From positions 90,458,001 through 90,522,000 of the forward strand of contig NC_092346.1 of the NCBI RefSeq assembly GCF_963676685.1: a stretch of 64,000 bases of DNA, in the 5' to 3' direction. The notes below the pieces were generated by a model. That model did no database searches. It worked only from the letters and a program-made list of their open reading frames with translations, and had not been told where the DNA came from. The DNA comes from Mytilus edulis. Its lineage: Eukaryota. Below, in pieces: positions 1 through 64,000 of this stretch; position 1 is the first letter of the stretch, and the number at the start of each line of letters is the position of its first letter. Position numbers and translations under genes: made by a program.

Positions 1-108
1 GGCATTAAGTGGTCGTTATTCTATGAAAATAAGTTTGATTCGGAAAATGATCCAAACAAAGTCTTAAAATATCAATAGTTATCAAAAGTACCACGATTAT
101 AATTTAAA

Positions 109-152
109 ACGCCAGACGTGCGTTTCGTCTACACAAGACTCATCAGTGACGC
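109..152 (-). ncRNA. Type I hammerhead ribozyme (intact core)
   Basis: GCGUCA-CUGAUGA-GUCU(ugugu)AGAC-GAAA-CGCACG-UC/UGGCGU; stems I and II pair, minimal stem III. Confidence 0.85.
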
Positions 153-462
153 TCAGATCAAAATAGTTAGAAAGCCAAGCAAATACAAAGTTGAAGAGCA
201 TTTAGGACCCAAATTCCAAAAAGTTGTGCTAAATACGGCTTAGGTAATCTACTCTTGGGGTCAGAAAATCCTAAGTTTTTCGAAAAATTTAAAGTTTTGT
301 AAACAGAAAATTTATAAAAATGACCATATAATTGATATTCATGTCAACACCGAAGTGCTGACTACTTGGCTGGTGATACCCTCGGGGACGAAACGTCCAC
401 CAGCAGTGACATCGACCCAGTGGTGTAAATAGTTATCAAAAGTACCAGGATTATAATTTAAA

Positions 463-506
463 ACGCCAGACGCGCGTTTCGTCTACACAAGACTTATCAG
501 TGACGT
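463..506 (-). ncRNA. Type I hammerhead with G8A core mutation (probably inactive)
   Basis: ACGUCA-CUGAUAA-GUCU..AGAC-GAAA-CGCGCG-UC/UGGCGU. Confidence 0.75.
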
Positions 507-772
507 TCAGATCAAAATAGTTAGAAATACAAAGTTGAAGAGCATTGAGGACCAAAAATTCCCCAAAAATATGCCAAATACGGCTAAGGTAATCTACTTC
601 TGGGGTAAGAAAATCCTAAGTTTTGCAAAAATTCAAAGTTTTGTAAACAGAAAATACAATACAACCATCACACCGAAATAATTGACTAAACCGGGAAAAA
701 ATAATGTCGTAAATAATGAACATACACTATACCATAGATGTTAACAAGTTATCCATAAAAGGCCCTAGCTTG

Positions 773-2018
773 AACAAGAGTGCACACGCTGAAATGTCTC
801 GCCTTCTTTACTAATCACTGATATTATGTTGATAGTCCTCAGTAAAACGCTTTATCAAAACTGTCACATGAACTTAACATTAACCAAGATAACTAAACAA
901 AGACCTGTTAACCATGAAAATAAGGTGAAAGTCAGATGAACCATGCTAGGCAGACATGTACAGTGAACAATGCTTCCATACAACAAATATAGTTGACCTA
1001 TTACTTATAGTTTAAGAAAAATAGATCAAAGCACAAAAAACTTAACACTGGGCAATGAACCGTGAAAATGAGGTCGAGGTCAAATTAAACCTGCACGACT
1101 GACATTAAGATCATAAAATATTTCCATACACAAAATATAGTTGACCAATGGCATATGCATGTAGTATTAGATAAAAAAAAAACAAACTCAAAAACTTAAC
1201 TTTGACCACTCAACCATGAAAATGAGGTCAAGGTCAGATAAAATTTGCCCGCTAGACATGTACACCTTACGATCATTCCATACAGCAAATATATAGATCT
1301 TTTGCATAAAGTATGAGAAAAACAGACCAAAACACAAATCTTAACTATGACCACTGAACCATGAAAATGAGGTCAAGGTCAGATGACACCTGCCAGTTGG
1401 ATATGTACACCTTACAGTCCTTCTATACATCGAATATACTAGCCATATTGCTTATATAATATAGTATAAATATAGTATAGTATAATATGGCATATAGTAT
1501 ATGAGATATGGACTTGACCACCAAAACATATCTTTGTTCACTGATCCATGAAATGAGGTCGAGGTCAAGTGAAAACTGTCTGACGGCCATGAGGACCTTG
1601 CAAGGTATACACATACCAAATATAATTATCCTATTACTTATAATAAGAGAGAACTCAACATTGCAAAATATCTTAACTTTTTTTCAAGTGGTCACTGAAC
1701 CATGAAAATGAGGTCAAGGACATTTGACACGTAACTGACGGAAACTTCGTAACATGAGGCATCTATATACAAAGTATGGAGCATTCAGGTCTTCAACCTT
1801 CTAAAATATAAAGCTTTTTAAAAGTTAGCTATCTCTGCCGCCGCCGCTGCCACCGGATCACTTTTGCCAAAAATATGAGAAAAACAGACCAAAACACAAA
1901 AACTTAACTATAACCACTGAACCATGAAAATGAGGTCAAGGTAAGATGACACCTGTCAGTTGCAATGTACACCTCACAGTCCTTCCATACATCGAATATA
2001 CTAGCAATATTGCTTATA
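773..2018 (+). mobile_element. Helentron/HINE-like non-autonomous element with ~150-160-bp tandem core
   Basis: Starts AACAAGAG, repeated ACCATGAAAATGAGGTCAAGG units, (GCC)n microsatellite at 1837-1853; interrupted by the CACTA element. Confidence 0.7.
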
Positions 2019-2121
2019 CACTACCAATAATTTACCCACACTTTTTTGGTACATTTCTACCCTCGTGCATATCAGTACTGTAAGGAAAGACTGAAAACTT
2101 ATAATGTTATACTTTCAATGA

Positions 2122-2430
2122 AATCAGTACTGATTTTGTCAGTACTGATTTTGACAGTACTGTTTTAGTACTGATTTTGACAGTACTGTTTTAGTACTGA
2201 TTTTGACAGTACTGTTTTAGTACTGATTTTGACAGTACTGTTTCAGTACTAATTTTGACAGTACTGTTTTAGTACTGATTTTGACAGTACTGTTTCAGTA
2301 CTGATTTTGTCAGTACTGATGTTGACAGTACTGTTTCAGTACTGATTTTGACAGTACTGATTTCGTCAGTAATGATTCAGTACTGATTTCGTAAGTAGTG
2401 TTTCGTTACTAATTTCTTCAGTACTGTTTC
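2122..2430 (+). repeat. 26-bp subterminal tandem array (CAGTACTGTTTTAGTACTGATTTTGA)
   Basis: Period 26 (e.g. 2181, 2207); two AGTACT palindromes per unit. Confidence 0.92.
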
Positions 2431-3039
2431 ATTATAACACTTTTTAAATCAGACTGTATCTGTATAGTGATGCCTAGTTGTTTTGTATATTTGGGGTGGG
2501 TTAATTGTTCTCTTTGACACTTACCCCATTTCCATTCATTTTCTATATCGTGACATGTTAATGTTTTCGTTATGTTTTTTTTTATTTCTCTGATTTTTGT
2601 TGTCCTGAAGTGGTTCAGCTTTAGATCCAGCTCTTCGACAGTTACTTTAGCTTTTTTTTTTTTTTTTAAATATTCTGGCTTTATGTCATATTTATTGTCA
2701 GAATTGCATCTTGTGTGGTCTACAAGGTTTATGTTTTTAATACTTATTAATACTTCTATTTGACAATACCATATGACATGTATTTATATCTTGCTTGAGT
2801 CAAATCAGAACATATTGAACATTGGAACTCGATATATTACTTTTGAGAAGATGGGTGGATGGATTGATGTTATGTGATCCAGTGGCAAGTTAAGTGCAGG
2901 AAGAGGACATGATACTCAGATATAAATACAATGTAATTACCATATTTTGTACAGAACTAGACCAATAATGCACTTAGCTCCTTTTTAACATGCTAGTTCA
3001 CCACAAGGAGAGAATCTGCTATAAGACATGTTCCCCTAC

Positions 3040-3210
3040 ATGATCACTGAACTAGTATATATTTGTTTAGGGGCCAGCTGAAGGACGCCTCCGGGTGCGG
3101 GAATTTCTCGCTACATTGAAGACCTGTTGGTGACCTTCTGTTGTTGTTTTTTATTTGGTCGGGTTGTTGTCTCTTTGACACATTCCCCATATCCATTCTC
3201 AATTTTATTA
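3040..3210 (+). mobile_element. SINE-like repeat 3' part (ggggccagctgaaggacgcctcc...ctcaattttatt); another copy at 38915-39045
   Basis: Two similar copies in the window; T/A-rich tail. Confidence 0.65.
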
Positions 3211-3972
3211 TTTATAAATTCATTACATTTTCTTTCCTCAGAATAATTAACAGCAATGGAGACAGGGGCAGACATGGGAATGTTCGATGTGAAAATTGAA
3301 GACCTATAAACAAAATGATGTATCTAGACAATATGGCACTCATCAGAAACCATTGAATCCTGAGTACCAAAACATTAAAGGTGGATGCTTATAATGAGCT
3401 CATATTAGAACTAAAGTGTCCTCTTGAATTACCACTGTACTTGTAAAAAGACACATCATATCCGGGACTGAATTGAGGAAAAGAGCCAGGAAACTGACAT
3501 TCAACAAAGCATTCCAAAGAAAAGATGGCATAGGGGGAGAGCAATGAAACATGATACATGCAAAATCGTTTCTTTGATTGTTTTATTTATGAGCTTTAAA
3601 GGGTCATAAAATAACCAAGGGACATGAAAATGACAGAGATTTTTGCCACAAACTTCACATGTTGGTATGACATTGAATGTTTTATTATATATTAAAAAAT
3701 GGTTATGATAAATAAAGGAAATTCCAGTTATTATTAAAAATAAGGTAATCGAGACATTGTTTTGTGTTGATTATAATGCATTGCCTAACATAGTAACATA
3801 TAACTGCATTAATTACAACATATTTTAAGCAATAGCAAAATACCAAAAAATGAACAGTATTGAAGATTCTAATCTTGTTTGATATACATATAAATTATGC
3901 GCTATTATACAATTGATACTGTAAAATATCAGCCTCGAACCACAGTGTGAATCTTCCTGATGTCGAGTGCGT

Positions 3973-4295
3973 ATTATTTTTATAAACACTGAAAGACAGT
4001 CACAATCAAAATCAAGAAGTAAGCAAAGAATCACAAAACGAAAGGGCATTTACAACAACACATTGAAAAATACATATATAAAAACAACACGAACTCCATT
4101 AAAAACCGGGAGTGAATTCAGATGCTCCTAATGCATATTATTTTTATAAACACTGAAAGACAGTCACAACCAAAATCAAGAAGTAAGCAAAGAATCACAA
4201 AACAAAAGGGCATTTACAACAACACTTTGAAAAATACATAAAAGACCACACGAACTCAATTAAAAACCGGGAGTGAATTCAGGTGCTCCTAATGG
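3973..4295 (+). repeat. ~163-bp tandem duplication inside the CACTA element
   Basis: 3973-4133 is repeated at 4136-4293; ends resemble the Penelope-associated ggtgctcc family. Confidence 0.85.
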
Positions 4296-4714
4296 GTAAA
4301 ATCCGATAAACTGCTTATCTTGCTTCATTTCTGTTGTTTTCTCCTTCGCTTAAATAGTATTTCGATAGACGAGAGTAAGCTTGATAATTTTCCTTGGTCA
4401 TGTTCACGTCGCAAAAAAAAATCTGCGCAGCAGGGTGATATAGTCTAAGAGAAAAACGTAACCAGCTAAAAAAGGACAATAATAATATTGTCACAGAATT
4501 ATCAAACCTATATTTTGATACCAATTGTACTGAGATGCACATTGTAAAAACTTCTCTAATGATAAACACTTAATCAGAGATATCTACAAAAGATACAAAA
4601 TATGTCACAAATTATTATATAGCATACTATACTTACCGAGTTTAAAAGTTTTCAGTTCCAAATATTTTTTGAAACAATACAACACATTCAAGTTAAAAAG
4701 ATTAACAACACCAA

Positions 4715-4975
4715 ATCTACTGAAACAGTACTGAAAATAACAATACCGAAATAGTACTGTCAACATCAGTACTGAAAATCAGTACTGAAACAGTACTGTC
4801 AAAATCAGTATTAAAACAGTACTGATAAAATCAGTACTGAAACAGTACTGTCAAAATCAGTACTAAAACAGTACTGTCAAAATCAGTACTGAAACAGTAC
4901 TGTCAAAATCAGTACTAAAACAGTACTGTCAAAATCAGTACTGAAACAGTACTGACAAAATCAGTACTGATTTCA
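4715..4975 (-). repeat. Inverted copy of the 26-bp AGTACT array
   Basis: Reverse complement of 2122-2430. Confidence 0.92.
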
Positions 4976-5264
4976 TTGAAAGTATAACATTATAAGTTTT
5001 CAGTCTTTCCTTACAGTACTGATATGCACGAGGGTAGAAATGTACCAAAAAAGTATGGGTAAATTATTGGTAGTGTATGATGTGCATAAAATAGAATAAC
5101 ACACATAAACCTATATCGGAAATTCATATATGAATTGTTTCCTTGATTGCTTTTATTTACGACTTTTGATTCCTAAACTATCACAGGAAGTTGACACAAA
5201 TATACATGTAAACAAGATACTCACATACATACAAATCCTTATTAGAAACGTACAAATTGGAAAT

Positions 5265-5359
5265 ATGCTTAACAATCTAAAAATCAAAATCATATTGATG
5301 GCATATGTTTTTCCTTCGGAAGTAAATTGTAAGAACCGTAACTGTACTTCTCTTATATC
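5265..5359 (+). CDS. Plus gene exon 1 (ATG, signal-peptide-like)
   Basis: ATG at 5265; donor TC|GTAAGT is phase 2, matching exon 2. Confidence 0.7.
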
Positions 5360-8300
5360 GTAAGTATTTTGTATAATATTGTACTAATATGAAAATATCC
5401 GTAACGTTATAAACTTAATCCTATTTTAAGGTAGTTTGAAAGCTAAGATGTTTGCTAAGTTACTGTAAGTTTCAAACGAGGTATTCTAAATCAAAATAGA
5501 ATTTTAAGTGTATAGAATGTACATAACGTTACAAAAGTATATATATTGACTGCGGTTACCTATAATATGTCTTTACAAAAACTTGTTATGTCTAAACAGT
5601 CAATGTATTCATTTTTTATATTGTTTGTTACGCGAAATATCACCTTTTATCCCTTTCTTAGCCAATTTTAAACCAACCGATTTGAAATGTCATATTAACA
5701 TCTTTCCCCCAAATGTGCGAAGACGCTAATGTTAAGGAGATTTATGGTCTTTTGGTTTTAATCTCTGGCATTGCTACTTCTTTTTACGTTTATGCCCTGT
5801 TGCATTTGAAGAAAACAGAATTATGTTCAGTGGTTATATCGTTTGTTGATGTGGTTCATAGGTGTTTCTCGTTTCTCACTTGTATATAGATTAAATGGTT
5901 TTACACTAGTCATTTGTTGGACTCTTAATAGCTTGCTCGGTGAGAGCCAAGACTCCATGTTGAAGACCGAACTTTGACCTATAATGGTTTAAATTTACAA
6001 AGTGAATGATTCGAAATCATCGAAAACACATTCATGTGACCTAGCTAAAGATTGGTATAACTCGTCTTTAAAATGAAAAGAATGTCAATATCTAAAGTGA
6101 AACAAATGGGAACCATTTCGTTGACTGATTCAATCCAAAAAAGAAATCTAAACTATTATTTAACCTATAACATGAAATAAAACAAACCTAAAAAAAATCA
6201 AAATACATTGTACGCGAGGTCGTCATGCACATTTATTAGTGTTTTGATCGGGTTGAATGACAATCGGCAGTCTACGGTTGTAATCTCGAACGCAAATCAG
6301 ATGGAGTCTTGACTAAAATATATACGAAGTTCTGATATATATATAATCTGGTATATGCAGTGTTAACTGCCTATTTCAGTCTTAGTGTAATTCGAATAAC
6401 CATTATAATCATATATGAGAGTTTGTGTCAAATCAGTGAAGATGGATTTGACAGCTTGTACCCCTTTAAACATCTTTAGCCAGATCATTAATTGATATAA
6501 ATATTGAATCATGTAATAACCACATTAGAATTGCTTGTTATTCACTTAATTTTAATACTGGTATCTATGATAAGTGTATTGGCACTAGATAACACGTCAT
6601 AGATATCTAACATGTGAATTTAATTTTATATGGCCAAAACTTAACTCTCAATTTATTGCAACGATTGTGATGGTTATTTTGAACAATGAGTTTCAACGGT
6701 TAAATATCTCTTTTGTATATTTTTTTTGTGCTGCTTCTTCTGGCATTACTAAAAAAACTCATAAGCCAACTTGCTTTATAAGAACTAGGCTTGATACCAG
6801 ATGTAATCAATGACGATTTTGTTAAAAAAAAGTTTATTGAAAAAAGCCTTATATGGTAGGGCACTAGTTTGTTGATACACATTTCAGATTAAATATTAAA
6901 AGTTATATAAGTAAAGTAAAATGTTAATTGCCTAAATATGTTCCCGTATTTTCAGAGATAAAAGTCCACGAGGTTATCCGGTGTACAGGTTGATATATAG
7001 ATGCTGTCTTAACTATCATTTACTAAACGGAAAATGTGAAGGTAACTTCAAAATTAATTCTGTGTTTAAACTTTTTTGTATTATTCTAATTTGGTTAGAA
7101 TACAAAGCAAAATTTTCAATATTTTTTTTGCGTTCCCCTTGTCAGAAAATATAAATTCGCAGGAATAATGTCATAGCCAAATCAACAGTTTACTTCAAAT
7201 ATGTCTCCATCTTATGGTACTTATTTTAAATACATGGACCAGGCAGTAACTTGAATATATTATTTTGAAAAATAAAGAATTTAGTTGAAATTATAGGTCA
7301 TTATTTGAGTGGGAACTCACTCAATAAAATTTGCCCTCTCCAAAATGTAATAGATTGTATGTCGTCCAATATCTAAAAAAATATTTATACCAACCATTAA
7401 ACATTAAATATTTTAAATCGTAATGCCAGAGACTTTCAATATACCAAAGAATGTAGGGCCCCGTTGATAAGTTTGCCCTAGAGTTTTCAAACTTGAAATA
7501 TACGAATAGTTGCTAGTTATCACATTTGAAAAAATCACTTTGCAAATTCATTTGCTTTATCTTTTTTAAAGCCTTTTCTGTAACGGAAAAAAGTATATGC
7601 TAGATACACTTATTACTGAAAATGTGATGATAAGATTGCAGCCTTAAATGTTTTCCTGGACAGCGCATAAAGATAAAAGGAGTGTTATGATTGCCATTCC
7701 CAATTGAATGGTTTAACACTAGTCAGATTTGGGGGCCTTTATAGCTTGCTGCTCGGTATGAGCCAAGGCTCCGTGTTGAAGACCGTACTTTGACAAATGA
7801 TTTACTTTTACAAATTATGACTTGAAAAAAGTAAAAACACAAAAATACTGAACTCCGAGGAAAATTCAAAAAGGAAAATCAAAAATCAAAAGGCAAAATC
7901 AAAATCAAAAGTCCAAACAAATCTAAACGAATGGTTAAGAACTGTCATATTCCTGCCTTGGTACAGGCATTTTCTAATGTAGAAAATGATGGATTGAACC
8001 TGGTTTTATAGCTAGCTAAACCTCTCACTTGTATGACAGTCGCAACAAATTCCATTACATTGTCAACGATGCATGAACAAAACAAACATACTCAAAGAGT
8101 AAAAATGTCAAAAATAAGGGTACAGCAGTCAGTATTGTGTTATCATCCTAATATCGCTATAAAAACAACAAATGTAACGAAGAGGCACAACAAGGCATAC
8201 ATCAAATTTAACATCCTCATATTGCTTTTCTTATACGACTTAATTTATCTATGTAAAGTCTACTCGTAAAGGATAGAAGGTTTTCAGTACTGGTGTAAAA

Positions 8301-11300
8301 TTGCGCGTTTGAAATTCGCATATAGGTAGACATAAAACAATTTTGTCGTTCAAAGTACATACATAAATGCAGAGTCACGTAAAGTAGATATAACAACAAA
8401 AAAACAGACTTAACAGTAAAAGTAATAATAATAAATAAAATAATTAGAATGGAGAGTTGTCGCATTAGCACGCATACCACATTTCTATTTAATATATATG
8501 TTTGTTTCGGTGATATGGTGTATCGACAGATAGAAGGTATCCATATGAGCACTAATTGCACTCATCTAAAAGCAAATTATTCATGCATTGATATGAATCA
8601 CGTTTTATGGACAAAGCAGCATAGAAACGTCATTGATACAGTTGGTTGACACATTCAACAATTACAACCGTTATCTTGGTGATATTCTTTACGTTAGATT
8701 ATAAAGAGTTTTCTTGATATGACACAACAATTTAGCTAAAGGAACTTACTTCAAATAAATCTCATTTCAATTTCAAAGGTAAACTCTATACTAAAATTTC
8801 AAACAAAAGGAACAATTTTTCTTTCCCTATTGTAAATTTTCTTTAATAGTCAGCGAGGTTTATTGACCCCATAATACGTTTTTAAGTATCTCGTTCGTTA
8901 TGCCCGTTTGTGGAGTGATGTCATCGATTTTAACGGACGTAATCATGCATCACTGGTAAATGATAAACATGATTAAGTGAGAGATTTCGCTACCATATAT
9001 ATTAAAACATTTAAAAATTTTCCTCTTAACAATCGTATTAGTGAATTCTGCTGTACATATACACAGCACTGTTGCATACGTATTATTGAATATCTCATTT
9101 GACCAAAATATCACTTGGTGTAAATTAACCAATTATCAGAATTGACGAACAGACGCCATTGATGCCTTGATTTGTTTTTCAGTACAACAAATAACAAACA
9201 CTGATTTTGTTTGGATATTGAATTGTCATGGCAACATTTAATCAAAATTCATTCATAAAACAACAACAACTGTTACAAAAACAGTGCACAACCAAAATAT
9301 TTGTCAATCAATAAAATGTTGATGACGATTGAAATAATCATTGTATCACAGCTGGGCGATCCAAAGCTGGTGTACTGAAGGGCGGTCCATTCAGCAATAT
9401 TTCAGAATTAGCAGCTGGGCTATCCATAGTCTGCATAAAATGAAGTAAATTACGCTCCGGTTGTGTGACTGCTTCAGCATGTTACCATGACGGATATGTG
9501 TTTGAAGACTGGAGCGTCTGAAAAATAAATAAAACCAGCAGCAAACAAAGTTAAATTCTTAAGGGTGGGAGAGGATGTGTCTTAATTTTTTAACATCCTC
9601 TCCGTTCGGTTTTCAAGGTAAAAGAGACCGTTAAATTGCACGGACTTTTTCTTCTCGGCTGTCACATGCTCAAATTAGCATAATAAGAGTAAAGGACGAC
9701 TCGATTTGTCGAGTCTCAATACATGTATATGTTAATTCAATAAATTAATTTAATTTTCATTTAATTAAATTCTACTATTTCTGTACTAAAAATGTGTAGT
9801 ACTGGAAATTTACTTTTAATATTCAGTACTATTTTGTTACTCTAAAATTATTGTAATATTTTTGTACCTGTATTTTACAGTACTTTATTTGTACTTGAAA
9901 TTTAGGTACTACATATCTTTGGTTACTACCGTTACATTTTCAGCACTTTGAAAGTTTTTCTATTTCAAATCTCTCAAATTTATGATTTTCAAACATGGAA
10001 TATTTTATAATTTCTGTACCAAAATATTTAGTACAAATTAAATACTGTTAAATAAAAGAACCTAAATATTACAATAGTTTTAAAGTAAAGAAATAGTACT
10101 AAATACTAAAAGTAAATTTCCAGTACTGAATTTTTTAAGTACAGAAATAGTACATATGCAAAAGTAGCTGTGTAGAAAGCTTATAAAAATGATATGTCAC
10201 AGCCTTAATGTTACGTATTATCATTGTCATTAAAGCGGGAGGTTTGGCTTCACACAAAATCAGGTTCAATCCATCATTTTTTCTTTAAATGTCCTCTTCC
10301 AATTAATTTAGGCTATTGTTATCATATAGTTCATTTCTGTGTGTGTTGCTTTTTAGTGTTCTGGTGTGTCATTGTTCTCCTATATTTGATGTGATTCCCT
10401 CAGTTTCAGTTTGTAACCCGGATCTTGTTTTTCTTAATCGATTTATGTATTTTGAACAATGGTATACTACTGTTGCCATTTTTCGTTACGTTATACTGTC
10501 CTTCAAGCACGGAAATCACTAGATGATCTATATAAACTCATTAAACATTTAAACCATATTATAAGTAAAATTGTCTTATTAGTGATGTATTATTAAACAT
10601 GCTAGAACATTCTACATTTATCAGCACTAAATTTTATTAAGAATGTCCACCAGGAACGTACGGGTCACATGGGATGTGCGATAAACCGTGTCCAGAGAAC
10701 AGTTATGGGAGATTTTGTTCCCTGACATGTCATTGCGAAAAGAATGAAAGGTAAAATATTTCTTTAGTTGAATCAATTTATCATTATCAAATTGTTATGT
10801 ATGTAAGAAGGATATATTAAATCTTCACTGACTATAAGGGAAAGAGATGTGTTTTTTATTAATTTGTCTTTCTTTGCTGAATAGAAAAATGTTACATGCA
10901 TATTTTGGCTATTTTCTTGATGTCGTCATTTCTGTTCCTGTTTATTCAAATTCGTAGTTTCAAATACCCTATCAAGTACAGATAAAACAAGACGATGCCT
11001 TAACAATTTGCTTTTCAGACTTTTGTCTTTTAGAAAAGTGTGCTCTGTGCTGAACATGAACGGTTATAGAACACCGTGTGTTAGGTCAAATTAACCATAT
11101 TTTGGAAAATGACAATGTACGCGGACTGAATATATCGCCATTGAATATGTCACCGTTTATTAGAAGCTTTGCTATTTTATCGTTTGAAGACTAACGTTTA
11201 TTACAAAACAACATTAGAAAAAAGGATTTGAAATATTACTATCTGAATTGATGATAATGTTTGAACGACATGTGAATCAAATATTTCCCATTCCTGATTT

Positions 11301-14300
11301 TTTCTAGATGTCATGTTGTTCATGGTTGCACGTGTACAAGCAATTCCACTTGCAGAAGTAGGTGAAGATTTTAACCATTTAACGAGTTAGTCATTATGAC
11401 TTTGTTTTGTGAATAAAATGATTAAACATTATTTAATATTGTGTTATGAAAAGACAGGTTTTTGTGTTTGCAAGCTTGTGCTACATGTATACAACCACAC
11501 ATTAATTTCTTTTCATATCATAAACTATTCACCAAAATAAAGTTTTATTAAAATCTATTATCATTTGAGTCGACACTTCTCTGAAGGACTGTTAATCTAT
11601 CAGGGTATCTTCATCATAGAAACAAGTGGTTCGTCGGCATATACATGATTTATCACATACCTTTTTAAATGCTTCGTTGATACATTTTGAAATTTATTTA
11701 GGTCATATAGATAAATATGGTACACGAATTAAATAGGGATGTATCAACACATCGATGTCCTGTCCATGTGGATTTACTTATAAATAAACGAAGCTCTTTT
11801 CTGTACATCAGCGGAACGATCAAACCCTAAGAAGTAAAAGCCACATACGATCAGCTTTGACTAGGGATTCAGAATCTCATTTTCTGAATGATTTATATAT
11901 TTAACTACAGAAAAGTTAAGGATTATCTTCTGAGCTGATTATGCCATCATGAACTAACAGTTAACCAGTAGAGGTATCGACCAAGTGATAGAAAAGTGTA
12001 AAAGAAACCATTGACACAGAAATGAAAATAACCCCTCACATACTGACATGACTATATCATGTTCTTAAGTTAAACAAGTCTGTAGAAAACAAGTCTGTAG
12101 ATAGTCAGATAGAAATTGAGGAAACTTTAAAATACAAAATTCATTGGCATCAGTAAATTAAGAGGGATAGCAAAAGCAATGAACTAAGAGTGATTGCATA
12201 CACAATATATAATTGCCTAACAAACGTTGTTTCATTTCTACGAATTCAATGAAATAAAGTAAAAGTATGAAAATTATTCATTTTAGATATTCATTTAAGT
12301 ACAGAAGAACAGATGAATGTGGCGGATTTTAATTTCACCAGTACTGCTGCATGTAAGTACACTCAAATAGATATGTGAACTAAATTAAGGTCTAGACATA
12401 ATTTCTATGAAATTGATCCAATATCCACCCATTTAGGTGCGAATCATATCTCTGGCCTTACATTGATAATGTGCTATGTACACAATGTTTCGGGTTATTT
12501 TGAAAATGTTTTTATTCCAGGGAAACCTTCATCAGAGACCACCCTTATTGTTTTTGTTTAGATTTGTTTATTTTTGATTTTTAATTTATTTCTTTTTAAT
12601 TACTATTTTACTTTAATTTCTTACTTTTTATTTTCTTTGAAATATTTGAAATATTTTAAACAGTTTCTGAATTATCTTTTTAATAATTCCACTTGTTGAT
12701 TTGTTTTTTGTTTTTCTTAACTTTTTCATCCAATGTTGAATTAATTAATTAAAGCGTTTCAGAGTACGACTATGTCCTCAGAAGAATATCAGTTTACATG
12801 TGTTGTTTACATGATGGTAATTAATTAGGTCCGCACAGTTAAATGTTTAGTAAGAACTGTGGGGTTTAGATAAATTATTTTATAGCTCGTTTAACTAATT
12901 CACCAATTTTTCTGTTTCTTTTGAAACCTATTGATAGGTTTTTATGGAATTTAGCACCTATTGTATAATCTGTTTTAATAAGATGCCAGTATTTCCTGAA
13001 TGCTTTTTGAAGTTTTTCTGCTTGAGGATGATAATTTGTAACGAATGATACATTATATTTATTTTCAACTTTGTTCTTTTTCTTTAATTTAATTTGTCTT
13101 GGAATTTGATTTTTGATACAATTTGTTCTATCAATTTCCGTTTATATCCTCTTACTAACAGTTTTTCAATAAAGAGATTTGTTTCTGGTTTGAAATTCAC
13201 TTTCATTGTTGGTGTTTCTAAGTATACGAATGCCTTCACCTTTAATAAAAGATTTAAAATTTGAAATGGGATGGTTTGAGTTTTTATGAAGATATGGGAA
13301 TTTTTCGGTTTTCTTTGTAAAACATTTCAGGTCTAAAACACCAGTATTTTTGAAGCGTTCGCCCTTGAAGATTTCTAGGTCTAGAAATTTTATGGACTGT
13401 TAATTGTATTCATAAGTGAACTTTGGCAGGTCGTGTTATTTATTTGCATTTTCAAACATAAAGTCAATTTCAGACTCTTTTGCTTTTACCATTAGAAGTT
13501 CATCATCTCTCATTCTTTTATGAAAAAGAATTTTCATAGAAATTATGACTCGTCAAACTGAATGACTCTTTTAAGTATCTATGTAGGACTCTAAACAGTC
13601 ATGGTGCCCCGATTAGTATTGGTCATACTAAAGTGCGGTGGCCTGCGCTAAAGTGCGTTGGTTATAATTAACAGGCTGAAGTGCTGACATTAAGACTTTA
13701 AAACTTGTTGATAACTCTACTAAAGTGCGTTCACAGGTGGAACAGCTTCAGGGCATTTTTTTTACTTCTACTGTTTCGATGAAGTGCGATTGTATTGACT
13801 AGCTAAAATACGATGGTCTGATTTCTGAACTTTTGCATGCTATTATCGCATTTGGATAATGGTGTTTGATTTCTGATCATGTCAAACAATTAACAGTTTT
13901 AGTAAAATGGGTTTCGGCCGGTCAACAATGTTATTTTTCGTAAATTGAACAAGTGCGACGAAAAAAGAAAGGAATCCACGTGTAGGTATATAGTACTAAA
14001 CAGGGACTGCATGCATTTGATTGTTCTCGTTATGGAGTAGATAAATAAAAATGCTCGCATGTTATAATACAACTTGTCAAAAACAATTTATTACATTTTC
14101 AGCATCAAAGGGAAAAGCAAGACATATATGTTTGGAGATATCAATAATTCTGTGCAGTGCAATTTTATCTTTCACAATGTTAACGATTTCAACAAGTTCG
14201 TTTATGATAAAAAGGTATGTTTTATTTTCGTTTTGTTTACCTGTCATGAAATTGTTTAATTTGCAACTTTATTATTTGAAATCAATCTTCATTTTTATTC

Positions 14301-14645
14301 ATTTATTTTTATTATTTTTATCACGTTGCTGCTATTTTTTCGACTGGTTGTCGGTGCTTGCCTCTTTTTATATTCTACTTTAAAAATGATACTCCATAGA
14401 AGAGAACACTAATACACTGTTGAATAAAGAAATCCAATCCAGTAGAAATGTTAATATTAATTTATTTCTTACATTGAACAGTCAAATATTGGAAAAACGG
14501 AAATAGAATCATATTCACAACCTCAAAAATAACAGATAAGAATTTTGAATTTTTTGGACGTCTTATATGACTAATTCATTAAAAAAAGCAAGCATAAAAC
14601 AATTTGATTATGTATTCTTGTTTCGTTTTCAGGTATTTAGGGTGA
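5265..14645 (+). CDS. MEGF10/Draper/SCARF-like small EGF-type single-pass membrane protein (~176 aa), tail truncated, possibly pseudogenising
   Basis: Phase-consistent exons: 5265-5359 (signal-peptide-like MLNNLKIKIILMAYVFPSEVNC), 6956-7041 (RCCLNYHLLNGKCE), 10642-10750 (ECPPGTYGSHGMCDKPCPENSYGRFCSLTCHC), 11308-11357 (RCHVVHGC), 12287-12352 (S/T stalk), 14103-14214 (hydrophobic ISIILCSAILSFTMLTI), 14633-14645 (RYLG*); 531 nt in total. Confidence 0.82.
6956..7041 (+). CDS. Plus gene exon 2 (CCxNY...C, EMI-like)
   Basis: ttttcAG|...AAG|GTAACT. Confidence 0.85.
7823..8446 (+). mobile_element. Interspersed repeat inserted into a SINE-like copy (7700-7822 and 8448-8490)
   Basis: Related reverse copies at 16450-16760 and 27780-27890; the host repeat resumes at tggagagttg. 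Confidence 0.65.
8489..9050 (+). mobile_element. Degenerate Penelope-like RT fragment
   Basis: NIYVCFGDMVYRQIEGIHMSTNC resembles the PLE motif QxxGIPMGTNCAP. Confidence 0.7.
9062..10172. mobile_element. Non-autonomous EnSpm-like element with CACAG ends and TA TSD
   Basis: TA|CACAGCACTGTTGCATACGTA...TACATATGCAAAAGTAGCTGTG|TA; AGTAC-rich internal inverted repeat 9773-10152. Confidence 0.7.
10642..10750 (+). CDS. Plus gene exon 3 (laminin-type EGF-like)
   Basis: CPPGTYG...CPENSYGRFCSLTCHC; AAG|GTAAAA. Confidence 0.9.
11308..11357 (+). CDS. Plus gene exon 4
   Basis: tttctAG|, CHVVHGC motif typical of MEGF10-like repeats. Confidence 0.85.
12287..12352 (+). CDS. Plus gene exon 5 (stalk)
   Basis: ttttAG|...|GTAAGT, phase 1-1. 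Confidence 0.7.
12700..13550 (-). mobile_element. Degenerate Penelope-like retroelement (RT C-terminal region)
   Basis: Minus frame FLDLEIFKGERFKNTGVLDLKCFTKKTEKFPYLHKNSNHP...FIKGEGIRILRNT. Confidence 0.85.
14103..14214 (+). CDS. Plus gene exon 6 (transmembrane-like)
   Basis: ttttcAG|...AAG|GTATGT; hydrophobic stretch followed by KR. Confidence 0.8.
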
Positions 14646-14789
14646 CTCTGAACAAGAATAAAATGAATAGAAAAGCATACAACAAAACTAGTTAGACAAA
14701 ACACCCTGGTGGATCCTTCTAGCACTGACAATCGGCGTGCATCTGATATTTTTTTGGACCAGGTTGATGAAGTCAAAACCATCTTTTAA
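14633..14789 (+). pseudogene. Decayed cytoplasmic-tail exon of the plus gene
   Basis: Strong acceptor at 14632; frame reads RYLG*L*TRIK*IEKHTTKLVRQNTLVDPSSTDNRRASDIFLDQVDEVKTIF*. Confidence 0.6.
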
Positions 14790-15029
14790 TATGGTTATTG
14801 TGGGCAAGTTAGCACTCGTGGGAGATGTATACCTATATTTTATGCATTTGCAATCCCATCCATCTACAGTTTTCTAACAAGATCCCGAAATTTTGTAGCA
14901 CTACTTTATAAGTCAGAACCATGACATTTTACTATATCTCTTACTGAATTTTCTTCGAACATACACAAAGACAGAGGAATTTATATATATAATTTTTATT
15001 GTATTTATCATAATTCCATGATAATAGAT

Positions 15030-15320
15030 ATATGAAGATGTGGTATGAGTGCCAATGAGACAACTCTACATCCAAATAACAATTTATAAAAAGTAAACCA
15101 TTATAGGTCAAGGTACGGCCTTCAACACGGAGCCTTGGCTCACACGGAACAGCAAGCTAAAAGGGGCCCTAAAAACTACTAGTGTAAAACCATTTAATCG
15201 GGAAAACAAACGGTCTAATCCATAATATTATAAACTACATAAACAGACGACAGCAACTGAAAATCAGATTCCTAACTTAGGACAGGTGCAAACATTTGAA
15301 GCGGGATTACACGTTTTAAC
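15030..15320 (-). mobile_element. SINE-like repeat family (…gagagttgtctcattggcactcataccacatcttc); also at 5820-6000, 31940-32030, 48410-48720, 56110-56250, 61040-61320
   Basis: Many similar copies sharing a common 3' end. Confidence 0.75.
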
Positions 15321-15329
15321 ACAACCTTC

Positions 15330-15741
15330 TCTAATTTTTGTGCTATTTTCACATTTCCTGACCGGTGTGAGAAAAATATTTCTCCTCACTATTGAAATAT
15401 CTGTTCTCGGCAAATGATTAGTCGACATTTGATTATGTCGTCAAAATGTTTTGTTTTTTTCTCAATTTTCCTATTGTGACATCATGAAAAAATGCGACCT
15501 TGCCTGATGACGTCGCATACAAAGAGCACAATTTTCTGAAAATCTTTGAAAAAGAACGATAAAAGCATTAGAGAAACAGATTCCAACACTATAACTCGTG
15601 AATTACGATATTTCTCCACTCTCGACAGTTAAATTTTATTATTTAAAGGGCTCGGCAAGCCTCGCGCTTTAGATAATAAAATTAAACTGTCTCGAGTGGA
15701 GAAATATCGTAATACACTTGTTGCAGTGTAAGAATCTATAT
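15330..15741. mobile_element. Hairpin-ended non-autonomous element (Crypton-like?)
   Basis: Inverted arms of ~70-80 bp at 15575-15740 around GGCTCGGCAAGCCTCG. Confidence 0.55.
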
Positions 15742-16827
15742 TTCTCCCTTTTTTCTGAAATAATAGTATAACATCACAACATAGAAAAACACACTACATG
15801 TAAGTCTATTGTTCACGCAATGAGGTCAATAAATCAGTAAACTTCAATAATGTTTCTTCCCTGTGCATAGATAAATTGTATTTGAAGAATATATTTTTTG
15901 TTTTGCATCAACAACACGTTATCGATTCCGTCAATGTAATGAGTTACCCAACGATATGCCTTGAAACGTTTGTTTTAAAAAATGCTTTAATTTCTGCTGT
16001 TGTTGGAAAGACGGATGACAATTTTATTTAAAAAAAAAATATAATACATTCTTATACACTCTACTTTTAAGACACAGAATAAGCTACATATTTGAGGGGG
16101 TGCTAAATTTTAACGAGTATATATTTTTTTAACTTTGATGGTTATTTATTGTAAATATTGTAAAAGTACAAAACAAACAGCAGCTAATAATGAATGCATT
16201 TTTTTCAACTACAATACGCACGGGTTGGAACCGGTTCTTATTTGTGCATACAAAACTTACTTTATTTGTTTGATATATAGTTGAATGAGTCGTTAAGGTG
16301 TCGGTGTGTTAAGCAATATTTTCAAATTATAGTTTTCTGATGTACCTATGTAATTCATTGACATGCTATGCCCTTTTCAATTTTCGTATTTGTTAAATTT
16401 TGCTGGAAAAAAAATCATAATATGTAACAGTTAACCCGTTAACGTGTTACCCTTTTTTCTTTTATTTGTTTTATAGTGATTGAGATAATAACACAATGTT
16501 GACTGCTGTAAACTTATTTTTGATATTTGTACCTATAATGTCTGTTGGTTTTGCGACTGTCATACAAATGTGCGTTTATCTAGATATAAAACAAGGTTTA
16601 CTACATTTGAAAACACCATTTCCGAGTTAGGAATATGACAGTTCTTATCCATTCATTTGATGTGTTTTATCTTTTTTCATCTGAGTTTGCCATTTAATTA
16701 GGGACTTTTCGTTTTGAATTTTCCTCAGAGTTCAGTATTTTTATGATTTTACTTTTATTCACACAGTTCCATCATAACTAGTACTATATTCACTACGGTT
16801 AATTAAACATTACGTAATTAAAAATTT

Positions 16828-17398
16828 AAAGGAAAGATACCAAATGGACAGTCAAACTTATAAATCTAAAAAAAAACTGACAACGCCATGGGGGAAAATG
16901 AGTAAGAAAAACAGACAAACAATAGTACACATGACACAACATAGAAAACTAAAGATAAAACAACACGAACCCCACCAAAAACTAGGGTTGATCTCATGTG
17001 TTTCGGAAGGGTAAGCAGATCCTGCTCCATATGTGGCACCCGTCGTATTGCTTATGTGATAACCAATCCGGTAAAAAAAAACTAATTCGGTAAGTCACAT
17101 TCATGAAAGGGAAGGGGATTATCGTTACGACGTAAGGGTATCATTTGTGAACAGGTTATTTCATAACGGTAAACCAACTCGTAATGGCGTCCGTAAAATT
17201 TACGAAGGGATTGTTTAAACTTCACCATTTGGAACTCTTGGTTTAATAGCTTCCTTGTGAGCAACAACCCTCTATCAAGAAAATCATGTTAGGAAATGCA
17301 AACACGGGAATATCTTATCAATTGGGAGATATATACCCCGTATGCAAGTGCTGCTGGAATGTTGCTACTTAGAAATGGAAAATTCACAATTGGAAAGC
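16828..17398 (-). mobile_element. Penelope-derived repeat 3' part; also at 26200-26790, 33868-34060, 38300-38630, 63657-63928
   Basis: LLTRKLLNQEFQMVKFKQSLRKFYGRHYELV (PLE RT thumb); near-identical ends in several copies. Confidence 0.8.
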
Positions 17399-17411
17399 AA
17401 TTAACCGTAGA

Positions 17412-18170
17412 GAAAACTAGAAGCTCCTACAGAGCCTGTGACGCTCACCGTTGTGCATATTTAACAACGGACACAGATAGATTCATGACAAAATTGTATT
17501 TTGGTGATGGTGATGATTTTGAAGATCTTACTTGACTGAACATTCTTGCTGCTTACAATTATATCTATCTATAATGAACTTGGCCCAGTAGTTACAGTGG
17601 AAAAGATTTTATAAAAATTTACCAAAATTTACTAAATTTATGAAAATTTGTGAAAATTGTTTAAAATTTACTATAAAGGGCAATTACATCCTACGAGGTC
17701 GACTAACCATTTTGGTCATGTTGACTTGTTTGTAGATCTTACTTTGCTGTTTAAAGTTCATTTCTATCTATAACAGCATACAATAATGATAACCAATTTT
17801 TCTTAAAATTACCAATTCAGGGGCAGCAACCCAATAACGGATTGCCTCCTCAGGGCGGATATGACCTAATGAACAATTTTGTTAGATTTGCTTTAAATGC
17901 TTTGGTTTCAGAGATAACACTCAAAACCTGCATTTTACACTATGTATTGTTTTAGCCATCTTGGATCTGTGGAGCGCGGGGTCATTCAACACATTTTTAA
18001 AACTAGATACAGTAATGATGATTGTGAACAAGTTTGATTAAATTTTGTCTTAGTAGTTTCAGAAGAGAAGATTTTAATGATAGATAACAAAAACTTAAGA
18101 AAAATTGATAAAAATTGACAATAAAGGGCAATAACTCATTTAGGGGTCAACTTACCATTATGCCATTTGT
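17412..18170 (+). mobile_element. Helentron/HINE-like element
   Basis: AAACTAGA...GCTCACC start; internal aaagggcaataactc repeats. Confidence 0.55.
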
Positions 18171-18801
18171 TAAAAAGCTCTTATGTTTAGAATTTTCCTT
18201 TTAGTTCGGTATTTTTGCTTTTTCAAACATTTCTGTTCATTATCTAAAAACATGTCTATGTTAAGGTTTCCATGAAATCTTCACGTCTTGGCATGTTTTC
18301 TATCTTAAACAGTTTAAGATGGAAAACATATGCCCAGACGTGAAGATATAAAATATCTTATAGATGAATTACTTTACAGCTAATATTTTACAAATGAGAA
18401 AGATATTTCCTCGATTGTGGAAAAATATTTTATTCTACGTCGATTCACATAAATTACACAAATACAATACAACTTCCGAATTAGTGTCTCTTTATAATAA
18501 GGTAATTTCTTGTTTGATTTTTTTTTCCATATATTTGAAACTGATAACACAAGTGCTGTTGTGAATAATTGAGGTGGATTATAAAATTTAAATTTTCCCA
18601 AATTATTTCAATTAGACTAAAAACAAGAAAAAATATTAAAGAAAGGACAAAACAGAAAATCGAGTAAAGAAAACTATTTATTTGAAGTATCATATGATTA
18701 CTTCAAATTATTTACCTCGGTTGATTTTGATATATGCCTCTGATTTATTTTATGTAACATTTCAAAATTACATAACAATAACATGAATAACACATATACA
18801 C

Positions 18802-18807
18802 TTTATT
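18802..18807 (-). terminator. Candidate polyadenylation signal (AATAAA) of the minus gene
   Basis: AATAAA on the minus strand ~145 nt after the stop, followed by GT/T-rich sequence; AT-rich background limits specificity. Confidence 0.4.
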
Positions 18808-18950
18808 GAACCAATACAAAACAAAACATAAAAGTTTAATTAAGACACTACAACCGACGATTTCTTTCATATAAAAGTTGCAAGGTTTTAGAATTAAATC
18901 ATGTAAATCATCTGCGAATTACGCGTATCCATGTGCTTTATTTCAAATTG

Positions 18951-19114
18951 TTATTTACGTCCAAACAAGGAACCAAGATCTGGCAGAAGACCAACAGATT
19001 CTGTGCATTGGTTACAATGTTTTGCACAGTACTTCTGTCCAAATGTGTTTCTGCATATGTTGGTTATATTAATCGTTAGGCAGTCATTACCAAGTATATT
19101 ACCACAAGTTCCGG
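18951..19114 (-). CDS. Minus gene last coding exon, ShKT domain 2 and stop
   Basis: ctttcAG|, GTCGNILGNDCLTINITNICRNTFGQKYCAKHCNQCTESVGLLPDLGSLFGRK*. Confidence 0.9.
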
Positions 19115-22100
19115 CTGAAAGTAGACACGAATAAATTACTAATAAACAACTTTAAGTCGTGGTTTGTACATATTTGATATTTATTTGTTTTTCTTCTTTT
19201 CGTCAAATTTGTGCTTTTCTGGGTTTGCTGTTTGGAATCCTTGGTGATTTTTTTTATCCACAAAGCTCTGAAACTTTGGTACTTTATTCGCCATTCTGTT
19301 TCCTGTTGTCGTCAACGAAGTACACAATTTTGATCTTAATCATTCTATCTCTGATGTATTCGGTTACAAATTCTTTGGATTTTTTTTTCTTTATCTGAAT
19401 TGTAAATTTGGAAATCGGGTATCACTGATGAGTCTTTTAAACAAAAAATGCGTATGATAACAAAAATAATTCTTTATTATGCCGAGTTTTATACGGTTAT
19501 TGAACTCGAATAGAACTTCTATTTAAAACACAAATTAGATCTTTAAATGAAATATAATAAAGTGTTCTTTAATCTTTTTTTGATTCTATGATTTAAGATA
19601 AATGCTAGATTAATAAGTCCGGGGATAAAACAAGAAAAAAACCACCCCAAAAATACCCAAGCAATGGTAAAGTTAATATAAACTTAGATCTAAAAACACT
19701 TTCATTATAATAACAATAGTATACAGGGATAATTCAATATACAAACTACAAAATTAAAAACTTTTTTTAGACTTATATTTACGATACCACAGAAAAGGTT
19801 GTTATAGCTGATTATAGCTCTTCTTTAAAACTTTCAGTTAACTTGAAATTTTTTTGTTTAGACCACATCTGTCGAGAAAGATTGTCTTTCAGGTCCCCAA
19901 GCAATGACCAAATTGAATAATTGTATTTCGTGTAATGAATTTGACCTTTAATAAACGAAATGACCAGTTTTGAAAATTATTTCCTTTACATTTAGAAAAA
20001 ATCTAAACTTTATGACTTGCTAAAAGTTCCGGACTTGTTTCAGACAATATTAGTTAATTCGACCCTTTTAAGACAATTATAGGTTTCAAATAAAAAATGT
20101 TAGCAGAAGCAACAGTTTTGGCATAGAGAGAGAATCCGAAATACGTTATTCAAAATCAAATTTAATTTCTCTATACTGTAGGAGGTGGCATAACTCTGAT
20201 AATAATAATGAAAGTTGTACATTTGCCACTTTAATTTAATGTAACTAATATATTTGGTTCACCACATAAGGACATATCGTGATATTGTTTTAACATACAC
20301 AATATAAGGCCAAGTTCCAGTTCGACTGGTAAGTTTGGAAGATAAAGTTACTTTCAAAACATTTAAAGGGACAAAATACAAATGAGCAATACTGTGATAG
20401 CAATGTCATACACAAGCGCTACAGACTTAATAAGCAAGCACTATGAATTTAATTTTAACATTGCAATGAAATTTACATGCTTGAGAATATTCTTATTCCG
20501 TATTTGCAACGGAAAGGGTATGCATTTAAACAATACACACCATGTGTCTCAAATAAGTTGTCAAATCGAGTCATTGTGATAAATGCAAATGTTCAATAAA
20601 TGTTCAATAACTAAAAGAAAATGATTTAAAAAATCCAAAAGCTGTAGCTAGACTTATACATATAATTATGTACTTACCATGAGCGATTACTAATAAGAAA
20701 TTGCAACAGTTATAGTTTTGAACTTAGTATAACGTTATTTCTTAGTTTTAAGGAGGGTACGCGTAGCCATTTTATAATTAGGGAATAACAGTTTACTCAC
20801 ATGCAATTGTTGGAAGAAGTTGTGATTGAGGGGCTCCTGCAAATATATATATATATATAACATATTCAATTTAAATCATATGACCACTTAGTCCAATTAC
20901 GTTTGGTTTTTAGATTTACTAGAATATATACTTTAAAGCATTCTCCCTGAAAAACAAAACATATGTTATTCATGAACCATACATAAAAAAAATCAGTCAC
21001 ACTCTGTAATAGAAAAATATATGACAAAATGTTCCTTTCTTTTCAGTAACAATAACGTCACCCCTGGTCCTCTGTTAACAGGAGACATCCGTTGTTGAAA
21101 AATGTCTTTATGATTAACATACCCTTTTATTTTTCAAAAGAAAGGGTTTGTTATATATATCATCTACAATAGATAATTCAGCTGATTTTTAATTTTTCAT
21201 CTTCATGCCTTATATATATCATGTAATGTGTTACGATGCTAGATAACAACTGACGAGGAAAGGTCACAACCAACCACCGAAACTTGATTTTTTTCGAAAG
21301 CTATTTGTTCCAGTAGTCAAGCGCGCCCGGCATAGTGCAACACAATTCGGTGCCACGATATTTCTCAGTAGCATTAATTCCAATACCGACCAGAGAATAA
21401 CATAAATTTGCTTCCACCATTATCCTTCAACATTTTAGTTCGCTATATAGAGGATGTATTATTATTGAATGAAAACCGTGCAGGATGCAAACTATGCTAT
21501 TTTATTTGTTTCATTTCTAGACTAAAATCTAAAACTTAACTATCGATCAGTGCACGCACATCTGATGGTTCAAATATGTCAGTATTGTCATCAAAGGTTC
21601 AGTCTTATAATTTGATACGGGAGACGCGAGTTTCGTCTACGCACGACTCAGGGACTCACAGATAAAAAAAAGTTAGAAAGCAAAACAAGTTTAAAGTTGA
21701 AAAGCATAGAAGACCGAAAATTTCAAAAATAGATATGCCAAACACGGATTAAACCCTGTAATGAGAATTGTATACAATATATATTGCGAATATAACAAGT
21801 TAGTAAAAAAAAATGACTTTGTGCATTGGTAAACATGAATATGAACTGGAGATGAAACTAAGTGTAACTATATAGCATAATATATGCATAATTCATGTAT
21901 AACAAAATCAATATTCGCAATATACAAATCTTATTAACAGGGTTTATCAATAACATCTTGATAGAAGTTTATCCACATGAAAAATGTCTACACGGATCTT
22001 ATTCACGTGAAAGTTAAAAACATCAAATTTCAATCTGGGATGTGTGCATTTTATTTCATCGAAATTTTCAAATTCTTTATGTTCTAAATGCAACTTTGTT

Positions 22101-25100
22101 AACATTACAAAAATTTAACATAATGGTATTTTTCATTCGTCGTTTTAACAATTTCTTGACAAATGCAACTTATGATAGGATTTTCGCTCGTCATGAAAAA
22201 CAAAACATAGTCATGATAAAGTGATTACTGATCCTGAACAGCCGAAAGCGTCTTCAGTCTTGATAGGAACTCTTGTTGCCAAAGCCATAACTTTTTTTTA
22301 ATTGTTTTTTTCTGTCTTCTTAGGCTTTTCATCTCGTCTCTTTCTAGTCATTATTTGTGTTTTTTTTATATTATTCTTTTTAGATCACCCTTACCCGGAT
22401 AGGTTTTTGTCTCCGTTTATCTTTCGCTATCAACGTTAAGTATTTTTGGTGTTATTGCTAATTTATTTACAGCTCGATACAAACAAAACACTGTTAATTT
22501 ATGTTGAAGGTATATAACAAGGTGGGGTGAATTTTCACAGTGGGCATAAAATTCTTTCGAAAGCGCAAATTAACTTATAAATAATACTTCGTTCGTGATG
22601 AAGCCCTAAAGAATATACAGTTGTAGAAAAACTGAATACAACAATATCTTAAACATGCATAATAAAAATCATATTACCTATACTACTTTGACATAATGAA
22701 CAGAATCTTGGACATCTGTGTCTGGCTATTGTATGAACAGGACCGTAAGTTGTTCTACATATTCCAATAGAATTGTTCCAATTGCGGCAGCTAAAATTTA
22801 TATCTTCGTAGTCAGTGCAACCAAGTGGAAAATGTTCGTTTATTATTGGTACAGCTAAAAGAACGAAACATTCGCACGTTTATTACAATGAGCAAAACGA
22901 ACAACAGATTTACTAGACAGTACAACGGAACGCACCAATTAACTTATTTCTACAGTTACAGAACGAATAACGCAACATACAGGACTCATGTTCCTTAACT
23001 TGATACACAACTCGACGCATTTGAACGATTACACTGTTTCGAAAACATACATTTTCTTTGTCTATTTAGAAAATTTATTGTAAAGCGAATTCATAATAAA
23101 CTGCATTCTCAAGTTTCCAACAGGATGACCACTAAGTTGATTTAGATAAATCAAAGACGGATAATAATATGCAAATCAGAGTCAAAAGTTACTCAATGCA
23201 AAAGGAAGTTATAGCTAGCTAAGGTAGCCATATGTGATAATTGAATACTACGACACTAAAACAGAATGAAATAATAAATTTAATACCAGAACAAGTTTCA
23301 TTATTAACGGAAATAAGTAATAAATAAGTTGTGTCTTACGAGTTTTTTTTTTAATTTCATCATTAAGCATACACCAGACGAAACTGGAAAGCCCAAGAAG
23401 TATAAGTACCTCATAACTTGATGAACTATTTATCCAGGAAAGAATATAAAAGTTTAGCCAAATAAATCATTAATAAATATTATTTGTTGTGGATAGTTAG
23501 TGATGTTTTTCTTTGACAGAAAAAACACAAAAGTAAACTAAATAACACTGTAAATGGGTTTCTGTTTTTTAAAACAAAAAAAAACACGTTTAACCCGGAT
23601 CATACAATAAGTTTGACAGACTTACGCGTATATTCCATGTATATCACATAAAAACATCGAGTTTCTCCTGGTATACTAAAAATATAGAAACAATCATTTC
23701 AAAATATTATTTTTTTAAAATGTATAATCAGATTCGAGACTTAAACTATATACTCTGGCACTCAATGACAACACGATACCATACATATCACTAAAGCATT
23801 ACATCATTGTGTGAGGTGTAAATGAAATTGCAAAATTTAGTATTATAAAACCAATGCTTATATTGTGTTAACATGTGTCGAGAAAATCAAAAGATTTTGA
23901 AGCATAGGACTCAATTACATTTAATTTACTAGCTGTATTTGGCATACTCATTCGAAATGTTTGGTCCTTAATGTTTATTTTTAAAAACATTAACATAGTT
24001 TATAAATTTTTAGTAATATTAAAACATTAATTGTACCTATCCTTAACAATATGCCGTGTCTTTATATCTCTTATATACACAACACTTTCAGATCATGTAA
24101 ATGAGAGATGTCACATTGGCAATCATAACACATCTTCGTATTACTAGTGTACCAATATTTTAATCTGCATCGAAATAACATCTTCATTCTCGATTATCCA
24201 CAGATAGCTATTAATTGTTCAGTAATACATACTTTGGAAGATATATATTGAAACAGAATCTGTCTTTTCCTGTTGATCCTGGAGGTGGGGTAAACGTAAC
24301 ATCTGTCGTGCAATTACCAAACAATTTAGTATTATCAGCAGATGTAAAAATATGAAGATCGTTCGATGGTCCCTCTGTCTGTTTTACAAAGGGACTGAAA
24401 AAGAAATACATTTTCTGACACTTACAAGTTTCACAAAGTGACAAACACATGTGTTTATTAATTCCATGATTCATTACTGTTCACACATTTAGTGTAAACA
24501 TTATTAGAACTACAAGTAACATACATTCAAAAGCGGTGTAATAAAGTCAACGACAGTTTAAACGATCAACAATCATGATAAACACTATCATGCGCGTCAC
24601 TGATGAGTATTGTGTAGACGAAACGTATGGCGTATCAAATTATATGAGAATAGTACCTTTTGATAACTATTAGTTGTGTGTTCCTCTGTCCTGTATGCTC
24701 TCCCATTTATTTATATTGTAGTCCTGTCATAGGATGTTGTCATTTTAATATTATATTTAACATTGCCATAAAAGCGGGAGGTTTGGCTAACCGCAAAACC
24801 AGGTTCAACCCACCATTTGTTCTTAAAATGTCTCGTACCAAGTCAGTAAAATGACCATGTTATATTGTAGTTCGTTTCTGAGTGTGTTGCATTTTAGTGT
24901 TGTGTTTCTGTTGTGTCGTTGTTCTCCTCTTATATTTGATGTGTTTCTCTCAGTTTTAGTTTGTAACCAGGATTTTTTTTATCAATCGATTTATGAATTT
25001 CAAACAGAGGTATACTGATGTTGCCTTTATTCATAAGGCATTAACAACTTTGACTTTTAAAAAAAGTATCTTATCACCACACAAAGATTACAAAAGAATA

Positions 25101-28100
25101 ACATATAGATTTTCTTGGATCAAAACACTTACAAACCAAACCATAGCATGCATAGACTGAAATTGACAGGATCTTTTTCTCATAAATTATATTATATTAC
25201 ACTATAACTAGAGGTAAAGAAGACTTTGTAGAGTGGTACACGATATCTTCATATCAAGATTAATTGCACACAAATTTGAGGGAGGCTGTGATAAGATGTC
25301 AATGCTACTAAGCACTGACCACTAAGGATAGACACAAATAAGCATTCACACCAATAGACATACACACGAAAACATTAAAAAGTTCTCCTGATATAAAACA
25401 TTATCATTTAGGGTAAAACTTTAAGGACATAAATAGGAAAAATGAAAAACTTGCCCGAGTACTAATTACTAGCTACTGAGATTCACAAATTGTCAGACAT
25501 AAACAAGGAAGTAGGATAAAATAAAACTTACCAGACAGGGTAAAATCCACCAGACATAAACAATAAAGCATGACATGATTTCCCTGGTACACATTGTGTT
25601 ACAGAGTCATGTGGTATTGTTGGCGTGATAAAGTAGGGCTATAATATTTATATAAAAGAAAACATATATATTAGAAAGTTCATAAGAATTCACATGGTTT
25701 TGTCTGAAATTTGTTCAAAATAAATATTGATCTCAATGGCGAATTAACAAGCGAAATCTGTATAAATTGTAGGTTTTCTTTTTGTTTCGATAGAATATAG
25801 ACACCAGTTAATAAAAGAAAAAGTACTATCTTTGTATCAAAATGCATTATTTTTCTTTATATTCAGAACGCATTGTTTACATGAGGCATATTAATACATT
25901 TTATGTCAGAGAAGTCTATGTAGAATAGCCTAGACGTATTTAAATTATTCAAGTTAGCTGACAATAGGTAGAATTTAAATCTAAATAGATAATTTCACCC
26001 AAACACACCTGACTTGTTTCCACTTGATGCTGATAAGAATCTGCAAAAGACAATAGTGTCTTAATTTATATGAAAAAAGAATGTGTCAATGGGACACAGG
26101 TTTCCTCACTTTCAAACATTTAACAAGTCGGTATACAAATTCAAACCTTTTAATTTTCTTTTCTTATTAACTTAATTAAGTCCGTTTTCCGCTAAACTGA
26201 CGATGTTCTCTCACTTAAGCTTAATAATTCAAAGTTTGGTTTGCTTCTTCGACCTTGGGATAAAACATACGACAGTCTGCGTCACATATCGACTTACATC
26301 AAGACATTGACAATGAGGTATAATGTTTGGATTAAAATTTTACGACAAAAGAAATAATTTCAGCTTTTCAGTCCAAACTTTGTCATAACTATGCAATAGG
26401 GCATCAGCACATAAAACGATATTCCAGGGCTTGTATTTCCTATCAAGATTTCCTTGATGAATGGTTGCTGCTTACAAGTAAGCTATTGAACCAATGTTCT
26501 TAAATAGTTGAAATCATTTTTTTATAAATTTTACGGACACATTCACGTGTTGATTGTAGAATAACTGATTCACATATGACATTAGATATGTTCCAATTAT
26601 CGTGACAACATCCTGGCGCCTATTCTGATACTGTGACCTGTCGAATACGACGTGTCACCAGGATGTTCTTTCATAAGTAACGATATGGGTGGCACATATG
26701 GAGCGGACTCAGAATATACGTCCGAAGCAAGTTTTTTTTTTATCATGGCGTAGTAAGTTATTTTCGACTTATAAATGTGAATGTCCCTTTTGAGACTTTG
26801 CATCTTTTTATGATATGTTTTTCGTATGTAGTCATTAGATTCGGGATAAAGTGCTCGAAATCGATCTTAAAAGTTATTTATGGTTGATTTTTAATTTTTT
26901 GCTAAGTAGCCAAAAAACCACAAGAACTTTAAACTAAATAATATAAGGGTAATTTGATCTAAGAACAAGGTTCACATACACGTAAGCCAACTATGGCCTC
27001 AAATTCCAACTATGTTATAAAATATCAAAAGGGCCATACGATGGGAATAATTTTTTTCTATAGCCTTACATTTAGGTAAATTATGTGTATCCATAAGTGA
27101 ACATTCTAGGCTCCAAGTTTGTTACAGTTTAGATAAAATACGATGATGTTGTGTGCATACTTCGGAACTAAAAACGTGAGGAAAGCATTGCCCGTCCGTA
27201 ATCTACGATCCTAAAAATAATGTAACCATAATATGCTAATGATAATATTTGATCGGTAGAGACATAACAATTCTTGAGCATGTTTAACTGTCAGCGTCAC
27301 TCAAGCTAAAACTATTTTAAATCATTAAAAAAAACGTGATTAAGGGTCATTACTGATAATTGATATAACAACTCTTGTTATGAAACATTTGCAGTATTTT
27401 TGGCATGGTTAAAAACATGAACATCGTTGAACGAATTTTACATAACCATTGAAGTAGGACAAATAAAGATGCAAAGGTCATTACATTGCTATATTTACCT
27501 GGAGATTTAATTTCAACCTCAAAACAGAATTCATCGCTAGTTAACCTGAAAACAGTAGAAGAACAGTATTAGTATAAAAATGGTGAATGTATAAAGCTGC
27601 CAACAGAACTTGTGTAGGCTTAGTTCAACTAAGCCTACACAAGTTAACAATATATCATCAGTCATCAAGCTGAATAGGAGCAAATCAATTTAATACTTTC
27701 ATTTGATATTGTTACACAAATTCATCTTCATATCTTTTATGAACCATCTATCGTTCTACATTTGTAAATGCATGTACCAAAGCAGGAATATTAGAGTGTT
27801 GTCCGTTCGTTTGATGTGATTTATCATTTGATTAGGGACTTTCCGTTTTGAATTTTTCCTTGGAGTTCAGTACTTTTGTGATTTTACTCTTTCGTAATCT
27901 AAATAACCCAATGTCTGACAGTTTGTATTAACATACATTATATTTCCTACAGTTTACTGGGAAAATGAAATGAAATTGAAATGTTTATAAGCTATGAACA
28001 GCAAACATGTTAAGGAGGCCATTTTTCATTGGTGTTTTACATTTCATTCTTTAATTTTTTGAAATGACAAAACTATATCAATATGGAAAAGATCGTTGAA

Positions 28101-31100
28101 AAATAATGCAATGGACGCACAATAAGTCAAACGTCGTTAAAGTCTCAAGGAGACATCTAATTGTTTCGATTATAGTATTATTTTAAAAGATAAACATGTA
28201 AATCTATTTCCGTTGTTGTTTCTGAAAACTGTTTCTACCTAGCTATAATCTGATTAGATTTAATGAGTCTTAAATCATCAATTAAGAACAACAACCCTTT
28301 TTGAAGTCATACAATGGTTTCGGTTATATTGGCATTTTTCTTGAACCTGAATTGCTTATAATATTTGCTCGCGATTGTTTTAAATTTGTTATGTTGAAGG
28401 AAGAAAAAAATCACAAAGTTTACATTCGTACCAAAACGTCAGACGGCTTTAGCAAACATGACGCTATAGTATAGAAGAGCCTTGAATATCGATCAAAAGA
28501 CAACTGCAAATTCTACTTACATGCTACCTTTATGAAAATTAGCTTCTGGAAACTCTATTACTTAGTAAACTCTCGACAAAATGACTATATCTGTTGAAAT
28601 ATGTCAAAGTACCTACTCTCTAGTATCGCCTGTTTGTACACAGGTTTTGTGTACACCAGTTGTTGTACCTACAACAATCACATAACACAGGAAGGTACCA
28701 GGATTTTTGGGATCTTGTATTACTGTTGTCCCTTTTGATGACAGGCCTGCTTCAACAGGTCCATATCTTACTGAAGGTTGTCTATAAAAACAATGTTCAT
28801 AGAAGTATTTCATTTAATGCATGATTTTGTCGCTGTGCACTCGGTATCACAACGTTTTGCTTAATTTTTATAATAAGTGGTTTTTGGCAGTTGAAATACT
28901 GTGTCTAACAATCCTTGAAACGATTAATATGGGCAGAACAATAATTGTTCATTTTAAGATTGGCAAATATGTTTTTCCCTTCCATCATCAACATAGACTT
29001 TTGTATTTGATGTTTATATATCCCAAGTCTGTGGCCCTTCATAATCCCAAATGAAATTGGTATGTACCCCAATCATATCAATATTTGAAACATTTTCTAT
29101 TCTCCATATTGGCATACATTGAGAGGTGAAGCAAACTTTTCAAACTGGGTATAATTAATCGTTTTCTTCGGAAATGCTGTACATAATCAGAAATATGCCG
29201 TTTTTCCCAGTTGTTCAATTAATTGATAGCGTCATGGATTAGGTGTTTATTGTATACTTATTTGGAAACTACATATATTGTAATCTTGGAACGTCGCAAT
29301 AAAAAAAACCAAACTGCATACCTGACTCGTAAGTATCTTCCCAAATGCATGATGCTTGAAAACCTTATATCTTTTTATTGCGTGATGTTTGCTTCAAGAT
29401 AGAAGACTTTTTATAGCGCAACAGTTCTACACGATTTAATTACTTGGAAATCGTAAGTAAGCAGCATGCATGCCTTAAATGATTGCATCATTCCTTCTTG
29501 TGATTTTACCTTTTGGGGATTTCTAAATGTCACTCTTACTTACTGAGAACTTGATGTGACTGTAAATGGAATTGAACATTCTTCATGCAAAACACATACT
29601 ACCTTCTGTGGTAATACATGGTCTCCAATACTGGCACCCGGCTGAAATAATACATTTAAAGAACACACATTTTACTTTCTTTTACTTACAGATGAAGCAT
29701 AATATCAGGTTTGTATTTAATCGTACTAGTGGCTGTAGAATTTCATTTAACACAATTCAAAGTGTTCATTTCGTACTGCAACTTAAACATACTGATCATA
29801 AAATCTAATCGTCTTCTCTTACTTTAAATGTTTCATTCTAATACTAAATTATATCCTAACATTGGATATTTGTAAAACAAAATGCTTATCATCTATAGAA
29901 TGTACTATATCAAGTGTTAAATGTTTTTCGTCTATTAGTATCGTCATATGGTTGCAGCTTCATATATGAATGGTGTATACTTTCTCTGTAAAGTTTCAGT
30001 TTTCTCTACGGTTATATATAAACTACATATGTTGGCATGTGAGGCTTTGTACTTTTACAATACAAATAGCTAAAATGTTTTGCACATTTTCTCTCTAAAT
30101 TACTTCTTAAATTGATCAACTAGCAAGGTCGTATAGTTAACAGCCCATTAATCATGTAAATAATTAATAAGTTGTTAGTATGAAGCAAGTGCAGTCTTAT
30201 ATAAAATACCCTCGTTATCAATGCATGTGATTATGTATACTGTGGATTCATTTATTTTCGTGGGTACCAATTTTCGTGGTTTGGGGAAAACTTGCATATT
30301 CGTGGGTTTTTAAATTCGTGCTTTTTGTAAAGTTTGCATACATTCTTTAAGAAAATTTGTAATTCGTTGAACATTTAAATTCGTGGTTCTTCAGTATCCA
30401 CGGAATACACGAAAATTGGTATCCAACGAATATTAATGAATCCTCAGTACAATTGATAACCTCTTATATAAGGGCATTTCAAAATCAATTAGTTTTAAAC
30501 AGAAGTTTTGTTGCAGTTTTTCTAACTGGAACTTGTTATTTTTTTTTCTATTTTGTCTAGTTTTTACTGATATGCTTATAATTTTTTTTATGTTCCACGT
30601 GATTTTGTGAAAAGTGCTGTTCAGAAGATAAGTTTTCGGAAGAAAAGGAGAACAAGATTTTGTTTACAGCAATTAGGAAGTATCTCATGTATCTTTCGTC
30701 AAGAAACAGATATTCAATGACGTTCAACCTTTACTCGTGATTGCTAGCGTAAAGTTTTCGGAGGCTCGATTTCAACTTCATCACCTGCAACTCATTGTTT
30801 AATAGCTTTATTTGAACCCTCTATCAAATTAATTGGACTTGAAAATCAAGCTTTGAAATATTGCATCAACGGGAAGGTATAAACTCCATTTTTAGCGCTG
30901 ATGTTATGATAGTAAATAGAAATGAGTAATTATGACATACAATTTATACATTTACCTGTGAGTGCGGAGCTGTGAGTGAATTACCATGAGCTAAACAAAG
31001 TAAAATATAAAGTATTGAGAACTATTTTCAACTTAGAACACTACAGAAAACTAAAAAAATCTCACTCTAAAGCAGACATATACCCTAACAAAGATTTCGT

Positions 31101-34100
31101 TCAGATCGGATAGAACTGGCTTTATTTTTTTTTTATTAATTTGAATATATTTGTGAAAAGTGTTTGTGATTAAGACATGCATACATTTTTGTAGTAACAA
31201 ATTTACAACATAAGTAAATGGTGTAATGGGCAGATCTTCATTCCCCATTATCACATAATGATCATCGGTTTTATATCAATTTGAATAAAAATAGTGTACT
31301 TACCAACCTGACATGTAAAATAATGTACTACCAACCGGAAAGCTAAAATAATGTACTTACCAAGCTGACAGGTAAGTCCCGAATATCCAGATGAACACTG
31401 GCAGAATCCGTTACTGTCTTTGCCGTTGCAGAAACCTTGGTTCATACAAATCAGTCTGCTGCAGGGTCCTCTAGCTTAAGTGCGCGTAAAAAAAATAACA
31501 TGTTTTTGTTAAATTATCATACATTTTTTTTTTAATTCAGTCAATATATTTGAATAAAAAGTTTGTAATTTTACAATTGGGTAAAACACTAATATGGAAA
31601 ATATTTTTTTTCTATTTATGTATGCTACAGTTTGACAAGTTACCGTGTGAGTAAAAATGTTTTATCTTTTTTAAAATCTATCTTAGACTAGTTAATGTAA
31701 ATGCCAAATTGAAAGATACATTTTAAATTCACGTTAACCTAGGTTATATGTACAAATATAGTATAGAGACATATAGGAATTAATGTATTCGACCTGGGAT
31801 ATATTAATAGATTGGAAAATTGACCTGAAGGCTTTCAATGTCCTACAAATGTTCTTATAAATACGACCAGTAAACCAACCGTGTTTCGTTGATTTAATAT
31901 TAGTTCCATACGATCAATACTATTAGAAAGTACATATAGATATAGGAAGATGTGGTGTGAGACAACTCTCCATCCAAATAACAATTTAAAAAGTAAACCA
32001 TTATAGGTTAAAGTACGGCCTTCAACACGAAAGTTTACTTTAACTCCAAATTCCAATGTCCCTTTTACTTTTGATAACTATTTACACCACTGGGTCGATA
32101 CCACTGCTGGTGGACGTTTCGTCCCCGAGGGTATCACCAAGCCCAGTAGTCAGCACTTCGGTGTTGACATGAATATCAATTATATGGTCATTTTTATAAA
32201 TTTTCTGTTTACAAAACGTTGAAAATTTCGAAAAACTAAGGATTTTCTTACCCCAGGAGTTGATTACCTTCGCCATATTTGGCACAACTTTAAGAATATT
32301 TGGATCCTCAATGCTCTTCAACTTTGTATTTATTTGGCTTTTTAACCTTTTGGATCTGAGCGTCACTGATGAGTCTTATGTAGACGAAACGCGCGTCTGG
32401 TGTATAAAATTATAATCCTGATACTTTTGATAACTATTTGACCAGAAACATTTAGATAAATAGCAGCATAGTAAACACTCTAGAAATAAAGTTTGTTTGA
32501 AATTCAAGCTGCTTTCAAAGGCATGTGTATTAAAATTTTAAAATCGTAATCATTTTGAACACGCGTTTACTTGTAAATAGGTTTTTATGATGCTTATGAA
32601 GACGTAAATAAAGGCAACAGTAGTATACCGATGTTGCAAACTCATAAACATTGATAAACAATAAACATTAAAACATTGATTGATTTTCAAAATACCAAGG
32701 TTGTTAAAAGTAACTCAATAGTGATATGTTGAATTAAATAATATGTTGCTGGTATTTTACAAATTTACTCTTGCAAAAACAAATCCAAGAATCTTGATAT
32801 TAAATGGAAGATAAATACCAGTACTAGTATGCATTAGAAAGAAAAAAACTAAGATACGACTCTATTTCTAGAGAAAAATCAAAACAAGCAAAATGTTTTT
32901 TTTTAGATAATTATAGACCTTTAAAATATTGTCATAAAAAAAAAATTTTGATTTTCATTAGTTGTCATGTATGATCGAAACATATCTTCTTGATCTAAAA
33001 GTATTTTTATCATCTCATGTAGCCATTTTTGAACAACAAGAAGGAAACACATTCCACTATAAAAATATATAATATTTCTATTATTCAAAGGGATGAAGAA
33101 GTTGCCGACTAAAATATATGTACCATGTAATGTTTCTTTCGTTATTGTAATGTTGTAACACCTTTTCTCTCCTTCTCCTCTACAAAACAAAAACAGAATA
33201 TTTTATATAAAATGAATCATTAGGTTAAGTTTTCCGGTCAAAATATCAACTACATATAAATGAACTGCACGGAAGTTATAAATGTAAAGTTCAGACAGAA
33301 GGAACAATTATGATAAACATTAATCAGATCGATAAGTCCATTATAAATTGGGACCTTTTTTGCCCCACTGTTAATTGCTTGCTATTAAAGTATAAAAGTA
33401 AAAATAAGAGTATACTGCAACGAGACTGCAGAACGACTTAAAAAAAACCAAGAAAACTTATACTGTAAGTATACCGTCGTCGAAGGGTAGTGATTAAAAA
33501 AAAGTGTTCATATTAGACACTTTTTGAAGGGCCATATTTTTGATAATTGTCATGGGTGCAACTAATCAAAACGCATGATTATAGAAGTTACCTTCATACA
33601 AAAGACAATATTCAGACACAATAATGTGTCTATATAGCCTTAAATCAGATACAACGAAATATAAGTAAATGTGAAATTTATGTACTGTTATCTGCTTAAT
33701 AAAATGCATTTTTAAAAGTAATTCGCAATAGACAGCTTCATCACATGATGCTTAACAATAGAAAACAATAATATCAGCGTTACAGTTGATACGAGCGGAG
33801 CCTTCGACTTTGTATACTGTTAAAATACACGGATTCTTGCAGACACTGCAAACTTAATGTAGTTATAAAAGAGGGACGAAAGATACCAAAGGGACAGTCA
33901 AACTCATAAATCTAAAACAAACTGACCACGTCATGGCTAAAAATAAAAAAAGACAAATAGAACAATAGTACACATGACACAACATAGAAAACTAAAGAAT
34001 AAACAACACGAACCCCACCAAAAACTAGGGGTGATCTCAGGTGCTCCGGAAGGGTAAGCATATATAAACTGCTGATAAGAAATCATGCATTTCATAGCCT

Positions 34101-37100
34101 TCTGTATTTTGTCATGATACTGTCATGCAATGTATGGGTAGTGTTTGATATTGGCATTTGTTATTCAATTTTTATGCAAAAAAGCCATCTGTAATGCAAT
34201 GCTGTGTTGTAACCACTTTTATCAACATGTTACTTTGTCATAACAACTTTAAAGGTAAAATATAAATATTTGAAAATAAAAAAAAGAAGAGCTATAATAA
34301 AAAAAGGTACACATAGCTGAAACAAATAGACATGTAATATCTTACCCGTGTACTAGTCCAAATTTTCCAGGAGGAGTATTTAAAGTAAAACAAACAGTTA
34401 TTGTTCTTTCTATTTCTGTGTGTATTGACACATCAGTAGAACATGGACTTGGGTCTGTATCTGACTGGAAAACAAAGATTCCATCCTGGGCATTCATATT
34501 AGACTCTATCATTGGGCTGAAAATAGACATTACCTTGCAAAGAATTCTTTAGGTTACTATGTATTTTTGTCTTATCTAAAACTTCGTATAATCTCATAGT
34601 ACGTTACCACATACATTCTGAAAATCAATTTATGTATAGAGTAAATTTAATCAAACATTCCCGTGGGACATGGAAAGCTATGCGAAACTTTCTATTTGAA
34701 ACTAATGATTCAACATCGTCACCATTTTGGTGCATTGGACAAAACCTGACATTATAGCTAGTAAAACCTCGCACTTGTATAACAGTGGCATAACATTCAA
34801 TTATATTGACACCGATGTGTGAACAAAACAAATATACATTATAGGTAAAATCGTCAAAAAACTTACCATAGCACAATAAGACAATGACCGAATGCACAAG
34901 TACCGAACCACTTCAAATGAATATACCACAAAAATACACTTAACAGTTAAATTAATATTCAACTTCATTGCGATCTTCGTTTTCATTTTTTCGTATTCAC
35001 TGTAGTACGAAGTTGCAAGACCCATCAATATAAGGCAATGAAATTGGAATGAAAATGATCACAATAATTTCAAATACAATGTCCGTCGTTACAACATAGT
35101 GGTGCTCAGAGGAAGGCAATAATGCTTTTTCAGAGACAACATGCGTGCACAGAATGAAATCTAACCAACATCATTGTTCCTACTAAATTTGTTATTTCTA
35201 CTTATTCAAAAAAAGAAGTTAAACATCTACTGTTCCTTGATCGTAATTTTTTAGAATTTTTTTTTATGGGATGATCTCTGTTGATATAATGTTTGACAAA
35301 CATTTCTTTCTCATCAAAAATACAAATATAAACCTCTGCCAAAAAAAGGTTCTTATTCATATCATATATATACTTTTCCGTATAAAAAAAGACATACCAA
35401 TTTGAATTATATATTTGGCTCTTTGTCCATAAACGTGTATGGCAAGCTTTTCCAACTGAACATTCAATACTACTTCCATCTGGTAAAGTAGGGGCAATGA
35501 ACTGTGGTTTTGTCTGAAATAACAAAACAACTTCCATGATAATGACAAATAATGCTTTCATTTCAATTAGTCCATGACAACTGTTGACTGGTTGCTAAAG
35601 ATTTATTTTAGAACATTACTATGAGGATTGTGTGAGTTTACAGACATATGCATGCATTTAGATTTATTTAAATACAAACGATTTCTTTTTATTGGTATTA
35701 GATTAAGGCTTAATATCATTTTTATGTTTTCTGAATTGATGGCTTTTGTGAAAACATGTTTCGCTTATCAGAACGAGAAAAAGAAAAATCACAAAAATAT
35801 TAAATACGAGTTTAAAAAAATTGACTTTGATAGTGAATCTTCCGTATCTTAATTTTTTAAGCTCGGTTTTATTAAGAAAAGCAGTTTCAGTAAAGAAGAT
35901 AAAATATGAAACTTAACTAAAAATGTACGTAGGCAACAAAGACCAATTACTAAAAATACCTCATATGAACGTTTGTACCTGGTACCTGGTCAACTATAAA
36001 GACACGATAGATTCATAACAATGCTAATTTTTAAATAAGTTTAATAACCAAGATGCTTTTTCAATTTAGTATCGGAACACATGTTTATAAAATGTTGTCA
36101 CATAAATATGTCTCTCGGTAGTCCACAAAAGGACATTCTGATGGATAGCATCATTGCTTAATTAACTAAAGTTGATGAAACTAGGACGTAGGATCGCAGT
36201 AGAATAGTCAAATCGTGAAATGTACTGATAGCAATGCAAAGTTATAGAAAATACCACTTTTTTTTTATTTTATCAAAAGCAGTTACAATCTAACTACCTT
36301 GAGCATTACACTTAAAATATTGAAAAGATCTTTACAATTGACAGCCGCCGGACTATGACCAATGAACAAGGCCTCTTAATAGTCGTCAAACTAATATGTA
36401 TTGGTAGTAATACAATTACATAGAAGGAAATCTTGAATCTTTCACAAGAACTTCCAATCTAACTATTTTCATACTCTTGCTTTTATTATTATGAATATTG
36501 ATAGTGTTATCAGTAAATTAAACAAAACTAAATATTAAACATGTGCTGTTTCACGGTTCTGCAATCCGTCGATATTAATATTTTGGCACGGCACAAGGTC
36601 ATGTTTTTTCTGACCGTTAATGATGTCTTCATACTAAATCTATTAGAAGTTGGATGTGTACTTATTGATATTTTATCCTTAGAAACCTGAATTTTTTTAT
36701 ATATATTTTGTTATTGGCTTTGTACTTGTTGTCAGATACTGCGAGTACTCTCAGATCTGGAAGGGATGAGGAATACTTATACCCAACCAGATCCTGTCTT
36801 TGTTTTTGTTGGATGATTTCCTTGAAGCTATCAAATGAGGTGAGCCTTAAGTTAGGAGAAAGCTGAGTGCTTACAAACATGTTTAACACCGTCACGTTTT
36901 TTTATATGTTTTTAAATGTCAGGAGCCTGCAGATCAGTCATTGTCGTTGGATCATGTTTTTTTTTTATGAATTAAACCGTTAATTTTTTTTCAAATGGAT
37001 TGTTTCATATTTTCAGGTCGCTGTTTTTTTATAGTTGACTAAACGGTACTTGTTTTTTCTCATTGTTGAAGGCTGTAAGGTTGCCACTGATTGCTTTTAT

Positions 37101-40100
37101 TCACATTTTACCTTCGATAGATAATTGTTTCATTTAAAAATGTACCACATATCATAATGTCTATATTGCGCTTAAAACTTAACATTAGAAAGGGAGTTAT
37201 CAATTGACAGCCATCGGACCAAGACCTGGGAACAGGTCCTTTAATTAAACGATCAACTGATATTTTCTGATAGTAATGCAACTTTTAAGACAAATCATCG
37301 ACCTACCACAAATTATTCTATTTATACTGTCTTAAGCAGAAAAATTAGACATCTATTAGAAAAGCAACACATATGTCTCGCCGTCTCGCGACTTTCGTCG
37401 AAGATGATATAAAAAAAGATTGTAATCTCATAGTTATTATTATGTGGGTACAATAATTTTATTGCAGATCAAACAGAGATTAAATGCGTATCCACAAAAA
37501 AAGTGTAGCTTCCGTTAAAGATTAAGCCGACATGTGGCCATGTTTCTAATGAGTAGATAACTTACATGAGAAACTGGTTTAGATGGTTCTGAAAGTTAAA
37601 CACATAACGAAATATGATCAATTAAACTTGAAAATGTATTTTCAAAAGTTACTTAAGCTTTACTTCAGTACCCAAATTCCCTTCAATAACAAACATATTT
37701 AAAAAGGCATTTATATGTAACAACTTCATGTACATTTTTGAAAGCCTCTTGTAGCTGCATCAACCTAAGATTTTAATAACATTTTTTATATAAAAAAATC
37801 TATTCCCATAAGCGATATTATTTTACAAAAAAACGAAATGAGTGTCCGGTTACAGAACAATGAGGAAATCCTGAATAATCATAGGTATGTGTTATATATA
37901 TATATATGGAACTTCAACTCACGATGAAGAACTGAATAATACTACATGATGTTTGATACAAAAATTACATAGATGTCCATGACGCAAAGTAATATTACTG
38001 AGTCTAACGAGTGCTTTAAGACATACATTCTCCATTATTAACACCAGTTGTATTTTTCACCAATTAAAGACATGTTTCGAAGTAATTGTGTAATTGCTTA
38101 CTTTAGATTCGGCGTCAATCAGATGTGGATACCATAAAATGCCAAATATATGTTAGACAATACATACTATAAGTATCTTTCTTCTTGCAATATTATCAAA
38201 ATATTTTACTTTTCTTACCTTACATAATCATATCCTAATCTCAAATAAATACAGTTACAATAAGGATTGGTTTTAGAAAAAAAACAAATCTTACGAAAAA
38301 AAAGATAACTTCAGCTTTCCGATGTTGAAATCTCTTATTTTTAAAATGAAAAAAAAACATTCTTGCACATGGAGCTAATTTCTCTCATATGATATTCCAA
38401 AGATTGCCTTTCCTATCATGATTTCCTTCGTAGGGGTTGCTGCTGACAAGGTAGCTATTAAACCCCAAGAGGTGAAATTTGAATCATCACTTGGACATTT
38501 TTACAGACATCATCACAAGATGGTTAAACATTATTTAATGGTTGATAAACAGTCAACACTGGATATGTTTAAATTGTCGTAACAACAATCCTGTCCTTTT
38601 TCCTCGAATGTGTCCTTACGAATTTGACTTCTCTTTTCCTTTTGGTATAGGTAGCCCCTCTTTTATTAGAATCAAAAGCAAATAACTATATTTCATATGA
38701 ATTTAATAGACCTTTTCAAATAATTAAACTTTAATTGAACTTACCAGCTGTAACTTCTATTGAATAACATAATTCATCAGCTGTTTGACTGAAACATAAA
38801 GATGCAGCTGATAATTGATTTGAATGAAACTAAAATTAACAGTAAAATCTATATTAATAATGGTTCTCATTCAACTTCAACATATTTTATTTCTTGTTTA
38901 TAAAGATAACCAACAGCTGAGACCCACCTACGAGCGCGGGATTTTCTCGCTGCATTGAAGACCCATTGATAGCCCTTGGCTGTTATCTGCTCTTTGGTTG
39001 GGTTGTTATCTCTCTTTCATTTTCCTCATTTCAATTCTCAATTTTAAAAAGCAGTACCATATTAAACAATATAAACCAAACATCACCAGGAATTATTACC
39101 GTACTTCTTTGGTCGTCTGAACAACTTATTTGTCTTATAAAGTTGTAAATTTCATTAAAATACCCTAAGCAAATATAAAATGTTGATTGGCAATAGGAAT
39201 TAAATTTCCGAAAAAACAAATTCATCATAGAAACAAATTTAAATGTTTTACGTCAGCCATACTTGTCGTCTTCATCATTGACGCGCAAATCAATAAAGTT
39301 AAAAAAGCAAAATAATGTAAGAAGTTGAAGAATCATAAAGATCAAACATTCCTTAAAGTATTGTCTAATAAAGCTTGAGCAATATTTTTCTGTGGTAGTA
39401 AAGACATATTTCGAAGAAAAGGAAAGCCAAAGACTAAGGTGGTGAAACCCTCGGGGAAGCAACACACTTTAAAAGCGAAAGCAGAATTTCTTTTGTTTTT
39501 TAACATTTAAGATATCATAATCTTTATTTAAATAAAACAGCAGAATGTTAATGAACTTATGGCCTTGTAAGAATGGAAATAGATAATTGTCTATGGCATA
39601 ATTAAAACGGATATTGTATATGTGCCCAACATACATAATTGTTTATCAAGTCCAATCGAATGGTTGATCCTTTTATATATAACGTAATTAAAATCGTGAC
39701 GTTTTTAATGGGGTAGATTGACAGTACATCAACAGACGTTTTTAGTTATTGTTATTTTAGTAATCTGTAAATTAAACCCACATGACAAAACATTATGATA
39801 TTACAGCATTTAGTCCCTATAAAGTTGTCCTATTTCTTTTTGAAAAAAAACAAAAAACGTGCTCCAAGAATAATTCAAAATCGACAGTCCCTTATAAAAT
39901 GGCAAAATGAAAAGCTGTAACACATCAAACAAATGAAAATAAAAACTTACCCAGCAGCATTCACAATTTGTACACAAACTTTATGGTTTCCTATTTTCTT
40001 TGGCAGTATAGAAGTAACAGTATAATATACATATGTGTTATTTTTATCCTGTAGAAAATTCAGGCCAAGAACTTGTACACTGGCATCCACAAAACCTTTC

Positions 40101-43100
40101 TTCATTGAAGGTCTAAATATATTAAAAATAAAATTTGTATCATAAACTTTTAGATTGCATTTCACAAAATATGTATTTCATTCCATATTTTTTTTAATAG
40201 TTTTTAAAGGTATGTATTAGAAATGTAAAATTAAAAATGTGTCATGCATTATCTTTTGTTGAATACCGGTCAACGATGGTTTCCGTCATGCAAGTTTCCC
40301 TGTCTCTGGTCCATAACAAATATCTGACACCACTATCCACCAACTTATCAATGGCCATAAACATTTGTTTTCTAATATTGTTTGCCAAACTTAATTTGAG
40401 TGCTGCTGAGATAAATCAATTCAGACACATTTCAAGGTTAATGCATAATTTACACTCGTTCTAAGTGTTTTACGCTACTGCATTTAAACCATAGATTTTA
40501 GGTGTTTGTATTTGCGTGATCAATATATTAATGTCTATTTAGAGGTATTCGGTTAATATAATGTTAACTGTTAAAGATTTCGAATACCTTTCCTCAACAT
40601 CAGGTATGACCAAGGAAATATCCGGTGTATATGCATGATCTATAAAGCCTATATCAGTAATAACAATTAATTTAGGAAATTAATTTTGTTCTAGGTAATA
40701 TTCAGTACAATATTTTATCTGAACAGAATTGATTAGGATTAAGAACGCTTCATACTAAAATAAATTTTGTTTTCCATATTCACCAATACGAATCCCCAGT
40801 AATCAGACATTAGCATTTCACATGGAACTTCTTGCTAGACTTACTGTACATTAGGATCACTGGTAATGACATACAGTATCTCATAAGAATATCCTTAGAA
40901 GACTTACTTTATAATATGATCTCTAGTCAACACAGATAGTATCTCACATTGATATTCTTTTAAAAGACTTACTTTGCCTTAGGATCACGAGTCAACACAG
41001 ATGGTATTTCAAATAGATCTCCTTAGAAGTCTTACTTTACAAAAGGATCTCCAGTCAATACATATGGTATTTAACATGGATCTTCCAGATGACTTACTTT
41101 GCAGAATCATCTCCAGTCAACACATATGGTATCTGACATGGATCTCCGCAGAAGACCTAATTTACATTAGGATTTCCTGTCAACATATATGGTATCTTAC
41201 AAAGATCTTCTTAGATGGCTTATTTTACAAATAATCTCCTGTCAACACAGGTGATATCTCACATGATCTTCTCAGAAGACTTACTTTATAAAAGAATCTC
41301 CAGTCAACACAGATGATATTTCAGGTGATCTTTTTAGAAGACTTACGTTACATTAGGATCTCTAGTCCAAACAGGTGGTATCTCACATGGATCTCCTTAG
41401 AAGACTTACTTTGCATTAGTATCTCCAATCAACACAGATGGTATTTCACATGGATCTTCAAGATGACATTTAATTGATTTTGGTAATGATGATCCTATGA
41501 ACTTAGCCTACAAATAAATGAAACTTCAAGTGAAACAGTACGGTGAACTATAGTTTGGTCTCTTGTGGACAGATGTATATTGGCAATCATACCACATCTT
41601 CTTTTGTATATTAAACACATTCTCACAAAAAAAAACAGTTTTCATTTGAGTGTACTATAAACCTACTTTTAGTTTTATCTAATGTCATCATGGAATTAAA
41701 ACACAGGAATGAAATTTAACGGACATTTGAATACACACACACACACTATTCAAATTCATTTCAGGTTTATGCGTTTCGCTCGGTTTTGGTTTGTTACCCC
41801 GATTTTGTTTATTGTCCCTGGATTTATGAGTTTTGAACAGCGGTATACTACTGTTGCCTTTATTTATGAACCATTCATTTTTGAAATCATCTAATGTTTA
41901 TTGGAATCTTAACATTCAGAGTGTGGTGCAGAAAACATCAAAACGAATAAACTTTACTTACGCCACTTGTTGCAGGATTTGTTAACCTTGTTGTGGTCTC
42001 TGAAAAATAAACACTATGTTGGAATAATTGTCAGCGGGACCAGTTGACAGCCTTTATAGGGTAAAATCAGTACCAGAACAAAACAAAAACAGGTGTCGAG
42101 TTTTTAAAGTCTTATAACGAGTAAGTTTGTTGGCTGTAACATTAAAAATTCCTTGAAAATAAATTCTAAATCTTGATATTCCAAAAAAAAACCAATATTC
42201 TTTCCCAGATCCAAATGTAATCATTAGTACCAGCATACCAATAAGCTTAATCTTGAATCCCCCCAATAAAGCCCAGTTCTGACGTATACAAAAAAGGTCT
42301 TTTTGTCCCTCTTTTTACAATTAGAAGTATAAAAATCAAGGCACGCATCAATAATTGATTGAGTCTTCTAGAGAACCAAAAATGAAATTGTTAGAATTTA
42401 GTTCCATATTGAAAAGTTTCCATTTATACTTATATGTGTCATAATTTTCTTCTTCTAACGGTACATAAACGATATAATTTCTATTCCTATTCTTGTTCTT
42501 TAAGTTTGATTTCGTCGTTGTGTTTTGGTATATCTCTTGTGAATTCGCAAATCATTCTTAAATCATGCATTTGTTGGGAGTACTAGGCATAACATAAATG
42601 TTTGCTAGAAGAAAAATATATACTTACTCTGTTCACAGTGTGGCCCAATATACCCGAGTCTACAGAAACATGTTTTCTTGATACTATCTGTGTGACAATG
42701 TCCACCATTTTTGCAATATTGTTGATTAGATTTTGTTGCAGGACAACTACCTATATATAAATAAAATATGTACTTAATGCACAACTATCAAAGCCTAAGT
42801 CATGTTATCTGAATTGTGTTGTTATATGGTCTGCAAATGGTCTAAACATATTTTAAGGACATAAAACTAATGTTCAGCAGCTAGATAACATTTAACACTG
42901 TAGCGTGGTTTATAAAACGCCTGCAATGAGACGCTTGATAAAAAAAAATATCACTTTTATGCAATTTGTTATTGGCCTGATATAAATCATTAAGGAAGCA
43001 AATAAGGAACTAGAATACCTAAGCATGTTAACCATTTGTTAAAAGCTATACACATTGAAGATCTTAGAAAGTCTTTGTAACAACTATTCTAGACCCTTCA

Positions 43101-46100
43101 GCAGTGCAAGTGATACACAATTTGATAATTCATATTTCACTTTACCTATTTCACAACTTTTCCCATAGAAACCTAATTTACACATACATGAGTGTGTACC
43201 ATTTGACGAGGCAACACATAAACCATCATTCTGACATGGATTGGATGAACAAGGATCTACAAACCAAAAAACAAGTTAGTTTTATAATCATAAGACTTTT
43301 TTTAAAAATTGTATTGGTTTAATTATATGTTAACACCTGTTTTACATTCGATTTCTAATCAAAATTTATAAAATTCATTTTCTAAACATAAAATAAAAAA
43401 ATAACCAGGTCACAGAAGCCATTATTTTACGTGTCATTAATCTCATATGTACACAAAGTAAACTCACCTTTTCCATCAAGTCGTACATGTTAGCAATGTC
43501 CACTCACCTTTACTTTCAAGTCCCACATGTACACAATGTCAACTCATCTTTACTATCATGACTCATATGTGCACAATTACAACTCATCTTTACTATCAAG
43601 TTCCATATTTTCACAATTACAATTCATATTTGTAATCAAGTCTCATAATTACACAATGACAATTCACCTTTTTTATCAAATCTAATTTGAACACAATGTC
43701 TACTCACCTTTACTTTCTAGTCTCACAAGTACACAATAACAACTCGCCTGAACAAAATGACAACTTACCTTTACTATCAAGTATCATATGTGCACAATGA
43801 CAATTTACCTTTACTATCAGCAACTATATGTAATAGATAACATCTGGTCTCTCCGTCTTGGCTGAAAATAAGAAATTTCAAAAATTTTATAAGTAGGAAT
43901 TGTGTATTTTTTTTATTTTTTTTTAACGATAACAAATAATTTATTCAATCGTTTCCTGTTATATAAATACCTAAGTAGCCCAGGTTGCATAATTAGGGGC
44001 CCCTGTTTTTTTAACACCCTCATTTTACCAGGGAAAATATCAAATGAGTTTATACAATAGTTTTACATACATAATTATATTTAAATAACCATTACAATTG
44101 ATTTTCCCACCTGATAGGATCACTGTATAATATCACTATCGTATATCCGGTTCACTGAACAAAACATGTGTTAATCTAAACTGGAATAACTTTAAAATTA
44201 GATTGCGAAAATAAGTTATTGTTTGACTTGAAGAATTTTGAGGTGATTGAACAGAATTTGAAAGTATTCTTTACTATATATATATATATATGGATTATAA
44301 AAAAGGATAAAGCACATGTGGTGAGTACAAATGTATTACGAAGGATAATATATGTGGTAATTTACTTTTGTAACTTATGTGCACAGACATAGATTCAAAT
44401 AATAATTACAATAACAGATATTGTTTTTTCTTTCTGTTATAATAACATAGTGTTCACTACTTTATACACAATATACAATAAGATAAGTATATATGGAATG
44501 GAACACACCTTTCGTTTAGAGCAGTAGAACTAAGTACATCTTCCTAAATTTTTTCAATAAAGAGTTTAATTTTCGTTTTGCATATATACTTTATATCCGA
44601 GCGTAGCAGAAGAAATTTTAATTCGTTTTTCCTGGCATTTTTAGCATAACCTGTATAGACTGCACATTCAGTTTAATTTTATCGAATTTGCATTTATTAC
44701 GTATTTTCCAAATAGCCCATTTGAAATAAAGTATTATTGCATTAACAATGAAATTACTCGAATTCTCTGTACAAATTCCTAATAAAATATCTTTTTCAAC
44801 GAGAACCTCGTCGTTTATAAGGTTACAAAGTTGTAAATTTCTAACAACCGTTTCTATCAATGGTTTAACATTGTTACATTGATAAAATAAATGCTCAAGA
44901 GTTTCAATATTATTAATTTCATCACATAAGTGACATTTTCTATTTGACATGCGCCTTATTTTCAGTCTGTTTTCTGTATATAAAATCCTGTGTATACATT
45001 TCCATTGAAATTCCTTAACTTTTCTAATAATATTCATTTTACTTAGATTTAGCCAAATTTTTTCCCATTTTATATATTCGCTATACAAATTTTCCCATTT
45101 TGTTTGACACTTAGGGGTCTCAATTATGTTAATGTTTAATTGAACATATTTTAATGTCAAATCCTTTATTTTAATGATTTTATTGTCTGAATTTAAAAAT
45201 TCAAGGTTTTCAGAAATTTTTATTTTGTTGCTTTTTAAAGCAGGTTGATCATCGTTATTTTTTTAAAATCTGCATGAATGTTTGTGGTTTAGAACTTTTA
45301 ATTCGTGAATATTTCGAAATACAATTACGTTTATCTATTAATTGTCTATATATTTCATTGCACGATTTAAAATCTTTGGTATTATCGTCCCATATATCAC
45401 CAAGAGTTTTGATCTGACTTCTTGAGAAGGAAGAATAAAATAAAGATTTGCCCTGAAATAAAATATTGGAGTTTCCAAATAATCGCTGTTTCTTTACTTC
45501 CATTACGTTAAATATACTCTGTGTGATCTTTGTCAGTTTTGACCACGATTGTAAAGCGGTTCCGTAATAATGTGGTATGTTTTTTATTTCAAGACCTGAA
45601 AGGTCAGAACATGTACACAGAAATAGTTCATTCTCAAATTTCTTATCACAATTTTTTAACCAAAATTTACCTATTGCATTCCAACTAGATAATGGCTTAT
45701 GCTATATCGAATATAAAGATTTGATATATTTACTTTCTATCCAACTATCTAAATTTACCATTCCCATGCCCCCCTTTTTAACATCTAAACAACAAACCTT
45801 CCGGTCTACTTGATTCACTTTCCCATCCCAAATAAAATTCCATATTATCTTAATCAATTCTTTTTTGTATTTTTCGGGTATACCTCTTATTTCTTACTCA
45901 TACCAACACACTGATATAATTAAATTTTTTTAACAATAAGGAACTGTGTATTTTAATTCTATTTCAGTTCATCTTAACTAAATCAAGCTAGAAATTTTAA
46001 CCTGTTTAACTCTTCCTTGGGTTATATCACTTATATCTCACCTGGCTCAATTTCATAATAAAATATATGAGTGGGTCACTTCTAACCAATTGATAATGTT

Positions 46101-49100
46101 AACAAGTTTCTTTTCTTTTGAAACCTTTGAAAATGAAGTTTAACATTAATAATAGGATTTTTTTTCCAAAGGAGTAGGGTCGGTAAGGGCCGATTTTTGA
46201 CTCAAATTTAAGGTTTATTAAACGAAAGATTTTGAACACTTTTTAAACACTTTTTAAAAGTATCTATTTCAATCGATTCAATAAATTTATGTTAAAGATA
46301 TGAACTGAGTTTGTCCTTTAAAACGCTCCGATTCAAGCTTAAAGATGAAAAATCTATCAAATATGCAAAACAAAACGTCACTTTTCAGATGTTTTTTGTC
46401 AAAAAAGAAAGTGGCCGCATCCGTGTTCATCCTCAACCTTTATATATGTTATGTATTATCATTAAAAACAACTTACATTTCAGTATTATGAATGAAAACG
46501 AATGCGGCCACTTTCCGTCTAAAATTTAACTAAATTGCTAAAATTGTGAAGATTTCAGTAGTTAAGCATTACCTAATGATATACCTGATATATTTGCATT
46601 GTATTGTCAAAAACAGCCCATGTTTGTGTAGCAGAAGCATTCTACTTTCCAATAAATAGATAACAGATTGCATTTTAACAATTTTGTAAAACTGCTTTAT
46701 TTTGGGGCCAAAAAGAGGAATTGTTTTTAAGTTATATTGGTTTCGAGCTGTTGGATTTAATCATATTTCAATGATTTGAATTAAAAACTACTCTCATTAA
46801 CTACTGATCTTTACAAAAAGAATGATAATAATAATGTATTTCTTATATACACTGTCTCATCTAAATAAAAGAAAATACCTGAGGGACATTCAAACTCATA
46901 AGGCGAAAAGAAAACTGACAATGCCATTGCTCAAAAACAAAACAAAACATACAACAATTACACAGACAAGTAGTAGAACAAACACACATAATAGAAAACT
47001 AAAGACTAATCAACACTTCATTAAAAGTAACAAAAATATTCATTAACATTTTAATAGTAGAAAAGGTGGACTTAGTCACTGTGAATACTAGTTCGATCTT
47101 TCTGGTGCAACTATGATCCTATCGTATGTCTAATTTCTTAAAATTGAGTAATCAATGTATTGTGCTCATTCTATAAAAGCATGAACACCTAAATAAAAAA
47201 CCATTGAAATTAAATAATCTAGTGTTCCCTTCACCATGTTTAATAGTGTGGCCGTCTTTTTTCGTAAGCCCGAAGTACTCTCCAAATACAAGAAATTCAT
47301 AGTATCCATGCATAAAATTGTCAGTCTGTCTTGGTTGGTCCTGTTCATTTAGTCTTCGAATGGAATGATCGCACTATCTGCATATGATTTTATAGCAAAC
47401 ATAAAGCCCACTTTAAATTAAACAAATCCGAAATACATGTTTTCTTTTCAAGTACAAGCCAGGTTTTTAACAACTTTTTATTAAAGTATTTTGTAAAACC
47501 AAATTTATACACAATCTACAATCATATCATTTTACATTGTTTTCAATGGAAGTATTGCAATACTTTTTTCAAGGTGTATATTACAAATTTCACGAAGTTT
47601 TGAATTCTCAAGTATGCTTAGGAACTTCTGGTCCTAAATGCTCTTCAACTTTGTACTCTTTTTTTACTTTCGAACTTTTTTCATCAGAGCGTCACTGGTT
47701 AATCTTTTGTGGACGAAACATGCGTCTGGCGTATAAAATTTTAAACCTGGCACCTATTGTTAAATCTTATTCGAATGTTTTTCTGTCATATATGTTCTCT
47801 CATTTATTTGTATTAATTGTAGTCCTATCATGTAATGTTTCATTTGATGCTATATTTAACATTGCCATAAAAGCGGTAGGTTTGGCATGCCAGGTTTAAA
47901 GCAGGTTCAATCCACCATTTTTTTTATGAAAATGTCCTGTACCAAGTCAGGAAAATGGCAATTGTTATACAATAGTTCGTTTCTGTGTGTGATACATTTA
48001 AATGTCGTGTTTCTGTTGTGTCGTAGTTCTCCTCTTATATTTGATGTGTTTTTCTTAGTTTAAGTTTGAAACCCGGATTTTTTTTTTTCTTAATCATTCA
48101 TAAATATCGAACAGTGGTTTACTACTGTTGCCTTAATCAGTCAAATTTTCAATTATTCTAAAAAGAAATTTGCATAGTTTACTGTAATTCACCCATGATT
48201 TAGAAATTGTTTTTGTCTAGGTTTTAATATCATTATTTGCAACTTTTGGTTACAGGCATTTTCGATCTTAGGATAGTGCCAAGGGTTTCCTCAACTTAAA
48301 AAGTTTAGAAATGTACAAAAGCATTCTATTTTGACAATATATCCAAAATGTGCTATCATAAAGAGATTTTTATTCAAAAGGAAGAAAAGTTTGTGAAATA
48401 TATATAAAAAAGAAAATGTGGTATGATTGCCAATGAGACAACTATCCACAAAAGACCAAAATGACACAAACATTAACAACAATAGGTCACCGTACGGCCT
48501 TCAACAATGTGCAAAGCCCATACCGCATAGTCAGCTATAAAAGGCCCAGATAAGACAATGTAAAACAATTCAAACGAGAAAACTAACGGCCTTATTTATG
48601 TAAAAAAATTAACGAAAAACAAATATGTAACACATAAACAAACGACAACCACTGAATTACAAGCTCTTGACTTGGGACATGCACATACATAAATAATTTG
48701 GCGGGGTTAAACATGTTTATACATTTAAAAAACAATTTATAACCTTTTAAAAACTGTGCAGATTACAATTAAGAAATAAACTTCAACTAATTTCAGGTCA
48801 TAAACCATATAGAAGCCATTCAACAATAGCACATAAAATCTATGTATGTATTCTTACGTTGCTTGAAAACAAACTTCCGTTTTAGTTCCAACAGCTAATC
48901 CTATTGTACTGTAAGCAATATCAGAATGACAAACTGTACCCAAACCACTACGGTAAAATTCCATTTCTTTAGGTCCAAACACAGTGCAGGGTGCATCACT
49001 TTGAAACACTGGTGGTAAACTGTAATTAAAAAAAACAGCATTGTCTAATTATAAAATTATCAAATCAAATTACCTATTGAATTGGATGGATCCCACTATA

Positions 49101-52100
49101 ACGATGTCTTAACAGTTTCAGAGCAAGACTTAAAAGAAGATATATAATTTTTTGACTTTTCAAATAAAAAATAGCCGTGGTGTAGTGGTTAATGCATCGG
49201 ACTTCTAACACAATGGTTCCTGGTTTCGATTCCCGTTCGGGATGAACACTTGTTTTGTCCCAATCTACTATAAATAAATGTTCAAACAAAATAAAAAAAA
49301 AAATGAGTTTTCAAACTAATAAAAAAGCAATTTAAATCTAAAATGTTTCCCAATTTCATATTTTTTTCTCTTTTTTTAGGAAAAAAACAATTTTTATCTG
49401 CCTGCATTTTGTTAACCTACTTTGCATAGCAAGACCTTATAAAGAATTTATCATAGGTTTAATGAATATTTGTGAATTATATGCAACTTGAAATATAGCA
49501 AACAACAATCATTTATACCTATCCTATAACAGATCTGATAAATGTCTGTGTTTATTCAATTTATATATTTAGCGATCGAGTGGTCTCAGTAGTATGAATT
49601 CGAACCCCGGCCAGAGAAGAACAAAATATTTTCTAACGCAAATTTCCAGATCGGACTTGTTGTGATATTATTTAGACAAAATTTACATGTTATATATACA
49701 GAATGTGTTTTCAGTCTTGTATCCCCATCATTGGTGATTCGTAGATAAAATATGTTGGAGAGTTGTCACTGGTTCAGACGTACATAAATATTATTCGTCT
49801 AATAACAGCTCAACAATTTTAGATCGGTAAATTTGCGAGTCAATTATTTTTCTTTCCCGGCCAGTATTCGAACTTATGCTATTGAGATTTCAAGGCAACA
49901 CATTCCTTTGCATTTTGCACGGCGCGCAAGTCTACTCGACTACATAGTCTTGTATATATACAAATTTTCGATGGCCGGGTTTTACTTTTCCTAGTCAGTT
50001 TTTATCTAGTGTACATATAGCATGAAGATGAAATATTAAAGATTAGCTGAATTAAGTATCGTAGACGATCTTACAAATTAAATACTTCCGAACCAGTGAC
50101 AAACCTTCGACTGATTTTATCTATCGGATCACCAGTCAGTGACGGTGATGCAAGGCTGAAATCACATTCTGTTTCTACACAATTTGTTTACTTTTTATAT
50201 TTTTCGTTTGGGCTTGTTTTATATTTTCCTTCGGCTTTATCGGTTCATGCTTTTTAAACTCTTTGAAAATCAAGAATCTATCTAAATTTAGGTGAATAAT
50301 ATGGAAATACAAATACCGTTTCGATTCCTTACACCACTGAAGAGATATTTATTGTCGAAATCCGGATATAGTGTACATCTTGTTTGTGGTATACCGTCTT
50401 TTCCGCAAGTATATTGTTTTCTGTTGGTATTACATACTAGAAGGATCCATTTTGTTAAATCTTTTAAGCAATTTATTTAGCAATCGAAAATGGCAGTCAG
50501 TATGGTTTAAGAACCTCAATTGTTCGACCTACCAGTCAAATGTTTTTTGTCGAAATATACTTTTTCACTCTTTTGGTCTTTAGAAAATGTTTTTGCACTG
50601 TATTTTTTCCCCTTTACAGGGATTTTTTTTCCATGCACTAGCATGGTTTTTATCCAAGGCAATCATAAGTTTGAACGTTCTTTCAACTTTAGACTTGTAT
50701 ATATACAAAAGCTCCTACGAGGACCTCTTACATAAAGCTAAGGTGCCTTTCTTGCAGATTAGACGGATAAGAACAATGGCTCTAGAAACTTTTAAAATTA
50801 TAAACAACATTGCTCCTGTGTGCTTACAAAATTTGGTGAATGTCAAACAATCTATATATTCTTTCAGGTATGAAAATATTCTTGAAATTCCACAGGTAAA
50901 GTCAACCCGTTACGGTAAAAAATCGTTCAAATTTGCTGCTCCTACTTTATGGAACAGTCTTCCAAACCATTTCAGGACAGAAAACAGTTTTTTTCACATT
51001 TTAAAAGTCTTGTTCAGTCCTGGAACGGTTTGGAATGTCACTGTTCTGCTTGCAGATAAATTTTAAACTGTTTTATTATTTATGCTGCTTTTGGTTGCTC
51101 TGGTCAAGCATGTTTTTACTTCATTCGAAAATTTGTTGATTATTTTTATTGCATGCTATGTATGTGAGATTTCAACTTTGTATTACAGGTTGTTTTATAT
51201 GTCAAAATGCACTGTTTTTATGTTATTTATATGTTTTTATATTCGGTCAAAAGCTCCTTAGAGCTTGTGTTGCTTATTTGTACTCATGCCGAATCAAAAT
51301 AAAGTTTTCTTATCTTATCTTATCTTATCTTACGCACCAGCTTGGTGATGATTTGTATTCTGTGTAAAGGTTGATATGACAAAACTTGTCCACACAAACG
51401 ATTTCAGAACCTCCCGGTAGTGTCGGACTTTCAAACAATCGTCCATTATTCTGCAACGGTAATATTTGTTGAAGTTGAAGCAACATTTAATAAAACATAT
51501 AAAATCCAACATAGAAGAGTATTGGTTGCCGTTAACATTATGTTTCAGATAAAATAAAAGTTTTTATTATACTTCCTGTCAAAATGCCAGATTTTGATTG
51601 GCTAATACGAGGGTGTTAATTTACTCTATTACCCTTCCTGGAGACTCTCGATCAAGTGTGCGCTTTATTAAATACGACCCCATCCTATGACAAATACTCT
51701 ATTAACCTTCACGGAGACGCTTGATCAAGTGTGAGCTTTATTAAATACGACTCTATCCTATTGCAAAAACTCTATTACCCTTCACGGAGACGCTTAATCA
51801 AACGTGTGCTTTATTTTTATTAAATACGGATGATTGTTATGTACAAGACGTCATAGTTTATTACTTTGAATTTGAAATTTAATCGACAGTAATAAAAGAA
51901 CATTCAGTATAATGATTTAAATAACACAAATCTGAGAGGGTGATAGCGCAGATAGTTATCCCTCGAAAAGACATGGTCAACCTTGGCTTCACCTCACTTG
52001 ACAATGTTTTCTCGGGGTAACAATCTGCTCTATCACCCTCTTAGCTATGTGTACTTTAAATAATGTCAAGTTTTTAATTTCTTTTATAATTTAAATAATC

Positions 52101-55100
52101 CCTAATCATTCGTATATTCAATATGAAAAAAACCCACTGAATCTAGAATTTTAAAACTTTTATAACTTACCTTAAAATTTAATCTTTTGAGAACCACTGA
52201 AAAAAAGGTAAACAAATGTTCATGTTTTTGGCATAGTCACATGAAGACTCAAGAATTACATGTACTATGCCGGATTCCTTACGAATTTGCAAGTTTGAGG
52301 ATGGAGGAGGGGATTTCAAATTTTCCTTATAGGAAGCAATTAGAATCGACTTCTTCCTTGTAAGTTAAGAGTGTAAATTACAAATAGTTAAAGAAGATAA
52401 AAGACCGATTATATTAAAATCAACCGACCATAACGTTATTTCCTTAAGAATCAGAACTCATAAAAGTAAACAAAGTGAAAAGATACTGGACATTATACTC
52501 ATCAAAACCGAAAGATAGAGAATATTGTTGTAATATAGAATTCGAAAAAACTAATAAAACATTACGAAAACAAGGAATAAACTGCAGAAAATTTAGGTGT
52601 ATTATAGGATAACTATGAAGCTGAAGTTTGGGACAGCAGTTTAGATTTTTGAGAAAGAAAAGCGAAATAAATAAAAATGTGTCCCTAGTACATGGATGCC
52701 ACATTTACACTATCTTTTTAATGTTCAAAAGACCTTGAAAATGGAGGAAAATTTGGCATTAAAAGATAATGTCATAGGGAACATATATATGTGCTACTTT
52801 TAAAGTTGATTGGACTTCAACTTCATCAAAAACTACCTTGACCAAAAATGTTAACCTTAAGCGGGATATGTCTCATATTATCGCATGCGATACAAAAAGG
52901 GAGTCATTAAGACAAGTAACTATTTTCATCTGAAATAAATTGGGATTCCCGAAAGTTGATGATATCTTGCATTATATCTTTCCAAGTTTATTGTCCACAT
53001 ATATGTTTTCTAACTTTCTTTAATCAGCTTTTTCTTAATCTATCTAAATCGATATGCTAGAGGGTATACGTAGAAAAGAAGTATCATATCAAAAGTGAAA
53101 AAGGGCAATAGTTATTCAGTAACACGTGATCACCAATTTTAAATGAAAGTTTAAATACACTTGTGAATATGTAAATGTTTGATCTGTAAACATACGTGTA
53201 ATATTTAGAATGTTATCCCTTATGTACAAAATTATCCAAAATTGTCTATAAAATTGACTGTTAACCCGTCTAACCCAGAAGATTTTCTACACCTACTTCG
53301 TGATAAATACATGTAGCATATGAGCATTCGTCTTCTGTTATATCCTCATCACAGACTGATTGATCATTGTGTCCCTTACTTTCTCATACTGTGTTTCAAA
53401 CATAATTTTCTCGCACGAACTTGAATCAGGGCTTTGAATCGAGCATACATTTTTATACACTATAATGTTAAATGTCTTATTATGAATTTTTTAGAATACA
53501 AAAATTATTTCATATTCAGAAAATTCCTTGTTTTCATACATACATGTATAATGTGATTTTATCTTGAAACAACCTAAGCATATAAAAGTAAAGGAAACAA
53601 ATGTCCATGGGCACTCATAATCACTTTATCTGGTTATCAAAAGGCTGAACAAATATTATAATATGTTCATTTAATAGTTACTGTTGATGTTATAATATTT
53701 CTAATCAAGAATGAAAATACTCTAGAGTGTGATAACACTAGTGAGGCAATTCGATGTTTGCTATACCATTGTTTATTCCAACGCAATTAATAAGAAAAAA
53801 ACACTATATCAATCAGCTTGATCTTTAATTTCATAAAAGAAATGATTACACTTTGTAGTCGCGTACTATTACATTGGCGTTTTTCAATAAACACGTACTT
53901 TCTAGTCCTAGCTACTTTAAAAACAATGTGTTTGATCCTTGTTAGTATTTTTTTTTGTGTGCAGTCAGATTTAACATTTGTAAGCAAAGAAACAGTTTTT
54001 TGTTAAGGAATTGATAAGATATTGATTCCTGAATGGTCCAAAACAACCAAAATGGCATGTCCCTAGACCACCTGTTCAATAATCATACTCTAAAATATCG
54101 TAAAAAACTGTAGAAATACATATTATTTTTACTTAATATAAGTAGTTTAATAATTCAAGACAAGACAAGACAAGTGTATTAATACATTCAAAAGTATGTT
54201 TAGAGCCAACGTATTTTAATACACAGCTTTAAACGAAGGATCTTTAATTTCAGAAGGTGTGTGCCTGGCAACATGTCCACTACGAAACGACGTCATTAAA
54301 ATTTGCTAATAAACAGTTTTATGAAATCAATGTAATTTTTGTTTGCAAGATATAAACATTAGGGTCTTATAAAGAAGTGATGCTTTTATAACGGCAATTA
54401 AATTGTTGGTAAGAAATTTTGAGCACATCAAATGGACAAGAGTGATACTGTATTCTGTAAATGTCCACTACGAAACGGGTCAAATCTCCTTCAGGATCTG
54501 GTTTTAAAATTATGAACAAAATATCAGTGTAAAGCTTATTACATGCTTTGATGAATACAATCAGTCTTGTAACTATTGCAATATAGGGATTGTGGGGATA
54601 AAATAAAACGTGTGATTATGTCCCCTACGAAACGGTCACTTATTTAACAAGTAGGGGAGAAAAACGCTTCGTAGTGAACACTATCACTACCATGGAGTTT
54701 TTTTTAACTCTTTGTTTAAATATATTCGTGCAGAACAAATAACAAGGTCAAGTTTTTGCTAATTTTTATTATGTTTTTATTAAATAGAATAGGTTTGATG
54801 TCAACTACGATTTTTTTTGTCCACTACGAAACGTATCAAAATTACCACTACGTAACACGAGTTGTACCTTAAGTGAAGTACTGTCTAATCTTTATCGATA
54901 AAAAATGGTTCTCCAATTGAGAAAAATAAAATAAAATTTCTATAGTATATAAAGTAAACAAACTGGAATGTCTATAGGAAACATTTAAAATTGCAAAAAA
55001 AAAGTTTGTTTAGAAGCAGTTTCGTAGGCCAAGAAATAGTACACAAATTATGAAAATGATATAATTTTAAAGAGTATTTACGATTGCACTTTTTGTTTAC

Positions 55101-58100
55101 AAACAGGTCTATAATAGAGGTTTTCAAAATAACACTGAAAATAAATTTTAGACAAGTTAATTGTCCATTTGTTTAGGTCTGAAAGTTACGCTTTTTTTAA
55201 AACGCCCAAATACGCAAATGAAAGATCCAAAACTATACCAATACAGTAAGACACGTTATTGAAATATAGCAAATCTTTTGGTTGACAAATTTGTATTCGT
55301 TATTGCAAAACAATAAACTTAAAAATATCTGTCATTTTCTCCCTACCCCGCTGTTTACCCTTTTACTTTTTATGAACTGGACTGGTCATTATTGAATCTT
55401 AGGCAATTTGATTTCATTAAGTTATTATAGTTTTAATTGACCTTCAAACTGTTGATGCTTTTCCTACATGCCTATTGATTGATTAATCAGAACGTGCATG
55501 AATATAAATGGTAACTAAAATGACCGGCAAATTGGACACTGGACGAGTCAATATTATTTTTTATCAATGAAAGTAAAGGTAAGAAAGGTAGGAATTGCCA
55601 CTTTTGTATTTTCATACAATTTTGCGAAAACACAGTAAATAGATTATTTAAAAAAAAAACTTATTGTGGAGAAAAAAGAGAAAGTGCACTTATAAGACGT
55701 TTTATTCCATTAAACAAGTTATTTTTCGAAGAGAATTACCGAAATGCCTTTTCCGCACGGTGGCTACGACAGGTAAAATTTTTATCTATTATCATTTTTC
55801 AGTCTCATTGGGTTTTACTAATCCCAATTAAATCCCAAACTCATTTACTCATTAATAAAGTAAAAATAAAGTAAAAAAAAAGTCCGACCTGCCTATTTTT
55901 TGATCATCAAAACTCAATACGGTTGTTTTAGTGTAATTTTCGTCTACCTCACAAAATCTTCTATGGCACTATATATGGATTTACACCACTTTTTAAAGAT
56001 TTTAACCAGTATTTTGAAAACTAGAAAAAAATGATATTCAATATAGCAGAAGTTAAATCTAGTATGACCTGCATGAGACCTGTTTGAGTTTGTTAGGAAA
56101 TATACTAGATAGATATAAAATGATGTGGTGTAAGTGCCAATGAGACAACTCTCCATCCAAATAACAATTTAAAAAAAAGTAAACCGTTATAGGTCAATGT
56201 ACGGTCTTCAACACGGAGCGATGGCTCACACCGAACAACAAGCTATAAAGGGTATATATACTAGTATATTTACACAACAAATGAAATTAAGCCTATAAAA
56301 TAAGATCAAAAAGCAAAAGCAATACAGCTAAAATTCTATGTCTCTGTATCCCCAAAAGACATACTATTATCTTACAACATAGCTCAAATTAGGTGAACAT
56401 TTCCTTGCATCTATTTCTAATTATCAAAGATTATTTATCAAATCAATTCCAAGTGAATGTAACAAACATACATAAATGCAAAAACATTACATACCATCAA
56501 GTTTTACATTTATTATGAAGCATCTGTAGTCTGTTTGGACTGTTCCTCTAAAGAAATAATAAATTCTATGTTCATAAAGAATATCTTTTACTGATCTGGT
56601 TTGAAAGTTAACTGAATAAATGTTCATTTTATTTTACTGTTGATATAGGTATATTTTATGAATAAAGAAGGTTTTTGTTAGTTATTTCTTTGTAAATATG
56701 AATGTTGTGGCGTCCTGACTTATACCACAAATTATAAGAACCAAAGAGAACTTTTGTGTTGATAGCAGGAAATGATAGTAACATTGTTTACCGTAGATTG
56801 TCATCGTAATAGTTAATCATCAACAAAAAGAAGCCTGGATATTGAGCACATATATTACATGTACAATACGATACAAGTTTATTTATATGATATTCCATGT
56901 GTATTGCAATCATCGAATTTCTATTCACGTTAAGGTAACTAAATACGGAAAACGTATCGGCGAATTGTTAACTGGAAGCAAACAATTATAAAAAAAAGAA
57001 ATTCTAAATTTGAACAAATCATAAAATTTCCTTTAGTAAACAGTTTATGCACATAAGTTTTATAATAAAATCTATTTAAAAATTTATAAAAAAAACATAT
57101 GCCTTATCATTTTGAAATTTGAAGTTTTGACTTTGAGACATAGAATGTTTATTTGTATTTCAGCATGTGAACAATAAAATCATTAACTAAATATGGTAAT
57201 TTACGTCATCGCAGACACAGCCCGGTTGACGTTTTTTATATTTACGAAGCAATCCGAATATTTCACTCTTTTCTTCCGCTGTTTTTTAGCTGCCAATTAG
57301 AATCACTCGTTCAATGTTGATTTTATGTTTTTGTCGAGCTTTTGACGAATAAAAAAGACATAGCGATCTAACATTCCGTCGCCGTCGTCGGCGGCGTCCA
57401 CAAATACTCACTCTGTGTTTTTTGAAATCTTATTAACTTTATTAAACTGTCCATGATTTCTACTTACCATGGATAGAAGCTTGTTTACGATCATAAGATA
57501 GTATCCAGAAATAAATTTATCAAAAATTAAAAATCCTGTTTATCCGAATTTTACTTATAAATAGAATATTTTTTTTGCCAGTTAACATAACATTTACTCT
57601 ATGGTTAAATTTTAAAATTTTAATATCTTTCTTAAACTATCCTGGAGTTCTACAAAACGTAAAAAGGGTGGATCAATTTCAATTTTAATCTTGAAAGATA
57701 AGTAAGAATCCATCTCTAAAAGTTGAGAACACCATGTTGGACCACCTTCTGTTCATACCAGTCAATTAAAATATATTCATAATTTCAAACGTTTATATTA
57801 TTTGATTTCATTTCACATAAGATAAATTTGCAATTAGAAATATAGTCTCAAGCTCATAGTGTTTGGTTGTTTGGTTGGTTTTATTTTTTATATAAAAGTA
57901 TAATATTTTTATTTAACTGAGACAATATTTGAATAAGTACAGTGTATTAATACATGATAATAAATCGTTGTTATCCCGATTCATTTTACTTCTATGCTTA
58001 TATAATCATCTACTTAGACGATAAATTTTTTTTAAGGTAAATTAATAAATTAGTGATTGACTTCTCTTAACATAAACTTTAAGGTCCAAGTATATTATAA

Positions 58101-60680
58101 ACTACACAATGAACAATATAGCTATTGTATATACTAGAACTGATAAAAGTGTAAGTACATTGATACTTACACTGGTATTAAAGAAATAATCGTAACTGGA
58201 ATAACGATTATCCCAATATAGCGACGGCAAATATAGGTAAAATCTTTACAGTCATTTTTCTCAAATGTAGCATGCTTTTGACAATAGTTACTCAGCTGCA
58301 AGGTTTGTCTTTACCATTACATCATATTTGAAGCGTAACGGTGCACTGGAATTGTCTAAGCGTTTCAAAAATTGCTGTTGAAAAATTCGGGATGATAATC
58401 GTAACTCGGAAAAAAATAGTCGTAATTATGGTATTAAAAAATGAAAAAGATAATTGTAACTGGATAGTGTTCTATTGATATTGAAACTTAAAACGTATAT
58501 CTAATAGCATATGATGATAATTATTATGGCGATGAATTAATCACGAAACGTTCAAACATCTTTTACTATTTCTTTGTATGCATATATTATTAATAGTTCT
58601 AATAAAAACAGCTACATAGTAGTATATAATAAAACTGTAAAGGTGAACAAGCTTCAAGAAATTTGGAATTTGGAATGAGCTATGTTAAAATATACAGAAA
58701 TTAGCAAGAACTAGGAATATTTTTTTCTAATATTTGATTTAGCTAGACATTTTTCATAAAGGAACTTTAGCATATATTTAATAGAAAAATGCAATAAAAA
58801 AATTTGGATTTAAGCTCACAATTTGCCTCCGAAAGAAGCAAACATTTTTGTTAAAAAAAATTTCTGTTGAAATTATAAGAGAAATAGCGGGAATATCGAA
58901 ATAAAAAAAGAACTAAATTGCAGAAATCGCTTAAATTTTACAATTATTTAGTTTATATACACCTTATTTGAATTTTTTTTTAAAATAATGGTCACCGATG
59001 ACTTTAAAAAGATACTTTAATTTGTCAGAAAATAAATATTAACCATACCAATTTAATTATCATTATAAAAATATGACATCCTTAAAAAACATGTAATGCT
59101 ATATAAGTCTAGTGAAAGATTTGGGATGCTTTGTTATGAAGTTAAGCACATTTTAACATGGAGTTCATTGGAAAACGGATTTGTGTTCTTTTTTATTTTT
59201 GCCAAAAGCCCGAAAATTAAGAAATAAAATTGATGTGGCTTTAAATTGTCCGACAAGAAATACTTATTCAAAGAATGACTGCAATTTTGAGAGAAAAAAA
59301 ATAACGCATATTCCGCCATATTAGAAACAAACTACTAGTAGTCCAAAAATTCATAAATACTTGTTATATGAATGAAAAGTATGCTGCATACATATGCATG
59401 GAAGATATTGTAGAGAAAAATATTTATTTGTGGACGGCGATATTTATTTAAATATAAGGAAAAGGGAAATATAAACACTCATATCTACCGATAAAAGAAT
59501 CAACTGTTAAATCCGATAATGCAGTTATAAAGTTATTGTTGGAAACTTTTGTTCATTTTGAGTAGAATTTTAGAATACACGTGATTTTAGAGGCAAAACA
59601 TATGACATATGGATATGTGGTATACATGACTTTCATTTTGAGCAATGAATTGACAGGATTGCACTTTTTGAATGTTGATTATAGCTAAGCCACTCCAGTT
59701 CCCCCTCCAAAAAAAAATGAGAAAAAACAACAACAAAAAACGCGTTCACAACATTGAAATTTAAAAAAAATATAAAAATATCTACTTACCACAATAATTA
59801 ACTGACTCGACAGCTGCTTCACATGTATATATATATAGTAAAAGGGTATGCATATTGTTGTCAATTATAAATATAGATATATAAGTAAATTTGGCCTAGA
59901 TGTTAACCTGTAAGTTTCTTCATTTTTTTTTATTTGCGTTAAACTGGACATTTGCATTTTTGACACACAAAATATCAATGAAATGCTGAAAGACACATTT
60001 ATTATGTTTTCGTTACTATTATCCGATAACGAAATAACGATGATCAAAGCAGAAAAATGCCATAGAGTTACGATTATCATCCCGAATTTTTCAACGGCAA
60101 TATTCAAAGCGCTTAGACAATTCTAGTGCACCGTTACGCTTCAAATATGATGTAATGGTATAGAAAAACTTTGCAGCTGAGTAACTATTGACAAAAGCAT
60201 GCTACATTTGAATAAAAATGACTGTCAAGATTTTACCTATATTTGCCGTCGCTTTTTAGGGGTAATCGTAATTCCAGTTACGATTATTTCTTTAATACCA
60301 GTGACCTAGAAGACGACTTATTGAACATGTTTTATTTCTCAAGAAATGTCAGAGATATAATTTACTAATTCGGATAACATAATAAAGCTAAATCATTCAA
60401 ATAGTATATATATTTTTATTATATTCAATTAGATTGTTTTTGTTATTCATTAGTTATTGAATTGTATATAAATCAAACTTACTGTTTAACAAACAAACAA
60501 ACAGCATGCATGCCTATTTGAAAATGCTGATTGTCTGGATTAACTAGTTGAACTATAGTGGTCAGTGTCTTTTCAAATCCACCAGTATTTGTTGTATTTA
60601 GATTTCTCAGCATTATCTCAGAACGTCTATCTATTTTCAAATCTTTAGAAATGGATGTTCCTTCTACAACAGGTTTCTTG
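18951..60680 (-). CDS. Large multi-exon, probably extracellular protein (5' end outside window): 3x paired Cys-containing beta-rich (Ig/cadherin-like?) modules, 3 EGF and 2 C-terminal ShKT domains; ~914 aa in window
   Basis: 29 GT-AG exons chain with consistent phases into one ORF of 2746 nt (1 nt + 915 codons incl. TAA): 60483-60680, 56495-56547, 52171-52196, 51338-51450, 48858-49019, 43809-43861, 43146-43256, 42628-42750, 41962-41999, 41410-41507, 39951-40112, 38745-38788, 37566-37588, 35398-35513, 34346-34516, 33124-33179, 31361-31474, 30956-30990, 29544-29641, 28617-28781, 27499-27545, 26009-26040, 25532-25638, 24233-24394, 23626-23675, 22678-22854, 20801-20836, 20678-20689, 18951-19114. 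Exon sizes, phases and Cys motifs recur three times. No TM segment seen. Confidence 0.88.
20678..20689 (-). CDS. Minus gene exon 28, candidate 12-nt microexon
   Basis: ttcttattAG|TAATCGCTCATG|GTAAGT, phase 1-1 (LIAH); not needed to keep the frame. Confidence 0.45.
20801..20836 (-). CDS. Minus gene exon 27 (linker)
   Basis: ttgcAG|...|GTGAGT, phase 1-1, GAPQSQLLPTIA. Confidence 0.7.
21588..21750 (-). mobile_element. Degenerate retrozyme fragment, hammerhead core deleted (CUGAUGA to CUGA)
   Basis: Aligns by eye to 80-240. Confidence 0.7.
22678..22854 (-). CDS. Minus gene exon 26, ShKT domain 1
   Basis: Phase 1-1, GCTDYEDINFSCRNWNNSIGICRTTYGPVHTIARHRCPRFCSLC; CxD...C...C...CxxxCxxC ShKT pattern. 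Confidence 0.92.
23626..23675 (-). CDS. Minus gene exon 25 (module B, exon c)
   Basis: Phase 2-1, IPGETRCFYVIYMEYT. Confidence 0.88.
24233..24394 (-). CDS. Minus gene exon 24 (module B, exon b)
   Basis: Phase 2-2, CPFVKQ...NCTTDVTF...RFCFNIYLP. Confidence 0.9.
24594..24633 (+). ncRNA. Hammerhead copy with stem III reduced to CG and a stem II mismatch
   Basis: GCGUCA-CUGAUGA-GUAU(ugugu)AGAC-GAAA-CG-UA/UGGCGU. Confidence 0.65.
24670..25032 (+). repeat. Interspersed repeat family (cattgccataaaagcgggagg...tatactactgttgcctttatt); also at 10220-10480, 41750-41865, 47770-48135
   Basis: Several similar copies in the window. Confidence 0.75.
25532..25638 (-). CDS. Minus gene exon 23 (module B, exon a)
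   Basis: Phase 0-2, PYFITPTIPHDSVTQCVPGKSCHALLFMSGG. Confidence 0.9.
26009..26040 (-). CDS. Minus gene exon 22 (linker)
   Basis: ttgcAG|...CAG|GTGTGT, phase 1-0, DSYQHQVETSQ. Confidence 0.75.
27499..27545 (-). CDS. Minus gene exon 21 (module A, exon c)
   Basis: Phase 2-1, LTSDEFCFEVEIKSP. Confidence 0.88.
27607..27645. repeat. Perfect palindrome, 19-bp arms, 1-nt spacer
   Basis: AACTTGTGTAGGCTTAGTT-C-AACTAAGCCTACACAAGTT. Confidence 0.95.
28617..28781 (-). CDS. Minus gene exon 20 (module A, exon b)
   Basis: Phase 2-2, QPSVRYGPVEAGL...GVHKTCVQTGDTR. Confidence 0.88.
29544..29641 (-). CDS. Minus gene exon 19 (module A, exon a)
   Basis: Phase 0-2, PGASIGDHVLPQKVVCVLHEECSIPFTVTSSS. Confidence 0.88.
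30240..30447. mobile_element. MITE (Tc1/mariner-like, TA TSD)
   Basis: TA|CTGTGGATTCATT...AATGAATCCTCAG|TA; repeated TTCGTG motifs. Confidence 0.85.
30956..30990 (-). CDS. Minus gene exon 18 (linker)
   Basis: tttAG|...CAG|GTAAAT, phase 1-0, AHGNSLTAPHSQ. Confidence 0.78.
31292..31372 (-). repeat. 28-29-bp triplication spanning the donor of exon 17
   Basis: TGTCAGCTTG|GTAAGTAC, CCGGTTG|GTAGTAC, TGTCAGGTTG|GTAAGTAC. Confidence 0.85.
31361..31474 (-). CDS. Minus gene exon 17, EGF domain
   Basis: Phase 1-1, ARGPCSRLICMNQGFCNGKDSNGFCQCSSGYSGLTCQL. Confidence 0.93.
32066..32439 (+). mobile_element. Full ~356-bp retrozyme monomer bounded by an 18-bp direct repeat
   Basis: TACTTTTGATAACTATTT at 32066 and 32422; reverse complement of the unit at 74-428. 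Confidence 0.88.
32360..32403 (+). ncRNA. Type I hammerhead ribozyme (intact core, palindromic stem III); predicted cut after C32397
   Basis: GCGUCA-CUGAUGA-GUCU(uaugu)AGAC-GAAA-CGCGCG-UC/UGGUGU. Confidence 0.9.
33124..33179 (-). CDS. Minus gene exon 16 (module B, exon c)
   Basis: Phase 2-1, GEGEKRCYNITITKETLH. Confidence 0.85.
34346..34516 (-). CDS. Minus gene exon 15 (module B, exon b)
   Basis: Phase 2-2, CPMIES...PCSTDVSI...VCFTL. Confidence 0.88.
35398..35513 (-). CDS. Minus gene exon 14 (module B, exon a)
   Basis: Phase 0-2, TKPQFIAPTLPDGSSIECSVGKACHTRLWTK. Confidence 0.9.
37566..37588 (-). CDS. Minus gene exon 13 (23-nt linker)
   Basis: tttcAG|...|GTAAGT, phase 1-0, EPSKPVSH. Confidence 0.7.
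38745..38788 (-). CDS. Minus gene exon 12 (module A, exon c)
   Basis: Phase 2-1, QTADELCYSIEVTA; paralogous to TSDEFCFEVEIK. Confidence 0.88.
39951..40112 (-). CDS. Minus gene exon 11 (module A, exon b)
   Basis: Phase 2-2, PSMKKGFVDASVQV...GNHKVCVQIVNAAG. Confidence 0.88.
40795..41460 (-). repeat. ~63-bp minisatellite (~10 units) made of exon 10's 3' half plus its donor
   Basis: Unit GAGATCCATGTGAGATACCATCTGTGTTGACTGGAGATCCTAATGTAAA|GTAAGTCTTCTAAG; donor positions 41409, 41346, 41284, (41223), (41160), 41097, 41035, 40972, 40907, 40844. Confidence 0.92.
41410..41507 (-). CDS. Minus gene exon 10 (module A, exon a)
   Basis: ttgtAG|...|GTAAGT, phase 0-2, AKFIGSSLPKSIKCHLEDPCEIPSVLIGDTNA; same 98-nt size as the paralogous exon 29544-29641. 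Confidence 0.88.
41962..41999 (-). CDS. Minus gene exon 9 (linker)
   Basis: tttcAG|...|GTAAGT, phase 1-0, KTTTRLTNPATSG. Confidence 0.8.
42628..42750 (-). CDS. Minus gene exon 8, EGF domain
   Basis: Phase 1-1, GSCPATKSNQQYCKNGGHCHTDSIKKTCFCRLGYIGPHCEQ. Confidence 0.95.
43146..43256 (-). CDS. Minus gene exon 7, EGF domain
   Basis: Phase 1-1, DPCSSNPCQNDGLCVASSNGTHSCMCKLGFYGKSCEI; canonical 6-Cys EGF. Confidence 0.95.
43435..43820 (-). repeat. 40-bp minisatellite (~10 units) spanning the donor of exon 6
   Basis: Unit TGATAGTAAAG|GTRAGTTGTCATTGTGYACATATGAGACT; period 40. Confidence 0.92.
43809..43861 (-). CDS. Minus gene exon 6 (module B, exon c)
   Basis: ttttcAG|...AAG|GTAAAT, phase 2-1, QDGETRCYLLHIVADSK (GExRC motif). 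Confidence 0.85.
43911..45938 (-). mobile_element. 5'-truncated L1/Tx1-clade LINE with poly(A) tail and 16-bp TSD
   Basis: Frameshifted ORF2 C-terminus (KGGMG...; FQWKCIHRILYT...KCHLC...ETLEHLFYQC zinc knuckle); TSD AGGAAYTGTGTATTTT at 43895-43910 and 45939-45954. Confidence 0.9.
46169..46720. mobile_element. Non-autonomous DNA transposon remnant (Kolobok-like?)
   Basis: AAGGAGTAGG...CCGATTTTTG left end; partial ggccaaaaagagg right end; internal inverted aaagtggccgcat/atgcggccactt. Confidence 0.4.
47600..48135 (+). mobile_element. Degenerate retrozyme segment fused to a ~370-bp interspersed repeat
   Basis: Decayed hammerhead at 47689-47732 (CTGGTTA...GAAA), then the same downstream sequence as 24670-25030. 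Confidence 0.7.
48858..49019 (-). CDS. Minus gene exon 5 (module B, exon b)
   Basis: tacAG|...|GTAAGA, phase 2-2, CLPPVFQSDAPC...VCHSDI...EVCFQA. Confidence 0.85.
49174..49243 (+). mobile_element. tRNA-derived SINE head or pseudo-tRNA
   Basis: A box TGGTGTAGTGG, B box GGTTTCGATTCCC, loop CT-TCT-AA; acceptor stem does not pair. Confidence 0.6.
49699..50171. mobile_element. MITE with ~55-bp imperfect TIRs
   Basis: TA|CAGAATGTGTTTTCAGTCTTG...CAAGGCTGAAATCACATTCTG; internal part related to 21190-21350. Confidence 0.75.
50695..51332 (+). mobile_element. CR1/L2-clade LINE 3' end with (TCTTA)n tail
   Basis: SYEDLL...RRIRTMALETFKIIN...YGKKSFKFAAPTLWNSLP; AATAAA, then TCTTA x5. Confidence 0.88.
51338..51450 (-). 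CDS. Minus gene exon 4 (module B, exon a)
   Basis: ttgcAG|...|GTGCGT, phase 0-2, NNGRLFESPTLPGGSEIVCVDKFCHINLY; homologous to FIAPTLPDGSSIEC...CH. Confidence 0.85.
51563..52060 (+). mobile_element. Hairpin-ended element with three 73-bp internal repeats (copy 1)
   Basis: GATCAAGTGTG units at 51650, 51723, 51796; ~65-bp inverted arms around GGCTTCACC. Confidence 0.75.
52171..52196 (-). CDS. Minus gene exon 3 (26-nt linker)
   Basis: ttttttcAG|...AAG|GTAAGT; phase 1-0, as required between its neighbours; VVLKRLNFK. Confidence 0.65.
54238..55228. mobile_element. Non-autonomous DNA transposon with short GGATCTTT TIRs and dispersed CCACTACGAAACG motifs
   Basis: GGATCTTTAATTT...AAATGAAAGATCC; motif at ~54277, 54464, 54622, 54821, 54845 and reversed at 54668, 55021. 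Confidence 0.6.
56495..56547 (-). CDS. Minus gene exon 2 (module A, exon c)
   Basis: ttAG|...|GTATGT, phase 2-1, GTVQTDYRCFIINVKLD. Confidence 0.8.
57325..57660 (-). mobile_element. HINE-like remnant
   Basis: tttttgtcgagc end, (GTC/GGC)n microsatellite, two ~185-bp related units. Confidence 0.5.
58170..60303. mobile_element. Non-autonomous CACTG-ended DNA transposon with ~240-bp TIRs
   Basis: CACTGGTATTAAAGAAATAATCGTAACTGG...CCAGTTACGATTATTTCTTTAATACCAGTG; 58170-58408 inverted at 60065-60303. Confidence 0.88.
60483..60680 (-). CDS. Minus gene exon 1 in window (module A, exon b)
   Basis: tttatAG|...|GTAAGT, phase 2-2, KKPVVEG...GMHAVCLFVK; resembles GNHKVCVQ and GVHKTCVQ in the later repeats. 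Confidence 0.8.
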
Positions 60681-60871
60681 CTATAAATAAATGTAAACTG
60701 TAAATCTTTAAATATTAGAATTGGAATTCACATACTAGAAAATAGATTGTAGCTACAAAGTATGAGATCTCCAATCCACTTATAATATTGATTGTGCATA
60801 AAGTTTTGTTATTCAAAATGTTTTATGTAGTAACAGATGAACATTAATAATTGATTTAAGAATTTCATAAG

Positions 60872-61042
60872 AGAACTGTGCGCCTCTCCTTGCCGACCTC
60901 TTCTTATCTTAATATGAATCGAAGTTACTTGCCAAAAACAAGAAGATCAAGAAGCCTGATTATTTAATTTTACTTTCAGATATATTGATGATGTTCTTTC
61001 CATAAACCATCCAAACTTTTCTGATTGGGTTCCCTTAATATA
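60872..61042 (+). mobile_element. Penelope-like RT fragment
   Basis: NCAPLLADLFL...FNFTFRYIDDVLSIN catalytic motif. Confidence 0.8.
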
Positions 61043-61327
61043 TACGGCCTTCAAAAATGAGCAATGCCCATACCGCATAGTCAGCTATAAAAGGCCCCGA
61101 TAAGACAAAGTTAAACAATTCAAACGAGAAAACTATCGGCCTTATTTATGTAAAAAAATTAACGAAAAACAAATATGTAGAACAAACGACAACCACTGAA
61201 TTACAGGCTCCTGACTTGGGACAGGCACATACATAAATAATGTGGCGGGGTTAAACATGTTAGCGGGATCCCAACCCTCCCCTAACCTGGAACACTGGTA
61301 TAACAGTATAACATGCGAACGAACTAT

Positions 61328-62746
61328 AACAAGAGGCTGTCACAACGACAGCAAACCGGATTTATTAACATTTATTTTTATTATACTTCACGTCAAAATG
61401 CCAGATTTTTATGGCTAATACGAGGGTGTCAATTGACTCTATTACCCTTCATAGAGACGCTTGATCAAGTGTGCGCTTTATTAAATACGACTCTATCCTA
61501 TGACAAATACTCTATCACCCTTCACAGAGACGCTTGATCTAGTGTGCGCTTTATTCAATACGACACTATCCTATGGCAAATACTCTATTACCCTTCACGG
61601 AGACGTTTGATCAAGTGTACGCTTTATTGAATACGGATGGTTATGTACAAGATGTCACAGTTTATTACTTTGAATTAAAAAAATCGACAGTAATAACAGA
61701 ACATTCAGTATAATAAATTAAATAACACATAGCTAAGAGGGTGATAGAGCAGATTGGAACCCCTCGAAAAGGCATTGTCAACCTTGGCTTCGCCGCGGTT
61801 GACAATGTTTTCTCGGGATACCAATCTGCTCTATCACTCTCTCAGCTATGTGTTATTTATATAGTGTCCTGGCAATATCACAAGAACCAATACTGATGAA
61901 TGGTGAAAGTGAAAATCGTCAATATCAAATTTGACCTCCAATTTGTCTTCAGTATCAACATATTAAAATTTGAAAAGCTTAGATTGAATGGTTCATGAGT
62001 AAATGCAACACCGTTAATGGAAACGCCAATTTATGATCTTTCAAGAACCATAACTCCTGAATGGTAAAGGTCAAAATCGTCATTATTGAACTTGACCTCA
62101 ATTTTGTCATCAGTAACAACATATAAAAATTTCAAAAGCTTTGGTTGAATGGTTTATGAGAAAATGCACGGACATGACTGGAAACTCCACTTTTCAATCT
62201 GTCAAGAACCGTAACTCCTGAATGGTAAAAGTCAAAATCGCCATTATTCAATTTCACCTTTATTTAGTTGTCAGTAACAACATATTAAAATTTCAAAGCT
62301 TTGGTTGAACGGTTCATGAGTTAATGCACGAACATGACTGGAAACACCATTTTTCAATCTTTCAAGAACCATAATTCCTGAACGGTACAAGTCAAAATCG
62401 TCATTATTGAACTTGACCACCATTTTGTCATCAGTAACAACATATTAAAATTTGGGTAGCTTTGGTAGAACAGTTCATGTTTAAATGCACGGACACGACT
62501 GGAAACTCCATTTTTCAATCTTTCAAGAACCATAACTCCTGAACAGTACAAGTCAAAATCGCCATTATTGAACCTGACCTTCATTTAGTTGTCAGTAACA
62601 TCATATACCAATTTTAAAAGCTTTGGTTGAATGGTTCATGAGTTAATGCACGGACAACATTTGATTGCCGCCCGCCCGGACCGCCCGCCCGCCGAACATC
62701 CCCAAATCAATAACCGACATTTTTGTCACAACAATCCGGATAAAAA
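61328..62746 (+). mobile_element. Helentron/HINE-like element with ~160-bp tandem array and CGCC microsatellite, interrupted by a nested element
   Basis: AACAAGAGG start; TCAAGAACCATAACTCCTGAA at ~62041, 62202, 62362, 62523; (CGCC)n at 62668-62693. Confidence 0.8.
61375..61862 (+). mobile_element. Hairpin-ended element with three 73-bp repeats (copy 2), nested in the HINE
   Basis: Highly similar to 51563-52060; hairpin centre GGCTTCGCC. Confidence 0.78.
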
Positions 62747-64000
62747 TCAGTTGAAAAAGGCTTAACTTATCAGATGGACAAAAAATACAAGTGGACGTGG
62801 CCAGGTTAAATATAGTTTTATCAAAGTTTTAAGGAAAATAAGGGAGATAAGAAAGCACAGTGACTGACTGCGTACAAAATGCAAAACCTTAGTTCATACT
62901 TATTCCAAAAATATCAAGTACCAGTAATTGTACATGAAGTAAGGCAAACTTGGCTACTTCCGATTTACAAAAAGTAAGTTCTTGTTGACCTATATCAAGG
63001 TCATATATATCTGTTACCCGATTTAAAAGACTTGTTGACATTATCTTGAACCAAGGTCATTAAACAAGTACCGCAAATTCAAAGACTGTAGGTCTCTACT
63101 ATATATTGTCATTGGGTTATATTATCACACATCTTATAAAATATATAATTCTTCAATTCAATGTCTACGTACCCTATCAACTAAAATGTATGTGTTACGA
63201 CATGTCGCAACTAACAAGTCTGTAAAATCATGTTGTCGATATCTTAATAGATTTCTGTAAAGAAGTTGTAACTAAGGCAAAATAAAACAATTGAAAATGA
63301 CCTTGATCTTCGGCCTTGACTTCGTATTCATTACTATGGACCAATGACCTCAAATCTAAACACACTAAGAATCTTTCACAAATAGTTTGCCAGTTACAAA
63401 TATATTTAACTTAAATTTAATATAAAATGGGAAAGAACTATCATATGGAATCTTTAAATTGATTCGGTCAAAATTAAACAAAACATCCTAAGGATGTAAT
63501 GTGCAATTTGGCAAAAAATAATTTCTCGGTTTCTTAAACGGTTGCGAAGTAGAAGAAATAGTGTTTGGGAGATAACTCTTATATGAAAATTATTCGGTCA
63601 AGCAGTGTCAGTTTCAAAAGCGTATACATGTTCAATATCATATTCCAAATGTCTAAAAGAGGGACGGAAGATACCAAAGGGACAGTCAAACTCATAAATC
63701 TAAAACAAACTGACAACGCCATGGCTAAAAATGAAAAAGACAAACAGAAAAACAATAGTACACATGATACAATATAGAAAACTAAAGAATAAACAACACG
63801 AACCCCACCAAAAACTAGGGGTGATCTCAGGTGCTCCGGGAGGGTAAGCAGATCCTTCTCCACATGCGGCATCCGTCGTGTTGCTTATGTGATTACAAAT
63901 CCGGTAAATAGTCTAATTCGGTAGGTCAATTGACATCTTGACAAAAAACAAACAGTGGAAGAAAACAATTAGGCGAAATAAAAAACTGATAATTAAAAAC

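What the first reader, a model, noticed from the sequence alone, without database searches (positions are those of the whole stretch)
32066..32439. Hammerhead-bearing ~355-bp retrozyme unit predicted to yield small circular RNAs
Seen: complete type I hammerhead core with a palindromic CGCGCG mini stem III, inside a unit that also occurs head-to-tail at 74-655. Established: minimal type I hammerheads with weak stem III cleave as dimers, and tandem non-LTR retrozymes of about this size produce circRNAs in metazoans, including Mytilus galloprovincialis (from memory of Cervera and de la Pena's work). This is a known class but invisible to ORF annotation; the window holds at least 7 full or decayed copies (109, 463, 19422, 21616, 24594, 32360, 47689).
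Basis: partly seen in the sequence, partly recalled or inferred. Interest (0 to 1): 0.7.

Follow-up and report, generated by a model that had tools for sequence, protein, structure and literature searches.

The report
Mussel retrozyme carrying Naiad's copying signal
This is one likely dead copy of an abundant mussel repeat with a self-cutting RNA motif, of a kind already published as making RNA circles, but the repeat shares a predicted RNA hairpin with Naiad jumping genes and copies of both stop right in front of it, so the Naiad enzyme is likely the unnamed helper that pastes these RNAs into the genome.

Summary
The hammerhead at 32360-32403 is real, and the 355-nt unit belongs to a very abundant family (16,651 exact core matches) of the published mussel non-LTR retrozyme type.

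Two corrections. The ribozyme is the canonical invertebrate type (2-bp stem III), reported to cut as a monomer in mussel. This copy is one permuted unit plus 18 nt with a single, weakened ribozyme, so it cannot release a circle.

The family shows a mechanism. 24 of 25 sampled loci end about 40 nt past the cleavage site, 5' ends vary, and units of an array look born at once. Just beyond that fixed end lies a 62-nt covarying stem-loop. It also opens three families of intact Naiad retrotransposons, whose copies end in the same register (36 of 42). Other Penelope-like elements sampled lack it. Most likely Naiad reverse transcriptase binds it, starts just upstream and copies round the circle. No activity was tested, and template jumping on linear RNA remains possible.

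My paper searches did not find this link in print. The scan noted it before on other DNA, this genome included; I took the lead from those notes and tested it here.

The parts
32066..32439 (+). Retrozyme insertion: one permuted unit (+25 to +355, +1 to +42 from the cleavage site), about 95% identical to the youngest arrays
32066..32083 (+). 5' copy of the 18-nt terminal redundancy (copying overshot one lap; inferred)
32086..32149 (+). Stem-loop shared with Naiad retrotransposons; likely binding and start-site signal for reverse transcriptase
   Evidence: (84% over 64 nt to Naiad family 3)
32149..32168 (+). Second hairpin with a cUUCGg loop, retrozyme-specific; arms differ compensatorily in subfamily C
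32360..32403 (+). Type I hammerhead; cut predicted after C32397; stem I weakened by T at 32401
32422..32439 (+). 3' copy of the terminal redundancy, with the family's fixed 3' end (+39 = A32436)
74..655 (-). Second insertion, 1.6 units, same fixed 3' end; hammerheads at 463-506 (G8-to-A) and 109-152 (loop GCAC)
21584..21742 (-). Decayed 5'-truncated copy
39240..39370 (-).
24586..25034 (+). Naiad family-2-lineage 3' end with an embedded retrozyme relic (24590-24671)
47618..48137 (+). Naiad family-2-lineage 3' end with an embedded retrozyme relic (47618-47756)

Best explanation
The locus is a single, likely inactive insertion of an abundant mussel hammerhead repeat whose copies share a fixed 3' end directly before a predicted stem-loop also found in Naiad retrotransposons, so it was likely written into the genome by Naiad reverse transcriptase copying a circular RNA. 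Steps. (1) Tandem arrays elsewhere are transcribed; family RNA is sense-biased (shown for the family, source loci not shown). (2) Hammerheads cut once per unit and a host ligase closes 355-nt circles (published for mussel repeats; inferred for this family). (3) A Naiad protein (N-terminal GIY-YIG endonuclease plus RT) binds the 62-nt stem-loop, nicks AT-rich DNA and starts cDNA 2-5 nt upstream of the stem-loop, about 40 nt past the ligated cleavage site (inferred from shared fold and shared end register). (4) It copies round the template and drops off at variable points, giving fragments, 1.05-lap copies like this one, and arrays of 20 or more units (anatomy shown, process inferred). (5) This copy has one weakened ribozyme, lies antisense in a likely intron, and would not release a circle.
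For: Fixed end. 24 of 25 distinct loci from the first 30 exact 42-mer hits end at +40 to +46; the exception looks split by an insertion. Across 39 insertions the match is 39/39 at +39, 29 at +40, 22 at +42 and 4 at +47.

Template continuous across the cut. 2,242 matches have the cleavage-site C in front and 83 do not; only 11-13 start exactly at +1, against roughly 8-9 expected from the general drop-off rate (my estimate).

Arrays born at once. Most arrays carry their own fixed variant set in all units; 62 of 78 other variants are singletons against 44 expected under gradual amplification; arrays of 18 and 10 units are invariant.

Shared signal. The retrozyme and Naiad families 2 and 3 give the same minimum-energy stem-loop (z -2.7 to -4.1). 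9 of 23 pairs change on both sides and 95.7% of cells pair, against 36-52% in slid controls. 36 of 42 Naiad 3' ends fall 0-5 nt before the element. A model of it hits 17 of 20 Naiad regions and no body of 39 other Penelope-like regions. Naiads have many intact 1,000-1,053-aa ORFs; family 1 matches Naiad_Mgal of PMC8557442.

Precedent and natural test. A Poseidon RT starts internally and needs downstream RNA (PMC11167929). A 201-nt mini-Naiad (hairpin plus short flanks) is inserted in tandem with the proper end.
Against: No cleavage, binding or reverse transcription was measured. Reads cannot show circles: head-to-tail joints (350, 383 and 45 reads) also arise from tandem arrays, and no read ends pile up at the cut.

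Two Naiad-3 copies are preceded by 83-nt tandem repeats of the hairpin (24 and 2 exact hairpin matches), and the mini-Naiad has no hammerhead. Naiad RT may therefore build arrays without ribozyme-made circles.

The covariance model was built from these same sequences, so only its negative result is informative. Covariation counts include related sequences. Target-site duplications of 6 nt or more occur in only 6 of 39 insertions (2.2 by chance). Two arrays (C12a, C1c) show neighbour-shared variants from later duplication. Identity to the published mussel circRNA sequences could not be checked (supplement unreadable).
Confidence: 0.7

Rival explanations
1. The stem-loop marks an RNA end (transcription start, protein-assisted cut or an unknown self-cleavage). 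Naiad RT primes at the 3' end of a linear unit RNA and makes arrays by template jumping, so ribozyme-made circles are a side product.
For: 83-nt hairpin-only repeats with the same junction (3 nt before the hairpin joined to 80 nt into it) precede Naiad-3 copies at two loci, and a hammerhead-free 201-nt mini-Naiad is tandem. 10 of 31 hairpin-bearing units lose the template between +61 and +1, about twice the general rate (read by eye).
Against: Those 5' ends are spread over 60 nt, and none sits at +42 to +45. Junctions at +39 to +45 are unscarred inside arrays. No read ends pile up there. No Rfam ribozyme matches the element. Circles dominate mussel retrozyme RNA in PMC7229834.
Confidence: 0.17
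2. The stem-loop is shared only by descent (the retrozyme arose from a Naiad terminal repeat). Another Penelope-like enzyme moves the family, and arrays grow locally by unequal crossing-over, as proposed for vertebrate retrozymes.
For: bioRxiv 10.64898/2026.07.22.740005 derives Xenopus retrozymes from PLE terminal repeats and invokes local amplification. The genome has many active hammerhead-bearing PLEs. A retrozyme-like segment sits in Naiad-2 UTRs.
Against: Pairing is kept by compensatory changes while flanks are unrelated, and both element types end in the same register. Other PLEs share no sequence with the unit and end at their own sites, often in TA repeats. Array variants are star-like. 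The segment in Naiad-2 is closest to subfamily A (72% vs 68-70% for B, none for C), which fits a later capture.
Confidence: 0.09
3. One reading: the unit is transcribed, its hammerhead cuts as a dimer, and the locus yields a 355-nt circle.
For: Intact core and a perfect 8-nt palindrome (self-duplex -13.3 kcal/mol). The family is expressed.
Against: One ribozyme only. Weakened stem I. Reads carry family letters, not this copy's (C at 32401 in 1,248 of 1,297 reads in X21), and unique flanks have essentially no depth (the runs may be a sister species and only 6-18% of each was read).
Confidence: 0.04

Closest known systems
Mytilus galloprovincialis non-LTR retrozymes (Cervera and de la Pena 2020, PMC7229834; read parts 1-4 of 6; supplement not readable)
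   Same: 350-390-bp AT-rich repeats, one type I hammerhead per unit lacking the usual loop-loop consensus, thousands of copies, tandem arrays, sense RNA.
   Different: The paper names no helper and does not map insertion ends. The companion review (PMC7761336, passages) says the repeats show no conserved motif pointing to a helper. Here a fixed end and a Naiad-shared stem-loop are shown.
Naiad Penelope-like elements (Craig et al. 2021, PMC8557442; section 6, passages, supplement rows)
   Same: 5' truncation, fixed 3' end, tandem copies, AT-rich targets; the shared stem-loop sits at the unit junction.
   Different: Naiads code for endonuclease and RT and are described as lacking canonical hammerheads. 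The retrozyme codes for nothing and has one. No junction stem-loop is mentioned in the passages read.
Poseidon_Ac internal initiation (Frangieh et al. 2024, PMC11167929; parts 1-2 of 4)
   Same: Reverse transcription starts inside the RNA, needs sequence downstream of the start, targets AT-rich DNA and does not need hammerhead cleavage.
   Different: Another clade. The start lies in an AC-rich stem-loop about 115 nt into the ORF. No non-autonomous partner or circular template was tested.
Vertebrate retrozymes as PLE derivatives (Li et al., bioRxiv 10.64898/2026.07.22.740005; parts 1-3 of 5; supplements closed)
   Same: Proposes PLE machinery as the mobiliser.
   Different: Based on co-occurrence and terminal-repeat homology in Xenopus; no mussel, no termini, no cis-signal. 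Here the likely partner is a hammerhead-free clade.

Membership tests
Metazoan non-LTR retrozyme | Canonical type I hammerhead, one per unit | tested here: met
   Rfam hit; covariation in all three stems
Metazoan non-LTR retrozyme | Short (150-450 bp) AT-rich units in tandem arrays at dispersed loci | tested here: met
   355-nt units, arrays on many contigs; this copy is a lone unit
Metazoan non-LTR retrozyme | No coding capacity | tested here: met
   Only a 97-codon antisense open stretch, with no Pfam match
Metazoan non-LTR retrozyme | Expressed as RNA of the ribozyme strand | tested here: met
   Family level: 5-9:1 strand bias in the 5' part in 2 of 3 raw-read runs; the third shows about 1:1
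Metazoan non-LTR retrozyme | Accumulates as circular monomer | tested here: inconclusive
   Head-to-tail reads are present but also expected from tandem arrays
Metazoan non-LTR retrozyme | Self-cleavage in vitro | not testable with these tools
   Published for a mussel repeat; sequence identity to it unchecked
Minimal (PLE-type) hammerhead | Helix III absent, helix II long, dimer required | tested here: not met
   2-bp stem III with covariation, 4-bp stem II; definition from PMC4209133 part 1
Naiad clade (proposed helper) | N-terminal GIY-YIG before RT, DKA motif | tested here: met
   EN motif at residue 135-179 and DKA in all ORFs; Pfam; family 1 about 97% identical by eye to Naiad_Mgal over the 400 residues shown
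Naiad-mobilised non-autonomous element | Shares cis-element and 3'-end register with Naiads, not with other PLEs | tested here: met
Naiad-mobilised non-autonomous element | Naiad protein binds and reverse-transcribes it | not testable with these tools
   needs an in vitro assay

The most novel reading that the evidence does not exclude
Mussel retrozymes are circular parasites of a ribozyme-free retrotransposon. A 62-nt stem-loop taken from Naiad recruits its reverse transcriptase and fixes an internal start just upstream. Because the signal lies beyond the copied 3' end, it can only be inherited through a circular or tandem template, and the hammerhead's job is to supply that template. The stem-loop would be a portable module that turns any small RNA circle into a substrate for genome insertion.
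Probability: 0.55. Interest if true: 0.75.

Novelty: new member of a known kind. Interest (0 to 1): 0.55.

Why it matters
The element itself is a known kind, probably the published mussel family, and this copy is unremarkable. What matters is the family anatomy. The authors who defined animal retrozymes left the mobilising enzyme open and saw no motif pointing to it; a 2026 preprint still calls the mechanism unresolved. A defined RNA element, an exact start register and intact candidate proteins in the same genome make that question testable with an existing type of in vitro assay. It would also give the first cis-signal for Naiads, and explain how a hammerhead-bearing parasite uses a hammerhead-free helper.

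Tried and rejected
(1) A second class of array ends suggested was an artefact of search clipping.

(2) An antisense hammerhead or ribozyme-blocking strand at 32112-32140: the middle letters vary between subfamilies, the region folds on itself, and no stem I forms. Rejected as coincidence.

(3) Endonuclease-less two-ORF PLEs (20 regions) and C-terminal-endonuclease PLEs (19 regions) as helper: they have their own minimal hammerheads, and the unit matches only retrozyme insertions in their flanks.

(4) The empty insertion site: contigs of four runs showed no joint across the copy among the rows displayed. No conclusion.

(5) Whole-circle folding is not unusual (z -1.2 and -1.9), and the active hammerhead is 7.5-9.9 kcal/mol above the minimum.

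(6) A polymerase III B-box-like look of the stem-loop's 5' arm (consensus recalled) is not kept in Naiad family 2.

(7) The singleton count was hand-tallied and is replaced, which skipped the C14 array and left out C12a and arrays under 4 units from the total.

(8) One search left out L113, L119, L120, L031/L032, L034, L038, L041 and duplicates; one included row (L033) really ends at +33.

(9) A sequence look-up in earlier notes found nothing.

Full report
Observation. The window holds a full type I hammerhead at 32360-32403: stem I 6 bp, core CTGATGA, stem II 4 bp with a 5-nt loop, GAAA, stem III 2 bp with a GCGC loop, and the cut after C32397. Rfam scores it 31.1 bits (E 0.001), slightly below the gathering threshold; two more hits lie at 109-152 and 463-506. 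Across 11 sequences of several subfamilies, 6 of 12 pairs change on both sides. The element spans 32066-32439 and is one permuted unit with an 18-nt terminal repeat. Positions below count from the first base after the cut (+1).

Family and host. The genome (1.37 Gb) has 16,651 exact matches to a 27-nt core pattern and 1,879 to a 42-mer, with 0 for the reversed controls. Arrays of 355-nt units lie on many contigs. A Naiad protein of this genome is nearly identical to Naiad_Mgal in the supplement of PMC8557442, so the host is inferred to be a Mytilus mussel. Size, ribozyme type and arrays fit the mussel retrozymes of PMC7229834, whose cloned repeat cut at about 0.1 per min and whose RNA is mostly circular. 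Their sequences could not be compared.

This copy. A monomer needs two cuts, and this locus has one ribozyme. Its stem I carries T for C at 32401, which lowers the duplex from -5.9 to -1.1 kcal/mol and raises the gap to the active fold from 5.5 to 10.6. In the 74-655 copy the upstream ribozyme has A at core position 8; changes at G8 abolish cleavage (G8C in PMC11167929; the C3-G8 pair is established knowledge). Raw RNA reads cover the unit deeply but carry family letters (C at 32401 in 1,248 of 1,297 reads in X21). Unique flanks have essentially no depth. Exon-like frames on the minus strand flank the copy: an EGF-like exon at 31254-31475 (Pfam E 5.8e-5) and repeated modules at 25519-25638, 35385-35519 and 51337-51435. 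It therefore lies antisense in a likely intron.

Expression of the family. In X21 the bias to the ribozyme strand is 5-9:1 over the 5' part and about 2:1 over the hammerhead; X22 is similar; X24 is about 1:1. Neighbouring repeats show 1-3:1. Head-to-tail joints number 350, 383 and 45 reads, which does not prove circles, and no read ends pile up.

Insertion anatomy. Of the first 30 exact 42-mer hits, 25 are distinct loci; 24 end at +40 to +46 by BLAST, and the other appears split by a later insertion. The query required +1 to +27, so ends could have fallen anywhere beyond. In 39 insertions the match is 39/39 at +39, 29 at +40, 30 at +41, 22 at +42 and 4 at +47. 5' ends vary; 15 of 22 are shorter than one lap. 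Duplications of 6 nt or more flank 6 of 39 (2.2 expected). If the template were a cleaved linear monomer, copies would pile up starting at +1. Instead 2,242 matches are preceded by the cleavage-site C and 83 are not. I read 50 of the 83; 32 of the rest are further array units and one is a point variant seen. Only 11 clear and 2 doubtful copies start at +1, against roughly 8-9 from a drop-off rate of 0.003 per nt. Most arrays have their own fixed variant set in every unit and usually in the partial first unit; 37 of 53 such variants recur in another array (8 of these only between two neighbouring C9 arrays). 62 of 78 other variants are singletons, against 44 for gradual amplification. This fits one template copied repeatedly, with some later local duplication (C12a, C1c).

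Search for the helper. Twenty regions of endonuclease-less PLEs and 19 of other GIY-YIG PLEs showed their own minimal hammerheads and no similarity to the unit. Earlier notes of this scan pointed to Naiad, and I tested that. Three Naiad families with many intact ORFs (1,053, 1,007 and 1,000 aa) carry, at the start of the coding region, a homologue of unit positions +45 to +107; family 3 is 84-87% identical over 63-64 nt. The retrozyme and families 2 and 3 fold to the same bulged stem-loop, and family 1 has the same outer stems plus an inserted hairpin. On 16 aligned sequences, 95.7% of cells pair and 9 of 23 pairs change on both sides; slid controls give 36-52%. Naiad 3' ends fall 0-5 nt before the element in 10 of 10, 12 of 12 and 14 of 20 cases (read-through and region-edge rows left out), the same register as the retrozyme (2-5 nt). 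A covariance model hits 17 of 20 Naiad regions, the three misses being 5'-truncated copies. It hits no body of the other 39 PLE regions, only retrozyme insertions beside them. Rfam has no match to the element.

Mechanism. Shown: ribozyme motif, fixed end, continuity across the cut, star-like arrays, shared fold and register, intact Naiad ORFs. Published: cutting and circles for mussel repeats; internal initiation needing downstream RNA for another PLE. Inferred: Naiad protein binds the stem-loop, primes on nicked AT-rich DNA just upstream, and laps the circle. This copy is one lap plus 18 nt.

Results that cut the other way. Two Naiad-3 copies are preceded by 83-nt repeats of the hairpin alone, with the same junction at both loci, and a hammerhead-free 201-nt mini-Naiad is inserted in tandem with a normal end. 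The mini-Naiad supports the stem-loop as the cis-signal, but both show arrays can arise without a hammerhead, which keeps template jumping on linear RNA alive.

Further finding. All 7 intact Naiad-2 regions examined carry a decayed retrozyme segment in the 3' UTR (70-74%, about 265 nt, ending at +41). An older large family has the same join; all 29 loci examined continue into Naiad-2 UTR, and 6 keep a core-like motif. The segment begins at +105, just past the stem-loop. It is nearest subfamily A, so capture of a retrozyme by a Naiad ancestor is the simpler reading. The window's copies at 24594 and 47689 belong here.

Literature. Searches: retrozyme + Mytilus + hammerhead; Penelope + hammerhead + pLTR + tail (27); retrozyme + Penelope (34); Naiad + retrozyme (74); Naiad + Penelope-like + non-autonomous (75); Penelope-like / internal initiation / retrozyme (93). 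In the texts and passages read, none describes a Naiad-retrozyme shared element or maps retrozyme ends. Subscription papers and two sets of supplements were not visible and could hold it.

Verdict. A real, ordinary, likely inactive copy of a known kind of element. The family gives a specific and testable answer to which enzyme moves it. Interest 0.55; mechanism confidence 0.7.

Noticed in passing
L355:741-2732 (G000 C12) and L356 (G000 C10): 83-nt tandem repeats made only of the Naiad-3 stem-loop plus 20 nt (23 identical units in L355) sit directly before Naiad copies; the junction register is the same at two loci. Suggests repeated re-initiation or jumping at the RNA 5' end.
   Followed up: partly
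L357:643-1046: Hammerhead-free 201-nt internally deleted mini-Naiad in tandem, 5'-truncated, with the normal Naiad 3' end.
   Followed up: partly
L309-L315 3' UTRs; L326-L354; window 24586-25034 and 47618-48137: The Naiad-2 lineage carries a captured, decayed retrozyme segment (+105 round to +41); some older copies keep a hammerhead core, although Naiads are described as lacking one.
   Followed up: yes
window 12878-13399 (-); L081-L100: Several young Penelope-like families with an upstream 220-270-aa ORF and an RT ORF of 635-729 aa with no GIY-YIG domain, minimal hammerhead-like cores, tandem and inverted copies, dispersed inside chromosomes.
   Followed up: partly
window 18954-51435 (-): Exon-like pieces of a gene with repeated unknown modules, an EGF-like exon (31254-31475) and ShK-like cysteine patterns (22652-22879, weak Pfam match; 18954-19151, by eye).
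   Followed up: partly
L243 (G000 C3:104727896-104735378): A 22-match array in which every unit has GUU instead of GUC at the cleavage triplet; among the 83 non-C matches only 1 has G, the base that blocks cleavage.
   Followed up: partly
window 32605-32665, 33866-34063, 63654-63928, 16832-17398, 7826-8131, 10334-10483, 41766-41867: Many short repeats in the window are Naiad 3' ends of families 1-3.
   Followed up: partly
L034:1678-3456 and 7135-10000: Two neighbouring retrozyme arrays with the same variant set; the flank before one is the reverse complement of the flank after the other.
   Followed up: no
L282, L289, L293, L294: Divergent retrozyme subfamilies (about 350-nt units) with different hammerhead stems but the same stem-loop at the same place.
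   Followed up: partly
window 44621-45701 (-) and 50584-51063 (+): Broken LINE-like fragments (zf-RVT match in the first).
   Followed up: no
window 11920-12001 (-): Isolated decayed copy of the stem-loop without a recognisable hammerhead nearby.
   Followed up: no

What the first reader, a model, noticed from the sequence alone, without database searches (positions are those of the whole stretch)
40795..41460. 63-bp minisatellite built from coding sequence of exon 10, with 7 spare GTAAG donors
Seen: the unit is the last ~50 coding nt (EDPCEIPSVLIGDTNAK) plus ~14 intron nt. The modal period is 63 nt (21 codons), and 7 of 9 downstream copies keep GTAAG. Because the donor is phase 2 (AA|G TAA), using any downstream donor exposes an immediate TAA, giving a protein without the later modules and both ShKT domains. 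A single change in that TAA/GT would instead extend the exon in frame by a 21-aa Cys-containing repeat, so this is raw material for a new protein repeat (inference).
Basis: partly seen in the sequence, partly recalled or inferred. Interest (0 to 1): 0.7.

Follow-up and report, generated by a model that had tools for sequence, protein, structure and literature searches.

The report
Old splice-donor minisatellite in mussel intron
In a mussel gene, the last 49 coding bases of one exon and its splice signal are repeated nine times into the next intron, but the spliced RNA assemblies examined use only the first signal, so this is likely a harmless, old example of a repeat type already known from lancelet and human genes.

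Summary
The array is real: period 63, 10.2 copies, 75% matches; 7 of 9 downstream copies keep GTAAG. Spliced contigs from three studies join the first donor (41410) to 40112. None shows a spare donor, but contigs drop rare forms. The exon is not exon 10; about 3.2 kb of mRNA lies upstream. An inverted paralogue 240 kb away (dS 0.47) carries the same array and shares a dead-donor copy, so the array likely predates the duplication. No other copy was found in the genome. Three more donor-spanning arrays sit in this gene pair. GTAAG is slightly better kept than other columns (pooled p 0.03-0.06; GT alone p 0.31): inconclusive. A blind 1.4-Mb sample showed no excess of donor-bearing arrays. This is a new member of a known kind (lancelet 'mirage', human F7 intron-7 VNTR), and the scan has noted it before in other mussel genes. 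Side result: a public gene model starts inside the array at a spare donor and splits the gene.

The parts
41410..41507 (-). Authentic 98-nt coding exon (phase 0 to 2), source of the repeat unit; first exon of a three-exon module that recurs in the gene
   Evidence: Spliced contigs in X2, X5, X6; open frame in the model; conserved in the paralogue
41404..41409 (-). Authentic donor AAA|GTAAGT, the only donor seen in use; its GTAA makes the first in-frame TAA if read through
   Evidence: Joint 40112-41410 in 3 of 3 RNA-type runs; translation
40815..41467 (-). 63-bp minisatellite: the authentic unit, nine full copies (61-65 nt) and a partial tenth
   Evidence: TRF; unit alignment
41347..41409 (-). 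First step of the array (63 nt); two in-frame stops; ends at spare donor AAC|GTAAGT (41346)
40839..41346 (-). Seven spare GTAAG donors (41346, 41284, 41097, 41035, 40972, 40907, 40844); four are identical to the authentic 9-mer; no use seen
   Evidence: matrix from 71 donors of the gene pair; no joint, no cover
41155..41223 (-). Two dead donor copies (ATAAGCC at 41223, TTAGGT at 41160); the first is shared with copy 2 of the paralogue's array
41461..41467 (-). GTCATCT inside the exon, 6 of 7 like GTCTTCT just behind the donor (41399-41405), 62 nt away: possible microhomology at the first duplication (inference)
   Evidence: printed contexts; TRF's 125-bp call reaches 41467
39951..40112 (-). 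Next exon (162 nt, phase 2 to 2) whose acceptor is joined to 41410

Best explanation
This is an intronic minisatellite whose unit is the last 49 bases of a coding exon plus the first 14 bases of the next intron, and it is likely a neutral passenger, because the spliced contigs seen end the exon at the first donor and leave the whole array in the intron. Shown: the unit, nine copies, first-donor splicing in three studies, stops in every copy, and the same array behind the same exon of an inverted paralogue. Inferred: (a) origin by slippage or unequal exchange across the exon-intron boundary, perhaps seeded by a 7-base near-match (GTCATCT in the exon, GTCTTCT behind the donor); (b) origin before the gene duplication, then decay here and renewed expansion in the paralogue; (c) tolerance because the most upstream donor wins, as shown by experiment for human F7; (d) any rare spare-donor transcript would carry a premature stop and likely be degraded.
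For: Joint 41410-40112 in X2, X5 and X6, from three studies, with no other joint and no cover on the array. A 5241-nt contig in X1 leaves exactly 136 nt (38+98) for the mini-exon and this exon (inferred from record positions, the piece itself was not listed). Copies are 72% alike on average, with indels, stops and no significant codon-position bias (32/26/18 mismatches, chi2 p 0.15). The paralogue has 6 copies; its copy 2 and window copy 3 share ATAAGCC; W2, W3, P1, P2 form the only starred clade (96/98); holding the window units together is rejected at AU p 0.04. The majority of the window's copies reads DPCEIPSVLTGDPNVK, the same as P0002, while today's exon reads DPCEIPSVLIGDTNAK: the array keeps an older state of the exon. 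Sister exons without arrays have a similar C-x4-C-x-(I/F)-P pattern, judged by eye, so the direction is exon to repeat. Three own-genome searches found only this locus and the paralogue. Precedents: PMC1557585, PMC3087553, PMC3902484.
Against: GTAAG is among the best kept stretches of this array: 3 mismatches against 9.1 expected, and only 2 of 51 five-column windows are as well kept. Pooled over four arrays it is 17 against 26.9 (p 0.028 by cells, 0.059 by events). RNA evidence is contigs at depth 5-14, which drop rare forms; the three raw-read runs laid had next to no depth on the neighbouring exons, so low or tissue-specific use of spare donors was not tested. In IFI6 (6-16) and CBS, nearby pseudo-sites are used (as told in the Introduction of PMC1557585). 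AU p 0.04 rests on 63 columns; gene conversion between paralogues could also give the shared copy. The public model P0001 does use the spare donor at 41097, and its evidence is unknown to me.
Confidence: 0.84

Rival explanations
1. The spare donors are weakly kept by selection, as backup sites or as U1 snRNP landing sites that help define the exon or protect the intron from early cleavage.
For: 7 of 9 copies keep GTAAG in an array that likely predates a duplication with dS 0.47; 3 mismatches against 9.1 expected here, pooled p 0.03-0.06.
Against: GT itself is not better kept (8 mismatches against 10.2, p 0.31). The paralogue's array shows no excess (42 of 59 windows as well kept; 16 of 52), nor does the 40-bp array (8 against 8.2). 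Copies are not independent, expected rates are inflated by columns out of register, and this array was picked because it kept GTAAG. As a backup it would be useless for the protein: every spare donor gives a stop.
Confidence: 0.08
2. Spare donors are used in some tissue or condition to route the mRNA to nonsense-mediated decay or to give a truncated protein, as a regulatory switch.
For: Four spare donors are identical to the authentic 9-mer; all give a stop at codon 34; nearby pseudo-sites are used in human 6-16 and CBS (PMC1557585 Introduction).
Against: No such joint in 3 of 3 RNA-type runs; unbroken contigs across the junction; F7 experiments show that only the most upstream site is used.
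Confidence: 0.05
3. One reading: the array is one mutation away from a new in-frame 21-aa Cys repeat in the protein.
For: Modal period 63 = 21 codons; copy 1 keeps the frame. A model of exon or intron gain from mirages is proposed in PMC3087553.
Against: At least two substitutions are needed for one extra unit; copy 2 shifts frame; 9 of 9 copies hold a stop. No exonised copy in the paralogue or in P0002, though only 2 proteins were found in that search.
Confidence: 0.02
4. A dispersed satellite landed here and the exon end was recruited from it.
For: None found.
Against: Only this locus and the paralogue match in the genome (the tool warns that a blank does not prove rarity); sister exons carry a similar Cys pattern without arrays.
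Confidence: 0.01

Closest known systems
Amphioxus 'mirage' minisatellites (Adh3, globins BflGb6 and BflGb9, troponin C, PGBD5). PMC3087553: passages of the abstract, section 16 and supplement legends seen; PMC3902484: one passage of section 17 seen
   Same: Tandem copies of a unit spanning an exon-intron boundary; many but not all copies keep the splice signal; normal splicing is undisturbed; units 81-100% alike with turnover inside the array; several cases per genome.
   Different: A mollusc, not a cephalochordate. Copies are more decayed (72% alike). The array can be dated against a gene duplication. Length polymorphism and somatic instability, described for mirages, were not tested here.
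Human F7 intron 7 37-bp VNTR (PMC1557585: abstract, Introduction, first Results section and Discussion read). The 6-16, CBS, LAMIN B2 and PDGF cases are known to me only from its Introduction
   Same: The first unit spans the exon-intron boundary, the donor is reiterated downstream, and only the most upstream donor is seen in use.
   Different: The F7 unit has 4 exon bases and identical copies; here it has 49 exon bases and divergent copies, two with dead donors. In F7 the pseudo-sites were shown to work when the first is mutated; that was not tested here.

Membership tests
Mirage / splice-donor minisatellite | Head-to-tail array of minisatellite-sized units | tested here: met
   Period 63, 10.2 copies, score 580
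Mirage / splice-donor minisatellite | The first unit spans a real exon-intron boundary | tested here: met
   Joint 41410-40112 in spliced contigs of three studies
Mirage / splice-donor minisatellite | Splice signal reiterated in many copies | tested here: met
   7 of 9 copies keep GTAAG
Mirage / splice-donor minisatellite | Normal splicing at the authentic site prevails | tested here: met
   3 of 3 RNA-type runs show only the first donor; contigs cannot exclude rare use
Mirage / splice-donor minisatellite | Locus-specific, not a dispersed satellite | tested here: met
   Only this locus and its paralogue in three own-genome searches
Mirage / splice-donor minisatellite | Copy number varies between alleles or individuals | not tested
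F7-type pseudo-donor array | The next pseudo-site takes over when the first donor is mutated | not testable with these tools
   Needs a minigene test
Coding VNTR / exonised repeat | Copies are in the mature mRNA and stay open in frame | tested here: not met
   No RNA cover on the array; 9 of 9 copies have in-register stops, 4 of 9 are not multiples of three
ShKT-domain protein (host gene) | Pfam ShK match in the C-terminal exons | tested here: inconclusive
   No ShK hit on single exons or P0001; the six-Cys pattern fits only by recall

The most novel reading that the evidence does not exclude
Some mussel genes are hot spots for duplication across 5' splice sites (4 of 37 exon positions in this gene pair, against at most 1 of 37 acceptors), and the copied GTAAG motifs are kept by weak selection over long times as U1-binding sites, although they are not used to splice.
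Probability: 0.1. Interest if true: 0.55.

Novelty: new member of a known kind. Interest (0 to 1): 0.15.

Why it matters
As read here it matters little: one more mirage. It adds three small things. The array can be dated against a gene duplication and preserves an older state of the exon's sequence. It supports first-donor-wins splicing in a mollusc. And it shows a practical hazard: a public gene model starts inside the array, uses a spare donor and splits a long gene that RNA contigs show as continuous. If donor motifs in such arrays proved to be under selection, they would offer natural series for testing how U1 sites act without splicing.

Tried and rejected
Raw RNA reads X20, X23 and X13: depth was 0 on the array bins and near 0 on the flanking exon bins, and the joint table was filled by dispersed repeats (62 rows not shown), so they say nothing for or against spare-donor use. 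DNA run X11: one 151-nt contig at depth 2.2 covers 41357-41504 with 20 differences, which hints that exon plus first copy exist in another organism or paralogue; too thin to count. Donor-retention test: flawed (units were centred on the donor, few matched columns, the 40-bp array was mis-cut); its p values were discarded. One search's pooled test (p 0.035-0.04 for +1..+5, 0.12-0.14 for GT) left out the 40-bp array by a tiling failure; one search replaces it, and there the 40-bp set holds one spurious copy (43434) and misses one (near 43627). Blind sample of 1.4 Mb, seven blocks of 200 kb: 364 arrays, 238 dropped as dispersed, 126 single-locus; strong-donor consensus in 4 (3.4 expected), weaker threshold 10 (14.9 expected); acceptors 1 (1.9) and 9 (10.2). 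No excess; 3 of 10 had an exon-like stretch upstream against 57 of 840 background sites (p 0.026). No annotation was available, so power is low; a genome-wide excess is neither shown nor excluded. Donor against acceptor within the gene pair: 4 of 37 against 1 of 37, Fisher p 0.36. A 46-nt candidate exon at 20901-20946 broke the frame and was dropped from the model. Literature searches for a mollusc report (0 papers; none on molluscs in the listings) cover only the open library, so absence from print is not shown. Papers listed but not opened were seen as search listings only. No supplements were read.

Full report
What is there. The minus strand carries a long multi-exon gene. At 40818-41459 lies a tandem array of period 63 with 10.2 copies and 75% matches. 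Its first unit is the last 49 bases of exon 41410-41507 plus 14 intron bases; nine full copies and a partial tenth follow. Spacings are 63,62,61,63,63,62,63,65,63. Seven of nine copies keep GTAAG, and four match the authentic AAA|GTAAGT exactly; two are dead.

The host gene. A 24-exon model from 49019 to 18959 gives one open frame of EGF domains (Pfam) and repeated three-exon modules, ending in two six-Cys exons that look ShKT-like by recall but got no Pfam ShK match. The gene runs far beyond the window: 18 exons were mapped upstream of the target, in an incomplete list reaching about 95 kb past the window's end, and a 5241-nt contig holds 3178 nt before it. 'Exon 10' counts only the window. 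A source labels the identical protein P0001 as Mytilus edulis.

Splicing. Three RNA-type runs from three studies (X2, X5, X6; X5 is on record as RNA, the other two are guesses but their contigs are spliced) all join 41410 to 40112, with no other joint and no cover on the array. X1 agrees by arithmetic. These are contigs at depth 5-14, so rare forms would be lost. The three raw-read runs laid hardly cover the gene.

Coding potential. Reading past the first donor gives K*VF*GDPCEIPPVWTRDPNV: two stops in the first copy. Copy 2 is 62 nt. All nine copies hold an in-register stop, eight hold two or more. Every spare donor thus gives a stop at codon 34 of the exon with 18 exons still to come, which by general knowledge is a likely target of nonsense-mediated decay. 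Mismatches are not significantly biased by codon position (p 0.15).

Age and origin. The only other match in the genome is an inverted paralogue about 240 kb away; 34 of 37 exons map to it with AG/GT intact, with dS 0.47 and dN 0.12 over 21 exons. It has six copies behind the same exon. Its copy 2 and window copy 3 share the dead donor ATAAGCC; W2, W3, P1 and P2 form the one starred clade, and separate origins are marginally rejected (AU p 0.04). The last three paralogue copies are 90-95% alike, a later expansion. The majority of the window's copies encodes DPCEIPSVLTGDPNVK, as does P0002, while the exon has moved on at three residues. A 6-of-7 near-match between the exon interior and the bases behind the donor, 62 nt apart, may have seeded the first duplication (inference; the spacing is one base short of the period).

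Is the donor motif selected? In this array GTAAG has 3 mismatches against 9.1 expected; pooled over four arrays 17 against 26.9 (p 0.028 by cells, 0.059 by events). GT alone shows nothing (p 0.31), and neither the paralogue's array nor the 40-bp array shows an excess. Copies are not independent and this array was noticed for its GTAAG. I call this inconclusive.

How common? In the gene pair, 5 of 71 donors (window exons ending at 43809, 41410 and 31361; paralogue counterparts of 41410 and 25532; four exon positions) and at most 1 of 71 acceptors have a spanning copy within 500 nt, against about 3% of 600 random intron sites (p 0.06 by sites, 0.02 by positions, Fisher donor against acceptor 0.36). 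A blind 1.4-Mb sample showed no excess of donor-bearing arrays among 126 single-locus arrays, with three unverified candidates.

What is known. Tandem copies of exon-intron boundaries are the lancelet 'mirages', which do not disturb splicing (PMC3087553, passages; PMC3902484, one passage). In human F7 intron 7 the reiterated donors work when the first is mutated but are silent otherwise (PMC1557585; abstract, Introduction, first Results section, Discussion). The name 'mirage' and PMC3087553 came as leads from earlier notes of this scan, which record the same pattern in several other mussel genes; those notes are leads, not support. Searches for a mollusc paper found none, within an open library only.

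Verdict. A real feature and a new member of a known kind, most likely neutral (0.84). Interest 0.15. The most novel reading left open, hot-spot genes with weakly selected U1 sites, has about 0.1 probability.

Noticed in passing
window 41110-41098 and about 40588-40647: The public model P0001 starts at an ATG inside copy 5 of the array (MILQS), uses the spare donor at 41097 and an intronic stretch as exon, and so cuts off the 5' part of the gene. Spliced contigs of three studies instead join 41410 to 40112: likely an annotation error caused by the array.
   Followed up: partly
window 43447-43831: 40-bp donor-spanning array behind exon 43809-43861; the first copy (AAG|GTAAGT) is closer to consensus than the authentic donor (AAG|GTAAAT). 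A decayed remnant lies in the paralogue, cut off from its exon by other DNA. Which donor is used was not seen.
   Followed up: partly
window 31288-31375: 29-bp donor-spanning array (about 3 units) behind the EGF exon 31361-31474; the X1 contig ends the exon at the first donor.
   Followed up: partly
L006 8823-9453 (G000:C3 about 90748823-90749453); window 25349-25402: 70-bp, 9-copy donor-spanning array in the paralogue behind the counterpart of exon 25532-25638; the window gene keeps only decayed traces.
   Followed up: partly
G000:C3 about 90476000-90755000: Two large paralogous genes head to head (about 140 kb and 90 kb), 79% alike in protein over 21 exons. The three last exons of the window gene (the two six-Cys exons and a linker) did not map to the paralogue within the stretch held.
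   Followed up: partly
L152 9672-9930; L131 7590-7799; L132 7781 to L133 4857: Three unverified donor-bearing arrays with an exon-like stretch upstream in the blind sample (63 x 4, 60 x 3.5, 84 x 84 copies). The last two have periods divisible by three and may be coding repeats.
   Followed up: no
window 44618-45893: Broken open frames on the minus strand that look like the end of a LINE-type retrotransposon, by recalled resemblance only; a similar insertion follows the paralogue's array.
   Followed up: no
G000:C3 about 90586500-90601900: Near-perfect (99%) inverted repeat of about 4.4 kb inside a large intron of the window gene.
   Followed up: no
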